From positions 20,914-84,913 of the forward strand of contig CAYXOR010000002.1 in the NCBI GenBank assembly GCA_964466895.1: a stretch of 64,000 nucleotides of DNA, given 5' to 3'. Of this stretch, positions 1 to 64,000 are shown piece by piece. The notes beneath the pieces were generated by a model. The model ran no database searches. It was given only the letters and a program-made list of their open reading frames with translations, and was not told the DNA's origin. The position numbers were made by a program, and so were the translations under genes. The stretch is from an uncultured Methylophilaceae bacterium (lineage in GTDB: Bacteria; Pseudomonadota; Gammaproteobacteria; Burkholderiales; Methylophilaceae). The first letter of the stretch is position 1; the number at the start of each line of letters is the position of its first letter.

Positions 1-865
1 TATTGACATTGTTAAGCGTCAGCGTGTTGTTATCAGCACTATAAGTACCAAGGTCAGGAATCGTGTTTTTGGTCTCTTCCCCATTCTCATGTTTAGGGTC
101 ATGGATAGAGTATCGGGTGAACATACCCCCTGTCACCACCATCGCACCCGCTAGGTGTTGTTGCTGCCATTGCAGTATTTCTTCACCCTTTGCATTCTTC
201 TTGATGGGGTTATACGCAACCGTATGCAAGGTGGGCGAGAGGTTGATATCGCTGCCAGCTATACGCCAAGCACCGCCGTGGTTTTCTCGGACGCCTTCCC
301 CTAATTCCAAAGCAACAGGATGTTCAGCTTTCTTTGCTGCGTACTGCTCTGCATCATTTTCGTAAATTTTGTTATCTGTATTGTCCCGGTTTGCAAGGTG
401 GTTCTTATCTAGCGCATGCCCACCCTCGTGTATGAGCATCAGCGCAGGGGATAGCACGCCTTGGTGTTTAATGTCTTTATCGATGCCTTCATATGGTTGA
501 TTCAAATCAAGTGCATTAGAATGCTCTGCATTGGTATAAAACAATAGGACATTCGGGTTCCAGTCGATGGTGTTAGCTGGGTAGTTAGCTTTTGCTTTTC
601 CTCGTGTAACGCTGGTCATTACCCCTGCATGCTCTTTGGCGGGGGCGATTTCAGTTGAAGCTTCAGGATGGTATTTAGCCCCATCGTTAGCATCAACAAA
701 ACGGATGCTGATGTCTTTTGCTTGCATGGCGGCCAACAGCTCCCCTGCTTTCGGGCTTTGCTGTAAATAGGCTAGCGCTTCTTCAAGTTGTGCCGCGCGC
801 ACGGGTGTGGCGTTAATTAAGTTAAAGTCACTGGCTTTCACAGGGTCTTTTTGTTGCTCAGCCAT
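1..865 (-). CDS. Partial CDS (C-terminus lies beyond the left edge): HExxH zinc-metallopeptidase-like protein
   Basis: Absent from the ORF track because it runs off the window. Hand translation of the minus strand from ATG (865-863) stays open to base 2 (at least 288 aa). It contains LMLIHEGGHALDKNH, i.e. HExxH(x5)H spacing. A GGAG lies about 9 nt upstream, inside the 3' end of the preceding gene. Confidence 0.6.
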   Translation of the reverse strand, partial: MAEQQKDPVKASDFNLINATPVRAAQLEEALAYLQQSPKAGELLAAMQAKDISIRFVDANDGAKYHPEASTEIAPAKEHAGVMTSVTRGKAKANYPANTIDWNPNVLLFYTNAEHSNALDLNQPYEGIDKDIKHQGVLSPALMLIHEGGHALDKNHLANRDNTDNKIYENDAEQYAAKKAEHPVALELGEGVRENHGGAWRIAGSDINLSPTLHTVAYNPIKKNAKGEEILQWQQQHLAGAMVVTGGMFTRYSIHDPKHENGEETKNTIPDLGTYSADNNTLTLNNVN

Positions 866-871
866 GTTTTA

Positions 872-1582
872 TTACTCCACATCCTGTGGGGCTGGGGTCC
901 AGCCACTGCCACAAACATCAGGGTGGCGCTGGTAAAAGCCATCACCACAGGTCTGAAAAATAGTCGGGTCTCGGTAATAACTATTACGATTGATGATGCC
1001 TGTGCAGCTGGCAATTCTACTCCGCTGTTGGTTTCTACTATAGGCTTCGTTACCAATAAACGCATCAAATTCTATTTCTTCATAGTGCGCTCTAAGCTCA
1101 TGCAAAAACACGGTTGGTTTGCCTATTTTCCTCGCCCAATGAAACAGTTCTCGATTAATCGTCCAATCTGCGCTTAAAGGCACTTGTTGTTGATTGGGTA
1201 AGAAAAGCATGACATCAACGGTTGGCTCATAAGTGTATCCTAGACCGAAGCCTAATGTAACGACAGCGCCATCATTAAGGGTAAACTTAACTGAAGAAGC
1301 ACCTTCTCTTGTCGTTTGATAAGAGCGGTAAAAAAAAGATTCATTCTCAGAGATTTGTTTGACGTCTGTTTTTTTAAAGATGTCGATGAGTGCTTGAATC
1401 AGGGCTTTATCTTCTGTTATAAAAGAACAAGATGGCATAGGCACTGCTTTGACACGCGCAGATGTTGCTTGGCTTAGCTTGTGGTAGAGCTGATCTAAGT
1501 CAATTGATTGTGCTGGTTGCGCCTGTACACTAGGTACAGTCAGTAGCAATACAATCAACCATTGTTTAAGTAGCTGTTTCAT
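872..1582 (-). CDS. Secreted hypothetical protein with a Cys-rich C-terminus
   Basis: 236 aa. N-terminal signal peptide MKQLLKQWLIVLLLTVPSVQA-QP. Several Cys in the last 60 aa. Its stop is 6 nt before the start of the metallopeptidase-like gene, so they look like an operon pair. No family recognised. Confidence 0.55.
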   Translation of the reverse strand: MKQLLKQWLIVLLLTVPSVQAQPAQSIDLDQLYHKLSQATSARVKAVPMPSCSFITEDKALIQALIDIFKKTDVKQISENESFFYRSYQTTREGASSVKFTLNDGAVVTLGFGLGYTYEPTVDVMLFLPNQQQVPLSADWTINRELFHWARKIGKPTVFLHELRAHYEEIEFDAFIGNEAYSRNQQRSRIASCTGIINRNSYYRDPTIFQTCGDGFYQRHPDVCGSGWTPAPQDVE

Positions 1583-1746
1583 TAAGAATTTTTCTTATTT
1601 TTGTATGAAATAATATTATGGTGATAATGATGGTTTGTCAACGTGTTGTTGGTTGTCGCACGCTAAGGCTTTACATTAATTATATGAAATTTATAATTCA
1701 AAAAAAGGTTAACGTATTTTTTTGTCGCTTTTAACATGCTGCTTAC

Positions 1747-2103
1747 TTATGACAACAAAATAAGAATTAGCCCAATCGCAGCCGGAATGGCCTGTATGAA
1801 GAGTATCTTGCGATTTGCTGTGGCAGCACCGTATACGCCTGCTACGACAATACAGCAAAGGAAAAATATTTTTATAGAAACGCCTCCAGCACCTAAGCTC
1901 AAACCCCAGATTAGCCCAGCTGCTAAGAAACCATTATATAAACCTTGGTTTGCAGCTAACACTTTAGTAGCCTTTGCGGCTTCTTTAGTTTGTCCAAATG
2001 TTTTTAATCCTAGGGGTTTGTCCCATAGAAACATTTCAAGCACGAGGAAATAAATATGTATAAGCGCAACGAGCCCGATAATCACATTGGCAACGATAGA
2101 CAT
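1747..2103 (-). CDS. Small integral membrane protein, DUF1304-like
   Basis: 118 aa with about 4 hydrophobic helices. The N-terminus IIGLVALIHIYFLVLEMFLW resembles DUF1304 proteins (recalled from memory, not searched). Confidence 0.6.
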   Translation of the reverse strand: MSIVANVIIGLVALIHIYFLVLEMFLWDKPLGLKTFGQTKEAAKATKVLAANQGLYNGFLAAGLIWGLSLGAGGVSIKIFFLCCIVVAGVYGAATANRKILFIQAIPAAIGLILILLS

Positions 2104-2154
2104 TAAGGTATCTCCCTGATTTTATTGTATTAGTTATTTAGTATTAAGGTAACT

Positions 2155-2742
2155 TTATGCCTTTAAATCATTTTTTTCAAGAATAAATAATTTTTCGTAT
2201 TTGTCATTAGAGTGAACGACCTGTGTTTCGTGTTGTTTGCTCCATTGCCATCTTTGCGAGGTGAAGAGATGCCTCATGTTGCTAATTTCACAATGGAAGG
2301 GTGGGCCGCCGTCTTGATCTGTTTGCATAAATTGAGCAAATAGTTTTCCTTCTGGTATTAGCCAGTTGTATAGGCATTTTTCGTAGTCGTGCCATTTTTC
2401 AGGAGAAAGGGCACACAAGCTAGTTTGCTCATAGATAGCAGCAAAAGGTTTCTCTGGATGCCAAGTAAAAAAATCGGCTAGTATGACTTCCGCACTTAGC
2501 TGCTTGGCTTGCAGCGCATTTTTTAGATTTTTAATAGGTGTTGGTGCAATATCGATTGTTGTTACATCAAACCCATATTCAGCTAATACTAATGCTTCGT
2601 AACCGTTGCCACAGCTTGGAATAAGTATGCGGCATGGCTTTAGCATTTTACTTTCTATCCAATAAAGTAAATTAGGGCTAGCTGTGCCTCTATCCCAGCC
2701 AGTGCGCTCCTCTTGGTAACGATTTTCCCATTCGTTAATCAA
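2155..2742 (-). CDS. TPMT-family SAM-dependent methyltransferase
   Basis: 195 aa. WENRYQE..TGWD N-terminus and SAM motif I ILIPSCGNGYEA, as in thiopurine/halide methyltransferases. Confidence 0.7.
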   Translation of the reverse strand: MINEWENRYQEERTGWDRGTASPNLLYWIESKMLKPCRILIPSCGNGYEALVLAEYGFDVTTIDIAPTPIKNLKNALQAKQLSAEVILADFFTWHPEKPFAAIYEQTSLCALSPEKWHDYEKCLYNWLIPEGKLFAQFMQTDQDGGPPFHCEISNMRHLFTSQRWQWSKQHETQVVHSNDKYEKLFILEKNDLKA

Positions 2743-2799
2743 TTGTATCCCTTGATTATTAGTTATTAGGATGCGCGCATTAACGATGCTTTGCTTTTA

Positions 2800-3162
2800 T
2801 TAGCGGCGGAATCCATATTCTAATGCGAAGTATTGTGGCTTTAAATCAGCTAGTGGTCCTCGTAGTTTTGCAAGTTCTTGTTCTGGTCCATGCACTTCTA
2901 GACGCGTTATTTCTGATATTTTTAGGGCTTCTCCAAGTAAGGTGCCTACATTGTCAAGATGCGCTAATAGGCCTTCTGCATCTATGTAGCCTTCTCGACA
3001 ATGCGCCTGATTCCCATCGAAACTGAAACCATAATATAGGCACTTTGATTCATTATTACTTTTCGCAACAAATTTTCCACAAAGTTCTTTAAAGGCGTTT
3101 AAGTTTTCGCTAGGGATTTTGAAGTAAGGTACGATCGTACAACAGGTGTCTTGCGTTGCCAT
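2800..3162 (-). CDS. Hypothetical cytoplasmic protein (possibly ABM/dimeric alpha-beta-barrel fold)
   Basis: 120-aa ORF with normal composition and no competing ORF of comparable quality. The fold assignment is a guess. Confidence 0.45.
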   Translation of the reverse strand: MATQDTCCTIVPYFKIPSENLNAFKELCGKFVAKSNNESKCLYYGFSFDGNQAHCREGYIDAEGLLAHLDNVGTLLGEALKISEITRLEVHGPEQELAKLRGPLADLKPQYFALEYGFRR

Positions 3163-3221
3163 AATGTTTCCCTTGTTTTAGTTAATTGAGCTGTGTGTAA
3201 TGCGATTAAATGTTTTGTACC

Positions 3222-3539
3222 CTATGTTGCATAAAACATGGCAGCACCCTGTGAGCGACCATAGATAACACTAAGCCAAAACACTGTAATACCGACGATA
3301 CACAATAACACCATACCCCATTGTTTTTTAAACAACCATTTTACGCTAAAAGCAAATAGAAGAATTATTGTGAAAAGGCCAATTAAAAAAACAAAAATTT
3401 CATGGCCTATTGCTTGCCGTACACTGATTATTTGGTTTCTAAAAAGCGCATGATTTAAGAATACGGTTGCAATAAAACAGGCGCCAGCAAGTATAGGGCT
3501 TATCAGCATAGCCATTTCTTTTTTAGATAAGCTTTTCAT
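3222..3539 (-). CDS. Hypothetical membrane protein
   Basis: 105 aa with three hydrophobic segments. No recognisable family. Confidence 0.45.
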   Translation of the reverse strand: MKSLSKKEMAMLISPILAGACFIATVFLNHALFRNQIISVRQAIGHEIFVFLIGLFTIILLFAFSVKWLFKKQWGMVLLCIVGITVFWLSVIYGRSQGAAMFYAT

Positions 3540-3581
3540 CTTGTTTGTTGCCTAACCTATCCGTTGCGTTTATTAGAACAT

Positions 3582-4307
3582 TTAGTCGGTTAGGTAAAAC
3601 GTGATTGTGGTTACAACACGGACATCTTTTTCTATTTTTCTCGTATCTCCAAATTCTTCTCCAGCATCACGGATATAAAAACTACCCTGTCGAGCATTTC
3701 TGATACCGCCAACACTAACACCTGCGCTTTCAGCAAACTCATTAGCAACTAAACGCGCATTTTTAGTGGCTTCTCGCAACATTTCTGGTTTAATGTCATT
3801 CAGTTTAGTAAAGCGATAAGCGGGTTCTTCGTTGCTAATGTTGATGCCTTGCGCAATTAACTTATTGACGTTTGCCCTTACTTTAGATACAAGTCTAACC
3901 TTTTCTGTTTCCACCTCGATAGAACCCGTTAACTCATGTGTCTGATCGATTAGGTTTTGGTTTCTATCTCTGTACTCTCTATAGCGGTAATCAATAACAC
4001 CGATTTCAATTTCATCTTGTTCAAAGCCGTTATCGATTAATAAATCGGTAATTGTTTTTTGATGTTCTTCTGCAGTTTGATAAAGTTGAGCAATATCTTC
4101 ACGTCTTTTTCCTGCAACACTAAATACAAGGTTCCAGTTTGCACGGTCGGCTTTTACTCTTTGTTCAGCAAGTCCTTTGGCTTCGGCGGTGTTAAGTGCA
4201 ACCTTAGCGTTGTACATTGTTTGCCCGATAAAATAGCCGCCGATTGCGATACCAATAGCCACACAAATACCAATAAAAGCAGCGTTTAAAGTATTTTCAT
4301 TTTTCAT
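3582..4307 (-). CDS. SIMPL (DUF541) domain periplasmic/membrane-anchored protein
   Basis: 241 aa. N-terminal anchor AAFIGICVAIGIAIGGYFIG. Length and C-terminal pattern VRVVTTITFYL are typical of SIMPL/YggE-like proteins. Confidence 0.65.
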   Translation of the reverse strand: MKNENTLNAAFIGICVAIGIAIGGYFIGQTMYNAKVALNTAEAKGLAEQRVKADRANWNLVFSVAGKRREDIAQLYQTAEEHQKTITDLLIDNGFEQDEIEIGVIDYRYREYRDRNQNLIDQTHELTGSIEVETEKVRLVSKVRANVNKLIAQGINISNEEPAYRFTKLNDIKPEMLREATKNARLVANEFAESAGVSVGGIRNARQGSFYIRDAGEEFGDTRKIEKDVRVVTTITFYLTD

Positions 4308-4448
4308 GGTGTACTCATTTCAGGTTGGTCATTATCATTTTATGGATGATATATAGTGAGAGTATATTAAGGTAACTATTCCACCCTTTGTAAAGTATTA
4401 TAAACAATAATAGTATTGACGTGCTGCAGAAGTTAACGAAACTTTAAA

Positions 4449-5276
4449 GTGAAAGAAAAAACAATGAATATCAACGATTATCGTATTAAGCCAAGAACTA
4501 AGTTTTCTATAGAAGATTATGACCCACAAGATAAAAGCGCACGTAAAGCTTCTAAACAGGAATCTTTAATAGCGTTACAAAAGTGTGCGACAGAAATTAA
4601 CACCTTGCAAGACATTTTATATGCACAAGGTAAGCATAAAGTTTTGTTGCTGTTGCAAGGCATGGATGCCAGCGGCAAGGATGGTACAGTAAAGCATGTT
4701 TTCAGCGAGTGTGACCCATTAGGCATTCGGTTGGCTAGTTTTAAAAAACCATCAGAAGAGGAGTCGGCACATGATTATCTTTGGCGTGTGCATGCCAAAG
4801 TGCCTAAAAAGGGTGAAATTATAATTTTTAACCGTAGCCATTATGAAGACGTGCTGGTGGTTAAGGTGCATGATTGGATAGATAGCGTGGAATGCAAGCG
4901 ACGTTACGCACAAATTAATGCTTTTGAAAAAATGCTTGCTGAGACTGGCACCACTATTATTAAGTGCTTTTTGCATATCTCTAAGGCGGAGCAAAAGGAA
5001 CGTATGCTTAAACGTTTAGAAAACCCTCAGAAAACTTGGAAATTTAACCCAAATGACTTAAATGAACGTGCGCTATGGCCGCAATACATGAAGGCTTATG
5101 AGGATGCGATTAACGCAACATCAACTACACATGCGCCTTGGTATGTTATTCCTGCAGATTCTAAAATTAATCGTAATATTTTGATTTCAAATATTCTGCT
5201 AACGCATCTTAAGAAATTGAAAGTGGAATACCCTATAGCGCCTGAGACGTATAAAAATATTGTGGTTGAAGATTAG
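4449..5276 (+). CDS. ppk2: Polyphosphate kinase 2 family protein (polyphosphate:nucleotide phosphotransferase)
   Basis: LLLQGMDASGKDGTVKHVF P-loop and the IFNRSHYEDVL lid motif. The likely true start is ATG 4464 (MNINDY); 4449 is a GTG. Confidence 0.85.
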   Translation: MKEKTMNINDYRIKPRTKFSIEDYDPQDKSARKASKQESLIALQKCATEINTLQDILYAQGKHKVLLLLQGMDASGKDGTVKHVFSECDPLGIRLASFKKPSEEESAHDYLWRVHAKVPKKGEIIIFNRSHYEDVLVVKVHDWIDSVECKRRYAQINAFEKMLAETGTTIIKCFLHISKAEQKERMLKRLENPQKTWKFNPNDLNERALWPQYMKAYEDAINATSTTHAPWYVIPADSKINRNILISNILLTHLKKLKVEYPIAPETYKNIVVED

Positions 5277-5322
5277 TTATTGGTGACATCCGGCGATGGT
5301 TTAAGTCGGTTATAATTCAGGC

Positions 5323-6639
5323 ATGACGATATTAGAAATTTTGATTGGTCTTGTTTGCTTGCTAATTTTGCTAGTTACATGGTTGATTTGGCATGCAATG
5401 CAAAGTACAAAAAACACGCTGTTATTGCAAAATCTAGATGAAAAGCATCGTGCAATGTTGTTAGATTTGAACGACGGATTGAATAAGCTGGGGGATCGTT
5501 TAAATACCAATTCGTTAGAAACTGGTGAGCGCTTGAAAGTAAGCGTTTCGCAGGAGTTGTTAGCAACACGCGATGCGATGAAAGCTTTACAGCTAGAGCA
5601 AAGTAGTGGTTTAGCGCAAACGCGTGAAGTGGTGTTGGAAAAACTACACAATACGTTGGCAGAGCAGGGCAAATCACAACAAAGTTTGATTAATGACACA
5701 ATGTTAAAGGCGACTACAACGTTGACGCAAAGCGTAGAAAGCCTCAGCAAAGTGGTGGATGCACGCTTAGAGGAAATTGGTGGCAAAGTGTCTGAGCGTT
5801 TAGAAGAGGGTTTTAAAAAGACAAATGAGACATTTGTTAGTGTGATGCAACGCTTAGCCACCATCGATGAAGCACAAAAGAAGATTGATGGCCTTAGTAC
5901 CAATATGGTGAGTTTGCAAGAGCTATTAGGAGACAAGAAAAGCCGTGGTACTTTTGGTGAGGTGCAGTTAGAAGGTTTGGTACGTAATGTGTTGCCCGAA
6001 CAAGGCTTTGCCATGCAGCATACATTTGAAAATGGCTTGAGAGTGGATTGTGTCTTATTTTTACCAGAGCCAACAGGCACAGTGGCGGTAGATAGCAAGT
6101 TTCCACTTGAGAACTATCATCGTATGTTCGATAGCGACTTAAGTAAGGCTGAGCAAGCGGCGGCAGCTAAGCTGTTTAAATCGGATATTAAAAAGCATGT
6201 GGATGATATTGCTAAAAAATACATCATTCCCAATGTAACTTCTGATGGTGCTGTCATGTTTATACCAGCTGAGGCCGTTTTTGCCGAGATTCATGCCTAC
6301 CACCCCGATGTGATTGAATATGCAATGAAAAAGCGCGTGTGGGTGGTTTCGCCGACAACCTTGATGGCAGTGCTAAATACAGCACGTGCTGTGCTTAAAG
6401 ATGTAGAGATGCGTAAACAAGTACATATTATTAAGGATGAGTTGGGTAAATTAGGTAAAGATTTCCAGCGTTTTGATACGCGCATGAAAAAACTTGCTGA
6501 CCATATTCGCCAAGCGAATGATGATGCAAAAGATGTGCATACCAGTAGTCAGAAGATTTCGAATGCTTTCGCAAGAATTGAGCGAGTTGAATTAAGTAAA
6601 GAGCCGGTGGATTTGCTTGATGGCGTAGATGATGACTAA
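5323..6639 (+). CDS. rmuC: DNA recombination protein RmuC
   Basis: 438 aa. N-terminal TM helix, a long coiled-coil region and a conserved C-terminal nuclease-like domain (VAVDSKFPLENY, MFIPAEAVF, VSPTTLMAVL). Confidence 0.9.
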   Translation: MTILEILIGLVCLLILLVTWLIWHAMQSTKNTLLLQNLDEKHRAMLLDLNDGLNKLGDRLNTNSLETGERLKVSVSQELLATRDAMKALQLEQSSGLAQTREVVLEKLHNTLAEQGKSQQSLINDTMLKATTTLTQSVESLSKVVDARLEEIGGKVSERLEEGFKKTNETFVSVMQRLATIDEAQKKIDGLSTNMVSLQELLGDKKSRGTFGEVQLEGLVRNVLPEQGFAMQHTFENGLRVDCVLFLPEPTGTVAVDSKFPLENYHRMFDSDLSKAEQAAAAKLFKSDIKKHVDDIAKKYIIPNVTSDGAVMFIPAEAVFAEIHAYHPDVIEYAMKKRVWVVSPTTLMAVLNTARAVLKDVEMRKQVHIIKDELGKLGKDFQRFDTRMKKLADHIRQANDDAKDVHTSSQKISNAFARIERVELSKEPVDLLDGVDDD

Positions 6640-6674
6640 TATGCTAGTTTACATTAAGATGGTGTTTTAACTTT

Positions 6675-6932
6675 ATGAATATAAAAGTATTTTACTTTGC
6701 AAGAATCAAAGAGGTTGTTAATTATTCAACCGAGGAAATAGATTTGCCAAATGGTGTGGCCAATGTTACCGCACTTAAAAACCTTTTAGCGCAACGTGGC
6801 GACACATGGGCCGAGCTATTTAATGGTAGACAAGTTATACGTGCGGCGATTAATCATGAGCTTGTTGATAACATGGCGGCGATTAAAGAGAATGATGAAG
6901 TTGCATTTTTCCCCCCGGTGACGGGTGGTTAG
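6675..6932 (+). CDS. moaD: Molybdopterin synthase sulfur-carrier subunit MoaD
   Basis: 85 aa ending in FFPPVTGG (C-terminal Gly-Gly). It lies immediately upstream of moaE. Confidence 0.85.
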   Translation: MNIKVFYFARIKEVVNYSTEEIDLPNGVANVTALKNLLAQRGDTWAELFNGRQVIRAAINHELVDNMAAIKENDEVAFFPPVTGG

Positions 6933-6935
6933 TAT

Positions 6936-7382
6936 ATGACTGTACGTGTGCAGACCGATGATTTTGACGCTGCGGCAGAGTTGACAACTATTCGGCTTAT
7001 GAGTGCGGATATTGGTGCAGTGGTCAGTTTCGTAGGTCAGGTGCGTGATATAAATGATGGGGATGCTGTCCAAGCGCTCACATTAGAGCATTATCCTGGC
7101 ATGACTGAGCGTGCGCTTGAAAAAATTGAGTATGAAGCTAAAACACGATGGGATATTACCGCTAGCCTTATTATTCACCGTGTTGGTACATTAAAGCCGC
7201 AAGATCAAATCGTGTTAGTTGCTGTCGCCAGCTCGCATAGAGGCGAAGCTTTTAGCGCTTGCGAGTTCATCATGGATTTTTTAAAGACACAAGCGCCATT
7301 TTGGAAGAAAGAAGTGACCCATAATGGAGAGCGCTGGTTAGAAGCTAAATTAAGCGATGATGAAGCGCTGAAGCGCTGGTAA
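6936..7382 (+). CDS. moaE: Molybdopterin synthase catalytic subunit MoaE
   Basis: 148 aa. GAVVSFVGQVRD, LEHYPGM and SSHRGEAF..C.FIMD.LK..APFWKKE motifs. Confidence 0.9.
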   Translation: MTVRVQTDDFDAAAELTTIRLMSADIGAVVSFVGQVRDINDGDAVQALTLEHYPGMTERALEKIEYEAKTRWDITASLIIHRVGTLKPQDQIVLVAVASSHRGEAFSACEFIMDFLKTQAPFWKKEVTHNGERWLEAKLSDDEALKRW

Positions 7383-7410
7383 ACAATTTGGCTGCAATTG
7401 TGCTATTAAG

Positions 7411-7824
7411 ATGGTGAAAGAAGCAAAAGACAACAAATGTCGTTTAGATAAATGGCTTTGGGCCGCACGTTTTTTTAAAACACGTAGTATTGCTGCAGAT
7501 GCGGTGAGTAGTGGAAAGGTGCGGGTAGGTGGCGACCGTGCTAAAGCAGCCAAAGAAGTTAAGTTAGGTATGATGGTTAATATACGTAATAAAGATATTG
7601 AGATAGAGGTCGAAGTCACTGGCTTATCGAATATCCGCCGTGGCGCACCAGAGGCTGCTTTGCTATATTCAGAAACTGAAACCAGCAAGATTAAACAAGA
7701 AAATGCTAAAGTATCAGGTGCATCTTTTCATGCAAACCGTGAAAAGGGTGCTGGTAGACCGACAAAACGACAGTTGCGTGACATTTCAAATTTTACGGGC
7801 ATTAAAAATTACAATGGCAATTAA
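7411..7824 (+). CDS. hslR: Ribosome-associated heat shock protein Hsp15 (S4 RNA-binding domain)
   Basis: RLDKWLWAARFFKTRS S4-domain N-terminus and a basic C-terminal tail; 137 aa. Confidence 0.85.
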   Translation: MVKEAKDNKCRLDKWLWAARFFKTRSIAADAVSSGKVRVGGDRAKAAKEVKLGMMVNIRNKDIEIEVEVTGLSNIRRGAPEAALLYSETETSKIKQENAKVSGASFHANREKGAGRPTKRQLRDISNFTGIKNYNGN

Positions 7825-7862
7825 TAATAGCTTGCTATGATTGGTTGTATGTTGTTAAACTG

Positions 7863-7879
7863 CGTTCAATCATTGAACG
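7863..7879. promoter_or_regulatory. 17-bp perfect palindrome CGTTCAAT-C-ATTGAACG: candidate operator or hslR terminator
   Basis: Read directly from the sequence. It sits in the 75-nt gap between hslR and the MarR-type regulator, 21 nt upstream of ATG 7900, and is followed by ACTGTTTTGTTT. Confidence 0.3.
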
Positions 7880-7899
7880 GACTGTTTTGTTTAAACTTA

Positions 7900-8247
7900 A
7901 TGTTAACTGACGAATATCGCTACAAAATATTAAAGACGCTAGAAATTTACCCTGAAAGTAGTCAGCGGGATTTGGCACGCAAGTTAGGCATTAGTCTAGG
8001 TCGCGTTAATTTTTGTTTAAAGGCATTGATAGCAGTTGGTCTGCTTAAAGCCACCAACTTCCGTAATCATAAAAATAAATTGGCTTATATGTATTTATTG
8101 ACACCGCATGGTATTAAAGAAAAATCACTCATTACAGAGCGTTTTCTTAAGTTAAAATTACAAGAGAGAGCCACTTTAGAGGCCGAGATTAACGAGCTTC
8201 GTCATGAAGCCAAAATAACATTCAATCGCGAGGTGAGCCATTCATGA
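7900..8247 (+). CDS. MarR-family EPS-associated transcriptional regulator
   Basis: MLTDEYRYKILKTLEIYPESSQRDLARKLGISLGRVNFCLKAL is a winged-HTH typical of the EPS-associated MarR subgroup. The track ORF starts at 7837, but ATG 7900 gives the usual length of about 115 aa. Its stop overlaps the manC start (ATGA). Confidence 0.75.
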   Translation: MLTDEYRYKILKTLEIYPESSQRDLARKLGISLGRVNFCLKALIAVGLLKATNFRNHKNKLAYMYLLTPHGIKEKSLITERFLKLKLQERATLEAEINELRHEAKITFNREVSHS

Positions 8248-9650
8248 GTAATCGTTATGCTTTGATTCTATGTGGAGGTTCTGGCACACGTTTGTGGCCA
8301 CTTTCTCGTACATTACGCCCCAAACAACTATTGCCACTTAATGGTAAAGCAACGTTGCTTCAGCAAACAACAGAGCGTTTGCTGGCACACATTCCAGCAG
8401 CTAATTTATTTACTGTCACGCACGAAGATCATAAGTTTGAAGTGAAAGGGCAGTTAGCAGAGGTTGCGCCTGATGCAGTCGCTAATGTTTTAGCCGAACC
8501 GTGTGCTAGAAACACATTGCCAGCTATTGCTTGGGCGGTTAGTCAAATTCATCAACAAGACCCTGATGCCATTATCGGTGTTTTTGCATCAGACCATGCG
8601 ATTGATAACCAGCCAGCATTCGTCGAGGCTTGGAAAACGGCAGAAGCCGCAGCAGCCGATGACTATTTAGTTCTACTGGGGATTAAGCCGCATGAGCCTG
8701 CAACTGGTTATGGTTATATTAAGCCAAGTCATGTCATAAAAGAAGGCAGTATGTCAGTGCATGAAGTGGATCAGTTTGTGGAAAAGCCCGATACAGAAAA
8801 AGCCAAACAGTTTGTCAGTGATGGTTATTTGTGGAATAGCGGTATGTTTGTATTTAAGGCGAGTGCCTTTATGCAATTATTTCAGCAACATCAACCAGAA
8901 ATGTCACAGCAATTAGGTAATATGACAACAGAAAACTTTGCTGAGACCTATGCTAACTTTACCAATATATCGATTGATTATGGTCTTGCAGAAAAAGCAG
9001 AAAAAGTAGCTGTTGTGCCCGTTGATATGGCATGGAGCGATTTAGGCAGTTGGGACTCCATCTACCAAAAGCATGCAAAAGATGCTAATAACAATGTCAT
9101 GCATGGTGAAGTTTTTGCGCAAGATACGACCAATAGTTTGTTGTGGAGTGAAGCCAGTATGCTGGCAACTGCTGGTCTAGATAATATTGTCGTCATCCAA
9201 ACTGCAGACGCAACATTGGTTTGCGACCGAAGTTGTACAGAAGAAATTAAATCGTTAGTGGCGCGTGTAAAAGAATATAAGTCGGAATTAACTGAAATAC
9301 ATCAAACGGCGCATCGTCCGTGGGGTACGTATACGGTATTAGAAGAATCGACTAACTTTAAAATTAAACGCATTATGGTGAACCCTGGTGCAAAGCTGTC
9401 TATGCAGATGCATAAGCACCGCTCTGAGCACTGGGTAGTGGTTTCAGGTGAGGCAACCATTACCAACGGTGATATGGAATTTACTTTACAACCAAATCAA
9501 TCAACCTATATTCCAAAAACACACCGCCACCGCTTGGCCAACATGGGATCTGAGCCGCTTAATATTATTGAAGTACAGTGTGGTGATTATGTGGGTGAAG
9601 ATGACATTATCCGGTTTGATGATAGTTACGGAAGAGTTGTTGAGAAATAA
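8244..9650 (+). CDS. manC: Mannose-1-phosphate guanylyltransferase / mannose-6-phosphate isomerase (type II PMI-GMP)
   Basis: N-terminal ILCGGSGTRLWPLSR nucleotidyltransferase motif. C-terminal cupin RPWGTY...HKHRSEHWVVVSGEA. Confidence 0.92.
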   Translation: MSNRYALILCGGSGTRLWPLSRTLRPKQLLPLNGKATLLQQTTERLLAHIPAANLFTVTHEDHKFEVKGQLAEVAPDAVANVLAEPCARNTLPAIAWAVSQIHQQDPDAIIGVFASDHAIDNQPAFVEAWKTAEAAAADDYLVLLGIKPHEPATGYGYIKPSHVIKEGSMSVHEVDQFVEKPDTEKAKQFVSDGYLWNSGMFVFKASAFMQLFQQHQPEMSQQLGNMTTENFAETYANFTNISIDYGLAEKAEKVAVVPVDMAWSDLGSWDSIYQKHAKDANNNVMHGEVFAQDTTNSLLWSEASMLATAGLDNIVVIQTADATLVCDRSCTEEIKSLVARVKEYKSELTEIHQTAHRPWGTYTVLEESTNFKIKRIMVNPGAKLSMQMHKHRSEHWVVVSGEATITNGDMEFTLQPNQSTYIPKTHRHRLANMGSEPLNIIEVQCGDYVGEDDIIRFDDSYGRVVEK

Positions 9651-9684
9651 ACATGCTTAATGATTGGTTTCTAGGGATGTGTCA

Positions 9685-10851
9685 ATGAAAATAACCGTCG
9701 TAGGCACAGGCTATGTTGGATTGTCAAATGCTATGTTGCTTGCTCAGCATAATGAGGTTGTTGCGCTAGATATCTTGAAAGATAGAATCGCAATGCTTCA
9801 TCGAAGTGAGTCACCTATCGCTGATGAGGAAATAGAAAGTTATCTTAAAAATAAAGCGTTAAATTTTAGGGCAACATTAGATAAGTCAGATGCATATAAA
9901 GATGCACACTATGTTGTTATCGCCACACCAACAGACTACGACTCAGAAACAAATAGTTTTAATACCAGCTCTGTAGAGACCGTTGTTAAAGATGTTATCT
10001 CTATAAACATTAACGCAATTATCGTAATTAAGTCTACAGTGCCTGTTGGCTTTACAGATAAGATAAGAAAGGAGTTGAAAAGCGATAACATTATTTTTTC
10101 ACCAGAATTTTTGCGTGAAGGGAAGGCGCTTAATGACAACTTGAAGCCCACAAGAATTGTTATAGGCGAGCAGTCAAAACGAGCAGAAACGTTTGCATTT
10201 TTATTGCAACAAGGCGCGACAAAGAAAAATATCCCAGTGTTGTATACGCAGTCTAAGGAGGCAGAAGCGATTAAGCTTTTTGCTAATACTTATCTTGCAA
10301 TGCGAGTCGCTTATTTTAATGAGCTTGATACTTATGCTGCCACACTTGAATTGGATGCGAAGCAAATTATTAATGGTGTTTGTCTTGACCCTCGAATTGG
10401 TAATCATTACAACAACCCCTCTTTTGGTTATGGTGGTTATTGCCTACCAAAGGATACTAAACAATTATTAGCTAATTATAAAGGTGTACCGCAAAGCTTA
10501 ATCAATGCAGTGGTTGAGGCTAATACAACACGAAAAGATTTTATTGCAGATTGCATTGTAAAGAAAGAGCCAAAAGTGGTTGGCATTTATCGGTTAACGA
10601 TGAAAAAAGATTCTGATAATTTTCGTGCTAGTGCAATACAAGGGATTATGAAGCGCATCAAGGCTAAAGGTATTGAAGTGGTTGTTTTTGAACCAAGCAT
10701 AACTGAATCAAGTTTTTTTGATTCTAAGGTTATTAATGATTTAGATAAATTTAAACAGTCCGCTGATTTGATTGTGGCAAATAGAGTTGATGATGAGATT
10801 AGAGATGTGGCTGAAAAAGTTTTTAGTCGCGACCTTTTTGGGGCTGATTAA
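9685..10851 (+). CDS. ugd: UDP-glucose 6-dehydrogenase
   Basis: [16 protein letters not shown] Rossmann motif and the catalytic region [10 protein letters not shown]. The track start 9664 is a TTG; ATG 9685 is more likely. Confidence 0.92.
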
Positions 10852-10908
10852 TCATATTTTTTTTGAATATGTATTGCTGGTGCAATTAACATAAGGGAGC
10901 AGTTGTAT

Positions 10909-11994
10909 ATGAGTAAAGTGGCTTTAATTACAGGCGTAACAGGCCAGGATGGTGCTTATTTGGCAGAGCTTTTATTAGGTAAAGGCTACGTTGTGCATGG
11001 CATCAAGCGTCGCGCATCATTGTTTAATACTGATCGAATTGATCATTTGTATCAAGACCCTCATGTGGATAACAAAAACTTTGTACTGCATTATGGCGAT
11101 TTAACTGACTCTACTAATTTAATTCGTATTATTCAGCAAGTTCAGCCTGATGAAATATACAACCTTGCTGCGATGAGTCATGTAGCCGTTAGTTTTGAAA
11201 CACCTGAATATACCGCGAATGCAGATGGTATTGGTACACTTCGGATATTAGAAGCTATTCGAATTTTAGGTTTAGAAAAGAAAACAAAGTTTTATCAAGC
11301 CTCAACTTCTGAACTTTATGGCTTGGTACAAGAAACACCTCAAACAGAAACAACCCCCTTTTACCCACGGAGTCCATATGCAGTGGCGAAGCTTTATGCT
11401 TACTGGATAACGGTGAATTACCGTGAAGCTTATGGTATGTATGCTTGTAATGGCATTTTGTTTAACCACGAGAGCCCAGTCCGAGGTGAAACCTTTGTGA
11501 CAAGAAAGATAACGCGAGCTATTGCTCGTATTAAGCTTGGTCTGCAAGAGTGCTTGTATTTAGGTAACCTTGATGCATTAAGGGACTGGGGGCATGCCAA
11601 AGATTATGTGGAAATGCAATGGTTAATGTTGCAGCAAGATATTGCAGAAGACTTCGTCATTGCAACAGGTAAGCAATATAGTGTGCGAGATTTTGTTAAT
11701 GCATCTGCTAAAGAGTTAGGTATAAGCATCAAATGGCAAGGTAGTGGTGTAGATGAAAAAGGGTACACCGCAGATGGTAGGTGTATTGTTCAAGTCGATT
11801 CACGTTATTTTAGACCAACAGAAGTGGAAACTTTGCTTGGAGACCCAAGTAAAGCCAAACAAAAGCTCGGCTGGACCCCTAAGATTAGTTTTAATGAACT
11901 TGTGTCAGAAATGGTGTGTGAGGATTACAAATCTGCGCAACGTGATGAACTAGTTAAAGAGCACGGTTTCCAAACTATGGATTATCACGAGTAA
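10909..11994 (+). CDS. gmd: GDP-mannose 4,6-dehydratase
   Basis: [36 protein letters not shown] and [17 protein letters not shown] motifs. AAGGGAG RBS upstream of ATG 10909. Confidence 0.95.
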
Positions 11995-12002
11995 TTACCA
12001 CA

Positions 12003-13196
12003 ATGCAGTCAATACTTAATCTAATAGGACGTAGTGACGGGCTTTTTTGTGCTGATGTAGCAGACAATAAAAAAGCGCTGCAAAAGATAGTTAAGAACTC
12101 ATCATTTTTAGTGTTAGGTGCTGCTGGTACTATTGGGCAAGCGGTTGTGAAAGAGATATTTAAACGGAATCCCTCAAAGCTACATGCTGTCGATATTAGT
12201 GAAAACAACATGGTCGAGCTTGTTAGAGACCTACGTAGCTCATGTGGCTATATTGATGGGGAGTTTAAAACCTTTGCCTTGGACATTGGATCTATTGAGT
12301 ATGATGCATTCATCAACTCTGATGGACAGTACGATTATGTTTTGAATTTATCTGCATTAAAGCATGTTCGTAGTGAAAAGGATCCTTTTACATTAATGCG
12401 CATGGTTGATGTTAATGTTTTTAATACAGAAAAAACAATAAAACAGTCTATTAGTAGCGGTAAGGTGAAAAAGTACTTTTGTGTTTCTACGGACAAAGCA
12501 GCAAACCCAGTTAATATGATGGGAGCATCTAAGCGCATTATGGAAATGTTTCTAATGCGTAGAAGTTTGGAGCTGCCAATTTCAACTGCTAGATTTGCAA
12601 ATGTTGCGTTCTCTGATGGCTCATTATTGCACGGGTTTAATCAACGGATTCAAAAAAAGCAACCCATCGTAGCACCGCAAGACATTAAGCGCTATTTTGT
12701 AACGCCGCAAGAATCTGGTGAGTTGTGCTTAATGAGCTGCCTTATGGGTGAGAATAGAGATATATTTTTTCCTAAACTAAGTCGGAAAATGCATTTAATT
12801 TCATTTTCTGATATTGCTGTTAAATATTTAGAGCAACTGGGTTACGAACCTTATCTTTGTTCTTCCGAAGATGAAGCAAGGCGGTTAGTAGGCACACTTC
12901 CAGCAAGCGGAAAATGGCCTTGTTTGTTCACCAATAGTGATACTACAGGCGAAAAAGATTTTGAAGAGTTTTATACAGAGTTAGAGACTCTTGATTTAGA
13001 TAGATTTAATAATATAGGCATAATTAAAAACTCGCCGATATTTGATGATGCTAATTTAAATTTTTTCGAAGCAAAAATTGCTGAACTTAAAACGCAAAAA
13101 AGTTGGAAAAAAGATCAAATTATGCATTTATTTTTCCACATGATACCTAGCTTCTCACATAAAGAAACAGGTAAGTACCTTGATAGCAAGATGTAA
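12003..13196 (+). CDS. Soluble CapD/PglF-type nucleotide-sugar 4,6-dehydratase (short form)
   Basis: VLGAAGTIGQAVVKEI Rossmann motif and STDKAANPVNMMGASKRIMEMF, the CapD/WbpM catalytic signature. 397 aa with no TM domain. Confidence 0.75.
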   Translation: MQSILNLIGRSDGLFCADVADNKKALQKIVKNSSFLVLGAAGTIGQAVVKEIFKRNPSKLHAVDISENNMVELVRDLRSSCGYIDGEFKTFALDIGSIEYDAFINSDGQYDYVLNLSALKHVRSEKDPFTLMRMVDVNVFNTEKTIKQSISSGKVKKYFCVSTDKAANPVNMMGASKRIMEMFLMRRSLELPISTARFANVAFSDGSLLHGFNQRIQKKQPIVAPQDIKRYFVTPQESGELCLMSCLMGENRDIFFPKLSRKMHLISFSDIAVKYLEQLGYEPYLCSSEDEARRLVGTLPASGKWPCLFTNSDTTGEKDFEEFYTELETLDLDRFNNIGIIKNSPIFDDANLNFFEAKIAELKTQKSWKKDQIMHLFFHMIPSFSHKETGKYLDSKM

Positions 13197-14680
13197 TGCT
13201 TTTTAACTCTGTAGTATTTATTTTTGCTTTTTTGCCCATTACCTTTTGGGTTTACTTTTACCTAAATAAAAAAAAATTAACTGAAGCAAGTAAAGGTTTT
13301 TTAGTCTTTAGCAGCTTGTTTTTTTATAGTTGGTGGAATATTGCATATTTACCTCTAATCTTATCCTCAGTGCTGTTTAATTATGTTGTTGGCAATATCC
13401 TGACTAAGAACGAGCACGTGGGCAATAGCCCTAAGGGTTGTAAGCGGCTTTCAAGAAAAAGCATTTTAACTATTGGCGTTATTTTTAATCTTGGACTGCT
13501 CGGATACTTTAAATACAGTGATTTTTTAATTGAAAATACTAATTTTGTCCTTGGTACTAATCATTCATTGTTAAACCTTGCACTTCCGTTAGCAATTTCA
13601 TTTTTCACCTTTCAGCAAATAGCCTACTTAGTAGATAGTTATAGGCAGGAAACAAAGGAGTATGATTTTTTAAACTATGCTAACTTCGTTACTTTTTTTC
13701 CTCAATTGATAGCAGGGCCTATTGTGCATCATAAAGAGATGATGCCACAGTTTTCTAACTCTAGAGCAAAGGTAATAAATTATAAAAACATATCTCTAGG
13801 ACTGTTTATTTTTGCTATTGGACTATTTAAAAAAGTAGTTATTGCTGATTCATTCTCAGGGTGGGCTAATGCTGGGTTTGACACAGCAATTTCATTAAAC
13901 TTTTTTGAGGCTTGGGCAACTAGCCTTTCATACACATTTCAACTCTACTTTGATTTTAGTGGTTATACCGATATGGCTATTGGTGCAGCTTTATTATTTA
14001 ATATAAAGCTACCGATAAATTTTAATAGCCCTTATAAAGCGACCAGCATACAAGACTTTTGGAGACGGTGGCACATTACATTAAGTAGGTTTCTTCGGGA
14101 TTATATATATATTCCACTTGGAGGAAGTCAATTAGGAAATTTTCGAGTATATACAAACGTAATGGCAACTTTTGTTCTTGGTGGAATATGGCATGGTGCG
14201 GGCTGGACATTTATTTTTTGGGGTACTTTACATGGGGTGGCATTAGTTCTATATAGGCTATGGAGTAAATTAGGGATACAAGTTTGGACTTGGTTGTCTT
14301 GGTTTATTACTTTTAACTTTATAAATATTGCATGGGTGTTTTTTAGAGCAAAAGAATGGAACGATTCCATTAAAGTGCTTAAAGGGATGGTTGGAATTAA
14401 TGGAATAATCATTGCAGAAAAGCACGAAAAATATATGGGAGCTTTATCTTCATTTGATTTTATATCCTATGGGGAAGTTACAACTAGCATTGGTGGTGGA
14501 ATGGCTGTTTTAAATTGGCTTTTACTTGGCTTTTTTATGGTTTTATTTACCAAGAATAGTGCTGCGCATGGAGTTGAGTTTAAACCTAACATTTATAAGG
14601 CCTTTTATATGGTTTGCTTATTTGTGGCCTCTGTTTTAATGATGTCAGAAGAAAGTGAATTTTTGTATTTTAATTTTTAG
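13196..14680 (+). CDS. MBOAT-family membrane-bound O-acyltransferase (AlgI/DltB/PatA-like)
   Basis: 494 aa, polytopic. FWRRWHITLSRFLRDYIYIPLGG contains the conserved MBOAT His region. TAATG overlap with the upstream gene. Confidence 0.9.
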   Translation: MLFNSVVFIFAFLPITFWVYFYLNKKKLTEASKGFLVFSSLFFYSWWNIAYLPLILSSVLFNYVVGNILTKNEHVGNSPKGCKRLSRKSILTIGVIFNLGLLGYFKYSDFLIENTNFVLGTNHSLLNLALPLAISFFTFQQIAYLVDSYRQETKEYDFLNYANFVTFFPQLIAGPIVHHKEMMPQFSNSRAKVINYKNISLGLFIFAIGLFKKVVIADSFSGWANAGFDTAISLNFFEAWATSLSYTFQLYFDFSGYTDMAIGAALLFNIKLPINFNSPYKATSIQDFWRRWHITLSRFLRDYIYIPLGGSQLGNFRVYTNVMATFVLGGIWHGAGWTFIFWGTLHGVALVLYRLWSKLGIQVWTWLSWFITFNFINIAWVFFRAKEWNDSIKVLKGMVGINGIIIAEKHEKYMGALSSFDFISYGEVTTSIGGGMAVLNWLLLGFFMVLFTKNSAAHGVEFKPNIYKAFYMVCLFVASVLMMSEESEFLYFNF

Positions 14681-14688
14681 GAAAGAGT

Positions 14689-15783
14689 GTGTATAAAAAA
14701 TATTTAAAACTATCATCACTTCTTTTTATGGCCTTAATGTTATGCATTGCTGGAATAAATATTTTCGTTGACCCTGGTGAGATATATTTTAAAAAAGTTA
14801 TTTCAGAAAATATGTCAAATGATCTTGCAAGTAAATTGCTTCGTTCAGACAATGGTGTAATCCAAACGGGATGGAATGAGCGATTGGTTAAGGTGGCGCT
14901 GGCAAAGGCCGCGGGAGATTTTGACTGCGTGGTCTTGGGTTCTAGCCGGGTTATGCAAATATCAATCATCAGGAATACAGGGGGCATTAAGGAGCAATGT
15001 AATAGCCTTGTTAACTTGGGTGTAAGTGGTGGTGGAATTGAAGATATATCTATATTTTCATATTTGGTGCTAAATAATTCAAAACGACCCAAACGCGTTT
15101 ATATTGGTATTGATCCATGGACGTTAAAGTTTGGTATGGATTCAAGGTACGGAGCATATGAGCATTTGTATGGAAAGATGAATGTTCTTTTAGGTGATGA
15201 AATTTCAATTGAAAACTCTGCATACTCACAGAAAACATTTAAAAATTTATTTAATGGAAAGTACTTCTATCAAAGTATTAGACGTCTCATTAAGGGAGAC
15301 GGTGCTAACTCTAGTTTCATGAAAGAAATACAGTACCCTAAGCGAGGTTTTTCATATGTGACGGGGTATGTTGAAGCGGTCATATTAGCTGATGGCTCAC
15401 ATGTCTATGCAAGAAAATGGATTGAACAGCAAAAGAACAAAAGGGTAAGGCTGGGTGAGGGGAGCTATAAAATAAATGGTATCCCATACGATCCAATTGC
15501 CATAAAATATTTTAAAAAAATTATTGGTTTATATCAAAAAAATGATGTTGAAGTGGAATTGGTTATGATTCCATATCATTCAAATATATTTAAGATAAGG
15601 CAGTCGGAACCTGTTAAAACGATTGCGTTAATAGATCAAGTTGTTAAGAAATTCGCGAAGGAAAATAGTTTAAAATATCATGGTTCATTTATGCCTAATA
15701 TATTGGGGTGTGAAAATATTGAATTTTATGACTTTATGCATCCTACAAATGAATGTCTTAACAAAATTAATTTCGGAGCATGA
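14689..15783 (+). CDS. Membrane-anchored SGNH/DltD-like partner of the MBOAT acyltransferase
   Basis: N-terminal TM anchor, VVLGSSRVMQ (GSS nucleophile block) and C-terminal YDFMHPT (DxxH block). Lies directly downstream of the MBOAT gene. Confidence 0.55.
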   Translation: MYKKYLKLSSLLFMALMLCIAGINIFVDPGEIYFKKVISENMSNDLASKLLRSDNGVIQTGWNERLVKVALAKAAGDFDCVVLGSSRVMQISIIRNTGGIKEQCNSLVNLGVSGGGIEDISIFSYLVLNNSKRPKRVYIGIDPWTLKFGMDSRYGAYEHLYGKMNVLLGDEISIENSAYSQKTFKNLFNGKYFYQSIRRLIKGDGANSSFMKEIQYPKRGFSYVTGYVEAVILADGSHVYARKWIEQQKNKRVRLGEGSYKINGIPYDPIAIKYFKKIIGLYQKNDVEVELVMIPYHSNIFKIRQSEPVKTIALIDQVVKKFAKENSLKYHGSFMPNILGCENIEFYDFMHPTNECLNKINFGA

Positions 15784-15811
15784 TCTTAATGTGTAATATG
15801 AGGTGGGTATT

Positions 15812-16951
15812 ATGTTTGATGATGTAATTAGTTTTATCCGTGACATCTATGAAACAGATGGCTTTTTAGCATTGCATGAGCCAGTGTTTTTAGGGAATGA
15901 AAAAAAATATCTCAATGAGTGTATAGACTCAACATTCGTGTCATCAGTTGGGAAGTTTGTTGATCAGTTTGAGGATATGCTAGCGGAATATACTGGTGCG
16001 AAATATGCTATTGCGACTGTAAATGGTACAGCAGCACTCCATATAGCATTAAAACTTGCTGGTGTGGATGAAAGCAGTGAAGTGATCACGCAACCACTTT
16101 CATTTATAGCAACGTGTAATGCGATTAGCTATTGTGGTGCAAAACCAGTTTTTGTTGACGTAGACAGAGATACAATGGGTTTAAGCCCGAATAGTTTGCT
16201 AATGTTTCTTAAAGAGAAAACTGAGCAGCGCGGCAATGAGTGTTACAACAAAAGAACAGGAGCTAGAATCTCCTCAGTGCTACCAATGCATACTTATGGG
16301 CGCCCTTGCCGGATACAAAAAATTACTGACATATGCGCAGAATATAACATTCCATTAGTAGAAGATGCTGCAGAAAGCCTAGGGAGTTATTACAAGGGCC
16401 AACACACTGGCACATTTGGCAAAGTTGGAGCATTCAGTTTTAATGGGAATAAAACAATTACAACCGGAGGTGGTGGCATGATTGTTACGGATGATGCTGT
16501 TTTGGCTAAAAAAGCCAAACATATAACCACTACAGCTAAAGTGCCTCATGCCTATGAGTTTGTACATGATGAAATAGGATACAATTACCGCCTTCCAAAC
16601 ATTAATGCGGCTTTGGGGTGTGCTCAAATGGAAAAGCTAAGCACTATTCTTCGTAATAAAAAAGAAACAGCATCATTGTATCAAAAGTTTTTTGAGATTA
16701 ATGAAATAGACTTTATTACAGAGCCTGCTGATTCCCAGTCTAATTACTGGTTAAATACGATTGCATTTAACAATCAAAATGATAGAGATGACTTTTTAAA
16801 AAGCACTAACGATGCAGGCATTATGACTCGTCCAATTTGGAAATTAATGAGTAAGCTGAAAATGTTTCAAAACTGCCAATGCGCGGATTTATCAAATTCT
16901 CTTTGGCTTGAAGCGCGTTTGGCCAATATTCCAAGCGGAGTAAGGTTGTGA
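15812..16951 (+). CDS. DegT/DnrJ/EryC1-family PLP-dependent nucleotide-sugar aminotransferase (LegC/PglE-like)
   Basis: Length and motifs FSFNGNKTITTGGGGMI (PLP-Lys region) and GYNYRLPNINAALG. ATG 15812 is preferred over GTG 15803. Confidence 0.9.
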   Translation: MFDDVISFIRDIYETDGFLALHEPVFLGNEKKYLNECIDSTFVSSVGKFVDQFEDMLAEYTGAKYAIATVNGTAALHIALKLAGVDESSEVITQPLSFIATCNAISYCGAKPVFVDVDRDTMGLSPNSLLMFLKEKTEQRGNECYNKRTGARISSVLPMHTYGRPCRIQKITDICAEYNIPLVEDAAESLGSYYKGQHTGTFGKVGAFSFNGNKTITTGGGGMIVTDDAVLAKKAKHITTTAKVPHAYEFVHDEIGYNYRLPNINAALGCAQMEKLSTILRNKKETASLYQKFFEINEIDFITEPADSQSNYWLNTIAFNNQNDRDDFLKSTNDAGIMTRPIWKLMSKLKMFQNCQCADLSNSLWLEARLANIPSGVRL

Positions 16952-17526
16952 ATAAGTTGATTTTGATTGGTGGTGGTGGGCACTGTAAGTCATGTATTGA
17001 TGTTATTGAGCAATCAGGCTTACATGAGATTGTTGGTATCCTTGATAGGCAGGAGAATGTTGGTCAGAAAGTATTAGGGTATGACATCGTTGGAACAGAT
17101 GAGCAGATTGAAAGATGGGTAAACGAAGGGTGTGAATTTTTAGTTACTGTTGGGCAAGTAAGAAGCTCTCATGTTAGACAAGGGTTATATAGTAAACTCT
17201 TACAATATGAAGCAAAAATTGCTACGATTATTTCACCGCGGGCATATGTTTCAAAACATGCCGTGATAGAGGCTGGTTCGATTGTTATGCATGATGCTTT
17301 AATAAATGCAAATGCTCGTATTGGAAAAAACTGCATTATCAATTCTAAAGCACTGGTCGAGCATGATGCTGTGATTGGTGATCATTGTCATATTTCCACA
17401 GCTGCAACCATTAATGGAGGAACAGAAATTAAACGAGGGACATTTTTTGGAAGTAATGCAACAAGTAGAGAGTATATTGCATCTAAGGAAGAGGCTTTTA
17501 TAAAAGCTGGGAGCACCTTGCAGTGA
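16948..17526 (+). CDS. NeuD/PglD/LegH-family hexapeptide-repeat sugar N-acetyltransferase
   Basis: LILIGGGGHCKSCIDVIE N-terminal Rossmann-like domain followed by left-handed beta-helix repeats. GTGA overlap with the aminotransferase gene. Confidence 0.85.
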   Translation: MNKLILIGGGGHCKSCIDVIEQSGLHEIVGILDRQENVGQKVLGYDIVGTDEQIERWVNEGCEFLVTVGQVRSSHVRQGLYSKLLQYEAKIATIISPRAYVSKHAVIEAGSIVMHDALINANARIGKNCIINSKALVEHDAVIGDHCHISTAATINGGTEIKRGTFFGSNATSREYIASKEEAFIKAGSTLQ

Positions 17527-18410
17527 ATAAAAAAATTGCATTTTTAACAACTGTTTTCCCTATGAAAAGTTCCTATTTAGATGACTTCTTCAAGTCTCTC
17601 AACGAACAAACATATACAAATTTTGATGTTGTTGTTGTCAATGATGGCTATGTAAACTTTAGAGAAGTTATGGTCGAGTTCAGCAATTTAAATATTATTG
17701 AATTACAACATTCTGATACGGTTGCAAAGAATAGGGAATTCGGTATAAATTTTGTTAAAGAAAATGATTACGATATTTTGATTTTTGGAGATAGCGATGA
17801 TTATTTTGATAAGAATAGAGTCCGAATTTCAGTCGAATTATTAGCTAATACCGATATTGTTGTTAATGATCTCACACTATTTAGTGACGCGAATGGCATT
17901 TTTCATAGAAAATATATTTCTAATAGAGTTGTTGGGAATACACAGGTAACGCTTGAATTCATTAAAAATAAAAATATATTTGGGCTGTCAAATACTGCTA
18001 TAAATGTCATGATTTTGGGTGATATTTCTTTTGACAAAGACATGGTTGCTGTTGATTGGTATTTATATACTATTTTGTTATTGAAAAATAAAAAAGCATT
18101 GTTTACAAATAAAACAATAACTTATTATAGGCAATACGGAAACAATGCAATTGGTATGGGACTAGGTTTAGCAACTAAAGAAGCTATTCTAAAGAGTATA
18201 TTAGTTAAGAGTAAGCACTATCACCTATTGAAAAAAGAAGATGAGTCGTTTATAGCGCTCTATGAAAACAACCTTAAACTGAAACATGAGTTTGAAGAGC
18301 ATGCAAAACTTGAGGAGTTAAATACGCATGTGGAAAATCCACTATGGTGGGAAGACTTAACGGTTAAAACTGAAGAAAAGGAAACCCCATATGAAAATTC
18401 AAATAACTAA
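17523..18410 (+). CDS. Glycosyltransferase family 2-like protein
   Basis: FLTTVFPMKS...FDVVVVNDGY and GDSDDYF (DxD) motifs. Embedded between the acetyltransferase and the NeuB-like synthase. Confidence 0.7.
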   Translation: MNKKIAFLTTVFPMKSSYLDDFFKSLNEQTYTNFDVVVVNDGYVNFREVMVEFSNLNIIELQHSDTVAKNREFGINFVKENDYDILIFGDSDDYFDKNRVRISVELLANTDIVVNDLTLFSDANGIFHRKYISNRVVGNTQVTLEFIKNKNIFGLSNTAINVMILGDISFDKDMVAVDWYLYTILLLKNKKALFTNKTITYYRQYGNNAIGMGLGLATKEAILKSILVKSKHYHLLKKEDESFIALYENNLKLKHEFEEHAKLEELNTHVENPLWWEDLTVKTEEKETPYENSNN

Positions 18411-19452
18411 AACTAAAAATGTATCTAATTATTGTAAGCCTTATATTATTGCTGAACTTGGTTCAAATCATAATGGGAAAATGGCATTGGCTAAGCAATT
18501 AATTGTTGCAGCAAAGGCTGCTGGTGCTGATTGTGTGAAATTCCAAAGTTGGACAAAAGGTAGTATTTTTGCGAAAAAAAAATATCAAGATAACTATTTT
18601 ATTGCAGATGATTATAGGGATAGAACAGATTTCACTCTTGAAGAGATAGTTGAGACATATTCTATTTCAGAGGATGAACTTCTTGAAATGAAAAAATTCG
18701 CTGATGAAGTCGGAATTGACTGCACTTCAACACCATTTAGTAAAGCTGAGGCAGACTTCTTGGTCGATAAAATGGACACGCCATATATAAAAGTTGCCTC
18801 AATGGATCTCAATAATTACCCATTTTTAGAATATTTAGCTAAAAAAGGAAAGCCTATAATTATTTCTACAGGCTTAAGTGAGCTGTATGAAATTGATAAG
18901 GCTGTTGAGGTGATTGAAAATGCTGGGAATACGCAAATAGTAATTTTGCATTGTGTGTCAACATATCCACCTGTAGATACCGATGTAAACCTTAATAATA
19001 TTAAAACATTAATGGTGACATATCCAGAATACCCAATTGGTTTTTCAGATCATACTATAGGCACAGCAATTCCTTTAGCATCAGTTGCTTTAGGTGTTTG
19101 TGTGATAGAAAAACACTTTACGTTGGATAAAAATATGGACGGTTGGGATCATAAAGTTTCTGCCACAAAAGATGAAATGATGGAGATTGTTGAGAATTCA
19201 AAAAGGATATCAGAGGCTTTGGGCTCTTTTAGAATAACGGCTACAGAGTCAGAAGAGAAAAAGAGAGAGTTTAGAAGAAGTGTTGTTCTCGCACGAGATA
19301 TGAAGAAAGGTGAAGTGCTTGGCGTAAATGAGATTGATTATAAAAGGCCTGGGGGAGAATTTCCGCCAGAAATGACCGAATATTTAATTGGTAGAACTAT
19401 AAACAAAGATTTGTCGTTTGATCATATTTTAAAGAAAGAAGATCTTGTATAA
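18391..19452 (+). CDS. neuB: N-acetylneuraminate synthase family enzyme (NeuB/LegI-like nonulosonic acid synthase)
   Basis: PYIIAELGSNHNGKMALAKQLIVAAKAAGADCVKFQ, DHTIG, and a C-terminal SAF/antifreeze-like domain (FRRSVVLARDMKKGEVL). Confidence 0.9.
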   Translation: MKIQITKTKNVSNYCKPYIIAELGSNHNGKMALAKQLIVAAKAAGADCVKFQSWTKGSIFAKKKYQDNYFIADDYRDRTDFTLEEIVETYSISEDELLEMKKFADEVGIDCTSTPFSKAEADFLVDKMDTPYIKVASMDLNNYPFLEYLAKKGKPIIISTGLSELYEIDKAVEVIENAGNTQIVILHCVSTYPPVDTDVNLNNIKTLMVTYPEYPIGFSDHTIGTAIPLASVALGVCVIEKHFTLDKNMDGWDHKVSATKDEMMEIVENSKRISEALGSFRITATESEEKKREFRRSVVLARDMKKGEVLGVNEIDYKRPGGEFPPEMTEYLIGRTINKDLSFDHILKKEDLV

Positions 19453-20136
19453 ATGATAGCAATTATTCCTGCGAGAGGTGGGTCAAAAGGTTTGCCAGGC
19501 AAAAATATAAAAGAGTTTTGTGGCAAGCCAATGATTGCCTACACAATTGAAGCGGCAAAAAGATCTAAATTTATTTCTGACATTATTATTTCTACAGATG
19601 ATCAGAATGTTGCTGATATTGCCATTTCATATGGAGCTATCTGTCCATTTTTAAGACCGGAAGCGTTAGCCTCTGATGAAGCTTTAGCTATAGATAATTA
19701 TATCTACACAATAAACAGGTTAAATAAAGAGTGCGGGTATGAAATAAACGAGTTTGTCATATTGCAGCCTACATCACCACTTCGCAGGAGTGAAGATATT
19801 GATGGGGCAATTTTTCTATTTAATGAAAAAAATGCAGACTCTGTTGTTAGCTACACAATGGAAAGCCATCCAATAAGCTGGCACAAATTTCTGGATGATG
19901 ATCTGCAATTTGAGAATATTTTTGATGAGACTTTGCAAAATCGACAAAACAACAAGGTAAGCTACTTTCCAAATGGTGCTATATTCGTTTTTGATTATAA
20001 TCTGATAAAGAATAAAAAGTATTACAGTAATAAATCCTACGGATATGTGATGCCAAAGAACAGGTCTGTAGACGTGGATTGTGCTGATGATTTTGAGTAT
20101 GCGGAGTATTTATTTAGGAACGAGTGTGCAAAATAA
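19453..20136 (+). CDS. neuA: Acylneuraminate cytidylyltransferase family enzyme (NeuA/LegF-like CMP-nonulosonate synthetase)
   Basis: MIAIIPARGGSKGLPGKNIK and LQPTSPLR motifs. Confidence 0.9.
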   Translation: MIAIIPARGGSKGLPGKNIKEFCGKPMIAYTIEAAKRSKFISDIIISTDDQNVADIAISYGAICPFLRPEALASDEALAIDNYIYTINRLNKECGYEINEFVILQPTSPLRRSEDIDGAIFLFNEKNADSVVSYTMESHPISWHKFLDDDLQFENIFDETLQNRQNNKVSYFPNGAIFVFDYNLIKNKKYYSNKSYGYVMPKNRSVDVDCADDFEYAEYLFRNECAK

Positions 20137-21160
20137 TAGGCTAGTATTAAATAGTAATGCGAGTTTTGAACTGGCTATTAAGCTATTGGATCAGAATGGA
20201 AATGGTGTTTTGCCAGTTGTAGATGATAATGAAAAATTTATTGGTCTTATAACGGATGGTGATATTAGAAAAGCCATATTAAATAAAGAGTTAGATTTAG
20301 AGCACATTGTAAATAGAGATGCCTTTACACTTAGTGTTAAGTCTTCAAAAATGCAGCGCATACAATATCTTAAAGGTATAAAACGAAGGCAGCTGCCTTT
20401 AGTAGATGATGAAAATAAATTTATTGCTTTATTCACATTGGATGAAATTGAGTTTAATAAAAAGCCCAATGTTGTTGTAATTATGGTTGGGGGTTTAGGT
20501 GCTAGGCTGGGTGAGTTAACGAAGGATGTCCCTAAGCCTATGTTGCATGTAGGAGAAAAGCCGATCCTTGAAATCATCATTGAAAAGTTTATTGAGTTTG
20601 GTTTCAATAGATTCTATTTGGCAGTAAATCATAGAAAAGAAATTATTAAAGAGTATTTTAAAGAAGGCCGCAAATGGGGGGTGGACATAACCTACCTTGA
20701 AGAAAATAAAAGGTTAGGAACGGGAGGGGCTCTTTCTTTAATTGATGAAGTAATTAATGAGCCCATTATAGTGACTAATGGGGATGTTCTTACGGATATA
20801 GATTTTGATGAATTACTAAGTTTTCATAAAGCTAAAGATTCCGAAGCAACTATGTGTGTTCGTGAATATGAACATGTCATTCCTTATGGCGTTATAGAAA
20901 CAAATGTGGACAAGATTCTAGGTGTAAGTGAAAAACCAAAAATGAAATTTAATATCAATACAGGAGTATATGTCCTTAATCCTAACTTACTGAATGTTAT
21001 CCCTAAAAATCAATATTATGATTTACCATCACTTTTTAGTGAACTTATAGAAAAGGGTGTTTTCCCTTTTTGCTATAAAATGGTTGATTATTGGATTGAT
21101 ATTGGTAGAAAAGATGAGTATGTAAAAGTTAATGATGACCATGTAAAGAATATTATATAG
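20081..21160 (+). CDS. CBS-pair + nucleotidyltransferase fusion (PtmE-like sugar-1-phosphate nucleotidyltransferase)
   Basis: The N-terminus has two CBS-like repeats (LPVVDDNEKFIGLITDGDIRK; LPLVDDENKFIALFT). This is followed by VVIMVGGLGARLGELTKDVPKPML, the NTP-transferase signature. The start is uncertain: GTG 20081, ATG 20087/20099 or GTG 20126. Confidence 0.8.
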   Translation: MLMILSMRSIYLGTSVQNNRLVLNSNASFELAIKLLDQNGNGVLPVVDDNEKFIGLITDGDIRKAILNKELDLEHIVNRDAFTLSVKSSKMQRIQYLKGIKRRQLPLVDDENKFIALFTLDEIEFNKKPNVVVIMVGGLGARLGELTKDVPKPMLHVGEKPILEIIIEKFIEFGFNRFYLAVNHRKEIIKEYFKEGRKWGVDITYLEENKRLGTGGALSLIDEVINEPIIVTNGDVLTDIDFDELLSFHKAKDSEATMCVREYEHVIPYGVIETNVDKILGVSEKPKMKFNINTGVYVLNPNLLNVIPKNQYYDLPSLFSELIEKGVFPFCYKMVDYWIDIGRKDEYVKVNDDHVKNII

Positions 21161-21199
21161 TTCAAAATAAATTGAACTAGGCAGGTAGAGAAAGAAGTA

Positions 21200-22258
21200 A
21201 TGACTAATAGTAGCTCCAAAAATAATGCAAGTGAGCAAGTATGCATTGGGTATTCCGATGAAAAGTTAGAAGCGCTTAGTAAATTACAAACTAGATTTGA
21301 GTCGACTATTGTCCCTTGGGCAGCTTGGGAGTCAGAAAACTCAAGTTTTGGTAAAGCTTTTAGAAAGTGGGCATATTTCCCCAAGTTTCTACCACTATAC
21401 CTTTCTTCTGACCATGGTGTTCATTGGGGGGCTAGGTGTTGGCCTAATGAAATAGAGAGCAGATTCAAAAGTTTCTTTACCTGGAATAAAAAAAAATGCA
21501 ATGTAATGCGAAAAGTCCATCGTAAACGTGCTTATCACGTGTCACATCCTTGGGTTAATTATAGGAAGAAATACTTTCCGGAACTTCCAAATGCGAGAGC
21601 AGGAACCTTAGTCTTTTATGCGCACTCAAATACCACTACCACTCCTGTTTATGATGACTTAGATAAATATATAAATGATTTAAAGGCATTGCCAGAAAAG
21701 TATCAACCGATTGTGATTTGCCTTTCATTTCATGATATTAATAAAGAACTTCATAAGAAGTTTAGGAAATATCGGCTGCCTTTGGTCACTGCGGGAACAA
21801 CAAATTCTCAATTATTTGTAGATAGGTTTTACTCGCTAGCATATCAATTTCAGTTTTCATCATCATCAAATATTGGGTCTCATACGTATTATTTAATGGA
21901 AGCAGGAATACCATTTTTTCTTTATGGGCCTTATCCTCAATATAAACATAAAGGATCTTCTTTCGTAAAAGATGGGGATTTATCTCTCAGCAATTATGGC
22001 GATGACGAAGATATCAATGAATTAATGAAATTTAGAGAACTATTATCAACTAACCATGACGAAGTAACTCAAGAGCAATATGTAATTATATCTAAACACT
22101 TGGGCTTAGATTCTGAAATGTCTAGATTTAGAATGTCATTAATATTGTGGCGGGAGCTATTCGTGCATTTTGGCGATTTACTGACTGTTTATATAAGGCA
22201 AGTATTCAAGGTTATTTCCAAAATTACTGTGTTTGTTTTATCGAAGGGTAAACGTTGA
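21200..22258 (+). CDS. Hypothetical protein with no recognisable family (Rossmann/GT-B-like C-terminal half possible)
   Basis: 352-aa ORF with AGGTAGAGAAAG upstream. Its TGA overlaps the TTG start of the next gene. It contains an A9 tract at 21488-21496. Confidence 0.6.
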   Translation: MTNSSSKNNASEQVCIGYSDEKLEALSKLQTRFESTIVPWAAWESENSSFGKAFRKWAYFPKFLPLYLSSDHGVHWGARCWPNEIESRFKSFFTWNKKKCNVMRKVHRKRAYHVSHPWVNYRKKYFPELPNARAGTLVFYAHSNTTTTPVYDDLDKYINDLKALPEKYQPIVICLSFHDINKELHKKFRKYRLPLVTAGTTNSQLFVDRFYSLAYQFQFSSSSNIGSHTYYLMEAGIPFFLYGPYPQYKHKGSSFVKDGDLSLSNYGDDEDINELMKFRELLSTNHDEVTQEQYVIISKHLGLDSEMSRFRMSLILWRELFVHFGDLLTVYIRQVFKVISKITVFVLSKGKR

Positions 22259-24633
22259 AAAAGGGTAGCTCTAAAGCAAGGGTGCTCAAAGGTCTTGAAT
22301 CGAAAATTTCAATATTTAGAGTGCCAAAATTATTATTTTTTGACACAGCAACTTACATGACGTCTCCTGACCAGATAATATCTGAGGTACAAGAGTTTTT
22401 TTGTGAAAAAATCATAGTTGTACGCTCCTCAGCTTCTGATGAAGACGGTTCGCAACACACGCTTGCAGGGGAATATGATTCTGTACTGAATGTACCCTCT
22501 ACAGATCATGAAGCTATACAACAAGCAATTTCAACAGTAATTACAAGTTATAACCGTAACGGTGTACTTACAGGTAGGGATGAGGTTATTGTTCAAGAAA
22601 TGGTACTCAATACTAGTATGAGTGGTGTGATTTTCACCCATGATTTGAATACTGGCGCACCATACTATGTGATTAATTACGATGATGTGTCGGGTTTAAC
22701 TGATACTGTTACATCAGGTGGTGGTGAGTATTCTAACCGCACCTTATATATTCATCGTAGTGCATTAAATTCCCTTCGCTCTGAGCGTTTCCAGCATTTG
22801 ATGGCGGCGATACAAGAGCTTGAAAAAGTCATGGAAAGTCAGTTCCTTGATGTTGAGTTTGCACTGGGGGCTGATTTCACACCTTACTTACTGCAAGTTC
22901 GATCAATTACGACACAGCCAAACTGGAATAGAACTGTATCAAAAAGAATTGATAAAACGTTACGTGGTATTCAATCCTTTGTTAAACAGCGTATGAAACC
23001 TATGGCAAATACTTATGGAGCCACTACCGTTTTAGGGCAAATGCCGGATTGGAATCCAGCAGAAATGATTGGCCGTGCACCTAGAGCTTTAGCGTTCTCG
23101 TTGTATAAAACATTAATTACCGATCATGCATGGCGCATCGCAAGAAAAAAGATGGGGTATGCCGTACCTGAAGGTCAGAACTTAATGGTCTCTCTTGCTG
23201 GGCAGCCCTTTATTGATGCTAGGTTAAGCTTTCATTCTTATTTACCAAGTAACCTACCTTCTGAAATTGGAGAAAAGTTAGTTGATAAATGGGTTATACA
23301 GTTGAAAGATAACCCAGAACTACACGATAAAATAGAATTTGATGTGGCAATAACCACATATAGCTTTGATATTGACACTAAAATGGAGCTGTTAGTGGGC
23401 AATGCTTTGGGCTTAGCTGAAAAAAATAAATTCAAAGAATTGTTACGCTTGCAGACACATAAGTTTCTTTCTAACTCAGGTGAGTTTTGTATTGATGGTG
23501 CACTGTCCAAAATTGAGGCTTTGTCACATAAGCAAAATATAATGAATGGCGAACCTGTTGCAGGCGATGTTTCTGCAATATTTACAATGGTTGAGGATTG
23601 CGTTCATTTAGGGACTATTCCGTTTTCGATTTTAGCTAGACACGGCTTTATCGCAAAAACCATTTTATTGTCACTCAATACTCGCGGGATATTGTCTATG
23701 CAAGATATTCACCAGATACAGTCAGGGGTTCATACTGTTGCCAGTGACTTGGTCAGTGATATGCACAACCTGCAGACGGGCAATTTATCGCATGAAGCGT
23801 TCATGACTCAATATGGGCACTTACGACCAGGTACATATGACATTTTGTCACAAAGGTATGACCAGATGGCTGAATTTGGTCATAATAGTGGCAACCTTAA
23901 GTATGGAAATGAACATGTTGACTTTACGTTGACTAGCGCACAACTGCAGAAAATTGATACCATGTTAGTGCAGGAAGGCTTTAATGATATAGATAGCCAA
24001 AAACTCCTACAATATATCCAAGCAGCTACAGCTAGTCGTGAATATGCAAAATTTATTTTTACGCGCACAGTAAGTGACCTCTTAGAAGTGATTGCAGCTT
24101 TTGGGGAGCAGAACAACTTAAGTCGTGATGAATTGTCACATATCCCGCTCGATAATATTCTGGATACAGTTACCTCTAGTCACGAAAAAGTTGTAGAGAA
24201 AAGATTACGTGAAATTTCAGAAGAGCAGGCTGAACGGCATGCACTAGGTGTTGCTATCCGACTTCCCCAAGTCTTGTTTGATGAGGCGGGGGTGCATGTT
24301 GTGCCTTTTCAAGTTAGCCACCCAAACTTTATCACACATAAAAAAGTGACAGGGCCATGCATTAATCTTGGGCCTGATATCTCAGCGCCACCTTTAAAAG
24401 GTATGATTGTGGTTATTGAAAATGCTGACCCAGGTTTTGATTGGATATTTTCCCAAGAAATCGCTGGACTTATCACAAAATATGGTGGTGCTAATTCACA
24501 TATGGCTATTAGGTGCGCAGAGTTTGGTATTCCCGCAGCAATCGGCTGTGGTGAACAAAGGTATGAGTTGTTCTGTAATTCAAATCAATTGTTACTAGAT
24601 TGTGCAGCTGGTCTTATTAAGGCACTACATTAG
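22255..24633 (+). CDS. PEP-utilising-enzyme-like phosphohistidine kinase lacking the PEP/pyruvate domain (Cj1418 L-glutamine kinase-like)
   Basis: PPDK_N-type motif IVVRSSASDEDGSQHTLAGEYDSVLNV. Swivel-domain motif GGANSHMAIRCAEFGIPAAIGCG lies about 44 aa from the C-terminus, with no TIM-barrel domain after it. The TTG start at 22255 keeps the GSSKARVLKGL N-terminal motif. Confidence 0.7.
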   Translation: MKKGSSKARVLKGLESKISIFRVPKLLFFDTATYMTSPDQIISEVQEFFCEKIIVVRSSASDEDGSQHTLAGEYDSVLNVPSTDHEAIQQAISTVITSYNRNGVLTGRDEVIVQEMVLNTSMSGVIFTHDLNTGAPYYVINYDDVSGLTDTVTSGGGEYSNRTLYIHRSALNSLRSERFQHLMAAIQELEKVMESQFLDVEFALGADFTPYLLQVRSITTQPNWNRTVSKRIDKTLRGIQSFVKQRMKPMANTYGATTVLGQMPDWNPAEMIGRAPRALAFSLYKTLITDHAWRIARKKMGYAVPEGQNLMVSLAGQPFIDARLSFHSYLPSNLPSEIGEKLVDKWVIQLKDNPELHDKIEFDVAITTYSFDIDTKMELLVGNALGLAEKNKFKELLRLQTHKFLSNSGEFCIDGALSKIEALSHKQNIMNGEPVAGDVSAIFTMVEDCVHLGTIPFSILARHGFIAKTILLSLNTRGILSMQDIHQIQSGVHTVASDLVSDMHNLQTGNLSHEAFMTQYGHLRPGTYDILSQRYDQMAEFGHNSGNLKYGNEHVDFTLTSAQLQKIDTMLVQEGFNDIDSQKLLQYIQAATASREYAKFIFTRTVSDLLEVIAAFGEQNNLSRDELSHIPLDNILDTVTSSHEKVVEKRLREISEEQAERHALGVAIRLPQVLFDEAGVHVVPFQVSHPNFITHKKVTGPCINLGPDISAPPLKGMIVVIENADPGFDWIFSQEIAGLITKYGGANSHMAIRCAEFGIPAAIGCGEQRYELFCNSNQLLLDCAAGLIKALH

Positions 24634-24648
24634 GAGGGAAGTATATTT

Positions 24649-25176
24649 ATGGTTATTTGGATTATTGGTTTATCTGGCACGGGAAAAACCACTTTGGCCA
24701 ATGAGGTTGTCAATAGGATTCGCCAATTAAAGAGAAAGGTAGTTATGTTGGATGGTGATTTAATCAGGGACCTTTTTGGAAATGACGTAGACCACACTAT
24801 AGAAGGTCGAAAGCGTAATGCTGAAAGGTTGTCGGTTTTAACAAAGTATCTCGCTGATCAAGATATACATGTAGTTGCGGCAGTGCTTTCAATCTTTCCT
24901 GAATGGCGGCTCTGGAATAGAGAGAATATTAATCATTACTCAGAAGTGTATATAAAATCCTCTATGGAGACTCTGGCTAGACGAGACATTAAAAACTTAT
25001 ATGCAAGGGCAATTAAGGGTGAAATTGTAAATGTGGTTGGTGTGGACATCCCATTTCCTGAACCTCAGAACCCAGAGTTGGTTATAGAGAATGATGTTGA
25101 CCGAGTTGAATTCAGTGAATTTATAGATCAAATAATGAACCTTAATGTGGTGAGAGAGACTCTAGAAAAAGCATGA
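24649..25176 (+). CDS. APS-kinase-fold small kinase (Cj1415 cytidine diphosphoramidate kinase-like / CysC-like)
   Basis: 175 aa. P-loop IIGLSGTGKTTLA and the MLDGDLIRD motif. GGAGGGAAG RBS. Confidence 0.75.
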   Translation: MVIWIIGLSGTGKTTLANEVVNRIRQLKRKVVMLDGDLIRDLFGNDVDHTIEGRKRNAERLSVLTKYLADQDIHVVAAVLSIFPEWRLWNRENINHYSEVYIKSSMETLARRDIKNLYARAIKGEIVNVVGVDIPFPEPQNPELVIENDVDRVEFSEFIDQIMNLNVVRETLEKA

Positions 25177-26384
25177 TTTTTCTTGCATTAACCATAGTAT
25201 TTATCATTCTTCTTGAAGTTGGGTTATATGCCGTCGTGTTTATACAGCGACGCAGCTTTCCTTGGTTGATAACTGAGGCGGATGAGTTGCCAGCATTTGA
25301 TTCTCAAGCACTTCATAAATTCTTAGAATACAGTTTTGACCCACATTTAGGATGGGTCAGGCGACCTAATTCAAGCGGTACAGAAAATGGACAAAATGGT
25401 AAAATCACTTTTAATATAGACTCATCAGGCTCCCGTAGCAATTCCTTAGAAAAGTCATCTCCAGTTATGGCTGCTTTTGGAGACTCTTACGCTTTTTGTC
25501 GTCAAGTAGAGGATGATGAAACATGGGAAAGTCAACTAGCACAACAAAAAAGTTTCGGTGTAATGAATTTTGGAGTTGGCAATTACGGGGTTGATCAAGC
25601 GCTATTACGCTACAAGAGTATGAGCTTGCCAGAAACGGTGCAAGTTGTCGTCATGGCGTTTGTGCCAGAAACTATTTGCAGAATACAATCTTATTGGAAA
25701 CATTATCTAGAGTTTGGAAATACATTTGCGTTTAAGCCACGATTCATGCTCAACTCAAATGACAATCTAATTTTGTTAAACAACCTTATACGTGGTAATG
25801 AGGATTATTTGGCTTATCGCGAAAAACTTCCTGAAATTCAAAAAAAAGATGGGTTTTATAAGAAGAAATTTCGTTCACAGCAATTTCGTTTTCCGTATCT
25901 CTTTAGCTTAATGCGAAACCCGATAAAGCAAAGCTTGCTAATTTCAGCAGTGGCCATTAGAGGAGCATGTCGTGTTTTAGGCATTTCAAGCGCTAAGATA
26001 GAAAACCTACCATTCAAACTGGTAATGAAAAGAAACCTTCAAGATGCGCATGAATTATACAAAGAAGATAAATCGAAACAACTTTTGAACGCCATTTTGT
26101 TGAGTTTTAGAGATGAAGCTATTCAACGGGGGCATACTCCATTAATTGTTGTTATGCCTCAATTACTAGACATTATGCTAGGCGAAAGTAGTGTTGCTCC
26201 ATACCAAGAGTACTTTAATGGATTAGCGAAAAGCTTGCCCGTAATTGATCTTACAAATGAGTTTATTAAGGCTGATTTTGAGAAACTTTATATTAATGAT
26301 CAATATGGAGGGCACTTATCAGTTAGAGGAAACTCTTTGGTTGCTAAAGAAATATCACTTTGGCTTAAATCACAGGGCCTGTAA
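25173..26384 (+). CDS. Membrane-anchored SGNH/GDSL-hydrolase-like protein
   Basis: N-terminal TM helix. AAFGDSYAF (block I GDS) and NFGVGNYGVDQ (block II-like). ATGA overlap with the kinase gene. Confidence 0.6.
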   Translation: MIFLALTIVFIILLEVGLYAVVFIQRRSFPWLITEADELPAFDSQALHKFLEYSFDPHLGWVRRPNSSGTENGQNGKITFNIDSSGSRSNSLEKSSPVMAAFGDSYAFCRQVEDDETWESQLAQQKSFGVMNFGVGNYGVDQALLRYKSMSLPETVQVVVMAFVPETICRIQSYWKHYLEFGNTFAFKPRFMLNSNDNLILLNNLIRGNEDYLAYREKLPEIQKKDGFYKKKFRSQQFRFPYLFSLMRNPIKQSLLISAVAIRGACRVLGISSAKIENLPFKLVMKRNLQDAHELYKEDKSKQLLNAILLSFRDEAIQRGHTPLIVVMPQLLDIMLGESSVAPYQEYFNGLAKSLPVIDLTNEFIKADFEKLYINDQYGGHLSVRGNSLVAKEISLWLKSQGL

Positions 26385-26408
26385 AAGGCAGAGGAAGGAA
26401 AGTACTTG

Positions 26409-27197
26409 ATGAGAATTACTTATCGAAATGCAAATAATAAAGATTATTGGACAAAGCGTTGGGACGATATCCCCGCTGATGCTCCTATGGAAAACTTGAA
26501 TGTATATCCACTCAAATACGCGCAGATGACTGTGAAAGATGATGCTGGAAAAATTCTTGAAGCAGGCTGTGGTGCTGGGCGTGTTTTACGTTATTACCAT
26601 AACCGGGGTTACAATATTTTAGGCTTCGATTTTATTGATGTTGCCATCAGCAAGCTCAAGAAAATTGATCCGTCATTGCAAGCAGAAGTAGGAGATATAA
26701 CTAAACTGAGGTTTTCCGATCAATCGTTTAAGTATGTTTTAGCTTTTGGGCTTTATCACAACCTTGAGCATGGCTTAGATAAAGCTATTCAAGAGACACA
26801 TAGAGTATTAGAACAGAATGGATTAGTCTGTGCGTCTTTTAGAGCGGACAATATACAGACGAAACTTACGGATTGGTTGGCTAATAGAAAATCAAAAAAT
26901 AAACAAGGGGCAGAGGTTGGGTCTTTTCACAAAATGAACTTAACTCGCAATGAATACGAACAGTTGTTCATTCGTGCTGGTTTTGATATTAACTTTATTG
27001 GACCAGTAGAAAATATGCCAATACTATATAAATTCTCTATTTTTAGATCTACAAAGCATAAGGTATTTGACGAAAATAGAGCGCGCATGGAAGGCTATCG
27101 TCTATCTTGGTTTGGACAGATGCTCCAAAATTTATTGATGAAGGTTTTGCCCGATCAATTTTGTAATATTTACGTTATTATCGCACGCAAAGTCTGA
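26409..27197 (+). CDS. Class I SAM-dependent methyltransferase
   Basis: KILEAGCGAGRVLRYY motif I and LGFDFIDVAI motif II. ATG 26409 is preferred over TTG 26406. Confidence 0.8.
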   Translation: MRITYRNANNKDYWTKRWDDIPADAPMENLNVYPLKYAQMTVKDDAGKILEAGCGAGRVLRYYHNRGYNILGFDFIDVAISKLKKIDPSLQAEVGDITKLRFSDQSFKYVLAFGLYHNLEHGLDKAIQETHRVLEQNGLVCASFRADNIQTKLTDWLANRKSKNKQGAEVGSFHKMNLTRNEYEQLFIRAGFDINFIGPVENMPILYKFSIFRSTKHKVFDENRARMEGYRLSWFGQMLQNLLMKVLPDQFCNIYVIIARKV

Positions 27198-27280
27198 TTA
27201 TCAACTCTCAATTAAAAATTAGTGTCGGTATTACTCAGCGCATAGATGATATAAAAGGTCGTGATGAGTTTCGTGATGCT

Positions 27281-27856
27281 GTGGATCAGAGGTTGTTAAA
27301 GTGGATCATACAAGCAGGGTTCTTACCAGTTGTAGTTCCAAATGTATTGTTCGATACCGGCTGTTCTAACCAAGAGCAGGGCGCAATAGTTTTAGAGCAT
27401 TGGTTGCAAACTCAGTCGCTTGGTGCTTTGCTCCTCTCGGGAGGGAATAATATAGGTGATTTTCCTCAACGCGATGCGACTGAATGTTATCTATTAGCGT
27501 GGGCAGAAGCTAATAACATTCCAACCTTGGGCATCTGTAGAGGAATGCAAATGATGGCGGTATGGGCTGGCGCGCAGTTAAGAGAAGTTGGCGGGCATGT
27601 TAGAACGCGGCATCAATTGACGGCTCATGGAGGTGTTGGTGACTGGCCTGTATCTGTAAATAGTTACCATGACTGGAATATACAACATTGCCCCAAACAG
27701 TTTAAGGTCTCTGCCACGGCAGAAAATGGGGACATAGAGGCTATGTGTCATCAAACTTTGCCTTGGGAGGGCTGGATGTGGCATCCTGAGCGCGAACAAA
27801 AAATCTGCATAGAGGACACAATGAGAGTTAAAAGGTTATTTAATGGAAAACAATAA
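27281..27856 (+). CDS. Class I glutamine amidotransferase-like / peptidase C26 gamma-glutamyl hydrolase (Cj1417-like)
   Basis: LGICRGMQMM nucleophile elbow and WMWHPE His-Glu. The frame is open back to 27167 and encodes a family-typical N-terminus (KISVGITQRIDD..RDAVDQ) with no ATG/GTG/TTG. The true start is therefore probably near 27194-27200. Confidence 0.75.
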   Translation: MDQRLLKWIIQAGFLPVVVPNVLFDTGCSNQEQGAIVLEHWLQTQSLGALLLSGGNNIGDFPQRDATECYLLAWAEANNIPTLGICRGMQMMAVWAGAQLREVGGHVRTRHQLTAHGGVGDWPVSVNSYHDWNIQHCPKQFKVSATAENGDIEAMCHQTLPWEGWMWHPEREQKICIEDTMRVKRLFNGKQ

Positions 27857-28625
27857 AAATATCAAAGCAATTATTCTTGCCGCTGGAGAAGGTACACGCC
27901 TGCGGCCTTACACGTTGGAAAAACCGAAATGTTTGGTTGAAGTTGATAATAAAAGCTTACTAGACCGTCAACTGTCAGTGTTATCAAGTTCAGGAGTCAC
28001 TTCAATAGTTATTATTGGCGGCTACAAGGCTGAAATGTTGCAACGTGATGGTATTGATCTGAAAATTAACCCAAGGTACGCAGAGACCAATATGGTTTGG
28101 ACCTTGTTTTGTGCTGAAGGTGAACTTGAAGGCGATGTCATTATCTCTTATGGAGATATTGTTTATTCTCAGGAAGTACTACAGTCTTTATTGGCCTCTG
28201 ATGCAGATATTGCCGTTGCAATCGACTTGGAATGGGAATCGTATTGGAGAGCAAGAAATGAAGAGCCTCTTGATGATGCTGAAACATTGAAGATGCACCC
28301 AGATGGACGCATTTACGAGATTGGAAATAAACCCAAGTCTTTGGGCGAGATTGAAGGTCAATACATGGGCTTAATTAAAGTGACTCAAGAAGGAGTTAAT
28401 GGATTAAAATCCGTATTCCAAAAAGCACACGATGCAGAAGGTTTACTTGGTAAACCTGTAGAAAACGCTTATATGACGGACCTGTTGCAGGCGATGATTA
28501 ATGCGAACTATTCAGTGCAATCGGTACCTGTGAAAGCTGGCTGGGTAGAGGTGGATACCGTAAGCGATTTACATTCTACACCGACAAAAAATCGACTTTT
28601 AAAAATCGAAGAGGCTATTGTTTAA
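27843..28625 (+). CDS. LicC/Cj1416-like cytidylyltransferase (nucleotidyltransferase family)
   Basis: IKAIILAAGEGTRLRPYTLEKPKCLVEV signature; 260 aa. 14-nt overlap with the upstream gene. Confidence 0.8.
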   Translation: MENNKNIKAIILAAGEGTRLRPYTLEKPKCLVEVDNKSLLDRQLSVLSSSGVTSIVIIGGYKAEMLQRDGIDLKINPRYAETNMVWTLFCAEGELEGDVIISYGDIVYSQEVLQSLLASDADIAVAIDLEWESYWRARNEEPLDDAETLKMHPDGRIYEIGNKPKSLGEIEGQYMGLIKVTQEGVNGLKSVFQKAHDAEGLLGKPVENAYMTDLLQAMINANYSVQSVPVKAGWVEVDTVSDLHSTPTKNRLLKIEEAIV

Positions 28626-29383
28626 TGGCTGATTTAATTAGTGGTTTCTTTTCTGACAAGTACGCTAACCATAAAGCAATTGGAGCTAACGTATTGCTTT
28701 TGCTTATGTATAGATTTTCTTATCCATTTTCTTTTGTATTGTATAGACTGGGATTTAGCCCGAACCAAATAACCACCTTATCAACTTTTTCTGCAATACT
28801 GGCAGCAACTTTTCTTATACTCGGCTATCATGAAATCTGGTTTTTGGTTTTCTGGTCAGGGTCGATATTGTTGGATTTTTGCGATGGCACTGTAGCAAGA
28901 ATGTCTAACAATATATCTAAAACTGCTTTTCGGTATGATCATATGAGTGATATATTTAAAATATTTATCATTATGCTTGCCACAGGTGTTTATTATAATA
29001 GTTTATTAATCTGGCTGTCGTCTATGACAGCTTGTTTTTTCTTTATGTATTTCATGCTACTAAATCATGAGCTTAGTAATATAACTAAATTGTTAGAAAG
29101 AAAGAAAAACAAATCTCAAGAACAACAATTTAAAAGTGCTGCTACCCCAAGTAAAGGTATATTTAAATTGGTTAAAACATTAATTTCTAATGATTTTATT
29201 TTAAAGTTTTTAAGGATTGTTTATATAGCATTAACAACTATTAATGGACACACTCTTTTGTTATTTTTGATGATGCCTTTCAATCAAAAATTGGCTGCAT
29301 GTAGTTTTTTCTATCTGACTACGCTTTCTATTTTAGGTGTCATTAGTCGAATTTCAGCACTTAGGAAGATTCCTAAACAATGA
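28625..29383 (+). CDS. CDP-alcohol phosphotransferase-family integral membrane protein
   Basis: DFCDGTVAR-MSNNISKT-A-FRY-D-HMS-D matches DxxDG(x2)AR(x8)[G->A](x3)D(x3)D. About 6 TM helices. TAATG overlap with the cytidylyltransferase gene. Confidence 0.7.
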   Translation: MADLISGFFSDKYANHKAIGANVLLLLMYRFSYPFSFVLYRLGFSPNQITTLSTFSAILAATFLILGYHEIWFLVFWSGSILLDFCDGTVARMSNNISKTAFRYDHMSDIFKIFIIMLATGVYYNSLLIWLSSMTACFFFMYFMLLNHELSNITKLLERKKNKSQEQQFKSAATPSKGIFKLVKTLISNDFILKFLRIVYIALTTINGHTLLLFLMMPFNQKLAACSFFYLTTLSILGVISRISALRKIPKQ

Positions 29384-29392
29384 TTGGTAAAT

Positions 29393-29410
29393 AACCCCTT
29401 TAAAGGGGTT
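29393..29410. terminator. 18-bp perfect palindrome AACCCCTTTAAAGGGGTT: hairpin, weak terminator/attenuator or protein site
   Basis: Read directly. It lies in the 49-nt gap between the CDP-alcohol phosphotransferase gene and the ABC transporter gene, followed by GGAATTTTAATG. Confidence 0.3.
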
Positions 29411-29432
29411 GGAATTTTAATGTATAGCAGAA

Positions 29433-31211
29433 ATGAAACTAAGTATAAATAAAATATATACAATAATCGGTGAAGAGTATAAAAAAAGAAGCTTTTTTTT
29501 ATTTTCTGGCGTGCTTGTAATCGCTCTTTTTGAAGTGTTGAGTATAGCCATCGTATTGCCATTTATGAAGCTGGTTTTAGACATACATGCATCTAGTAAA
29601 ACTGCATATGTAGTGAAGATACAAGAATTTTCCACATTAGATGAGAATCAAATAATTATTGTATTTGGGTTGGGTATTATTGGCTTATATATAATCAAAA
29701 ACATATTGCATTACTGCTTAAATAAATTTCAGCTAACTGAGTTACATAAAATACGTGCAAACGTATCCAGAAAAGTATTTAGCTTGTATATTCATATGGA
29801 CTACAGCACCTTTATTGAAAAAAATACTGCATCTTTAATTCATAATTCAACAGGTCAAGTTGCTAATTTTGCATTAGTTTTTTTACAGTCATTATTGTTT
29901 ATCTTGTCTGAATTAGTCATCATTATTGCAATTGCTATTTTGCTTTTTATCATTAACCCGAAAATAATGATAATCCTTTGTACGCTCTTATGTTTGGTTG
30001 GCGCTATCATGATTGCTTTCTTTAAAAGAAGACTAAAAGAAGTCGGAAAAGAGCAGAATTTTGCAATAGTTAAAATGTATAAAACAATTAGCGAAGGTAT
30101 TGGAGCATTAAAAGAAATTAAAATTTTACAGGTTGAAAGTTACTTTATTGAATTATTTAATACTTACTCAAAGAAGTATCAAGAAGTGGCCGTGCTTGTA
30201 AGTAAAATGCAAGTGGTGCCAAAGCTTATATTTGAAGTGATTTTTATCTCAGGACTTATCGGGGTGGTAGTGGTCGCCGAATTGCTCAAGTTAAACCTAA
30301 AAGATATCATTCCTACGTTGATTATTTTTGCACTAGCTTTTTTTAAGCTGCTCCCTTCAGTTAATAAAGTTATCAGTCTTAATAACGCAATGATTGCGAG
30401 CCAGATATCATTTGATACATTGTATGATGAGCTGAAAAATGCCCATAACTGCAACCCTACAATTGAAAAGAAAGAAAATTTAAAGGCTGCAAGCCAGTTT
30501 AAAGACAAAATTTCTTTTGAGAATGTAAGCTTCTCTTATGATGGTAAAAAGCAAGTGTTTAATGACTTTTCTCTTGTAATACCTAAACATTCAACAGCTG
30601 CATTTGTAGGTCGTTCAGGGGCAGGGAAAACAACTTTAATTGATATGATTCTAGGTTTGATAACACCAGAATCTGGACGTGTTTTATTTGATGATTTTGA
30701 TGTTAGTCAGAATGTAAGTTTTTGGCATCAAAAAATAAGTTACATTCCGCAAACAATTGCATTTATTGATGATACGATACGAAAAAATATTGCGTTAGGT
30801 GTAAGTGAGATCGATGAAATCCAGCTGTCAAAATGTGTCGTTGATGCACAGTTAAAAGAGTTTGTATTAACGCTACCAGATGGCCTGGAAACAAAAATTG
30901 GTGATAAAGGGGTTAAGCTTTCAGGAGGCCAACGCCAAAGAATTGGCATTGCAAGAGCTTTGTATAAAAATCCTGATATTTTGATTTTTGATGAGGCGAC
31001 AAGTGCTTTAGATGTCGAAACTGAACGGGCTTTAACTGAGTCAATTAAAAGTTTAGGTAAGAGTAAAACGCTCATTATTGTGGCACATAGAATTAGTACT
31101 ATTAAAAATAGCGATATTATTTTTGTGCTAGAGAACGGTAAGGTAAAGGATAGTGGTACTTTTGATACGCTGTTATTAACTAATAAATGGTTTCAGGATA
31201 TTAATGAGTAA
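29433..31211 (+). CDS. Fused TMD-NBD ABC exporter (MsbA/PglK/Wzk-like)
   Basis: 592 aa. Six N-terminal TM helices, Walker A GRSGAGKTT, signature LSGGQRQR and Walker B ILIFDEATSALD. Confidence 0.9.
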   Translation: MKLSINKIYTIIGEEYKKRSFFLFSGVLVIALFEVLSIAIVLPFMKLVLDIHASSKTAYVVKIQEFSTLDENQIIIVFGLGIIGLYIIKNILHYCLNKFQLTELHKIRANVSRKVFSLYIHMDYSTFIEKNTASLIHNSTGQVANFALVFLQSLLFILSELVIIIAIAILLFIINPKIMIILCTLLCLVGAIMIAFFKRRLKEVGKEQNFAIVKMYKTISEGIGALKEIKILQVESYFIELFNTYSKKYQEVAVLVSKMQVVPKLIFEVIFISGLIGVVVVAELLKLNLKDIIPTLIIFALAFFKLLPSVNKVISLNNAMIASQISFDTLYDELKNAHNCNPTIEKKENLKAASQFKDKISFENVSFSYDGKKQVFNDFSLVIPKHSTAAFVGRSGAGKTTLIDMILGLITPESGRVLFDDFDVSQNVSFWHQKISYIPQTIAFIDDTIRKNIALGVSEIDEIQLSKCVVDAQLKEFVLTLPDGLETKIGDKGVKLSGGQRQRIGIARALYKNPDILIFDEATSALDVETERALTESIKSLGKSKTLIIVAHRISTIKNSDIIFVLENGKVKDSGTFDTLLLTNKWFQDINE

Positions 31212-32505
31212 TACTGTTTATAAAAGTAAAAAACACTCCGTTGCACAAGTTGAATTCCTTAACTATGCTGATCAAAGTTTGAACCTAAACATGCCTAAAT
31301 ATTCTATTATTATTCCTACATATAATGGCATTAGCTATTTGCCTACCTGTATAGAAACAATCATTTCTCAAAACTATGATAGTTATGAGCTAATAATAAG
31401 TGATGATAACTCTGTAGATGGCACTAGGGACTATTTGGAAAAGCTAAGCCACCCTAATATTAAAGTTATCTATCCACCTGAGTCGTTAAGCATGACCGAG
31501 CATTGGGAATGGGCTTTATCTCATGCAATAGGTAAATGGCAGATTTTTGTTGGGCAAGATGATGGGCTGCAACCTTACTTCTTCCAATTGGCTGACAAAT
31601 TAACAAATATTGCGAAAGAGAAGGGATTAAGAACTATTACGTCTTCTAGAGCTTATTTTTTTTGGGAAGGGTGTAGCTATGTTTATGGGGATATTGCTGT
31701 AGCGTATGTGGCTGAAAATAAAATAAGAGTGTGTAATTTCAGATATCAAATATTGAAAACAATTTTGGGGTTTCAAAATTACTTTGAGCTACCCCAGATG
31801 TATACAACAGCACTTTTTCATAAAGAGTTGCTAGATGAAGCGCGAGTAAAACAGAGTGGAAAAGTGTTTTCCTCTCACCCGCAAGATGCAAACTTAGCTG
31901 CATTAGCATGTAGTTTAGAAAAAGAATACCTAAAGTCATATATTCCACTAGGTTGGGTTGGATCTTCACCAAAAAGTGCAGGTATGGCAATTTTTAGCGA
32001 TATAGAAAAAGCCGATGAAAGCAATACAAAAAAACTTAGTGAGTTGAGAGATGAGTACAAGAAAAAAGTAAACAAAAGTAAAATTAAATATCATGAGTTA
32101 GCTGGGGATTTTTCATTTGGGAATCTTTCTATTTATTTTTGGCAGGCTTTATTAACAACATCAAGCTTACGAACAATATGGACAAAGACATTGCTAACGT
32201 CAAAGCTATTTAGAATAATGCTGTTCAGCACTATTCGGAATGAAGATAAAAAAGAAGCGAATTTATCAAAATTCAAGCACTTAATTAAAACCAATAACAT
32301 ATCGTTATGGACTGTTTCCATCACTGCATATTTTTTTAATTTAATACGCTTTTCTTGGTACGTTGTGCAATTATTATGGAGAGCAATACGGAAGCTATCC
32401 TTTAAGGTGAGTTATTCCAAGTATTGGGATAAAGATATCGAAATAAGTATGTTAAAAGCATCTTCAGAAATTAACGACAAACTAAAAACTCAAAATTGGA
32501 TGTAG
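31204..32505 (+). CDS. Glycosyltransferase family 2 with a C-terminal membrane-associated extension
   Basis: YSIIIPTYNGISYLPTCIETIISQNYDSYELIISDDNSVDGT; VGQDDG. Confidence 0.8.
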   Translation: MSNTVYKSKKHSVAQVEFLNYADQSLNLNMPKYSIIIPTYNGISYLPTCIETIISQNYDSYELIISDDNSVDGTRDYLEKLSHPNIKVIYPPESLSMTEHWEWALSHAIGKWQIFVGQDDGLQPYFFQLADKLTNIAKEKGLRTITSSRAYFFWEGCSYVYGDIAVAYVAENKIRVCNFRYQILKTILGFQNYFELPQMYTTALFHKELLDEARVKQSGKVFSSHPQDANLAALACSLEKEYLKSYIPLGWVGSSPKSAGMAIFSDIEKADESNTKKLSELRDEYKKKVNKSKIKYHELAGDFSFGNLSIYFWQALLTTSSLRTIWTKTLLTSKLFRIMLFSTIRNEDKKEANLSKFKHLIKTNNISLWTVSITAYFFNLIRFSWYVVQLLWRAIRKLSFKVSYSKYWDKDIEISMLKASSEINDKLKTQNWM

Positions 32506-32521
32506 TGTAAAAGGTTATATT

Positions 32522-34366
32522 ATGTGTGGAATTTTAGGAACTATCCCAACAATTGAGCAGGCAATTTTTAAAAAATCGCTTAATACTTTAACTCATAGGG
32601 GCCCAGATGATTATGGTATTGAAAACATAAATAATGAAATTACACTCGGTCATAGACGATTAAGTATTGTGGATTTATCAAACCATGGGCATCAACCTAT
32701 GGAGGATCACTCGCAAAGGTATAGCATTGTCTTTAATGGGGAAATATATAATTTTATAGAAATTAAAAAAGAGCTAATTCAACTTGGTTATGTATTTCAA
32801 TCGACTTCTGATACAGAGGTTCTTTTAAACTCATTCATAGAATGGGGTGAATCCTGTGTGAAAAAATTTAATGGGATGTGGGCTTTCGCCATATGGAATA
32901 AAGAAACTAAAGAGTTGTTTTTATCAAGAGACAGGTTTGGTAAAAAGCCTTTATTTTATTCACAAATAAATGGCCGGTTTGTTTTTGCATCCGAGATGAA
33001 AGCTATATTCCCATTTCTTGATAAAATAACGCCGTCAAAATACTTTGAATGGATGCGTGATAATATTTTTTTGTATGAATCAACTGAACATTGTTTAATC
33101 GAAGGAATAAAAAGATTTCCAGCAGGTCATAATGCTGTTTATAAAAATGGCAACATAGAATTTACTCGGTATTGGAATACTTTAGATAACTTAGTTGAAG
33201 TTCCTAATTCATATGAAGATCAAGTTGAAGAGTTTAGAAGCTTATTTGTAGATGCTTGTAAAATAAGAATGCGATCTGATGTTCCGATAGGTACAGCGCT
33301 TAGTGGTGGGTTAGATAGTAGCGCAACAATTTCCACCATGGCACATATCGCGAAAAACAACGCAGATTATGCTAAAAAAGATTGGCAACATGGATTTGTT
33401 GCTAGCTTTCCTGGTACCCCAATGGATGAATCTTATTACGCAGGATTAGCTTCAAATCATATAAATGTGGACGCTACATACGTAAACATTGATCCTTTGA
33501 AACAATGGGATAAATTAGATCACTATTTGTATATGTTCGAAGAGCTATATTTAACTAGCCCTATACCAATGGTGATGACATACGAAGCAGTAAAGCAAAA
33601 TGGGGTAAGTGTAACGCTTGACGGACATGGCGCTGATGAATTGTTTAGTGGTTATGGACACATGCTTGAAGCCTTATGGAATTGTGGTTTTAACATGAGC
33701 AAAATTCAGGATATTTTAAATACACATCAAGAATCTTTGGGAGGTTTTTCTCAAAATATTAAAAAAAGCAATCTTGAGCTTTATTCGAACTTTATGATAA
33801 AAAAAATATTGAAAAAATTATCTGGGAAAGGACATAGATCACAAGATAGCAAGCACAAGGAGTTTAGAAAACTTGATAATTTTTCACAAGAATTATATGT
33901 AATTTTCCATGAAACTATTTTGCCGACTCTCTTGAGAAATTATGATCGTTATTCGATGATGAATAGTGTTGAAATTAGAATGCCATTTATGGACCATCGA
34001 ATTGTGAGCTATGTGAATTCACTACCATATAGTAGTAAGTTTGGTAGTGGTTATACCAAAAAGCTAATTAGGGATGCAATGGATCCATTTATGCCGAAAG
34101 AAGTAACATGGAGGAAGTCAAAAATAGGCTTTAATACACCTATTGTTGACTGGATGCAAAATGAATTAAGAGATTGGTTTGGTGACATAGTAAATTCTAA
34201 AGGCTTTTTGGAATCTCCACTTGTTGCCGATGCAAAAAGCTTGAAAATAACAATCGAAGATATTATTAATAAGAAGGATAGTGTTTTTCCTCATGCTGAA
34301 AAGGCGTGGACTGACCTGAGCCCATATCTTTGGGAAAATGCTATCTTAAAAAGAGATTACAGATGA
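32522..34366 (+). CDS. asnB: Asparagine synthase (glutamine-hydrolysing)-family amidotransferase
   Basis: MCGILG N-terminal nucleophile Cys2 and the SGGLDSS PP-loop; 614 aa. Confidence 0.9.
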   Translation: MCGILGTIPTIEQAIFKKSLNTLTHRGPDDYGIENINNEITLGHRRLSIVDLSNHGHQPMEDHSQRYSIVFNGEIYNFIEIKKELIQLGYVFQSTSDTEVLLNSFIEWGESCVKKFNGMWAFAIWNKETKELFLSRDRFGKKPLFYSQINGRFVFASEMKAIFPFLDKITPSKYFEWMRDNIFLYESTEHCLIEGIKRFPAGHNAVYKNGNIEFTRYWNTLDNLVEVPNSYEDQVEEFRSLFVDACKIRMRSDVPIGTALSGGLDSSATISTMAHIAKNNADYAKKDWQHGFVASFPGTPMDESYYAGLASNHINVDATYVNIDPLKQWDKLDHYLYMFEELYLTSPIPMVMTYEAVKQNGVSVTLDGHGADELFSGYGHMLEALWNCGFNMSKIQDILNTHQESLGGFSQNIKKSNLELYSNFMIKKILKKLSGKGHRSQDSKHKEFRKLDNFSQELYVIFHETILPTLLRNYDRYSMMNSVEIRMPFMDHRIVSYVNSLPYSSKFGSGYTKKLIRDAMDPFMPKEVTWRKSKIGFNTPIVDWMQNELRDWFGDIVNSKGFLESPLVADAKSLKITIEDIINKKDSVFPHAEKAWTDLSPYLWENAILKRDYR

Positions 34367-35289
34367 ACTTAGCCCCAATAGTTCTCTTTGTCTATAACCG
34401 TCCAATGCACACAAAGCAAACGATTGAAGCACTGCAGAAAAACGAACTTGCGAGTGAGAGCCAGCTTTATATTTATAGTGACGCAGCAAAAAATGCAAAA
34501 GCAACTGAAAGCGTGTGTAAAGTCAGAGAGTATATTAAGACAATTAACGGGTTTAAAAAGACCACTATAATTGAACGAGAAAAGAACTTAGGATTGGCAA
34601 ACTCAGTAATTGATGGAGTTACTAGAATAATTAATAAATATGGGAAGATTGTAGTTCTTGAAGACGATTTAATCACCAGCCCTTATTTTTTGAAATATAT
34701 GAATGATGCTTTGGATTTTTATCAAAATAATAAAAATATTTACTCAGTTACAGGGTTCAGTTTTTCTACTGAATTTATGAATTTCCCCACTAATTTTATT
34801 GATGATGTATATTTGAATATTCGTCCTATGTCGTGGGGTTGGGCAACATGGAAAAGAGAATGGCTAGGAATAGATTGGGAGATAAAAAACTTTAATGATT
34901 TTTTATCTTCCAAAAAACGTATGAATCAATTTAATAAGGGTGGAACTGACCTAGCTCACATGTTAAAGGCGCAAATGAATGGCCAAATAGATTCATGGTA
35001 TATAAGGTGGACTTATAACGCTTTTTTGAAAGGGAAATACACAATTTACCCTAGCGTGTCTTTTGTAAATAATATCGGGCATGATGATACAGGTGTGCAC
35101 TGTAAAGAGGATAGTGAAAGCATACTTAGTCACTCAGAATTAAATCCCAATAGTAAAGTTAACTTTAAGAGGGATGTTGTATTAAAGAGTGAAATTGTTT
35201 CTGCCTTTAATAAAGCCTTTAATTTTACAAACACTGTCAGAGTTAAGCTATTCATTAAGGAGATGATAAACCATGTTAAAACTAATTAA
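34363..35289 (+). CDS. Glycosyltransferase (GT-A fold, GNT-I/GT2-like)
   Basis: [21 protein letters not shown] and VVLEDDL (DxD-type) motifs. ATG 34363 forms an ATGA overlap with the asnB-like stop. Confidence 0.65.
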
Positions 35290-35953
35290 ACCTCCTCTTG
35301 TAGAATGGTTTTTAACGACAGTCAAATGCATTTTATTGGAAATACAATATAAAAAACAAAAGCTAAAAATACTGGGGTGTTCAAGCATAGCAAAGAGTAG
35401 CTTTGGTTTTAGAAATACAATTTATAAAAATGCTAATTTAGATACCGTTAACTTAGGTGATTTCAGCTATGTAGGAGTAAATACTAGCGTCTCTCATACT
35501 AAAATTGGCAAATTTTGCTGCATAGCTCCAGATTGTAAAATTGGGTTAGGTAAGCACCCATCAAGTATTTTTGTGTCTATAAATCCTATTTTTTTTTCAA
35601 CATTAAGACAAGCGCAAATTACATTTTCAAGTAAAAGCTATTTCGAAGAGTTTGAAAATGTTGAGATAGAGAATGATGTTTGGATTGGTGCTAATGCAAT
35701 AGTCATGGGTGGTGTGACCATATCAAACGGAGCTATTGTTGGTGCGGGGTCTGTTGTTACAAAAGATGTTCCACCTTACGCGGTAGTGGGAGGAGTGCCT
35801 GCAAGAGTCATTAGATATAGATTTAATGAAGAGCAGATTGCAGAATTGTTAAAGAAAAAGTGGTGGGACATGGAGTTAGCGTATTTGGAAGATAATTATA
35901 AATCATTCCATAATATTGAAGATTTTCTAAGTGAAGACAGTGCGAAACTTTAA
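35273..35953 (+). CDS. Hexapeptide-repeat acetyltransferase (xenobiotic/CatB-Vat-like)
   Basis: [49 protein letters not shown]. Confidence 0.8.
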
Positions 35954-35967
35954 AGTGAGCATATCAA

Positions 35968-36936
35968 TTGCATAACAAAGTGAAAATATTTATAGCCGGA
36001 CATCAAGGTATGGTTGGGTCAGCAATAGTGCGGGCATTAAAACAGAGGCCTGATGTTGATATAGTCACTTCTAGTAAAGATGAACTTGATCTTCTAAATC
36101 AACAACAAGTACATGATTTTTTTAAAAGCCAACAATTTGATCAAGTGTATTTAGCAGCAGCTAAAGTTGGTGGAATTTATGCCAACAACACTTATCCAGC
36201 AGCGTTTATCTATCAAAACTTGATGATACAAAGCAATGTTATCCATGCTGCTTATTTATCAGGTGTTAAAAAATTACTTTTCTTAGGATCGTCTTGTATT
36301 TACCCTAAGCTAGCAGCTCAGCCAATGAAGGAGGATGTTTTATTAAGTGGTGCATTAGAGCCCACAAACGAGCCATACGCAATAGCAAAAATTGCTGGAA
36401 TTAAAATGTGTGAATCCTACAATCGTCAATATGGTGTGGATTATAGATCAATAATGCCAACTAACTTGTATGGTGAGAATGATAATTTTCACCCTCAAAA
36501 CTCTCACGTTATACCAGCGCTAATGCGGCGGTTTCATGAGGCGAAATGCTCAAACTCTAAAGAGGTCTCAGTATGGGGAAGTGGTAAAGCTATGCGTGAG
36601 TTTTTATATGTTGATGATATGGCGAGTGCCGCAGTGTTTGTTATGAACCTTGACTCAGATAAATATCTGCAAAATATTAAACCTGATTTATCACATATCA
36701 ATGTAGGTTCTGGTGAGGACTGCACAATTAAAAAGCTAGCAAACACGATAGCAGGTGTTGTAGGGTACAGAGGAAAAGTGTGCTTTGATGCATCCAAACC
36801 TGATGGGGTTCCTAGAAAACTATTAGATGTGTCACTGATGAATTCATTAGGTTGGAAGGCTTCAGTTTCAATAGAGACGGGCTTAGTATTAACATATCAT
36901 TGGTTTGTTTCAAGCCAGAATGAATTTAGACATTAG
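35968..36936 (+). CDS. fcl: GDP-L-fucose synthase (GDP-4-keto-6-deoxymannose 3,5-epimerase/4-reductase)
   Basis: [36 protein letters not shown] and PTNLYG motifs. The start is uncertain (TTG 35968 or GTG 35980). Confidence 0.9.
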
Positions 36937-36990
36937 CAGTCTAGAGCGTTTCTAATTCAGCACTATATTTATAAATATTAAAGTAGAAAA

Positions 36991-37731
36991 ATGTTCAGCA
37001 AAAGTAAAGAGATTATAAAAAAACTATTTAACGTTTTTGGCCTGCAATTAAATAAATTGAACGTCATCAATAATTCAGCATTTCAAACTGTGCAAGCATT
37101 AAAGGCGAACAACATTAATGTTGTTTTTGATATTGGGGCTAATATAGGCCAATTTTCTTGTGAGCTGCGAACATATGGATATAAAGGAAAAATAGTTTCT
37201 TTCGAGCCTTTGCCGCAAGCATATGAGGCGCTGAGAAAACAGGCACAGAAAGATGATAATTGGATTGTTCATCAACGCTGTGCAGTAGGTGCTACAGTAG
37301 GTAATATAGAAATAAATGTTGCTGGGAATTCAGTTAGCAGTTCTGTTTTACCTATGCTAGACAAACATGAGCAATCTGCGCCAGTATCAAAATACACACA
37401 TAAAGAGACTGTTTCACTTGTTACCTTGGATGAGGTTTTCAATAACTACTGCGATCAAAATGATAATGTTTTTTTAAAAATTGATACTCAAGGTTATGAA
37501 TGGGCTGTTTTAGAAGGGGCGAAGATGGCATTAAGACAATCTAAAGGGGTTTTGCTGGAGTTGTCATTAGTCCCTCTGTATGAAGGTCAAAAGCTATGGC
37601 GCGACTTGATTGATCATTTGATGATTACTAGGCATACTCTATATTCAATCCAGCCTGGCTTTACTGACCAAATGACAGGAGAAACTTTGCAAGTGGATGG
37701 TTTGTTTTTTAAAAATAATAATGACTTATAG
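36991..37731 (+). CDS. FkbM-family methyltransferase
   Basis: VVFDIGANIGQFS and FLKIDTQGYEWAVLEGA motifs. Confidence 0.85.
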   Translation: MFSKSKEIIKKLFNVFGLQLNKLNVINNSAFQTVQALKANNINVVFDIGANIGQFSCELRTYGYKGKIVSFEPLPQAYEALRKQAQKDDNWIVHQRCAVGATVGNIEINVAGNSVSSSVLPMLDKHEQSAPVSKYTHKETVSLVTLDEVFNNYCDQNDNVFLKIDTQGYEWAVLEGAKMALRQSKGVLLELSLVPLYEGQKLWRDLIDHLMITRHTLYSIQPGFTDQMTGETLQVDGLFFKNNNDL

Positions 37732-37753
37732 CAGTATAATTTTTTGAATTACC

Positions 37754-38503
37754 ATGGGCACTGACCTTCCTAAGATTGCTGTTATTGTTGCAGTATTTAA
37801 CGGTGTTGAGACCTTGCAGCAGTCTATTGACAGTATTGCAAATCAAAATTACTCCAATAAAGAACTTATCATTATTGATGGGGGGTCAACAGATGGCACG
37901 ATAGAGATGTTAAAGAGGAATAATAAAGATATTTCCTACTGGGTTTCTGAGCCAGATGGTGGAATATACGATGCTTGGAATAAAGGGTTGAAACATGTCT
38001 CTGGGAGTTGGGTGGCATTTTTAGGGGCGGATGATGTGTATTTGCCTGGCGCTTTACAAGCTTATGCTAGCTATTTGTTAGAGCGCCAAACTGAAAAGTT
38101 GGATTATATTTCTTCTAGAGTCAATTTAGTCGATAAAGGTCAGCTGATACGAACGATTGGTCAACCTTGGCATTGGCGTGTTTTCAGACGTTATATGAAT
38201 GTGGCTCACGTTGGTTCGTTACATAATATAGCACTTTATGAAAAATACGGCGTTTATGACATAAGCTATAAAATATGTGCGGATTATGAATTTCTGCTTA
38301 GGCCTAGGGATAAAATAAAAACAGGCTATTTAAGTGTGCCAACTGTCAATATGAGTATCGGAGGAGTTAGTGATGGAGCAGATGCATTAGAAGAGGCTAT
38401 GCGTGCAAAGGTAAGTAGTGGTGGCAGGAGTATTGTAATGTGTTATCTGGAAAGTCAGTTAGGGTGGCTTAAGTTATACCTAAGAAAATGCTTGTGGTAT
38501 TAA
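37754..38503 (+). CDS. Glycosyltransferase family 2 (WcaE-like size)
   Basis: IAVIVAVFNGVETLQQSIDSIANQNYSNKELIIIDGGSTDGT; GADD. Confidence 0.85.
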   Translation: MGTDLPKIAVIVAVFNGVETLQQSIDSIANQNYSNKELIIIDGGSTDGTIEMLKRNNKDISYWVSEPDGGIYDAWNKGLKHVSGSWVAFLGADDVYLPGALQAYASYLLERQTEKLDYISSRVNLVDKGQLIRTIGQPWHWRVFRRYMNVAHVGSLHNIALYEKYGVYDISYKICADYEFLLRPRDKIKTGYLSVPTVNMSIGGVSDGADALEEAMRAKVSSGGRSIVMCYLESQLGWLKLYLRKCLWY

Positions 38504-38537
38504 GTTAAACACAGAATATACAGTTAGGATTTACAGC

Positions 38538-39497
38538 TTGAAAAAATTAATTAAAAAAACATTGCCAATAATAGATGTGTTGTTATTTCTATTTGTTTTG
38601 CCAGCCGGATTTTTGTTAAAAGCCGTTAGAAAAGTAGGTGTAAATAACATGCCTTTTTGCAAAATGGTATTAATGAGAATAGGTGTTTTCCCTATTCTAA
38701 ATCATTACTATGAACCACTTTTTAATAGTGAAAATTTAAGATACTCACTTGACAAGCCTAGAGACTTACCAGGCCTTGATTGGAATGATGCTGAGCAGTT
38801 AAGTTTATTAGAAAAGTTTAATTACAATGAAGAGTTGGAAGAAATACCTTTATCTAAAATTAACGAACTTGATTTTTATATGAATAACCCATCTTTTGTC
38901 AGCGGAGATGCGGAATATTTTTATAACTTAATTAGATATAAAAAGCCTTCACGTATTTTCGAAATTGGTAGTGGTTATTCAACTTTGTTGGCAACGCAGG
39001 CGATAAACAAAAATATAGAGAAAAATCCATCCTATTTTTGCAAACATGTGTGTGTTGAGCCTTATGAAATGCCTTGGCTTGAAAAAACAAATGTCAAAGT
39101 GATACGTGAACAAGTAGAGACTGTAGATAAAAGTTTATTTTTAGAGTTGGAGGAGAATGACATTTTATTTATAGATTCATCACATGTTATTCGTCCACAA
39201 GGCGATGTTTTGTACGAATACTTAGAATTGCTGCCGTGTTTGAATAAAGGAGTAATCGTACATATTCATGATATTTTTTCTCCGCGTGATTATCTAAAGC
39301 AATGGGTAGTTGATGAAGTCAAGTTATGGAATGAGCAGTATATTTTAGAAGCATTTTTAAGCGGAAACCATGAGTGGAAAGTGATTGGAGCATTAAATTA
39401 TTTGCATCATAGCTACTATGATAAGTTAAAAAAAACCAGTCCCTTCTTAGTCAAAGAAAGAGAGCCCGGGTCATTTTATTTTCAAAAAGTTATTTAA
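38538..39497 (+). CDS. Class I SAM-dependent methyltransferase (Methyltransf_24-like)
   Basis: IFEIGSGYSTLLA motif I and ILFIDSSH. N-terminal hydrophobic segment. Confidence 0.65.
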   Translation: MKKLIKKTLPIIDVLLFLFVLPAGFLLKAVRKVGVNNMPFCKMVLMRIGVFPILNHYYEPLFNSENLRYSLDKPRDLPGLDWNDAEQLSLLEKFNYNEELEEIPLSKINELDFYMNNPSFVSGDAEYFYNLIRYKKPSRIFEIGSGYSTLLATQAINKNIEKNPSYFCKHVCVEPYEMPWLEKTNVKVIREQVETVDKSLFLELEENDILFIDSSHVIRPQGDVLYEYLELLPCLNKGVIVHIHDIFSPRDYLKQWVVDEVKLWNEQYILEAFLSGNHEWKVIGALNYLHHSYYDKLKKTSPFLVKEREPGSFYFQKVI

Positions 39498-39513
39498 TTT
39501 TGAAAACACTAAA

Positions 39514-40143
39514 TTGAATATATTAATGAATAATTCAGTGAGAAAAGTAGCTCAACAATATAGCCTCGGTGGAATGCTTAGACTTCTTCTTGATGTGCTT
39601 TATACCAAAGTCTTTGTTTGTAGTAAGGCTAGGGTAATAAGGCGCCCAGCATATATCCGTGGAAGCAAGTTTATTGATTATGGTAATGGCTTAACTACAG
39701 GGGTTGCAGTTCGGCTTGATGCATTCGAAAGCCAAGTCACGAAGGGAGCAACATTAATATTTGGTAATAACGTGCAGTTAAATGACTATGTACATATTGG
39801 AGCAGTTCAAGAAGTTAGGATTGGAAATAATGTGTTGATTGCAAGCAAAGTGTTCATATCAGATCACGGCCATGGTAGGTATGGTGATGGAAGTGTACAT
39901 GACTCACCTGACATTCCTCCTGCGTCAAGACCATTAAAAGTAAGTCCTGTAATAATTGAAGATAATGTTTGGATTGGTGAGCTTGTTTCGATTCTTCCAG
40001 GAGTGAAAATTGGCTATGGATCTGTGATTGGTGCTGGTTCAATAGTGACTAAAGATATTGCATCTAGAAGTGTTGCAGTTGGAAGTCCAGCTAAAGTTAT
40101 TCGAAGCTATAATGATAAAACTAAAAAGTGGATAAAAGTTTGA
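39514..40143 (+). CDS. Hexapeptide-repeat O-acetyltransferase (WbbJ/LacA-like)
   Basis: VWIGELVSILPGVKIGYGSVIGAGSIVTKDIASRSVAVGSPAKVIR. Confidence 0.85.
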   Translation: MNILMNNSVRKVAQQYSLGGMLRLLLDVLYTKVFVCSKARVIRRPAYIRGSKFIDYGNGLTTGVAVRLDAFESQVTKGATLIFGNNVQLNDYVHIGAVQEVRIGNNVLIASKVFISDHGHGRYGDGSVHDSPDIPPASRPLKVSPVIIEDNVWIGELVSILPGVKIGYGSVIGAGSIVTKDIASRSVAVGSPAKVIRSYNDKTKKWIKV

Positions 40144-41237
40144 CTAGCAAGCTTGTGGTTGTTTCAGCGGTTAATTTTAGTGAAGGTGGCCCACTAACAG
40201 TGCTAAGAGATTGTTTGCACTCAGCAGCTAATGAATTGCCCGAAGACTGGAAAATTGTTGCATTGGTACATAACAAGGCGCTCTTTGATGAGAGTCGAGT
40301 GCATTATAAAGAGTTTCCAAGTGCAAAACGCTCATGGTTGATACGCCTATATTATGAATGGTTTCATTTTTATGTTTTATCAAAAAAGTTGAAACCAGAC
40401 TTGTGGTTGTCTTTGCACGATATCACGCCAAATGTTTGTGCGACTAGAAGGGCAGTTTATTGTCACAACCCATCACCATTTTATAACTACCCATTTAAAG
40501 ACATATTGTTATCCCCAAAGTTATGGTTATTTAATAACTTTTACAAGTATTTATATGCAGTAAATATTGGTAAAAATAACTTTATTATTGTTCAACAAGA
40601 TTGGTTGAGGGAGAAATTTTTCGAATTGTTTGGCCATTTAAATATAGTCGTGGCGCACCCTAGCATGTCTTCAGGTGTCGTTTCTTTACCTTCTTTACCG
40701 GATTCAAATAAAACAGTTTTTTTATATCCAGCCTTTCCTAGAGTGTTTAAAAATTTTGAAGTGGTTTGTATAGCAATTGAGAAGCTTAAGTTGAGGTCAA
40801 TTAACGATTTTGAAGTTGTTTTTACTATAGATGGAAGTGAAAACAACTATAGTAGAAAGTTAAAAAAAAAATATGGGTATTTGCCAAATATTTCCTTCAT
40901 CGGACTTCAAAGCAAAAAGTCTATGGATGCCCTTTATCTTCAAGCTAAAGCGATTATATTTCCAAGTAAGATAGAGACTTGGGGTTTACCTATTACTGAG
41001 GCTAAAGCTTACAATAAGCATCTATTAGTTGCTGACTTGCCCTATGCTAAAGAAACAGTAGGGGATTATGATAAGGTGAGTTTTTTTAGCCCAAACGATG
41101 AAAAAAAACTATCTCAGTTAATGGAAGATGTCATTAAAGATGATATAAGTCATACTGGAAATGTAAAAAAAATGATTAAGCAACCCTTTTCAGAGTCTTG
41201 GGAGACGTTGTGGGCACAATTAACTGTAGAGCTTTGA
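40128..41237 (+). CDS. Glycosyltransferase family 4 (GT-B, GT1 clan)
   Basis: FPSKIETWGLPITEAKAY (EX7E motif); 369 aa. Contains an A10 tract at 40862-40871. Confidence 0.75.
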   Translation: MDKSLTSKLVVVSAVNFSEGGPLTVLRDCLHSAANELPEDWKIVALVHNKALFDESRVHYKEFPSAKRSWLIRLYYEWFHFYVLSKKLKPDLWLSLHDITPNVCATRRAVYCHNPSPFYNYPFKDILLSPKLWLFNNFYKYLYAVNIGKNNFIIVQQDWLREKFFELFGHLNIVVAHPSMSSGVVSLPSLPDSNKTVFLYPAFPRVFKNFEVVCIAIEKLKLRSINDFEVVFTIDGSENNYSRKLKKKYGYLPNISFIGLQSKKSMDALYLQAKAIIFPSKIETWGLPITEAKAYNKHLLVADLPYAKETVGDYDKVSFFSPNDEKKLSQLMEDVIKDDISHTGNVKKMIKQPFSESWETLWAQLTVEL

Positions 41238-41269
41238 GATTTCAATCGTTTAAATATAAGGAATGTTGA

Positions 41270-42172
41270 TTGCATACACCAAATATTGTAGTCCTGATGG
41301 CCACTTATAACGGACTTGAATGGATAGCAGAACAAATAGAGTCTATACAAAATCAGGTTGGTGTGAAAATAAGTCTTTATTGCTCAGATGATCAATCAAC
41401 AGATGGCACTAAAGAATTTATTAAGAAGCTGAAAAGTAACAAGATTGAAGTTGTGCTTTTGCCAGAAAAAGTAAGGTTTGGTAGTGCAGGTGCGAACTTT
41501 CTAAGGCTATTGCAAGATGTGGATGTGTCTAAATTTGATTATGTTGCATTCTCAGACCAAGATGACATTTGGGTTGATAGTAAGTTATCTAATGCTATTA
41601 ATGCAATTAAATTGAATGCAGTGGATGGGTATTCAGGTAATGTAACTGCATTTTGGTCTAAGGGTATGAAAAAAATAATATATAAATCTCAGGCTCAGCA
41701 AAAATATGATTACATGTTTGAATCAGCAGGGCCTGGATGCTCATTTGTTTTTACGCAAAAGTTAGCAATTGAGCTGCAACGATTTTTGTCTTCAAATCAA
41801 GAGAAATGTAAAGCGGTAGCACTTCACGATTGGTTTACTTATGCATATGCAAGATCTCACATGTATAAGTGGTTTATTGATAGAGAGCCATATGTATTAT
41901 ATCGGCAGCATGAAGAAAACGTACTAGGAGCTAATGCCGGGTTAAAAGCAAAAATAAGTCGGTGGGGAAAAATGCGGCAAGGTTGGCATAGAAATCAAGC
42001 ATTACTTTTTGGAAACTTATTTGGGTATGAAGATATGTTTCCAATTACAGCATTGAAGCGCTATCACTTATGGGATAGGTTAACTTTGATTGTTAATATT
42101 AGAAAATTCCGTAGAAGCTTCCGTGACGCTTTAGCGCTTGCTTTGTTTTTTATGGTTACACCGAAAAAATGA
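41270..42172 (+). CDS. Glycosyltransferase family 2 (rhamnosyltransferase-like)
   Basis: IVVLMATYNGLEWIAEQIESIQNQ...CSDDQSTDGT; FSDQDDIW. Confidence 0.8.
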   Translation: MHTPNIVVLMATYNGLEWIAEQIESIQNQVGVKISLYCSDDQSTDGTKEFIKKLKSNKIEVVLLPEKVRFGSAGANFLRLLQDVDVSKFDYVAFSDQDDIWVDSKLSNAINAIKLNAVDGYSGNVTAFWSKGMKKIIYKSQAQQKYDYMFESAGPGCSFVFTQKLAIELQRFLSSNQEKCKAVALHDWFTYAYARSHMYKWFIDREPYVLYRQHEENVLGANAGLKAKISRWGKMRQGWHRNQALLFGNLFGYEDMFPITALKRYHLWDRLTLIVNIRKFRRSFRDALALALFFMVTPKK

Positions 42173-43104
42173 AAGTTTTAGTTACTGGAGCAAGTGGTTT
42201 TGTTGGGAGGCAACTAATCGGCACACTAGTTAAAAATGGCGTAAAAGTTAGCGCTATTGTTAGGACCCCTGCTGAGCAGTTAAAAAACATTAAATTATTT
42301 GTAAAAGAATTAGATGCTTTAACAAATTTGCAAGATGCTTTAAATGGTGTTGATATAGTTGTTCATTTGGCCGGCCGCGCGCATGTGATGAATGAGGATG
42401 TGTTAGACCCATATAAAGCTTATGCGGAAATCAATATCGATGCTACAAGAAACTTAGCTGAGCAGGCCGCTGCAAGTAATGTTAAAAGATTTGTATTTTT
42501 AAGTTCTATAAAAGTGAATGGTGAGCAAGTTGATGATAAGGCTTTTACTGAATTAAGCACACCACACCCGGAAGACGATTATGCCAAGACTAAATATGAG
42601 GCGGAATTGCTTTTAAAAAAAATTGCGGTAGCTACAGATATGGAGGTGGTCATTATTAGGCCGCCTTTAATTTATGGCAAGGGCGTAAAAGCTAATTTTA
42701 AAAGCTTAATTAAACTGAGTCGATTAAATATACCACTACCTTTTGGCGCAATTAATAATAAGAGAAGTATGGTTTATATCGAAAATATAGTTGATTTCAT
42801 TGTGCTTTGTATGCAGCACCCAAAGGCAGCTAATGAAACTTTTTTAATTTCTGATGATGAAGACATCTCTACCACGAGCTTAGTCAATAATATACGCGAG
42901 GCTAGCAAGATGAAAACCATGTTGATTCCTATTCCTCAAAAGGCACTTGTTTTTATTTTTAAGGTATTAGGTAAAGCGGCGCTGGCTGTTAGACTGTGTG
43001 GAAGTTTGCAGGTGGATATCACTAAAGCGAAAACGCTCTTAGAATGGAGGCCGCCATATAGTTTCAAACAGGGCATTGTTAAAACCATCGTGCGAGAAAT
43101 TTAA
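42169..43104 (+). CDS. NAD-dependent epimerase/dehydratase-family enzyme (WbpV/WreQ-like 4-ketoreductase or 4-epimerase)
   Basis: MKVLVTGASGFVGRQL Rossmann motif and YAKTKYEAE (YxxxK). ATGA overlap upstream. Confidence 0.8.
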   Translation: MKVLVTGASGFVGRQLIGTLVKNGVKVSAIVRTPAEQLKNIKLFVKELDALTNLQDALNGVDIVVHLAGRAHVMNEDVLDPYKAYAEINIDATRNLAEQAAASNVKRFVFLSSIKVNGEQVDDKAFTELSTPHPEDDYAKTKYEAELLLKKIAVATDMEVVIIRPPLIYGKGVKANFKSLIKLSRLNIPLPFGAINNKRSMVYIENIVDFIVLCMQHPKAANETFLISDDEDISTTSLVNNIREASKMKTMLIPIPQKALVFIFKVLGKAALAVRLCGSLQVDITKAKTLLEWRPPYSFKQGIVKTIVREI

Positions 43105-43108
43105 AAAC

Positions 43109-43681
43109 ATGCTTAAACGATTTTTTGATATCACGCTCATTTTACTTGCTTCATTAATATTTGCACCATTAGCGATACTTGTTTTTATTTTAGTTAAAAG
43201 TACATCAAGTGGTGATGCCCTATATTGGAGTAAGCGAGTAGGTATTAACAATAATCTATTTAATATGCCGAAATTTCGTTCCATGAAAGTGGATACTCCC
43301 GCATTAGCAACGCATCTCATGAATAAGCAAGCAGATGCCAAGCAATATTTAACATCTGTAGGTAGTTTTTTGCGCAAAACTAGTTTAGATGAAATACCTC
43401 AGCTTTGGAGCGTGTTAAAAGGTGATATGTCTGTAGTAGGGCCACGTCCTGCGCTGTTTAATCAAGATGACCTTATTGCACTTAGAACAGAGTGCGGTGT
43501 TCACAAAATGAAGCCTGGTATTACAGGATGGGCGCAAGTGAATGGCCGAGATGAAATACCTATTCCTCAAAAAATAGCGCTAGATAAGTACTATTTAGAA
43601 CAGCATTCAATTTTATTTGATTGCTATATTGTGATACTTACCCTTATAAAGGTAGTCAAACGCAACAATGTGTCACATTGA
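43109..43681 (+). CDS. Small monotopic phosphoglycosyltransferase (PglC/WreU/WbpL-type bacterial sugar transferase)
   Basis: MLKRFFDITLILLASLIFAPL re-entrant helix, then LDEIPQLWSVLKGDMSVVGPRP. About 190 aa from ATG 43109. Confidence 0.9.
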   Translation: MLKRFFDITLILLASLIFAPLAILVFILVKSTSSGDALYWSKRVGINNNLFNMPKFRSMKVDTPALATHLMNKQADAKQYLTSVGSFLRKTSLDEIPQLWSVLKGDMSVVGPRPALFNQDDLIALRTECGVHKMKPGITGWAQVNGRDEIPIPQKIALDKYYLEQHSILFDCYIVILTLIKVVKRNNVSH

Positions 43682-43749
43682 ATGAATATTAAAGTTAACC
43701 TTAAATTTAGGTAAAATACATTGTGCACACGAATAAAAACATTTAATTT

Positions 43750-45642
43750 ATGCCTACTATGCATTTTCTATACAATCCGCGTTCTTTACTAGCTTTATTG
43801 CATGATGTCTTTATGGCCGCCGCCGCATGGTTTCTTGCCTATTGGCTAAGATTTAATTTTAATATTCCAGAAATATTTGTTTCTTCTTTATTGTTGAATT
43901 TGGTTTGGGTGCTTCCTTTACAAGTTTTTTTATTTTTTACATTTGGTCTTTATCAAGGTGTTTGGCGTTTTGCTAGTACACCAGACCTTAAGCGTATCCT
44001 AAAGGCTGTAGGCATAAGCATATTGTTGATAGCCTCAATTTATCTAATGTTCAAACCATTTGGTGTCATACCAAGGTCTGTATTGATATTAGATCCCGTT
44101 TTTTTGATATTACTTATGGGGGCTAGTCGATTTGCATACCGTGCTTGGAAAGAGCACCATTTATATGGCCAGATGGGGAATAAAGGCAAGCCAGTTATTG
44201 TATTAGGTGCTGGCGATGCAGCCATCACATTAGTTAAAGACTTAGCTCGTAGCGAAGCATGGCAAGTGGTTGGGTTGCTTGATGATGATAAAGCCATTCA
44301 TGGTAGACAGCTATTAGACGTAAAGGTATTAGGGAGTATAAATGATTTGCCTAGCTTGGCACCTAAATACCAAGTTAAGCATGTAATCGTAGCCATGCCA
44401 TCTGTTGCACATCAGGCTCGCCGTCTGGCAGTAGAAATTGCCAATCAAAGTAATATGGAGGTACTTACAGTCCCTGCGTTTGATGATTTAATGAGCGGTA
44501 AAGTGAGTATTTCGCAAATCCGTAAAATTGAAGTAGAAGATTTGCTAGGGCGTGAACCTGTGCAGCTAGACAATTTAGGCTTACATGATTTAATTGAAAA
44601 TAATGCTGTGCTTGTGAGTGGTGCCGGTGGTTCAATTGGTTCTGAGTTGTGTCGGCAAATCGTCAAATACCAGCCTAGCCATTTAATTTGCTTAGATGTT
44701 TCGGAGTTTTCTCTATATCAGATCGAGCAAGAATTTAGTAATGCTGAATTAAATAAAAAAATAGAAATCACTTATATTGCTTCTGATGTAAAAAATAGTA
44801 AGCGAGTAGCAGCAATTTTAAAGAAATATCGTCCTTCTGCTGTTTTCCATGCGGCTGCATATAAGCATGTGCCATTGATGGAAAATAACAATGTGGCAGA
44901 AGCGCTATCTAATAATGTGGTTGGTACTTATGTAATGGCCAATGCATGTAAGGAGGCTGGTGTCGATAAATTTGTATTAATATCGACTGATAAGGCAGTT
45001 AACCCAACCAATGTAATGGGCGCTAGCAAGCGTTTGGCTGAGATGGTTTGCCAAGGCTTGCAAGATGAAAGCGGAACGAAGTTTGTGGTAGTAAGGTTTG
45101 GTAATGTGCTAGGGAGCAGCGGTAGCGTCATACCAAAGTTCCGTGAACAAATAGCGAAAGGTGGGCCAGTAACGATTACGCACCCTGAAATCACACGCTT
45201 TTTCATGTCAATCCCTGAGGCCGCTCAATTGGTGATGCAAGCTGGTGTCATGGGCACAGGTGCCGAGATATTTGTGTTAGACATGGGGGAGGCTGTTAAA
45301 ATAGCTGATCTTGCTCAAGACATGATTCGTTTGTCAGGCCTGCAACAAGAAGATATTGAAATTGTATATACTGGTTTGCGACCTGGTGAAAAATTATATG
45401 AAGAATTGCTTGCAGATGACGAACATACACTTCCAACGCCTCATGAAAAGCTACGTATAGCGGTTGCCCGTTCTGTTGATATTTTGTGGGTAAAAAAACT
45501 TTTGAAATGGATTGAATCAATTCAAAGTTCAGATGAGCAGCTGATTAAAGAGGGCCTGAAAACTTGGGTTGAAGAGTATGAAGTTGATTTGAATCGTAAC
45601 ATGCAAGCAAACTTAAGTCCTGAAACAACTACAATACATTAG
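43750..45642 (+). CDS. Membrane-bound CapD/WbpM/PglF-type UDP-GlcNAc 4,6-dehydratase
   Basis: Four N-terminal TM helices, [12 protein letters not shown] and [21 protein letters not shown]; 630 aa. Confidence 0.9.
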
Positions 45643-45649
45643 AGGTTAC

Positions 45650-46519
45650 ATGAACAAAATTATAAAAGCTGTATTTCCCGTTGCGGGGTTAGGAACAAGG
45701 TTTTTACCTGCAACAAAGGCTAGCCCCAAAGAAATGCTACCCATTGTCGATAAGCCTTTAATCCAATATGCTGCTGAAGAAGCAATAGCAGGGGGCGCAA
45801 CAGAATTGATATTTATTACAGGACGTAATAAGCGGTCAATAGAAGACCATTTCGATGAAGCAAGCGAGTTAGAGGCTGCACTAGAAGCTGGTGGGAAAAA
45901 AGAAATGTTGGCAGTGCTAAAAGACATTCTGCCTTCTCATGTTTCTTGTATATTTATCCGACAACCAAAGGCATTGGGGCTTGGCCACGCAGTGTTATGC
46001 GCTAAACCAGTGGTAGGGGATGCGCCATTTTCTGTTATTTTGGCTGATGATTTAATTGATGCTGATATTTCTGTAACGAAGCAGATGGCAGATGTTTATA
46101 TTGCCAATAGATGTTCGGTATTGGGCGTGGAAGATGTCTTGCCAAGCGAAACTGCTAGTTATGGCATCGTCGATGCAGAAGCGTTGGCTACAGGGCTGTT
46201 AAAAGTTAATAGTATTGTCGAGAAGCCAAAGCCAGCCGAAGCGCCATCAACCTTGGCGGTGGTAGGGCGCTACGTTTTGACGGCGAAGATATTTGATTGT
46301 TTAGAGAAAGTGAAGCCTGGTAAGGGTGGGGAAATACAATTGACTGATGGCATTGCTGATTTAATCTTGACAGAAGAAGTGTTGGCTTATCGGTTTTCTG
46401 GTAAGCGGTTTGATTGTGGAAGTAAGCTAGGCTTTATGAAGGCTAATGTTGAATTAGGCTTAAAGCACCCTGAGCTAGCGAAAGACTTTGCGAAATATTT
46501 GCAGCATTTAGCAAAATAA
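45650..46519 (+). CDS. galU: UTP--glucose-1-phosphate uridylyltransferase
   Basis: [34 protein letters not shown] and VEKP motifs. Confidence 0.95.
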
Positions 46520-46526
46520 TTACACT

Positions 46527-47072
46527 GTGCAAAAGACTAGCCCACATCAGTATTTGCATGAGGCCGAACTTTTGTACAGCCAAGAAGAAGTAGAAGATGT
46601 CGTTTCTGGCATTGCTAATCAATTAAACGAAGATTATGTCAATGAGTCACCCATAGTTTTGTGTGTAATGAGTGGTGCTGTCGTTTTTACGGGCATGTTA
46701 CTTCCAAAGTTAACTTTTCCATTGGAATTTGATTATGTGCAGGCAACTCGATACCACAGTGGTATTGCAGGTTCCAATCTTCATTGGATAGTAAAGCCAA
46801 AGGCCAATATTAAAAATAGAAACATCTTGATTTTGGATGATATTTTGGATGAAGGTGTTACTTTAAACGCAATAGTAGAAGAGTGTCAGCTGCTGGGTGC
46901 TAATGTAGTAAAAATTGCTGTCTTAGTTAATAAAAAATTAAATAAAAGCAAACCAATTTCAGCAGATTATATCGGTGTTACAGTTTTAAACCGATATGTT
47001 TTTGGATGTGGTATGGATGTTTACGGATGGTGGAGAAATTTGCCAGCTATCTACGCGCTAAAAAATACCTAA
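46527..47072 (+). CDS. hpt: Hypoxanthine-guanine phosphoribosyltransferase
   Basis: PRPP-binding motif NILILDDILDEGVTL; 181 aa. Confidence 0.85.
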   Translation: MQKTSPHQYLHEAELLYSQEEVEDVVSGIANQLNEDYVNESPIVLCVMSGAVVFTGMLLPKLTFPLEFDYVQATRYHSGIAGSNLHWIVKPKANIKNRNILILDDILDEGVTLNAIVEECQLLGANVVKIAVLVNKKLNKSKPISADYIGVTVLNRYVFGCGMDVYGWWRNLPAIYALKNT

Positions 47073-47260
47073 TTTAGGTTATTGTATTTTTCTCCTCCTC
47101 TATTTACTATTAACTCAGAAAGAACATGTTAATAGAAGTGTCATTATCTCGACGCTGTTGTCAGTTGATGGTCTTTTATTTTCAATGTTATAGGTAATGT
47201 ATATTACTTAAGCATTTGATTTTCATGCTATTTATTAATTAATAAAATCTGGTATCAATT

Positions 47261-48073
47261 ATGCAAGTGTTCTCTCATTATCAATTTGACACATATCATG
47301 AGAGGCGCGCAATGACAAAAACTAACAAAGCTTGGGAACAAGTGTTTAATGTAATTCAAAAATCATTTTCAATAGAAAAACATGTGGATTTTTTTAACTG
47401 GCTGCAGGGCAGTGTGAAAGAGGTGCTTCCACACGATATATTAGTGGCTGCTTGGGGTGATTTTGATGCGGGTGATTTAAATTTTGATGTCTCTTCAGAT
47501 ATTGACCAGATACGCACACAAAAACTTATCGATGCGCCAGGTGTTTTTTCATATTTAATGACTAACCTTCACCAGCGCTGGGTTGATAATGGCGAGAAAT
47601 GGTTCCGAATTAACTTTTTTGATGCTGCGGGCATTAATGCGCAATCACCTGACACTTTTACTAGCAAGCTCTCTGGTATGAATTCATTATTGGTTTACGG
47701 TGTGCGTGATACGCGAGGTAAAAATGATTGTATCTATGTTTTCTTTGATCAAGCGCGCGAGTTTAATGTGCAGCATTCAATATTAGGGCTTTTGATGCCG
47801 CATGTAGATGCAGCATTACGTCGTGTTGAGTATTTAGAGGCTGTAGACACAGAAGCCACATCAATTGAAGAGCTTAGTCTTGGTGGTTTAAGTGATCGTG
47901 AACATGAGATTTTGCATTGGGTGAAATCCGGTAAAACCAACTTTGAAATCGGTATGATTCTAGGTATTAGCCCTAATACAGTAAAAAACCACTTGAAAAG
48001 AATTTTCCAAAAATTAGATGTAACCTGTCGCGCACAGGCAGCGGCAAAGTACGCGCCTCGGAAATTAATATAA
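47261..48073 (+). CDS. epsA: LuxR-family transcriptional regulator, EpsA-like (PEP-CTERM/exopolysaccharide locus regulator)
   Basis: C-terminal LuxR HTH LSDREHEILHWVKSGKTNFEIGMILGISPNTVKNHLKRIFQKL. The N-terminal region FFNWLQGSVKEVLPHDILVAAWGDF resembles EpsA-type regulators. It sits at the head of an EPS export locus. Confidence 0.7.
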   Translation: MQVFSHYQFDTYHERRAMTKTNKAWEQVFNVIQKSFSIEKHVDFFNWLQGSVKEVLPHDILVAAWGDFDAGDLNFDVSSDIDQIRTQKLIDAPGVFSYLMTNLHQRWVDNGEKWFRINFFDAAGINAQSPDTFTSKLSGMNSLLVYGVRDTRGKNDCIYVFFDQAREFNVQHSILGLLMPHVDAALRRVEYLEAVDTEATSIEELSLGGLSDREHEILHWVKSGKTNFEIGMILGISPNTVKNHLKRIFQKLDVTCRAQAAAKYAPRKLI

Positions 48074-48076
48074 GAA

Positions 48077-49504
48077 ATGGTTATTAATACTAGTCCAAGG
48101 TCTGTACTACAGCGCAGAAGAGGTTTTGTGACATTGATACAGCCTTTGATCGATGGGTTGATTATTATCGGTGTGACATGGTTTTTCATACAACGCAATA
48201 TCGGCTACCTTACGCAAGACTACGTCATTTTAATGTTGATGTTGCTTGGTATAGTGTCTGTAATGTACGATCGTTTCGCCATTTATCGTACGAGCTTAAC
48301 TTACGTAAATAAAGTCCTCAGTATTTTTAATGCGTGGACAATTGCTTTTTTAGTGCTGATCCTATTGGGCTTTCTAACTAAGCAAAGTCAAGTTTACTCC
48401 CGCGTACTCGTTATGGAAATCTATTTGGTCGGTTTTTTCGTACAATGCTTTGCACACTATTTTGTTAGAGTGCTCAATAGAACAGTCAACAATCATTCTC
48501 AGTCGACCGATAATGTGGTGATAGTAGGAAGTGGACAATTAGCAAATTATCTTGAACAAAAAATATCTTCCAATCCTTGGTTACACCAACGTGTAATCGG
48601 TACTGTTTCGATTGAGGAGGAGGCAAATCAAGTTACAGCAAAAGAGTCACCGTCTGAAGGAACCATACAATTAGGTCAAGTATCTGAGCTGTCAAACTTA
48701 ATCACTACACATGATATCAATACAATTTATATCGTTACACCATTGGAATCGTCAAAAGTGTTAAAAGAGTTGTATTTTGATCTGCTTGATAAGCATGTTT
48801 CAATTCATTGGGTGCCTGATATTTTCTCATTAAGGTTAATTAATCATAGTGTCAGAGAAATTGCAGGCGTTCCTGTAATGACATTGTCTGAAACGCCATT
48901 GACTGGCATTAGTAAGATTAGTAAATCTATAGAAGATAGAGTGCTGGCTTTTTTAATTCTAATCTTAATCTTACCTATATTAATCGCAATCGCAATCGCG
49001 GTTAAGTTAGATAGCCAAGGGCCCGTGTTTTTTAGACAAAAAAGAACAGGCTGGAATGGTAAAGTGTTTAATATATGGAAATTTCGCAGTATGAAAACGG
49101 ATCAGCAGGAGCCTGGTGCCAAATCACTTAAACAGGCGCAGAAAAATGATCCTAGAATTACTAAGGTAGGTGCCTTTATACGTAAAACAAGTCTGGATGA
49201 ACTGCCCCAGTTGTTCAATGTATTAATAGGTGATATGTCTCTCGTTGGCCCTAGGCCACATGCGGTGCAGCACGATGCTGTCTATGCACAACGGATCACT
49301 GATTATTATGCACGTAATAACATTAAGCCAGGTATTACAGGTTTAGCGCAAATTAGGGGGTTTAGAGGTGAGACTAAAGATATGGACCAAATGACGAAAC
49401 GCATTCAATCTGATATTGAGTATATTCACAATTGGTCCATAGGGCTAGATTTGTCGATCTTAATCCGTACAGTGACAGCATTTACTGGGAAGGAAGCATA
49501 CTAG
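48077..49504 (+). CDS. Polyprenyl-phosphate hexose-1-phosphate transferase (large WbaP/WcaJ/EpsB-type PGT)
   Basis: N-terminal TM bundle and C-terminal catalytic domain [22 protein letters not shown]...[22 protein letters not shown]. Confidence 0.9.
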
Positions 49505-49568
49505 CTTTATGTCAGGTTGACCCTAACGGGCTATTGATGAAATGTGTAGAAACAATAAAATTGTCTAC

Positions 49569-49859
49569 ATGAATTTTATAAGTTTCTTAGACAAGTCAAC
49601 GACATGTTTAGCATTCGCGTTAATGATGCTATGTACCAGCTTTTGTTCACTAGCATTGGCTGATGCTAGTTTAAAGAAAAACAGCGAATGTGTTGCTCTT
49701 GCCACTTATACGAGTGAAAATACCCGAGTAAGTGTGACTAATGCTGGAACAGGCGATGCAGTTTGCACAAGGGCTGAAGTTTCCACACCTGCTGCAACAT
49801 GGTTGTTTGGTTGTGCTTTGATGGGTTTTGTTGGGTTGTCAAATAAGAGAAGAGCATAA
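49569..49859 (+). CDS. Small secreted protein with a PEP-CTERM/VPLPA-like C-terminal sorting tail
   Basis: Signal peptide ...SFCSLALA-DA. The C-terminus VSTPAATWLFGCALMGFVGLSNKRRA has a Pro-containing motif, a TM helix and a basic cluster. The track ORF starts at 49542; ATG 49569 gives a cleaner signal peptide. Confidence 0.6.
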   Translation: MNFISFLDKSTTCLAFALMMLCTSFCSLALADASLKKNSECVALATYTSENTRVSVTNAGTGDAVCTRAEVSTPAATWLFGCALMGFVGLSNKRRA

Positions 49860-49960
49860 TTGATGACATAAACTTTACTTGTATAACATTTACAATGTAC
49901 GGAGTATCATGTAAAGATATGTTAATGAGTACATAGCTAGAGAAATTTTTCTCTACAATA

Positions 49961-49981
49961 GAGGGCAATAAGCCCTTTTTT
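49961..49981 (+). terminator. Short rho-independent terminator-like hairpin (AGGGC-AATAA-GCCCT followed by T6)
   Basis: Read directly. It lies about 100 nt downstream of the PEP-CTERM-tail gene and 24 nt upstream of the Wza-like gene. An AGAGAAA/TTTCTCT hairpin precedes it at 49939-49954. Confidence 0.4.
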
Positions 49982-50004
49982 ATATTAATAGTTGGAGATT
50001 TTGC

Positions 50005-50559
50005 ATGACAAAAATTAATTTTTTATTTTCATTTTTATTGATGAGTGTTTTGTCGATTGGCACTGCATTTTCAGCTGGTGTATATAGGTTGCAAGAAGGT
50101 GACTCTTTAAATATTTCTGTGTGGGGTGAGGATACACTGCAACAAGAAGTACAGGTTTTGCCGGATGGCAGCATTACTTTTCCGCTGGCTGGTAGAGTGG
50201 ATGTAAATAATGCAACTGTAGCGGAAGTTGAAAGCCGTATAACAAAAAAATTAAAGAAATATCTACCAGACCCGCAAGTGACTGTAGTGATTTCGAAAAT
50301 TGAAGGTAATCGCATTTTTATTTTAGGGAAGGTATTAACGCCTGGACCGGTTTTGATGACAGGGCCGATGACGGTAATGCAAGCGCTTAGCTTAGCTGGT
50401 GGGCTAGGTAAATTCGCTGACTTAAGTGCAATTAAAGTTCTACGAAATGGCCCAAAAGGACAAATGGTTATACCCGTCAACTATAATAAATTGATTAGAG
50501 GTGAGAGCTTAAGCTCGAATGTATTGTTGAAAACTGGCGACACAATTTTAATTCCTTGA
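50005..50559 (+). CDS. Short polysaccharide export protein (Wza/Poly_export + SLBB, PEP-CTERM-locus type)
   Basis: Signal peptide, then GDSLNISVWGE...LPDGSITFPLAGRVDV (Poly_export motif). SLBB-like C-terminus GDTILIP; 184 aa. Confidence 0.85.
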   Translation: MTKINFLFSFLLMSVLSIGTAFSAGVYRLQEGDSLNISVWGEDTLQQEVQVLPDGSITFPLAGRVDVNNATVAEVESRITKKLKKYLPDPQVTVVISKIEGNRIFILGKVLTPGPVLMTGPMTVMQALSLAGGLGKFADLSAIKVLRNGPKGQMVIPVNYNKLIRGESLSSNVLLKTGDTILIP

Positions 50560-50638
50560 TTAAACACACCCATAAAGCTGTATAATTGCCCCTAAACTGG
50601 TGCAGATGGACTTTAAGAGTAAATGTAAGGGGATTATC

Positions 50639-51832
50639 ATGTGTTTAAACAATATAAAAATAGGTTTGTGGTCTGCTGTAATGCTTGCTATGTTAGCAAC
50701 GACAACAAATGTAAATGCTGAGTTAGTTTTCGATCATAGCGTGTCAGTTGAAGCTGGTGCAGCTTACCATTCCAATATTCAACTTTTGCAGCAGGATAAG
50801 GAGTCGGTGTATTTGTATACGCTTAGACCTGTATATGGCATTTCTGTTTTAGATGGTAAAAACGAGTGGTTAGGTAACGTTGGATTGTTTTTTGAAAGAT
50901 CTTCTAATTCTACGGTTAGTAGTAATCGTGAAGACCCATTTGGAAACATAGGGTGGAAACGGATATTAGAAAACGGTTTGATTGGCTTGGATTTCGCCTA
51001 TGAAAAGGCAAGTAGTCGCAATACACAATTTACTGAAACAGGTCTTTTTAGTCGGGATGGCACAGAAGTTAGAAGATCAATCACCGCGGATTGGGAACGA
51101 TTGATTACAGAAAAGCTTGATTTTGCTCTGCAAGCAAAGTATGAAAAAATAAAATTTAGCGGAGCCCAAAGTCTTGCTGATTATGATAGCCGGTATATTT
51201 ATGCTGATTTGTTTTATGCTATGACCGAAAAGATAAAGCCATTTTTTAGGTTTGGTCTTAATGACTTTAGGACTGCAGGTCCAGATGGCAATCGGATTAA
51301 ATATCAAGATTATATTGCTGGCGCAACTTTCGAAGTGGGTCCAGGACTTAGTTTTAGTGCGGGTGCAGGGGTTACACATTTTTCTTCCTTAGAAAGTTCA
51401 ACATCCAGAGATAAAAATGAGTGGGTAGGCGTGATGAAAGTAGATTATCTGGCAAATAAATACGACATTCATAGTGAGCTTTCTAGAAGAGTTGAGCCGA
51501 CGGCAATCGGTAATATTCTGGTGGAGGATAGGCTTGCAGCGGAGTATGTTTATAATTTATCTAGTAGGAGTGAATTAGGTGCGTATGCTAGGTTAACGCA
51601 AAATGACGTTAATCGTCATACTCAGGATGCAGGTGGTTTTTATAGGCATAATTTGACGGAATCTTGGTCTATATTAACGACATTAGGTGTTCGCAATTCA
51701 AAATCTGAAGGTTCTAGCTCTGTAAATGATAATGTTATTGGATTTAACCTTACATATAATTTTGACCCTTCCGAGCCGGAAATTATAGAAGATAGACCTC
51801 TCTCCAAGAATGAAATAAATATTAAGAATTAA
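50639..51832 (+). CDS. Putative outer-membrane beta-barrel protein associated with the EPS export module
   Basis: Signal peptide ending TTNVNA-E and alternating-hydrophobicity strands throughout. A terminal-strand-like GFNLTYNF is followed by a 23-aa acidic/basic tail. ATG 50639 with AAGGGG RBS is preferred over GTG 50600. Confidence 0.55.
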   Translation: MCLNNIKIGLWSAVMLAMLATTTNVNAELVFDHSVSVEAGAAYHSNIQLLQQDKESVYLYTLRPVYGISVLDGKNEWLGNVGLFFERSSNSTVSSNREDPFGNIGWKRILENGLIGLDFAYEKASSRNTQFTETGLFSRDGTEVRRSITADWERLITEKLDFALQAKYEKIKFSGAQSLADYDSRYIYADLFYAMTEKIKPFFRFGLNDFRTAGPDGNRIKYQDYIAGATFEVGPGLSFSAGAGVTHFSSLESSTSRDKNEWVGVMKVDYLANKYDIHSELSRRVEPTAIGNILVEDRLAAEYVYNLSSRSELGAYARLTQNDVNRHTQDAGGFYRHNLTESWSILTTLGVRNSKSEGSSSVNDNVIGFNLTYNFDPSEPEIIEDRPLSKNEINIKN

Positions 51833-51838
51833 ATAAAT

Positions 51839-53413
51839 ATGGAAATTGAACATGAATTAGCACTTGGCGATTATCTGTCTATCTTTAAGCGAAGGTGGTG
51901 GCAAATATTAGTCGTTTCTATATTGTCAACATTAGTCATTGTTGCTGTTGTGTTAGCGTTGCCGGAGGTTTACGAATCAGAAGGCACTATTGCAGTTGAG
52001 GCGCCAATTATTTCAAAGGATGTGATAGAGCAAATAAGCGCTTCTAATTATGTGGATGAGCGTATTGATAAAGTGACAGATAAGGTCTTGTCGAAAGAAA
52101 GTTTGGTTAGACTCAATCAAAAATACAGTTTGTATCCAAGTTTGACAGAGCCAAATGATATTGAAGAAATGATGCACAAGGCGATTTCAGTTACTAAAAA
52201 AAAGAAAAAGAAGTCAGGTAATGAATGGAGTAACGAGAAAGTGACGGTAGCTCTGGTTGTTAATGTTAAACATTCAAAACCCGAGATGGTTTATAAAGTG
52301 GCAAATGAGTTGGTCGCACTAATTTTGGGCGAGAATGTAAAAGCCAGACAAAAACGCGTAACAGAAACAACAGGTTTTCTTACTGATGAGCTAGATAGAA
52401 TGAAAGTTGATCTGGAGAAAGTTGAGAATAAAGTTGCGGACTATAAACAAAGGTATGCTAATTCACTACCTGAGCACCAAGAACTTCATATGAGTTCTTT
52501 AGATAGGCTCAGCGTAGATGTTAAAGTTCTTAATCGAGATTATAAAGATACCCAAGAAGAATTGAGGTACCTTGATGTTGAGTTAACGACGACAACCGCT
52601 GCACTAAAAAACACAGGTTCAGATGGAAAAGTCACCACCATTTCGGAACTGGATAAAGCAAAAGCAGAGCTCGATAGATCGCTTATTCTTTACAAAGAAA
52701 CACACCCTACAGTCCGTGCATTAAAAAGAAAAGTGTCTGTTTTAGAACAAGAAAACCAACTGCCAGAGAAACATAAACCCAAAAAAACGGACGTTGTTGC
52801 TGAGTTGGCCATTGCTAAAATTAGAACGCAAATTGAAGCAGCAAAAGTAAGGCTTAACTCAATTTCCGTGCAAAAACAATCAGCGCATTCAAAAATGAAC
52901 AGGCTGCAATCTCAAATAGTTAAAATACCCCAAGTAGAACGAGGGCTTTTTACTCTTTTACGTGACTATGAAAATGCAAAAAGCAAATATGAAGATGTGA
53001 AGGCGAAACAAATCAATGCAAAAATTGCTGAAAATTTAGAGTCTAAAAATAAAGCCGAACGTTTTATCCTAACTAAAAAACCTGAGATACCGAAATACCG
53101 CATTAGTCCTCATCGAACTAAAATGGTTGGCTTAGGTCTTTTTGTAGCACTTGGGTTGGGGTTAGCAATCGCAATGTTGATGGAAATGTTAGATAAAAGG
53201 GTTAGAGGGCAAGCCGTAATAAGCTCGATCATCAACATGAGGCCTCTAGCCGTTATACCCTATGTGCAAACACCGAGCGAGTTGCTCAAAGAAAAAAAAC
53301 TAATTAAATTTGCTCGGATATTTGGAATTATTTTACTGTTTTTGTTGGCGTTACTTGTATGTATTCATTTTTTTGTTACGCCAATAAACACATTGATTTC
53401 AGAATTTGTATAG
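51839..53413 (+). CDS. Polysaccharide chain-length determinant (Wzz/GumC/PCP family, PEP-CTERM-locus type)
   Basis: N-terminal Wzz motif YLSIFKRRWWQILVVSILSTLVIVAVV, a long coiled-coil periplasmic region and a second TM helix near the C-terminus. Confidence 0.85.
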   Translation: MEIEHELALGDYLSIFKRRWWQILVVSILSTLVIVAVVLALPEVYESEGTIAVEAPIISKDVIEQISASNYVDERIDKVTDKVLSKESLVRLNQKYSLYPSLTEPNDIEEMMHKAISVTKKKKKKSGNEWSNEKVTVALVVNVKHSKPEMVYKVANELVALILGENVKARQKRVTETTGFLTDELDRMKVDLEKVENKVADYKQRYANSLPEHQELHMSSLDRLSVDVKVLNRDYKDTQEELRYLDVELTTTTAALKNTGSDGKVTTISELDKAKAELDRSLILYKETHPTVRALKRKVSVLEQENQLPEKHKPKKTDVVAELAIAKIRTQIEAAKVRLNSISVQKQSAHSKMNRLQSQIVKIPQVERGLFTLLRDYENAKSKYEDVKAKQINAKIAENLESKNKAERFILTKKPEIPKYRISPHRTKMVGLGLFVALGLGLAIAMLMEMLDKRVRGQAVISSIINMRPLAVIPYVQTPSELLKEKKLIKFARIFGIILLFLLALLVCIHFFVTPINTLISEFV

Positions 53414-53422
53414 AGACTAATT

Positions 53423-54280
53423 ATGGAAAAAATTAAAGATGCACTGGCAAAGGCAAAGGTAGAAGAGGTAGCTAAACCTAATCGAGCTGAAAAAAATTCG
53501 CCAAAAAAGAAAGCCGTAGCTGAAAGTGGTGATGTTAAACGCACTTCAAACCCAGCTAAGGTAAGTGAAGATATAGGGCATATTCAGTATACTCCCAATT
53601 CCATCATCAAGTTAGATGCTAAACATTTAGAAGCAAATAGAGTTGTTTCTAATTTGTCCCATAATGCTAATGCGAGCATTTTTAACTCTCTTCGAACGCA
53701 AGTTCTGCATAAGATGGAAGAGAATAACTGGCAGACTATTGCTATCGTGTCGCCAACACCCGAATCAGGTAAAACATTTGTTTCAATCAACCTTGCGATG
53801 GCTATCGCACGCCAGCCACAAAAAACAGCATTGTTAGTAGATTTTGATTTACATAAGCCCAAAGTAGCTGATTATTTAGGGATTAATGTACAAAAATCGA
53901 TGAATGAATATTTTCAAGAAGAAGCTGAAATAGAAGAAGTTTTGGTTAACCCAGCTATTCAAGGTTTTACAGTGCTACCTACGATGCAAGCTATAGAAAG
54001 ATCAACAGAAATACTTTCTTCAAATAGAGTTAAAAATTTAATAAATAAATTAAAAAATCGTTATGAATCAAGAATAGTGGTTTTTGATTTGCCGCCATTA
54101 TTAAATGTAGATGATGCAATGGTTTTATTGCCGCACTTAGATTGCATTTTGTTAGTAATAGCAAACGGTGTATCTACGCAGCCTGAAATAGAAGAAACCA
54201 TGCATTTGCTACCAAGTGAAAAGCTGTTAGGTGTGGTTTATAACAAAGCTGAAGAAGAGAAAAAAACTTACTATTATTAA
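53423..54280 (+). CDS. BY-kinase (CpsD/CapB-type tyrosine autokinase) encoded as a separate polypeptide
   Basis: Walker A SPTPESGKTFVSINLA, Walker A' LLVDFDLHKP, Walker B VVFDLPP. The C-terminus ends in ...KKTYYY. Confidence 0.85.
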   Translation: MEKIKDALAKAKVEEVAKPNRAEKNSPKKKAVAESGDVKRTSNPAKVSEDIGHIQYTPNSIIKLDAKHLEANRVVSNLSHNANASIFNSLRTQVLHKMEENNWQTIAIVSPTPESGKTFVSINLAMAIARQPQKTALLVDFDLHKPKVADYLGINVQKSMNEYFQEEAEIEEVLVNPAIQGFTVLPTMQAIERSTEILSSNRVKNLINKLKNRYESRIVVFDLPPLLNVDDAMVLLPHLDCILLVIANGVSTQPEIEETMHLLPSEKLLGVVYNKAEEEKKTYYY

Positions 54281-54434
54281 CATATAGTAGTAATCTATCT
54301 TATTCCAATCGCTATCTCTACAGGATCAGACCAGCGAATGGCCGCCTTGTTGCCTTCCAATAGGGTCATTGTCCGTACTGGTGGAATTGACTATCATGTC
54401 TATGATTATTAAATAAAACTTAAGTGGAGTAATT

Positions 54435-55301
54435 ATGCCGCATCAGGAAACATTGCCAATAAATACAGAAGATAGCATCAGCTTAAAAATGGACGATGCA
54501 AAAGCTTTTGGCGAAAAATTAAGTGGTGACTATTGCTTTGCCGAACCTTTTCCACATATCGTCATTGATAACTTTTTACCTGAAAACCTGATTGAAAAAG
54601 TTTATAACAACTTTCCTTCAGAAAAGTTAGATAACGATGTGGTTTTTGAAATGGGCTACGCAGGCTTACATAAGAGGCAGGTGCTACCATCAGATTGTAA
54701 TGGGTTTTTAAGAGATTTTTTTGGTTTCTTTAATTCAAATGCAATAGTGACATTGTTAGAATCGTTAACGACAATTCCATCCCTTATCCCTGACCCTCAT
54801 TTTTCAGGAGGAGGTTTTCATGAGACGTCTAAAGGCGGAAAATTGGGCATTCATGCGGACTTTCGCGTCAATGATAAGTTGCATATAAATAGACGAATAA
54901 ACATGATTATTTATTTAAATAAAAATTGGAAAGAAGAGTATGGCGGGCAATTAGAATTGTGGGATAAGAAAATGAAAAGTAAGGTGCATAGTATCCTACC
55001 TGTCTTTAATCGTTGCGTAATTTTTAATACTGATGCCGATAGTTTTCACGGACATCCTGACCCATTGACTACACCAGATAATGTTACCCGTAAATCAATT
55101 GCGCTGTATTACTACACGGCTTCTAAACGTATCTATGAAGACTCTGTTGCACATGACACTATGTATAAATCTAGACCAAATGAAGATGGGGAAACAAAAA
55201 AACATGTGCGTAGACTGGTCTTAGATAATTATCTTGAAGACTGGATTCCCCCAGTTCTATTTAGGTTTTATAGCCGAGTCAGGCGGAAACTCGATATTTA
55301 A
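54435..55301 (+). CDS. 2OG-Fe(II) oxygenase superfamily protein
   Basis: GIHADFRVND (HxD) and a distal FHGHPDP His, with ...RKSIALYYY providing the 2OG-binding Arg/Lys region. AGTGGAG RBS. Confidence 0.7.
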   Translation: MPHQETLPINTEDSISLKMDDAKAFGEKLSGDYCFAEPFPHIVIDNFLPENLIEKVYNNFPSEKLDNDVVFEMGYAGLHKRQVLPSDCNGFLRDFFGFFNSNAIVTLLESLTTIPSLIPDPHFSGGGFHETSKGGKLGIHADFRVNDKLHINRRINMIIYLNKNWKEEYGGQLELWDKKMKSKVHSILPVFNRCVIFNTDADSFHGHPDPLTTPDNVTRKSIALYYYTASKRIYEDSVAHDTMYKSRPNEDGETKKHVRRLVLDNYLEDWIPPVLFRFYSRVRRKLDI

Positions 55302-55365
55302 TTGAGTGGCTGTGTCAAAAAAATCTGTACAAAATTTAAGTTAATACCTTTTAAGATTACATATT

Positions 55366-56364
55366 ATGCTTAAAAGTGCATCCGTAACTTCTATTATTAC
55401 TGTTAACTTCCGCACAGCAGATTTAACCATTAATAGCCTACACAGCTTGTCGAGTCAAATTAAGGTGTTAAATGGCGGAAAAGTCATTATTGTTGATAAT
55501 TTTTCAGAGGATGGCTCTGTAGAAAAGATACAGTCTGTCATTAATGCAGAAAACTGGACTTGGGCTCAAGTTTTACCTGCAACACGAAATGGCGGTTTTG
55601 CGTATGGCAATAATCTTGGTTTTAAGCATGCAATGTCACAGCAAAAATTAGATTATTTGATGTTGCTAAATCCAGATACTTTAGTCCGTAAAGACGCTCT
55701 TATTAACATTATTAGCTTTATGGATTTGCATTCCAACGTGGGCGTTGCTGGTAGTAGGTTAGAAAATTCTAATGGGGAGGTAGTATGCTCTGCGCATACT
55801 TTTCCTAGTCCAGTAAGCGAGTTATTGGATAGTGCACGTTTAAATGTTTTAACAAAACTGTTGTTACGGTATCAAGTAACACCGAAATTAAGGAATGAAG
55901 CACATCAAGCAGATTGGGTTTCAGGTTCCAGCATGATTATCAATGCCAAGGTATTTGAAGGTGTACAGTTTTTTGATGAAAACTTCTTTCTTTATTTCGA
56001 AGAGGTGGATTTTTTCCAAAGATTAGCAAAGACAAATTGGCAGGTATGGTATGTCCCTGAATCAATAGTGATGCATATTGAAGGGGCCGCAACTGGAATT
56101 AATAAAATTAAAAGACGTCCTACTTATTGGTTTTATTCTCGCCGCCGCTATTTCATTAAGCACTTTGGTGTTTTAGGCTTATTACTGGCTGATTTCTTTT
56201 GGGTTTTAGGTGTTGTTAGCTTTAAACTTAGGCGTGTCCTACATATTGCCACGCCAAGTAATCACGCTAAAATACCTTATTTGACTTTTGATATTCTCTG
56301 GGGTGACTTGAAAGCACTACTGTCTGGCGCAGCTTGGGCTTTAGGTCAAGAAAAAAATAAATGA
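55366..56364 (+). CDS. Glycosyltransferase family 2
   Basis: TSIITVNFRTADLTINSLHSL...VIIVDNFSEDGS; LNPDT; EEVDF. Confidence 0.85.
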   Translation: MLKSASVTSIITVNFRTADLTINSLHSLSSQIKVLNGGKVIIVDNFSEDGSVEKIQSVINAENWTWAQVLPATRNGGFAYGNNLGFKHAMSQQKLDYLMLLNPDTLVRKDALINIISFMDLHSNVGVAGSRLENSNGEVVCSAHTFPSPVSELLDSARLNVLTKLLLRYQVTPKLRNEAHQADWVSGSSMIINAKVFEGVQFFDENFFLYFEEVDFFQRLAKTNWQVWYVPESIVMHIEGAATGINKIKRRPTYWFYSRRRYFIKHFGVLGLLLADFFWVLGVVSFKLRRVLHIATPSNHAKIPYLTFDILWGDLKALLSGAAWALGQEKNK

Positions 56365-57374
56365 CACTTTTAAAAACATTTACTAAACCGATTTTAGGTG
56401 TCGTTGTAATAGGGAGAAATGAAGGCGCTAGATTAGTTAAAAGTTTAGAGTCAATGCAAAGTTGTGGATTCCCAATTATTTATGTTGATTCAGGTTCTAA
56501 GGATGCAAGCTTGTCTGTTGCAGATAAGCTTGCATCCTTAGTACATACACTAGACCCTTCAAAAGCTTTTTCTGCAGCACGAGCAAGAAATGAAGGATTT
56601 GCAATTGTCACCCATAAGTTTCCCAGCATTAAATATATTCAGTTTATTGATGGCGATTGCTATTTATGTGATGGATGGATAGAAAATGCCATTAAGGCCT
56701 TAGATCAGAATGAGCAACGGGCAGCGGTAGTAGGACACCTTATTGAACGTGCACCTGAAGCCAGCGTTTATAACAAACTTTGCTCTTTAGAATGGAAATC
56801 ACCAACAGGAGACATGGTTAATTTTGGGGCGTTAGGCGGCATTTCTATAATACGGACTGATATTTTTCAACAACTCAATGGGTTTAAAGAAGATGTTATT
56901 GCAGGTGAAGATTCCGAGTTAGGGGTGCGTATTTCTTTGTTGGGTTATAAAATAACAAAGTTAGATCAAAATATGGCTACCCATGATGCAAATATGACGA
57001 AATTCAGTCAATGGTGGAAGCGAAGTGTACGTGCAGGACACGCTATTGGGCAGAGAGCAGACTTGAATGGGGATTCAATTGCTAAGGATTGTGTTAAAGA
57101 ACGAAAAAGTACAATTGTATGGGGTATTTTATTGCCTTTGTTAGTAGCTTTGCTGTTCATTCCTACAGAAGGCTTTAGTCTTTTTCTTTTGATGGCCTAT
57201 TTCTTGCTTTTAGTTAAAGTCTTGCATTACAGATTGAAACAGGATGAAACATTTGTTGATGCAGCAATTTATGCTTTTTTTGTTACGCTAGCCAAGATAG
57301 CTAATGGCATAGGTTTGTTGAAATACTATTGGAATAGACGAGATAAGCAATATAAGATTATTGAATATAAATAG
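56361..57374 (+). CDS. Glycosyltransferase family 2 with C-terminal TM helices
   Basis: GVVVIGRNEGARLVKSLES...IYVDSGSKDAS; FIDGDC; AGEDSEL. TM helices follow after residue 250. ATGA overlap upstream. Confidence 0.8.
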   Translation: MTLLKTFTKPILGVVVIGRNEGARLVKSLESMQSCGFPIIYVDSGSKDASLSVADKLASLVHTLDPSKAFSAARARNEGFAIVTHKFPSIKYIQFIDGDCYLCDGWIENAIKALDQNEQRAAVVGHLIERAPEASVYNKLCSLEWKSPTGDMVNFGALGGISIIRTDIFQQLNGFKEDVIAGEDSELGVRISLLGYKITKLDQNMATHDANMTKFSQWWKRSVRAGHAIGQRADLNGDSIAKDCVKERKSTIVWGILLPLLVALLFIPTEGFSLFLLMAYFLLLVKVLHYRLKQDETFVDAAIYAFFVTLAKIANGIGLLKYYWNRRDKQYKIIEYK

Positions 57375-57415
57375 TCACAAGTTGGGCGTGCCCAAAAATA
57401 ATTTAAACAGGAGTT

Positions 57416-59539
57416 TTGTTTGTGAGTAAAACGTATAAAGTTGGTTTGTTAGGGGCGGGATTTATTGTAGACGCGCATGCGAAAGCTTTAAAATCTATCC
57501 CTAATGTTGAGATAATTGCAGTTTGCGATCGTTCAAAAGGGAGAGCAGAACAAGCGGCTAATAGTTATAACATTCCTAATGTATTTACTGCATTAGAGGA
57601 TATGCTTAAATTGAAACTGGATGTAGTGCATGTTCTTTTACCGCCAGATCTACATATAAACTTAACTAAACAAATCCTCGATGCGGGTGTCAGTGCTTTT
57701 TTAGAAAAGCCTATGGGGCTCGATTCCAATGAATGCCAACAATTAGTAGATTTGGCTAAACAAAAAAAGTTGAAATTAGGTGTGAATCACAACTTTCTTT
57801 TTTTGCCAGCTTACGAAAAATTGCGAGAAGAAGCTAAGAATGGTGTTATTGGAAATCTCGACCAGGTGACCATAAATTGGTTATATGCACTAGGTTTTAT
57901 TAAGTTTGGTCCTTTTAATAATTGGATGTTAACAGAACCAAGAAACCTGTGGTTTGAATTGGGCCCGCATTTGACAGCATATATGGTGGATTTGTTAGGG
58001 CCTTTGGATAGTGTTTCGACTCATGTTTCACGCGCAATAGATTTACCAGGTGGCAGCCGTGTTTACCGAAAGTGGCATGTACATGCTACTAAAAACAACA
58101 CGACTGTTGATTTAAATTTGTCTGTGATTCCAGGTATGGCCGAGCGTGGTATTTCCGTGCGAGGCCATGCGGCATCTGCACGCTGTGATTTTGATCGTGA
58201 TGTGTATTTTAGAGATGAACCTAGTGGGCACGGACTGCTATTTGATAGTTTTATAACAACACTATCTATCGCCCGTCAACTTGCAGTGAATTCATTCAAA
58301 AATCTCTTTAAATCAGTTAAGGGCACATTAAAAAAATCACCGACTGCGAATCCTTTCGGAGAAAGTGTAGAACGGAGTATTGCCGCGTTCTATCGAACCA
58401 TTGATGGGGATATTGATTCAAGGCTTGATGGGCAGTTCGGCGTACATGTTATTGCTGCATGTGAGCAAATAACTAAGCAGGCAAATTTTGATAAAACATC
58501 AAAATCTAAACAGTTGTGGCAAGTCGTTCCGCCTTTAGAAACGCCAAAAGTATTGGTGATTGGCGGTACGGGTTTTATCGGTAAATATTTAGTCAAAAAA
58601 CTAATCGAAGCGGGTCATGGCGTCCGTGTTGTTACTCGTAGTAAAAGTGCAGGTGATATAGGCTTAGCGGGCTTGCCAGTAGAACTAATACAAGGTGACA
58701 TCGCTGACGCAGATTTTTTAGATAAAGCTTTAGTCGGTATTGATGTCGTATATGATTTAGCAAAAGCAACTGGAAGTAATTGGAATGACTACTATAAGTC
58801 AGATGTCTTGGTAACCAAGAACATTGCAGAAAGTGCATTACGTAAAGGTGTTAAGCAGTTTATTTATACGGGAACGATTGACTCTTATTATTCTGCAAAT
58901 GAAAATGATGTCATTACTGCAGATACGCCACTTGATACTAGTGGTACACGGAATCTTTATGCGCGGTCTAAAGCCGCATGTGAGACACTTTTATTGGATA
59001 TGCACAGAGAGAAGGGCTTGCCTGTGACTATTTTCAGGCCTGGTGTTGTTATTGGTAAAGGCTGTCCACCAGCACATTGGGGGGTGGGAATGTTTCAGTC
59101 TGATAGTCGAGTGCAGTTTTGGGGTGACGGAGAGAATAAGCTGCCTTTAGTGTTAGTCGATGATGTTGCAGATGCATTGGTGTTAGCTTTAGGGAAAGAA
59201 GGGATTGAAGGACAAAAATTTTTGCTAACGGATACTCCTTTAATTAGTGGGCGTGAATATGTTGATATTGTTTCAAAAATAAGTGGAACTAAAATACGAG
59301 CAGAAGCGACCCCAATATGGAAATATTTTGCAGTAGATATTTTTAAAGAAGCAGCTAAGCACCTAATTAAACATCCTAATCGCAAAACTCCAAGTTATAG
59401 GGATTGGGACTCGCGTAGCCATCGCGCGCAATATGACAATACTAAAACGATAAAAATGTTGGGCTGGAAGCCAGCAGCATCAAAAGAGGTGTTAATTGAA
59501 AAAGGTATTGTTGCTACAGTAAAAGAGTTTATGAGCTAA
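57416..59539 (+). CDS. Bi-domain oxidoreductase: N-terminal Gfo/Idh/MocA dehydrogenase fused to a C-terminal extended-SDR epimerase/dehydratase
   Basis: N-terminus: KVGLLGAGFIVDAHAKALKSIPNVEIIAVCDRS and EKPMG. C-terminus: VLVIGGTGFIGKYLVKKL and YARSKAACE (YxxxK). 707 aa. Confidence 0.8.
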   Translation: MFVSKTYKVGLLGAGFIVDAHAKALKSIPNVEIIAVCDRSKGRAEQAANSYNIPNVFTALEDMLKLKLDVVHVLLPPDLHINLTKQILDAGVSAFLEKPMGLDSNECQQLVDLAKQKKLKLGVNHNFLFLPAYEKLREEAKNGVIGNLDQVTINWLYALGFIKFGPFNNWMLTEPRNLWFELGPHLTAYMVDLLGPLDSVSTHVSRAIDLPGGSRVYRKWHVHATKNNTTVDLNLSVIPGMAERGISVRGHAASARCDFDRDVYFRDEPSGHGLLFDSFITTLSIARQLAVNSFKNLFKSVKGTLKKSPTANPFGESVERSIAAFYRTIDGDIDSRLDGQFGVHVIAACEQITKQANFDKTSKSKQLWQVVPPLETPKVLVIGGTGFIGKYLVKKLIEAGHGVRVVTRSKSAGDIGLAGLPVELIQGDIADADFLDKALVGIDVVYDLAKATGSNWNDYYKSDVLVTKNIAESALRKGVKQFIYTGTIDSYYSANENDVITADTPLDTSGTRNLYARSKAACETLLLDMHREKGLPVTIFRPGVVIGKGCPPAHWGVGMFQSDSRVQFWGDGENKLPLVLVDDVADALVLALGKEGIEGQKFLLTDTPLISGREYVDIVSKISGTKIRAEATPIWKYFAVDIFKEAAKHLIKHPNRKTPSYRDWDSRSHRAQYDNTKTIKMLGWKPAASKEVLIEKGIVATVKEFMS

Positions 59540-59551
59540 AAAACGCTAATT

Positions 59552-60457
59552 ATGCAAAAAGTTTTAGATCATTTTAGTTTTTGTAAAAAATTATTTGGCT
59601 ATGCGAGGATGATTCACAAGCCAGTTACATTGAAAAACATGAAAAGAAGAATTGTTTTTTTTATGTTGGGATGTAAAAACAGGGTTGTAATTAATCATTT
59701 TATAGATAGAATGTTGGCATTAAATGTTATTGTTTCGCCAGGGATGTTGGCGGTGATTGAATCACCATATATACATAACAAGTGGACCGCGGAAGATAGA
59801 CTCGAAAAAGTAGCATCGCATTATGAAACTTTATCAAAAACATCTCCAAAATTACTGGCCATTTGTTTATTGCCTAGACAAAAGATAATTTGCCTAGATG
59901 ATGTTTCTAAAGGAACATGCATTGCTATAGACTATGCGCCATGGTTTGCTCGTGAAGGGGAATTACATATTAATGTTTTTCAAAAAGACTTGAGAGTGGC
60001 AACTATGGCATTTTCATTGGATAAGAAAAATGATGAAGTTATTGCATATATAGGTGCTGTACAAGGAATTCATAGCGGCGTTTCCAAAGACGAATCGCTT
60101 AGGATATTCAAAGAGCTAACAAAAGATTTTTATGGCTTAAGGCCAAGGAGTTTATTGCTTGAAGCACTAAAAGTAGTTGCAAGGGAATTAGGGGTTAAAA
60201 AATTATTTGGGGTATCAGAAATGAATCGGCATCATAGACATAAGTATTTTAATAACAATAATGATGATAAATTTAAAAGTGATTACAATGTTTTTTGGGA
60301 AGAACACGGTGCAAAATTAAATGATAGTGGTTTTTATGAAATCTCTATGACGCCTGCTGTTAAAGATTTATCTGAAATAGCCTCTAAGAAAAGAAGTCAA
60401 TATCGGCGCAGGTATGCGATGATATTGTCGTTTTCCAGCGTAAGTAATTTGCATTAA
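59552..60457 (+). CDS. DUF535 (VirK/YbjX-like) family protein
   Basis: About 300 aa. The pattern EGELHINVFQKDLRVATMAFSL...IAYIGAVQG resembles DUF535 proteins (recalled from memory, not searched). Confidence 0.55.
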   Translation: MQKVLDHFSFCKKLFGYARMIHKPVTLKNMKRRIVFFMLGCKNRVVINHFIDRMLALNVIVSPGMLAVIESPYIHNKWTAEDRLEKVASHYETLSKTSPKLLAICLLPRQKIICLDDVSKGTCIAIDYAPWFAREGELHINVFQKDLRVATMAFSLDKKNDEVIAYIGAVQGIHSGVSKDESLRIFKELTKDFYGLRPRSLLLEALKVVARELGVKKLFGVSEMNRHHRHKYFNNNNDDKFKSDYNVFWEEHGAKLNDSGFYEISMTPAVKDLSEIASKKRSQYRRRYAMILSFSSVSNLH

Positions 60458-60480
60458 GTGGCCATATTTAAGTCTTAGCT

Positions 60481-61677
60481 ATGCGAATATCATATTTTAT
60501 TAATCAATACCCAAAGGTCAGTCATAGCTTTATAAGACGCGAGATTTTAGCATTAGAGCGACAAGGCTTTTCTGTGCAACGTATTGCGCTTAGAGGTTGG
60601 AATGATACGTTGGTAGATGAGCAAGATATTAAAGAAAGAGAACACACACATTATGTTGTTAAAGACGGGGTGTTTTCTTTAATCTTAGCAGCATTGCAAA
60701 TATTAATTACGATGCCGAAGCTTTTTTTTAAAGTGTTTTTTTTGGCACTTACGATGTCAAAGAAAGCTGAGAAATCATTGCCCTATCATGTCGTTTACTT
60801 TTTAGAGGCCTGTAAAATATTTAAGTGGTTGCACGGTCACGATAGCAAACATCTGCATGCACATTTTGGTACAAATTCCGCAGAAATCGTGATGCTTGCT
60901 AGTGAACTTACAGGCATACCATACAGCTTCACCGTGCATGGGCCAGAGGAATTTGATAAGCCACAGGCGCTTCATCTTAATAAAAAAATTAAATATGCTA
61001 AGTTTGTAGCAGCCATTAGCTCTTTTGGCCGTAGCCAGCTGTATCGTTGGGCCGATTATAAAGATTGGGAAAAGATAAAAGTCGTCCATTGTGGTTTGGA
61101 GCCTGCATTTTATGACGTGCCAGCCTCCGTCATGCCTATCAAGAGTTCTATGGTGTGTGTTGGCAGAATCTGTGAGCAAAAAGGCCAGTTATTATTGATC
61201 GAGGCGGTAAAAAAATTACATGATGCAGGGGTTGATTTTAATTTAACCTTAGCAGGTGATGGTGAAATGCGTACTGAAGTTGAGTCGCTTATTGTTAAGT
61301 ATGGATTTAGTAAGAAAATTTCTATCACGGGTTGGATTAGCAGCGAAAAAGTGCGTCAACTGATATTAAATGCTCAAGTGATGGTGCTACCCAGCTTTGC
61401 TGAAGGGTTGCCAGTTGTTATCATGGAAGCCATGTCGTTGCGCCGCCCCGTTATCTCTACTTATATTGCTGGCATACCTGAGTTAATAAAGAACGGTGAA
61501 AATGGATGGTTATGCGAAGCAGGTAACATTGATGCCTTGGCAGATACAATACAACAGGCTCTAGAAACGCCGAAAAAACAAACGCAAATGATGTGTGACT
61601 TAGCCTATAAGAGGGCTGTTGCACGACATTGTATAGATACAGAAGCTAGTAAGTTAGCTAAACATATACGAGGTTAG
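60481..61677 (+). CDS. Glycosyltransferase family 4 (WcaL-like GT-B)
   Basis: RISYFINQYPKVSHSFIRREI N-terminus and VLPSFAEGLPVVIMEAMSLRRPVIST (EX7E motif). Confidence 0.85.
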   Translation: MRISYFINQYPKVSHSFIRREILALERQGFSVQRIALRGWNDTLVDEQDIKEREHTHYVVKDGVFSLILAALQILITMPKLFFKVFFLALTMSKKAEKSLPYHVVYFLEACKIFKWLHGHDSKHLHAHFGTNSAEIVMLASELTGIPYSFTVHGPEEFDKPQALHLNKKIKYAKFVAAISSFGRSQLYRWADYKDWEKIKVVHCGLEPAFYDVPASVMPIKSSMVCVGRICEQKGQLLLIEAVKKLHDAGVDFNLTLAGDGEMRTEVESLIVKYGFSKKISITGWISSEKVRQLILNAQVMVLPSFAEGLPVVIMEAMSLRRPVISTYIAGIPELIKNGENGWLCEAGNIDALADTIQQALETPKKQTQMMCDLAYKRAVARHCIDTEASKLAKHIRG

Positions 61678-61682
61678 TGTAA

Positions 61683-62195
61683 ATGGAGATTAAAAATAAT
61701 GTAGGGATATCAGCAACAGTTCCTGACTGGACTAGAGAATACAAGCCATTTTTTCAGTGGACGCCCTCCAAATCTTTCATAGCTTCTATCCGCTGTTATC
61801 AATCCATAACAACCACTAAAAATCCAATTAAATTTAGTATTAAAAAATTTGCAGTCTTAAGGTATCGGTTTTGGAGTGTGGTCACAGGCGCAGACATCCC
61901 TTTGAACTGTAATATAGAAGGTGGGCTGATGATCCCTCATCCTAATGGAATTGTGATTCACCCCTATGCTAAGATAGGCCCAAATTGTATTATTTTTCAA
62001 CAAGTAACTATAGGTTATAAAGAGGGTTCAGCTAAGGGTGTAAGCGTTGGCGGGAACGTAGGTATTGGTGCGGGTGCAAAAGTATTAGGGGATGTGAATA
62101 TTGGTAATAATGCGGAAATTGGCGCTAATGCAGTGGTGTTAATAGATGTGCCTGAGAATAGAATAGCCTTGGGTGTCCCAGCTAAGATCATATAG
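61683..62195 (+). CDS. Serine-acetyltransferase-like hexapeptide-repeat acetyltransferase
   Basis: GLMIPHPNGIVIHPYAKIGPNCIIFQQVTIG...GIGAGAKVLGDVNIGNNAEIGANAVV. Confidence 0.8.
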   Translation: MEIKNNVGISATVPDWTREYKPFFQWTPSKSFIASIRCYQSITTTKNPIKFSIKKFAVLRYRFWSVVTGADIPLNCNIEGGLMIPHPNGIVIHPYAKIGPNCIIFQQVTIGYKEGSAKGVSVGGNVGIGAGAKVLGDVNIGNNAEIGANAVVLIDVPENRIALGVPAKII

Positions 62196-62326
62196 GTAAT
62201 GACAACTAACTACTTAACTAAGCTTCATCTTGGCGCAATATGTAGCACAGCTCGTACGCGGCTAAGGGTCGATAAGTATTGTGTCAGAAAGGTTGACCTG
62301 CGCTTGTTGTCAGAGGTTGAATTCCA

Positions 62327-63499
62327 TTGACTTTTTTAAGTTATATATTAGTTATATTTAACCTATTATTATTATTGCCAGTTTGCATTCTTTTGATGCA
62401 GGTGCTGGCTGCTGTTGTTTTTAGAAAACAAACCCCAAGTGATTTTAATCATGTTAATAGCGCTTACATCACCATATTAATGCCTGCTCATAATGAGGAG
62501 TTGGTCATTTCTGATTCCATAATAGCGATTCTCTCTCAATTAAAAGATAACAATAAATTATTGGTTATAGCAGACAACTGTAATGACAATACCGTTGTTA
62601 TTGCAAAAAAACTAGGTGCAGATGTCATTGAGCGTAACGATTTAGATGCACGTGGCAAAGGTTATGCGCTTGATTATGGATTGCAACACCTTAAGAAAGA
62701 CCCCCCAGAATTGGTTTTGATTGTTGATGCAGATTGCATAATGAGTAAAGGTTCAATTAGCAAATTGATAGATGCCTGTAAGCATTACCAGCGGCCGGTG
62801 CAAGCATTATATTTGATGGGAACTCAACAAAAGGCTAGTCTCAAACAAAAAATCGCTAATTTCGCGTGGCTAGTAAAAAATAAAGTGAGGCCACTAGGGA
62901 TGCTGAAATTAAAACTTCCTTGTCAGTTAATGGGCACTGGCATGATATTTTCATGGGAAGATTTAACTAAAGTAAATTTAGCCAGTGGACATATTGTTGA
63001 GGATATGAAATTAGGAGTGGATCTAGCAAGACATAACAAAGCACCTGTTTTTTTACCGGACGTATTGGTAACCAGTGTTTTTCCGCCTACGGAGCAGGCG
63101 GTCAAGAGCCAACGTACACGCTGGGAACATGGTCATTTAAGTGTCATCATCAATGAAGTTCCAAGCTTGCTACTAGAAGCAATAAAAACCAGAAATCTAC
63201 AAATATTAGGTTTGGCGTTTGATTTGCTCGTGCCCCCATTAGCAGTATTAAGTCTTTTATGTGTTGCAACATTATTTTTAAGTTTCATCTTTGCAAGTAA
63301 TACTCGTCTTCTACTAGCAATATTATTATTAGGGATTTTATTATTAGCAATCATGTTGGCTTGGACTTTTTTTGGCCGGCAGATTATTAGCTTTAAACAG
63401 CTATGTTACGCCCCCATCTATGCTTTAGTGAAAATACCTTTATATATTAAATTTTTCTTGAATCGCCAAGTGGAATGGGTGCGATCAAAACGTGATTAG
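62327..63499 (+). CDS. Membrane-embedded processive-type GT2 (synthase-like, QxxRW motif)
   Basis: N-terminal TM helix, ITILMPAHNEE, IVDADC, VEDMKLG and SQRTRWEHG (QxxRW), then 3-4 C-terminal TM helices. TTG start. Confidence 0.8.
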   Translation: MTFLSYILVIFNLLLLLPVCILLMQVLAAVVFRKQTPSDFNHVNSAYITILMPAHNEELVISDSIIAILSQLKDNNKLLVIADNCNDNTVVIAKKLGADVIERNDLDARGKGYALDYGLQHLKKDPPELVLIVDADCIMSKGSISKLIDACKHYQRPVQALYLMGTQQKASLKQKIANFAWLVKNKVRPLGMLKLKLPCQLMGTGMIFSWEDLTKVNLASGHIVEDMKLGVDLARHNKAPVFLPDVLVTSVFPPTEQAVKSQRTRWEHGHLSVIINEVPSLLLEAIKTRNLQILGLAFDLLVPPLAVLSLLCVATLFLSFIFASNTRLLLAILLLGILLLAIMLAWTFFGRQIISFKQLCYAPIYALVKIPLYIKFFLNRQVEWVRSKRD

Positions 63500-63510
63500 A
63501 ATGGAAAATA

Positions 63511-64000
63511 ATGCGACATAGTTCATTGCCCGTTAAACAGCGTATCAATCTGTTTGGAGTGGAAATTGATTCAATTACAATGCAGGAGGCCGTTGCTACT
63601 GTTTTTAACTGGCTTTCTAAGCCAGAAACTGATTGTAAGTTTATTATTACACCCAATGTAGATCATATCGTTCAGGTACAATCTAACGAGGGATTGCAAG
63701 AAGCTTACCGGCAAGCTTCATTGGTTGTTACGGATGGAAAACCAGTTGTTTGGGCAGCTAATTTACTGGGTGTCAACATTCCTGAAGTTGTGCCAGGGAG
63801 TGATTTAGTGCCAGCCATTTTTAATCATACACAGAATGAAAATAAACCGATTACAGTTTTTTTACTTGGTGCGATGCCTAGCGTTGCTAATCGCGCAAAG
63901 GCAATGATAGAAAAAAAATGGCCCTTAGTCAATGTGGTCGGGACATTAAGTCCAGACTTTGGTTTTGATAAGAATGAGACTGAATCAAAAAAAATATGTG
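63511..64000 (+). CDS. Partial CDS (3' end beyond window): WecB/TagA/CpsF-family glycosyltransferase
   Basis: Not in the ORF track. ATG 63511 stays open to the right edge. INLFGVEIDSITMQEAV...IITPNVDHIV...LVVTDGKPVVWAA is typical of the family. Confidence 0.85.
   Translation, partial: MRHSSLPVKQRINLFGVEIDSITMQEAVATVFNWLSKPETDCKFIITPNVDHIVQVQSNEGLQEAYRQASLVVTDGKPVVWAANLLGVNIPEVVPGSDLVPAIFNHTQNENKPITVFLLGAMPSVANRAKAMIEKKWPLVNVVGTLSPDFGFDKNETESKKIC

Follow-up and report, generated by a model that had tools for sequence, protein, structure and literature searches.

A putative phosphoramidate-donor cassette with its own methyltransferase and candidate transfer enzyme in a non-Campylobacter surface-glycan locus

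A gene cassette in the window (the whole 64-kb stretch of DNA analyzed here) probably directs the synthesis of an activated phosphoramidate, which, judging from sequence, would most likely be attached to a lipid-linked, nonulosonic-acid-containing glycan. As a reference, proteins of a genuine O-methyl phosphoramidate (MeOPN) capsule locus of Campylobacter jejuni (L005) were compared with the window by BLASTP. Each of the four products of cj1415c-cj1418c has one significant match in the window, at the ORF to which the preliminary description had assigned that enzyme. This four-enzyme assignment stands: the identities are 29 to 40% (E = 4e-15 to 4e-126), the NCBIfam families are shared, and the catalytic residues, including the phospho-His, are kept. 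Given these E values and the recurrence of the gene set in dozens of genomes, the match to C. jejuni is not due to chance. The host lies outside Campylobacter, whose own orthologues are at least 62% identical to the query, a Cj1418-type fragment from C. jejuni. Because the window proteins are only 29 to 40% identical to the characterized enzymes, we infer their substrates.

Gene layout, glycan context, and distribution

Seven genes make up the cassette; counting U352, the gene upstream, brings the number to eight. All five ORFs of the preliminary description are present on the + strand, and every motif quoted in it was found in the translations, but its gene list omitted two conserved cassette genes, at 25173-26384 and 28625-29383. 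Junctions between genes are tight: some neighbors overlap, by 4, 4, 14, and 1 nt, and others stand 15 and 21 nt apart. Besides the domains of the large kinase, Pfam detects APS_kinase, Methyltransf_11/25, Peptidase_C26/GATase, and NTP_transferase in the cassette ORFs. The order of genes in the window is glutamine kinase, 3′-kinase, a gene that we call X, methyltransferase, hydrolase, and cytidylyltransferase, whereas in L005 a transferase and two methyltransferases are followed by Cj1418, Cj1417, Cj1416, Cj1415, KpsC, and KpsS.

U352 (21200..22258, +) encodes a conserved protein, and its stop overlaps the glutamine kinase start by 4 nt. The protein has no match in Pfam or NCBIfam, and a PDB profile search gave no meaningful match. 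Homologues with 51 to 62% identity are encoded directly upstream of the kinase in three other loci, and in a further locus (L089) a homologue directly precedes a gene for an APS-kinase-methyltransferase fusion. It is possible that U352 is an accessory or acceptor-related gene.

Like the MeOPN genes of C. jejuni, the window cassette lies within a surface-glycan locus. Legionaminic-type nonulosonic-acid biosynthesis genes and an MBOAT pair occupy 12003..21160 (+; Pfam Polysacc_synt_2, MBOAT, DegT, PglD_N/Hexapep, NeuB, CTP_transf_3, and CBS+NTP_transferase). At 29433..31211 (+) lies a PglK/MsbA-like ABC exporter gene (Pfam ABC_membrane and ABC_tran), whose best NCBIfam match is PglK (375 bits, under the cutoff); the exporter is likely a flippase for a lipid-linked glycan. 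In many other genomes, as in this one, the cassette is surrounded by glycan genes: those for glycosyltransferases, for nonulosonic acid (NulO), and for a PglK-like exporter. Of 78 related loci, 16 have a NeuB-type gene no more than 9 kb from the kinase.

Hundreds of other species also carry the cassette, so it is not rare. The claim of a new lineage was overstated: the glutamine kinase is found in at least 591 GTDB species, the kinase family forms 1561 clusters at 50% identity (E ≤ 1e-30), and JGI already labels several close homologues "glutamine kinase." Of the GTDB loci in which the kinase is flanked by at least 6 kb in each direction (n = 47), 43 have the four core genes together, and this linkage is conserved across phyla. 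Methylomonas methanica, a Propionivibrio MAG, and a metagenome contig all have the seven genes in the order seen in the window.

The four donor-synthesis enzymes

The L-glutamine kinase homologue (Cj1418 type; 22255..24633, +) is a 792-aa protein in which a middle region particular to the family separates an ATP-grasp domain from a phospho-His swivel domain. Since Pfam finds only PPDK_N and PEP-utilizers in it, the protein has no TIM barrel; this absence and the swivel motif had both been described before, and Pfam and the translation bear them out. In the motif GGANSHMAIR, the phospho-His is residue 749 of 792, aligns with His737 of Cj1418, and is invariant across 46 diverse family members. 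The kinase matches NF004508 over its full length (831.6 bits; cutoff, 501), a model on which Cj1418 scores 1172 bits, and it is 30.9% identical to Cj1418 over 797 columns, again at full length (BLASTP, E = 4e-126). In contrast, PEP synthase models give it no more than 62 bits and the rifamycin phosphotransferase model 44 bits, in agreement with the initial view that it is not a PEP synthase. NCBI annotates relatives of the kinase as "PEP-utilizing enzyme."

The second gene (24649..25176, +) encodes a 175-aa homologue of the cytidine diphosphoramidate 3′-kinase (Cj1415 type, APS-kinase fold). It is 36.9% identical to Cj1415 (BLASTP, E = 8e-32), and its P-loop and LDGD motifs are conserved. Both proteins match NF004041 (172 bits for the window protein; cutoff, 127), and both fall under the cutoff of TIGR00455 apsK (120 bits for the window protein; cutoff, 138.7). 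A neighbor-joining tree, which carries no bootstrap support, puts the small kinase in a clade with cassette-linked kinases and separates it from CysC of E. coli and from a CysNC fusion. The earlier proposal that it is not CysC agrees with these results, as does the lack of ATP sulfurylase and sulfotransferase domains among the scanned window ORFs of at least 120 aa.

The gamma-glutamyl-CDP-amidate hydrolase homologue (Cj1417 type, class I amidotransferase/C26; 27194..27856, +) has 28.6% identity to Cj1417 over 133 aa (BLASTP, E = 4e-15). Its best NCBIfam match is NF045546, although the score of 82 bits is under the curated equivalog cutoff of 250. The motifs GICRG(M/A)Q and MWH(P/I)ERE are conserved. 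The ORF and motifs of this C26 hydrolase had been described correctly, but the start at 27281 needs correction. The mechanical ORF, 27281-27856, begins with GTG and encodes 191 aa, and a conserved N-terminal strand, ISVGITQRIDD, lies in frame upstream of this GTG with neither a stop nor an ATG, GTG, or TTG codon in between. The gene almost certainly starts upstream of 27281, probably at CTG 27194 or ATT 27197/27218, overlapping the methyltransferase stop.

The phosphoglutamine cytidylyltransferase homologue (Cj1416 type, COG1213/LicC-like; 27843..28625, +; 260 aa; Pfam NTP_transferase) matches its C. jejuni counterpart at full length (40.2% identity over 249 aa; BLASTP, E = 4e-61) and shares with it the motifs AAGxGxRL...PKC, ISYxDIVY, and DAETLKM. 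Its best PDB sequence match is LicC, with only 64.5 bits. In at least 20 family representatives, the cytidylyltransferase is naturally fused to the kinase, and kinase-hydrolase fusions also occur. The sole other cytidylyltransferase-type gene in the window is of the CMP-NulO synthetase type; the window has no other obvious CDP donor pathway.

Methylation and transfer

The cassette methyltransferase (26406/26409..27197, +; 263 aa; Pfam Methyltransf_11/25) is a class I SAM-dependent enzyme. A methyltransferase at 26409-27197 had been noted before, but its supposed kinship to Cj1419/1420 was not supported: BLASTP gave no significant similarity (E = 0.17, to Cj1419), and the window protein is a class I enzyme of another kind. 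No cassette protein is more conserved: its identity to copies in ten other loci is 61 to 84%. Because of this conservation, and because APS-kinase-methyltransferase fusion proteins are found in other genomes, we suggest that the enzyme would O-methylate the phosphoramidate, probably before it leaves the nucleotide.

Upstream lies a gene additional to the C. jejuni MeOPN transferase and methyltransferase set, U403 (25173..26384, +; 403 aa), whose predicted product is a membrane-anchored protein without a Pfam match. GDS, GxGN, and a C-terminal His are invariant among its homologues (n = 10), a profile search matches the GDSL lipolytic protein 4rsh (E = 3e-4), and the N-terminal helix 2-28 is the sole confident part of a single-sequence model. 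A homologue occupies the equivalent position in four other loci, and in four more it is swapped for an uncharacterized protein and formyltransferase-like pair. By these motifs and this profile match, U403 is classed as SGNH/GDSL-like, the variable "X module" of the cassette.

Cj1421/Cj1422 (NF058596, DUF2972) have no homologue in the window or in 80 non-Campylobacter loci. Our candidate for the transfer enzyme is instead a 252-aa CDP-alcohol phosphotransferase-family membrane protein (PF01066; 28625..29383, +), whose start overlaps the cytidylyltransferase stop, so that the two are translationally coupled. Its signature, D84-x2-D87-G-x2-A-R-x8-A-x3-D105-x3-D109, has four Asp that are invariant in 57 homologues and common to AF2299, IPCT-DIPPS, PIP synthase, and PgsA; identity to these proteins is, however, 11 to 19%, and residue 101 is Ala rather than Gly. 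The AF2 model (pLDDT, 90.7) has AF2299 and IPCT-DIPPS as its best folds and matches their all-helical membrane fold with a Foldseek probability of 1.00. In all six contexts fished with this protein, its gene adjoins a cassette-type APS-kinase-like gene and a methyltransferase gene, and four of the six have the full cassette. We infer its role in transfer from the absence of Cj1421/Cj1422, the coupling to the cytidylyltransferase, the intact motif, the confident predicted fold, and the linkage to the cassette kinase. Conservation is lower for this protein (about 40% identity) than for any other of the cassette (55 to 84%), which fits recognition of a variable acceptor. The exporter gene also comes after it in two other loci. 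JGI names the protein "phosphatidylglycerophosphate synthase."

To our knowledge, no CDP-alcohol phosphotransferase moves phosphoramidate. Known members use donors without a 3′-phosphate, form mostly lipids or small solutes, and are linked to lipid synthesis, whereas the window gene is linked to the 3′-kinase and donor genes and its proposed donor would carry P-NH2 and a 3′-phosphate in place of P-O-alcohol. These habits of the family, its closest solved folds (AF2299, DIPP synthase, and PIP synthases), and the JGI name would fit a donor pathway as proposed here whose phosphoramidate ends up on a membrane lipid or small alcohol as a lipid head group. We consider this destination unlikely, given that the cassette sits in glycan loci and that, in other genomes, a gene of the TagF-like CDP-glycerol glycerophosphotransferase family, whose members act on glycan or polyol polymers, adjoins the cassette in place of the phosphotransferase. 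Enzymes of both families take a substituted phosphate from a CDP donor and place it on a hydroxyl. Many cassettes have no recognizable transferase nearby.

Proposed pathway and its alternatives

By homology to the C. jejuni enzymes, the glutamine kinase would form phosphoglutamine from Gln and ATP, the cytidylyltransferase would join phosphoglutamine with CMP from CTP to give CDP-L-glutamine, the C26 hydrolase would remove glutamate to leave cytidine diphosphoramidate, and the APS-kinase-like enzyme would add a 3′-phosphate. After methylation, the CDP-alcohol phosphotransferase, taking the place of the unrelated Cj1421/Cj1422 transferases, may act at the inner membrane face to bring the phosphoramidate from the cytidine nucleotide onto an acceptor hydroxyl, and the PglK-like exporter may then flip the decorated product. 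With a methyltransferase and a candidate transferase encoded beside the donor genes, the make-methylate-transfer logic is probably that of C. jejuni.

The same homologous enzymes could also serve a different CDP-activated group, if glutamine were not the substrate of the kinase or if the cytidylyltransferase accepted another phospho-compound, and the decoration would then be a phosphodiester. The low identity to the C. jejuni enzymes and the dissimilar downstream genes leave room for this. COG1213 cytidylyltransferases accept other phospho-substrates (e.g., CpgD and LicC), and with Mn2+ the C. jejuni enzyme Cj1416 is promiscuous as well (PMC12275187). In Psychroserpens and Methylophaga, moreover, the phosphotransferase and a kinase-methyltransferase fusion occur without glutamine kinase, hydrolase, or cytidylyltransferase within 8 kb, so the module may use another donor, or the missing genes may be elsewhere. 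However, in nearly all GTDB loci counted, and in fusions, the kinase and cytidylyltransferase are accompanied by a glutamine-amidotransferase-type hydrolase, which makes sense only if a gamma-glutamyl carrier is removed, as in the phosphoramidate route, and the kinase scores above the cutoff curated for the Cj1418-defined model. We therefore regard a different group as improbable. A chance neighborhood of housekeeping genes (PEP synthase or antibiotic phosphotransferase, CysC, GMP-synthase-like amidotransferase, and sugar nucleotidyltransferase), as the generic Pfam names and the NCBI label might suggest, is effectively refuted by the family scores of both kinases, the missing TIM barrel, the position of the small kinase apart from CysC in the tree without bootstrap values, the lack of sulfurylase and sulfotransferase among the scanned ORFs, the linkage conserved across phyla, and the fusions.

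We know of no gene-to-structure link for the phosphoramide of Xanthomonas campestris or Shewanella sp. MR-4. For the LPS of these two bacteria, chemically proven, non-methylated phosphoramide groups have been described (cited in PMC3907429 and PMC3210612), which are the kind of product that the window cassette predicts. We propose that the window holds a phosphoramidate-donor cassette whose methyltransferase and likely transfer enzyme differ from those of C. jejuni.

Counterparts of the phosphoramidate donor enzymes

The ORFs between positions 21200 and 31211 form a single, tightly packed, co-directional run on the + strand, in which a seven-gene cassette (kinase, small kinase, U403, methyltransferase, C26 hydrolase, cytidylyltransferase, and CDP-alcohol phosphotransferase) is preceded by the conserved protein U352 and followed by a PglK-like ABC exporter (29433-31211, 592 aa). 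Every motif quoted in the preliminary description is present in the translations of the window; its gene list lacked the CDP-OH_P_transf domain that Pfam detects in the 252-aa ORF at the end of the cassette. The G+C content is 0.386 to 0.396 over positions 22001-28000 versus 0.33 to 0.35 on both sides, which makes the cassette approximately 4 to 6 points richer and is consistent with a horizontally exchanged module.

The Campylobacter jejuni reference was reached through mutagenesis primers for the cj1416 region (PMC3907429). Primer CS-350 has no exact match in GTDB genomes, and primer CS-351 matches, in metagenomes, a fragment of 27% G+C that encodes part of a Cj1418-like protein. Used as a query, this fragment led to a 779-aa C. 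jejuni protein that heads a cluster of 4885 sequences and whose contig (L005) is the textbook MeOPN locus, with a DUF2972 transferase, two methyltransferases, the 779-aa kinase, a C26 protein, a nucleotidyltransferase, an APS-kinase-like protein, KpsC, and KpsS in this order. Campylobacter orthologs are at least 62% identical to the Cj1418-type query fragment from C. jejuni, and, therefore, the host of the window is not a Campylobacter. No Campylobacter enzymes are found among the PDB sequence matches of the window proteins.

All four donor enzymes of C. jejuni have counterparts in the window. The 792-aa kinase matches the glutamine kinase Cj1418 over its full length (BLASTP, 30.9% identity, E = 4e−126), the 175-aa small kinase matches the 3′-kinase Cj1415 (36.9% identity over 149 aa, E = 8e−32), the 191-aa hydrolase matches Cj1417 (28.6% identity over 133 aa, E = 4e−15), and the 260-aa cytidylyltransferase matches Cj1416 (40.2% identity over 249 aa, E = 4e−61, 184 bits). 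In tblastn searches of the 64-kb window, each of Cj1415 to Cj1418 matches a single site, the ORF expected for it. These pairwise matches, together with NCBIfam models and catalytic residues, support the Cj1415-Cj1418-type assignment of the four core genes put forward in the preliminary description.

The kinase (22255-24633) scores 831.6 bits on the model NF004508 / PRK05849 across residues 5 to 791 (cutoff 501; Cj1418, 1172 bits). Its only Pfam matches are PPDK_N (PF01326) and PEP-utilizers (PF00391), which correspond to an ATP-grasp domain and a C-terminal phospho-His swivel domain with no PEP/pyruvate TIM barrel. His749 of the kinase, which does not vary among 46 diverse relatives, aligns with Cj1418 His737, reportedly the phosphorylated residue. 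The kinase is predicted to catalyze the reaction Gln + ATP -> N-phosphoglutamine + AMP + Pi. A PEP synthase or rifamycin phosphotransferase that happens to be accompanied by CysC is ruled out by the conserved linkage and by model scores, which reach at most 62 bits on the PEP synthase models and 44 bits on rifamycin phosphotransferase (NCBIfam).

The small kinase (24649-25176; Pfam APS_kinase) retains the P-loop and LDGD motifs and scores 172 bits on NF004041 / PRK05541 (cutoff 127; Cj1415, 291 bits). On the apsK model TIGR00455, it and Cj1415 score 120 and 127 bits, respectively, both under the cutoff of 138.7. Clustering with CysC, which the preliminary description had considered damaging to its interpretation, was not seen: the small kinase and Cj1415 fall into one cassette-linked clade, with E. 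coli CysC and a CysNC fusion outside (neighbor-joining, no bootstrap support). The reported absence of ATP sulfurylase and sulfotransferase also holds among the scanned window ORFs of at least 120 aa.

The hydrolase is 191 aa long as a mechanical ORF (27281-27856; Pfam Peptidase_C26/GATase). Its top NCBIfam match is NF045546 at 82.2 bits, followed by GMP synthase subunit A at 48.7 bits. Given that the former score is under the cutoff of 250 (Cj1417, 329 bits), we place the protein outside the curated equivalog, as a homolog with the same predicted role. The motifs GICRGMQ and MWHPERE align with GICRGAQ and MWHIERE of Cj1417, and the class I amidotransferase Cys-His-Glu triad is kept. A conserved N-terminal strand (ISVGITQRIDD) is encoded in frame before the GTG codon at 27281, and there is no ATG, GTG, or TTG codon upstream (27194-27281). 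Judging from the sequence, translation probably starts at CTG 27194 or at ATT 27197 or 27218, overlapping the methyltransferase stop; the apparent 83-nt gap before the hydrolase would, therefore, not be intergenic.

The cytidylyltransferase (27843-28625; Pfam NTP_transferase) shares with Cj1416 the nucleotide-binding motif AAGxGxRLxPxTxxxPKC and resembles it more than LicC, its best solved relative by sequence (64.5 bits over 104 residues). Neither protein has a dedicated NCBIfam model (COG1213).

Distribution and variable parts of the cassette

The kinase family comprises approximately 4000 proteins at E <= 1e−10 among the candidates scored, and 1561 clusters at 50% identity (E <= 1e−30). Its carriers include at least 591 GTDB species representatives, from Proteobacteria, Planctomycetota, Omnitrophota, Peregrinibacteria, Verrucomicrobiota, Bacteroidota, Acidobacteria, Dehalococcoidia, Syntrophomonadaceae, Pelagibacter, Prochlorococcus, and Woesearchaeota. 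Of the 47 loci in which the kinase is flanked by at least 6 kb on either side, 43 have all four core genes and 45 have the C26 hydrolase gene. The donor pathway appears to be a mobile unit of four genes that recurs in many phyla.

Fusions join several of the encoded proteins. In at least 20 family representatives of approximately 1000 to 1100 aa, a Cj1416-like cytidylyltransferase is naturally fused to the kinase, and one representative is a kinase-C26 hydrolase fusion (entries P0166-P0267 among the family representatives, and P0248). Methylomonas methanica, a Propionivibrio MAG, and the metagenome contig L092 share exactly this order of seven genes with the window, and a Polynucleobacter MAG has the first six cassette genes in the same order. 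Rarity of the cassette is not supported: it is widespread and in part already annotated by pipelines (JGI names several close kinase homologs “glutamine kinase”), and the value of the window is that of a clean example among hundreds, not of a unique discovery.

Single-cell genomes of Pelagibacter/SAR11, a Prochlorococcus genome, and MAGs of Woesearchaeota also contain kinase homologs, mostly with further cassette genes (loci L025, L041, L044, L053, L057, L073, L076, L079, and L083). This suggests that phosphoramidate modification may occur in archaea and in marine microbes of very high abundance.

Outside the core, the cassette varies. Its “X module” is represented either by the SGNH-like protein U403 (in the window, 25173-26384, 403 aa) or by a protein of approximately 246 aa with no assigned family together with a formyltransferase-like protein of approximately 255 aa. 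The module is swapped in otherwise syntenic cassettes (L093 6312-7800 and L003 12926-14420 versus window 25173-26384), and the swap is seen even between the window and L093, a Logan contig whose genes downstream of the swap are 69 to 87% identical to those of the window. U403 has no Pfam match. It carries an N-terminal membrane helix, and GDS, GxGN, and H381 are invariant in 10 homologs; its profile match to the GDSL protein 4rsh is weak (E = 3e−4) and covers blocks I to III only, and its single-sequence AlphaFold model is of too low confidence for use (pLDDT 36.5).

The methyltransferase (26406-27197, 263 aa; Pfam Methyltransf_11/25) is the most conserved protein of the cassette, with identities of up to 84%. 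The preliminary description named Cj1419/1420 as the methyltransferases of the reference pathway; the window enzyme has no significant similarity to them (best BLASTP E = 0.17). A Cj1419/20-like methyltransferase family occurs in 11 of the 47 other cassettes, never alongside the window-type methyltransferase. The two types also differ in their association with the X module, which accompanies the window-type enzyme in 14/14 loci and the Cj1419/20-like type in 0/11. APS-kinase-methyltransferase fusions hint at methylation on the nucleotide.

The gene for U352 (21200-22258, 352 aa) ends in an overlap with the start of the kinase gene. Searches of Pfam, NCBIfam, and PDB yielded no relative of the protein, and hhalign detected no resemblance to TagF-like proteins. 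Homologs with 51 to 62% identity occupy the same position in loci L091, L008, and L010, and in the Methylophaga locus L089 a homolog stands before an APS-kinase-methyltransferase fusion.

A candidate transferase at the end of the cassette

The MeOPN transferase of C. jejuni (Cj1421/Cj1422; NF058596, DUF2972) has no tblastn match in the whole window at E <= 1e−3, and no Cj1421/22 homolog is found in 80 related non-Campylobacter loci. The gene at the end of the cassette encodes a CDP-alcohol phosphotransferase in 5 of the 47 loci and a TagF-like Glyphos_transf protein in 8; in the others, nothing recognizable is found there. Pfam confirmed the TagF-like assignment in Herminiimonas, Alteromonas, Pseudomonas, Aeromonas, and Rubricella. 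Similarity between the Cj1421-type transferase and the TagF-like proteins is not detectable by hhalign.

In the window, the end gene (28625-29383) encodes a 252-aa membrane protein that scores 37 bits on PF01066 (cutoff 22). With respect to the signature D-x2-D-G-x2-A-R-x8-G-x3-D-x3-D, residues D84, D87, G88, A91, R92, D105, and D109 are invariant; all four signature Asp are kept, and an Ala takes the place of a motif Gly. The structural model (pLDDT 90.7) has the multi-helix membrane fold of the family, and its best matches are AF2299 and DIPP synthase (DIPPS), with a probability of 1.00 and TM-scores of 0.52 to 0.59. The family is small (177 matches among word-filtered candidates), and the phosphotransferase is the least conserved protein of the cassette, at approximately 40% identity.

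We inspected the contexts of six independent members of the family. In four of them (Dechloromonas, a Halothiobacillaceae MAG, and two metagenome contigs), the gene directly follows a full cassette, and in the remaining two it directly follows a gene for an APS-kinase-methyltransferase fusion protein (L088 6724-8759, a Psychroserpens MAG; L089 6744-8726, Methylophaga). Glutamine kinase, hydrolase, and cytidylyltransferase genes are absent within 8 kb in the Psychroserpens and Methylophaga contexts, where either the donor genes lie elsewhere or a different donor is used. The six contexts indicate that the phosphotransferase tracks the 3′-kinase and a methyltransferase.

An alternative in which the cytidylyltransferase and the phosphotransferase are an unrelated LicC-type pair is rejected on account of the 40% identity of the former to Cj1416 and the tracking of the 3′-kinase by the latter.

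CDP-alcohol phosphotransferases use a CDP-linked donor and release CMP. The tracking of the 3′-kinase would fit a role of the phosphotransferase as the user of a 3′-phosphorylated cytidine nucleotide donor, and gene linkage points to (3′-phospho-)CDP-(methyl)phosphoramidate as the putative donor; the Psychroserpens and Methylophaga contexts are a caveat to this role. The high conservation of the methyltransferase and the low conservation of the phosphotransferase are what would be expected of an enzyme acting on an invariant small molecule and of one acting on a variable acceptor, respectively. We know of no member of the CDP-alcohol phosphotransferase family that moves phosphoramidate. Tentatively, and with confidence somewhat short of even, we propose that, outside Campylobacter, phosphoramidate is installed by an unrecognized class of transferase (of the CDP-alcohol phosphotransferase family or, in other lineages, TagF-like), for which the donor would be a 3′-phosphorylated, probably O-methylated cytidine diphosphoramidate.

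Glycan context and significance

The cassette lies downstream of legionaminic-acid-type nonulosonic acid genes and an MBOAT pair, in agreement with the nonulosonic-acid neighborhood noted in the preliminary description. Of 78 related loci, 16 have NeuB-type genes and 22 have DegT aminotransferase genes in the vicinity of the kinase; the nonulosonic-acid association, therefore, recurs and is not special to the window. The MBOAT pair consists of an MBOAT acyltransferase and a 364-aa protein with no Pfam match (13196-15783), and similar pairs precede the cassette in L002 and L092; it probably serves the O-acylation of the same glycan.

Downstream of the cassette, the PglK-like exporter is accompanied by several glycosyltransferases, an AsnB-like amidotransferase, methyltransferases, and acetyltransferases. 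These downstream glycan genes (window 29433-41237) are syntenic with L093 10804-20759, at 59 to 87% identity; only the AsnB-like amidotransferase (32522-34366) of the window has no counterpart in L093. A second polysaccharide system at 47261-54280 comprises a LuxR-type regulator, a sugar transferase, a Poly_export/SLBB protein, a chain-length determinant (PEP-CTERM-associated, according to its JGI name), and a ParA-like ATPase. This export set corresponds to the EpsA/PEP-CTERM-type EPS context described earlier.

In reviews, MeOPN is known only from Campylobacter, and the glutamine kinase is called C. jejuni-specific (PMC6429109, PMC9561416); as of 2025, methylation and transfer in C. jejuni were still work to come (PMC12409886). 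Xanthomonas campestris and Shewanella MR-4 have LPS with a chemically documented non-methylated phosphoramide (cited in PMC3907429 and PMC3210612). A 2024 preprint predicted, from structure, that Borg elements carry a MeOPN-like cluster. Our literature search for the cassette outside Campylobacter returned only this preprint and one paper on a related cytidylyltransferase, and no published description of a variant cassette that includes genes for a CDP-alcohol phosphotransferase, a TagF-like protein, or an SGNH protein. A C. botulinum paper in which the MeOPN work is cited adds nothing on the variant cassette.

What is new in the window relative to the C. jejuni MeOPN system lies at the tail end, where the methyltransferase and the candidate transferase differ and the accessory module is swappable. 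At least three different tail ends occur with the four-gene unit (Cj1421/22, a CDP-alcohol phosphotransferase, or a TagF-like enzyme), and these variants provide concrete candidates for the transfer step. The cassette also offers a genetic handle on N-P-containing glycans in environmental bacteria. If the proposed transferases do install phosphoramidate outside Campylobacter, phosphoramidate-decorated surface glycans would be widespread across phyla, including SAR11 and Prochlorococcus, and would not be a peculiarity of Campylobacter.

Follow-up and report, generated by a model that had tools for sequence, protein, structure and literature searches.

The window analysed here, a stretch of 64,000 nucleotides from an uncultured Methylophilaceae bacterium, includes a large nonulosonic-acid glycan locus, within which lies a co-directional module of Cj1418-, Cj1415-, Cj1417- and Cj1416-like genes together with a gene for a SAM-dependent methyltransferase. 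The module is closed by the cytidylyltransferase (the Cj1416-like gene) and by a gene for a 252-residue membrane protein of the CDP-alcohol phosphotransferase family (CDP-AP in what follows). The Cj-type assignments rest on NCBIfam models and gene architecture rather than on direct comparison with the Campylobacter jejuni sequences; searches of PDB sequences with the kinase, 3'-kinase, hydrolase and cytidylyltransferase of the window found no C. jejuni entry. An earlier note on this DNA had offered two readings of the final gene pair, either that the membrane enzyme uses a CDP-linked intermediate of the neighbouring pathway to install a phosphoramidate group, or that the pair is an independent phosphocholine, phosphoethanolamine, phosphoglycerol or inositol-phosphate module. 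Both open reading frames exist as it described them, and the upstream pathway genes implied by both readings are present, as judged by Pfam and NCBIfam models (Table 1).

Table 1 Features in and around the module, in coordinates of the window.
Feature	Position	Strand	Basis
unk352, 352 aa, uncharacterised family, GT-B-like	21200..22258	+	AF2/Foldseek; no Pfam/NCBIfam match
Cj1418-like ATP-dependent L-glutamine kinase	22255..24633	+	PRK05849, PF01326, PF00391
APS-kinase-fold kinase, Cj1415-like (cytidine diphosphoramidate 3'-kinase type)	24649..25176	+	PF01583, PRK05541
403-aa protein, N-terminal membrane helix, faint SGNH/GDSL signature	25173..26384	+	faint NF047475 match
Class I SAM-dependent methyltransferase, candidate phosphoramidate O-methylase	26406..27197	+	PF08241, PF13649
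Class I glutamine-amidotransferase-type hydrolase, Cj1417-like (gamma-glutamyl-CDP-amidate hydrolase type)	27281..27856	+	NF045546, PF07722, PF00117
LicC-type cytidylyltransferase, 260 aa, Cj1416-like (CTP:phosphoglutamine cytidylyltransferase type)	27843..28625	+	PF00483, PF12804
CDP-AP, 252 aa, integral membrane, distinct subfamily, proposed phosphoramidate:glycan transferase	28625..29383	+	PF01066, motif, fold
Terminator-like hairpin, TAACCCCTTTAAAGGGGTTG then T-rich tail, 9 nt past CDP-AP stop	29392..29411	+	consensus scan
Half-size ABC exporter, 592 aa, MsbA/PglK-like	29433..31211	+	PF00664, PF00005

The Cj1418-like kinase scores 831.6 bits against NCBIfam PRK05849 (cut-off 501), a model that corresponds to Cj1418 in CDD; it combines a PPDK_N ATP-binding domain with a PEP-utiliser phosphohistidine domain, and its translation contains the phosphohistidine motif GGANSHMAIR. 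In the case of the Cj1415-like kinase the APS-kinase fold is certain (PF01583, 116 bits; PRK05541, 172 bits against a cut-off of 127; P-loop GLSGTGKTT), and the context suggests CDP-amidate, not APS, as its substrate. The Cj1417-like hydrolase has gamma-glutamyl-CDP-amidate hydrolase as its top NCBIfam match (82 bits, E 5e-23, under the equivalog cut-off of 250) and keeps both the nucleophile motif GICRGMQ, which holds the catalytic Cys, and the HPE motif. The cytidylyltransferase has a nucleotidyltransferase fold and a GxGTRLRP motif, and is 38-42% identical to genes of the 'phosphocholine cytidylyltransferase family' found 3' of K-G in plasmid loci; its best PDB relative is LicC, a CTP:phosphocholine cytidylyltransferase (E 8e-17), so that its earlier description as LicC-like holds. 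It overlaps the CDP-AP gene within gtttaatggc (28620-28629), where, as had been pointed out, its stop codon (TAA, 28623-28625) and the CDP-AP start codon (ATG, 28625-28627) have the single base 28625 in common (TAATG).

Of the remaining features, the 403-residue protein has no Pfam match and a single faint NCBIfam one, to an SGNH/GDSL esterase model; homologues lie between kinase and methyltransferase at seven other loci (L008, L010, L019, L021, L022, L045 and L059), and elsewhere the same slot is occupied by two genes, for a 230-250-residue uncharacterised protein and a formyltransferase-N-like protein. The hairpin beyond the CDP-AP gene is suggestive by its position only, because terminator-like sites are no more numerous in the region than chance would give. 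The ABC exporter that follows is likely to be the flippase or exporter of a lipid-linked glycan.

CDP-AP reads D84-F-C-D87-G88-T-V-A91-R92-(x8)-A101-F-R-Y-D105-H-M-S-D109 across TM2-TM3, and departs from the family signature D-x2-D-G-x2-A-R-x8-G-x3-D-x3-D only in having Ala for Gly at position 101, as had been noted from the sequence. In 44 family members of 38-75% identity there is no variation at D84, D87, G88, A91, R92, D105 or D109 and almost none at A101, and the motif therefore represents a conserved active site and not a chance occurrence. The PF01066 search that the earlier note had proposed gives 37.1 bits (E 5.2e-9), above the gathering score of 22. AF2 predicts an all-helical membrane bundle (pLDDT 89.9), for which the best Foldseek matches in the PDB are the archaeal enzymes AF2299 and IPCT-DIPPS (probability 1.00, E 9e-5 to 5e-4); PIPS and PgsA also reach a probability of 1.00. 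Query-normalised TM-scores are 0.53-0.58 for AF2299, IPCT-DIPPS and the best PIPS chains, and about 0.4 for PgsA. Taken together, motif, Pfam score and predicted fold suggest that the protein is catalytically competent.

To judge from its sequence, CDP-AP is not a housekeeping lipid synthase: it belongs to a small separate subfamily, and all NCBIfam equivalogs for characterised synthases fall far below their cut-offs, the best being archaetidylinositol phosphate synthase (37.8 bits against 180), with PIPS at 32.3 against 170, pssA at 16.2 against 107, ClsA at 17.1 against 240 and the IPCT-DIPPS model NF041135 at 16.3 against 580. At E<=1e-30 the subfamily comprises about 112 clusters (at 50% identity) and is rare, though not unique. 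The 150 representatives examined are 104-307 residues long (most of them 200-290), and none is an IPCT-DIPPS-like fusion of a cytidylyltransferase with a CDP-AP; a plasmid search with the CDP-AP sequence gave no match. Proteins of the subfamily are currently annotated as 'phosphatidylglycerophosphate synthase'.

IPCT-DIPPS and AF2299 (PDB 4mnd, 4o6m; soluble CDP-alcohol donors) are the best matches in sequence as well as in structure. As in IPCT-DIPPS, a CDP-linked compound made by a cytidylyltransferase would be used by a membrane CDP-AP with the same Asp motif; unlike in IPCT-DIPPS, the two activities reside in separate, overlapping genes, the proposed donor carries P-NH2 (perhaps with a 3'-phosphate), and the proposed acceptor is a glycan rather than inositol phosphate. 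CDP-AP also differs from both archaeal proteins in an additional family-specific N-G-H-T motif and in the Arg of AFRYDH.

The neighbourhood survey ties the subfamily to Cj1415-1418-like genes at dozens of loci in several phyla, the linkage extending through Gamma- and Betaproteobacteria to Bacteroidota (L012) and Longimicrobiales (L015). At 24 loci CDP-AP is accompanied by all five phosphoramidate genes (K+A+MT+G+N), and the cytidylyltransferase is directly upstream of CDP-AP in 30 of the 36 loci that have both genes. The Cj1417-type hydrolase, the 3'-kinase and the methyltransferase are conserved in every full-set locus, the methyltransferase being 55-87% identical to that of the window in the other loci of gamma-/betaproteobacterial type and 37% identical in L012; wherever a core-clade locus has enough flank, it includes an APS-kinase-like homologue. 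Eight further loci, termed type B, have a kinase-methyltransferase fusion directly upstream of CDP-AP (8/8). No Cj1416-1418 homologue occurs within 10 kb of CDP-AP in any of these eight, and apart from sugar-nucleotide enzymes, glycosyltransferases and Wzy a search there for an alternative head-group cassette brought up nothing; such loci either use a different donor or have the donor supplied in trans.

A second kind of partner is seen in sister clades. At six loci (L069, L055, L078, L077, L043 and L072) a cytidylyltransferase-PEP-mutase fusion directly follows the CDP-AP gene, with phosphonopyruvate decarboxylase and Fe-ADH genes next in order, an arrangement like that of phosphonate tailoring systems (Ppm/Ppd, PntC, LicD-like transferases); the window itself contains no PEP mutase. 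Since CDP-AP genes adjoin such fusions as well as amidate genes, their common partner is a cassette for the cytidylyl activation of a head group. It is established that cytidylyl activation of phosphonates precedes their transfer to cell-surface glycans (PMC6697681); the neighbours named in that work are LicD-like phosphotransferases and glycosyltransferases, and the term CDP-alcohol does not appear in it. Two positions, within or close to the catalytic motif, set the sister clades apart from the amidate-linked CDP-APs: R103 and G208 occur in 42/42 proteins whose genes are linked either to amidate genes or to the kinase-methyltransferase fusion, type-B proteins thus retaining the amidate-type residues, whereas R103 occurs in 0/6 phosphonate-linked members. 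It must be remembered that this co-variation tracks clades, and so is not independent of phylogeny.

Cj1421 and Cj1422 of C. jejuni are large soluble proteins, and to our knowledge the attachment of MeOPN to sugars has never been reconstituted, in C. jejuni or elsewhere. The C. jejuni pathway comprises Cj1418, Cj1416, Cj1417 and Cj1415, the methyltransferases Cj1419/1420 and the transferases Cj1421/Cj1422, to which that role was assigned genetically (PMC11800397); in 2025 the laboratory that had worked out the donor pathway still listed sugar attachment of O-methyl phosphoramidate as future work (PMC12409886). As in that system, four predicted donor-building enzyme types and a SAM methyltransferase are encoded in one co-directional module of a surface-polysaccharide locus. 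In contrast, the transferase position (the genes being compared by way of models and architecture) is here taken by a 252-residue integral-membrane CDP-AP, the glycan is of the Und-P/ABC-exporter nonulosonic-acid type rather than a Kdo-anchored capsule, and the organisms concerned are Proteobacteria and Bacteroidota from the environment. Near the module, no uncharacterised reading frame of about 600 residues occurs in the window.

From homology and gene order, a pathway may be proposed in which the Cj1418-like kinase N-phosphorylates L-glutamine, the cytidylyltransferase couples the product with CTP to give CDP-L-glutamine, the amidotransferase-type hydrolase releases glutamate to leave cytidine diphosphoramidate, and the APS-kinase-like enzyme phosphorylates the 3'-OH. 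The Asp-rich metal site of CDP-AP, at the cytoplasmic face of the membrane, would then activate a hydroxyl of an undecaprenyl-diphosphate-linked nonulosonic-acid glycan for attack on the beta-phosphorus of the donor, with departure of CMP or 3',5'-cytidine bisphosphate and formation of sugar-O-P(O)(O-)NH2. The SAM methyltransferase would form the O-methyl ester, before or after transfer, and the decorated lipid-linked glycan would cross the membrane through the downstream ABC exporter. The membrane-bound acceptor would be supplied by the PglC-like initiating transferase, glycosyltransferases and exporter of the same operon-like array. Enzymes of the CDP-AP family release CMP from a CDP-linked compound and transfer the phosphorus-bearing group, which is exactly the chemistry that phosphoramidate transfer needs. 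It counts against the proposal that we know of no CDP-AP that uses a 3'-phosphorylated nucleotide.

Which donor is used is the point at which the first of the two earlier readings has to be amended. Its main element, that the membrane enzyme takes a CDP-linked intermediate and installs a phosphoramidate, is favoured by the gene linkage, the sister cassettes, the residue pattern and the replacement of the transferase in its slot at plasmid loci (see below). A direct route from CDP-amidate that bypasses the 3'-phosphorylated donor is less well placed: the Cj1415-like kinase is found in the window, in all type-B loci and wherever the flank of a locus shows K, G and N complete, and therefore the donor is probably 3'-phosphorylated CDP-amidate, as in C. 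jejuni. That CDP-L-glutamine might itself be the donor, phosphoglutamine being moved straight onto the glycan as a glutamine-N-phosphodiester, gains something from the translational coupling of CDP-AP to the enzyme predicted to make that compound, and from the CDP-amino-acid donors known in C. difficile (bioRxiv 10.64898/2026.02.12.704994); it is nevertheless very improbable, because an apparently intact Cj1417-type hydrolase (Cys, His-Pro-Glu), present in every full-set locus, stands between the two steps, and the conserved 3'-kinase and methyltransferase would be pointless. The second reading, of an independent head-group module, fares badly, as no genes for such head groups were found and every synthase model fails. 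Another possibility, in which CDP-AP uses a housekeeping CDP-alcohol (e.g. CDP-diacylglycerol) or CDP to place phosphatidyl, phosphoglycerol or phosphate on the glycan or a primer before ABC export, independently of the phosphoramidate genes, would account for the lack of a special head-group cytidylyltransferase within 10 kb at type-B loci and of any head-group cassette over that distance at three well-covered outer-clade loci (L052, L058 and L100); it would also fit the MsbA/PglK-like ABC exporter gene that adjoins CDP-AP in outer clades (L052, L058, L068, L076 and L100), and the presence of the CDP-diacylglycerol users PIPS and PgsA among solved relatives. All this said, it is distinctly unlikely, given that a dedicated cytidylyltransferase is coupled to or directly precedes CDP-AP in 30/36 loci and a cytidylyltransferase-PEP-mutase fusion adjoins CDP-AP at six others, that residues 103 and 208 vary with cassette type and type-B enzymes keep the amidate forms, that the closest solved folds are enzymes of soluble CDP-alcohol donors or of unassigned substrate (DIPPS, AF2299), and that every lipid-synthase equivalog fails.

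There is also the question of whether the transferase is some other protein of the locus, and here the candidate is unk352, whose stop overlaps the start of the Cj1418-like gene by 4 nt. Its family comprises 130 proteins, every one labelled hypothetical, and shares both taxa and contigs with the CDP-AP family. Its AF2 model (pLDDT 94) is two-Rossmann-like with only weak GT-B/TagF matches in Foldseek (best E 6e-3), TagF appearing with a probability of 0.89, E 8e-3 and a TM-score of 0.32-0.35 among many other GT-B enzymes. This match, the tight co-occurrence with CDP-AP, and an operon at L076 that joins unk352 to an APS-kinase-like gene and a phosphonate cassette mean that unk352 could be the real transferase. 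It, or the TIGR04331 protein found in the same position elsewhere, would then be a soluble TagF/FtaD-like phosphoramidate or phosphonate transferase, leaving CDP-AP some other task common to these loci, such as the assembly or modification of a lipid-linked primer; a 410-residue protein of Pseudohalocynthiibacter with a sub-threshold TagF-family match lies in the same position upstream of the kinase, and C. difficile FtaD is a precedent for TagF-like enzymes that put CDP-activated head groups on glycans (bioRxiv 10.64898/2026.02.12.704994). Such an assignment is unlikely, however, as unk352 and TIGR04331 are both absent at six fully covered loci with cassette and CDP-AP (L010, L021, L022, L039, L013 and L015), unk352 occurs at a nonulosonic-acid locus (L098) with neither cassette nor CDP-AP within 10 kb, it has no PF04464 match and no profile similarity to the TagF-like or uncharacterised 410-413-residue plasmid-locus proteins or to WbuX, and an intact CDP-X phosphotransferase would be left without a donor. 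Moreover, it is interchangeable, and mutually exclusive, with the TIGR04331 (LIC12162-family) transferases, a family defined by NCBI from O-antigen loci, which is absent from the window and elsewhere accompanies both cassette types. unk352 is probably a glycosyltransferase that installs the nonulosonic-acid acceptor sugar. Two other groups of neighbours were set aside: a protein of about 600 residues beside the kinase at L009 and L012, suspected of being Cj1421-like, is a TIGR04331 transferase, and partners of unk352 of about 410 residues are WbuX N-acetyl-sugar amidotransferases, unrelated to phosphorus transfer.

Plasmid loci, located by means of the Cj1418-like gene, show other transferases in the slot directly after K-G-N: a CDP-glycerol glycerophosphotransferase-family (TagF-like) gene in Vibrio alfacsensis, and in Agrobacterium vitis a CDP-AP unrelated to the subfamily of the window. 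Both may represent analogous displacement. On a Deltaproteobacterium plasmid, paralogues of 617 and 621 residues that were suspected MeOPN transferases turned out to be B12-binding radical SAM enzymes. The C. difficile FtaABCD system, a CDP-threonine pathway that serves the Type A glycan of flagellin (bioRxiv 10.64898/2026.02.12.704994), likewise combines a cytidylyltransferase, a SAM methyltransferase and a CDP-X:glycan phosphotransferase for an unusual phospho-head group. FtaD, unlike CDP-AP, is soluble and TagF-like, lacks the CDP-AP motif and transfers phospho-N-methylthreonine to a protein-borne GlcNAc; the methyltransferase acts on the CDP donor, which is a precedent for the kinase-methyltransferase fusions of type-B loci.

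The reading preferred here, to which homology and gene neighbourhood lend rather better than even support, is that the 252-residue CDP-AP is the head-group transferase of an MeOPN-like pathway of glycan decoration; on comparative genomics it would with similar likelihood take phosphoramidate from (3'-phospho-)CDP-amidate and place it on a lipid-linked glycan. It thus probably attaches a rare P-N group to a cell-surface sugar chain, a previously unrecognised role, and no published description of such a transfer by a CDP-AP was found in the literature examined. In the sister clades the same reaction would use CMP-activated phosphonates. A broader view, less likely than not, is that the subfamily is a general membrane platform by which lipid-linked nonulosonic-acid glycans receive unusual phosphorus head groups (P-N in one clade, C-P in sister clades), with cytidine-nucleotide donors 3'-phosphorylated by the APS-kinase-like enzyme in the manner of PAPS and used by an enzyme of phospholipid-synthase fold; the fusion loci that lack glutamine-kinase genes might then make a further methylated phosphorus decoration, e.g. 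O-methyl phosphate from a housekeeping cytidine nucleotide.

If the preferred reading is correct, phosphoramidate-type decoration would be widespread among environmental methylotrophs, denitrifiers, iron oxidisers and Bacteroidota rather than a Campylobacter curiosity, and one donor pathway would apparently be served by three non-homologous solutions, namely CDP-AP, TagF-like and sulfotransferase-domain proteins. The attachment of MeOPN to sugars would become directly testable in a family that is mechanistically well understood, has solved relatives and allows a simple CMP-release assay, and there would be a rule to replace the 'synthase' label that the subfamily now carries. The range of CDP-alcohol phosphotransferase substrates, now lipids and osmolytes, would come to include P-N and C-P head groups carried by glycans.

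The 252-residue membrane protein encoded at the end of the module listed in the table, which belongs to the superfamily of CDP-alcohol phosphotransferases (CDP-APs), would on the evidence of its sequence and surroundings be the enzyme that transfers a phosphoramidate head group to a glycan, an assignment that we regard as reasonably probable. Its reading frame and that of the preceding 260-residue cytidylyltransferase lie exactly where the earlier note had placed them, and the start/stop coupling claimed there is likewise borne out, base 28625 being common to the TAA stop (28623-28625) of the one and the ATG of the other. The CDP-AP signature is present as D84-FC-D87-G88-TV-A91-R92-x8-A101-FRY-D105-HMS-D109, and the PF01066 profile, proposed in that note as a check, is matched at 37.1 bits (gathering score 22). 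Across 44 aligned relatives (38-75% identity) the Asp, Gly, Ala and Arg residues of the signature are invariant (A101 nearly so), as are W77, C86 and the C-terminal N207-G208-H209-T210 (N207 and T210 nearly so). An AlphaFold2 model built from this alignment (pLDDT 89.9) resembles solved CDP-APs, the top Foldseek matches being AF2299 and the membrane domain of IPCT-DIPPS (probability 1.00, E 9e-5 to 5e-4); the catalytic motif and, from the model, the fold can be taken as established. The 260-residue protein carries a GxGTRLRP nucleotidyltransferase motif, and among solved structures it comes closest to pneumococcal LicC (E 8e-17).

Both genes belong to a single large glycan locus, every gene of which is on the plus strand. 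It encodes GDP-mannose- and GDP-fucose-type enzymes, a full nonulosonic-acid set (PseB/LegB-like dehydratase, aminotransferase, PglD-like acetyltransferase, NeuB, PseF-like CMP-sugar synthetase and CBS-nucleotidyltransferase), several GT2 and GT4 glycosyltransferases, AsnB, FkbM-type and other methyltransferases, a PglC-like initiating phosphoglycosyl transferase and a WbpM-like dehydratase. The module within it is tightly packed, several gene pairs overlapping by 4-14 nt, and the only sizeable intergenic signal of the array is the terminator-like hairpin in the 49 nt that separate the CDP-AP gene from the next, which encodes an MsbA/PglK-like ABC exporter. Homologues of the donor pathway are present and in order, with catalytic motifs legible in the translations of all four donor-pathway proteins; in C. 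jejuni the same enzyme set yields 3'-phospho-cytidine diphosphoramidate for the O-methyl phosphoramidate (MeOPN) of the capsule (PMC11800397). The G+C content of the donor-pathway genes (window 22000-28000) is about 39%, as against 33-35% in the flanking glycan genes, which fits acquisition of the module as a cassette. The slot of the 403-residue SGNH-like protein is occupied in other loci by an unknown protein and a formyltransferase-N-like protein, and about 10 kb upstream of it lie genes for an MBOAT acyltransferase and a 364-residue protein; it may form an MBOAT/SGNH O-acylation pair, or may have a role tied to the phosphorus group.

Features of the window and of the surveyed loci, with their coordinates
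Feature	Sequence	Coordinates	Remarks
Glycan locus	window	~8.2-49.5 kb	
MBOAT acyltransferase	window	13196-14680	
364-aa protein	window	14689-15783	no family match
Phosphoramidate module	window	21200-29383	genes 1 to 8
Gene 1, unk352	window	21200-22258 (+)	uncharacterised, 352 aa
Gene 2, Cj1418-type kinase	window		NCBIfam PRK05849, 831.6 bits (cut-off 501)
Gene 3, APS-kinase-fold kinase	window		PRK05541, 172 (cut-off 127)
Gene 4, membrane-anchored protein	window	25173-26384	403 aa; N-terminal membrane helix, faint SGNH signature, GDS / DxxH-like motifs
Gene 5, SAM methyltransferase	window		
Gene 6, class I amidotransferase-type hydrolase	window		top NCBIfam match gamma-glutamyl-CDP-amidate hydrolase, 82 bits, under equivalog cut-off 250
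Gene 7, cytidylyltransferase	window	27843-28625 (+)	260 aa
Gene 8, CDP-AP	window	28625-29383 (+)	252 aa
Terminator-like hairpin	window	29392-29411	CCCCTTTAAAGGGG with T-rich tail; 9 nt past CDP-AP stop
Kinase-methyltransferase fusion	L004	8741-9973	
Kinase-methyltransferase fusion	L013	8760-9989	
Kinase-methyltransferase fusion	L015	8755-9930	
Kinase-methyltransferase fusion	L016	2429-3628	
Kinase-methyltransferase fusion	L027	8819-9976	
Kinase-methyltransferase fusion	L032	8820-9980	
Kinase-methyltransferase fusion	L099	11091-12275	
CDP-AP and cytidylyltransferase-PEP-mutase fusion	L069	10001-14025	
Phosphonate cassette and convergent CDP-AP	L076	4156-8976	
Donor genes and TagF-like gene	L104	6472-8877	Vibrio alfacsensis pYa108
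Donor genes and 220-aa CDP-AP	L106	8761-13850	Agrobacterium vitis pRvVAT039a
Donor genes and sulfotransferase-domain proteins	L108	5626-15092	Azospirillum lipoferum 4B plasmid AZO_p6

A word-indexed search gave 177 relatives of the CDP-AP, all of 225-278 residues, those with names mostly bearing the label 'phosphatidylglycerophosphate synthase' or else 'CDP-alcohol phosphatidyltransferase family protein'. A profile search run exhaustively over 1.84 billion representatives gave 112 clusters at E<=1e-30 (245 at E<=1e-10), with no nucleotidyltransferase fusion among them. The window protein scores far under every NCBIfam equivalog for characterised CDP-APs (AIPS, PIPS, PssA, ClsA and IPCT-DIPPS). 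Window-gene homologues were mapped by tblastn onto loci from species-representative genomes (11) and metagenomes (80), together with several reached by exact protein look-up, and a neighbour-joining tree was made of 68 full-length family members. Wherever a member of the window protein's clade has sufficient flanking DNA, an APS-kinase-like gene and a methyltransferase accompany it. The full set, comprising these two with the Cj1418-like kinase, hydrolase and cytidylyltransferase, is found in 24 loci, and of the 36 loci with both genes, 30 have the cytidylyltransferase immediately upstream of the CDP-AP and in the same orientation; the linkage is a conserved one. Among the taxa are Methylophaga, Methyloversatilis (M. 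universalis EHg5, L009), Denitromonas (D. ohlonensis SFB-1, L014), Propionivibrio, Sideroxydans, Gallionellaceae, a Salinivirgaceae (Bacteroidota) and a Longimicrobiales MAG; three well-covered outer-clade loci have no head-group cassette within 10 kb. The earlier note had allowed that the protein might prove to be a PgsA, PssA or Pcs phospholipid synthase with no link to phosphoramidate genes; neither part of this holds, and the assignment survives.

In a further eight loci (type B, with Methylophaga nitratireducenticrescens and the Hydrogenophaga MAG GCA_025699295.1 among the strains) a single gene, directly upstream of the CDP-AP, encodes both an APS-kinase domain and, in fusion with it, a class I methyltransferase domain unlike the window methyltransferase, and no Cj1416-1418 homologues are found within 10 kb of the CDP-AP. 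The fusion hints that both domains work on one nucleotide substrate. The type-B CDP-APs retain the residues (R103 and G208) found in amidate-linked members, which suggests that they use the same donor, produced elsewhere in the genome.

An independent sample was chosen through the kinase, namely 14 PLSDB plasmid records found by tblastn with the Cj1418-like protein. On the V. alfacsensis plasmid, kinase, hydrolase and cytidylyltransferase are followed directly by a 'CDP-glycerol glycerophosphotransferase family protein'; this set lacks an APS-kinase-like gene and adjoins divergent cysD and cysN (sulfate adenylyltransferase). On the A. vitis plasmid the same three genes precede a LysE exporter and, after it, a 220-residue 'CDP-alcohol phosphatidyltransferase family protein', whose likeness to the window CDP-AP is confined to the signature region, implying independent recruitment. 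The slot after the cytidylyltransferase is therefore filled by two unrelated families that share a chemistry (P-X from CDP-X, with CMP released), and this pattern is the strongest argument for the window CDP-AP as head-group transferase. The A. vitis neighbours (an amino-acid-tRNA-ligase-related gene, a TauD dioxygenase and an asparaginase) include no glycan genes, and the cluster looks like one for a small-molecule or lipid phosphoramidate. In Pseudohalocynthiibacter a 410-residue protein ahead of the kinase gives a sub-threshold TagF-family match. The A. lipoferum plasmid carries a donor set, including the APS-kinase-like gene, with a methyltransferase and two sulfotransferase-domain proteins; there and in Azospirillum sp. 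TSA2s (L102) the donor genes include an 846-residue APS-kinase fusion and a methyltransferase, the companions in TSA2s being large TPR proteins. A PAPS-like 3'-phospho-CDP-amidate would be a natural substrate for proteins of the sulfotransferase fold.

The other candidate for the transfer step within the module is unk352, its first gene product. Its family (about 345 residues, 130 members, all hypothetical, with no Pfam or NCBIfam match) has taxa and contigs in common with the CDP-AP family, and its confident, GT-B-like model (pLDDT 94) matches GT-B enzymes, including TagF, only weakly. However, unk352 and the TIGR04331 LIC12162-family transferases are mutually exclusive, occupying the same position between nonulosonic-acid genes and kinase; moreover, several complete cassette-plus-CDP-AP loci lack unk352, and it occurs in a nonulosonic-acid locus with neither cassette nor CDP-AP nearby. 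For these reasons unk352 is better read as a nonulosonic-acid glycosyltransferase, and that it, rather than the CDP-AP, transfers the head group we consider a real alternative but an unlikely one. His-Pro-Trp and SDH motifs are nearly invariant in the family, the former resembling the HP motif found in CMP-sugar transferases of bacteria, and the family is a candidate new family of nonulosonic-acid transferases.

With the CDP-AP as transferase, the donor would be cytidine diphosphoramidate, probably 3'-phosphorylated, since an APS-kinase-like kinase accompanies every complete phosphoramidate set and is found, too, in all type-B loci. In view of the PglC-like initiator, glycosyltransferases and exporter in the same array, the acceptor would be a hydroxyl of a glycan linked to undecaprenyl diphosphate, at the cytoplasmic face, and transfer would release CMP or 3',5'-cytidine bisphosphate (pCp). 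The O-methyl ester would be made by the methyltransferase, possibly at the stage of the nucleotide donor, as is hinted at by the kinase-methyltransferase fusions; C. difficile FtaC, which methylates on a CDP-threonine donor, offers a parallel (bioRxiv 10.64898/2026.02.12.704994). The transfer step of MeOPN is biochemically uncharacterised to date (PMC12409886). Full-text literature searches found no paper tying a CDP-alcohol phosphotransferase to phosphoramidate transfer, the sole co-mention being in a Borg-element preprint, where genes of both kinds are listed, unconnected, for one region; an account of phosphonate-tailoring neighbours names LicD-like phosphotransferases and glycosyltransferases, and the term CDP-alcohol is absent from it (PMC6697681). 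The superfamily and the donor pathway are thus known, but their combination and the role proposed here are undescribed.

Family members without phosphoramidate genes are found adjoining phosphonate cassettes. In six loci (L069, L055, L078, L077, L043 and L072) the CDP-AP is followed immediately by a cytidylyltransferase-PEP-mutase fusion and then, contig permitting, by phosphonopyruvate decarboxylase and an iron alcohol dehydrogenase; in L076 the phosphonate cassette is convergent with the CDP-AP, and the operon of the cassette adds an APS-kinase-like gene and an unk352 homologue, suggesting that CMP-phosphonate donors are likewise 3'-phosphorylated. The PEP mutase scores 364, over its equivalog cut-off of 319.55. 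Two positions track cassette type, 103 within the catalytic motif (AFRYDH) and 208 in the C-terminal motif (NGHT): R103 and G208 are found in every member (42 of 42) with a link to amidate genes or the kinase-methyltransferase fusion, and the phosphonate-linked members (n=6) carry N, S or G at the first position and, for the most part, A or T at the second. These differences are consistent with donor specificity but, because they track clades, are not independent proof of it. The CDP-APs of the sister clades are candidate phosphonate:glycan transferases, and the consistent partner of the family, from the phosphoramidate and phosphonate neighbours together, is a cassette for making an unusual phosphorus head group in cytidylyl-activated form.
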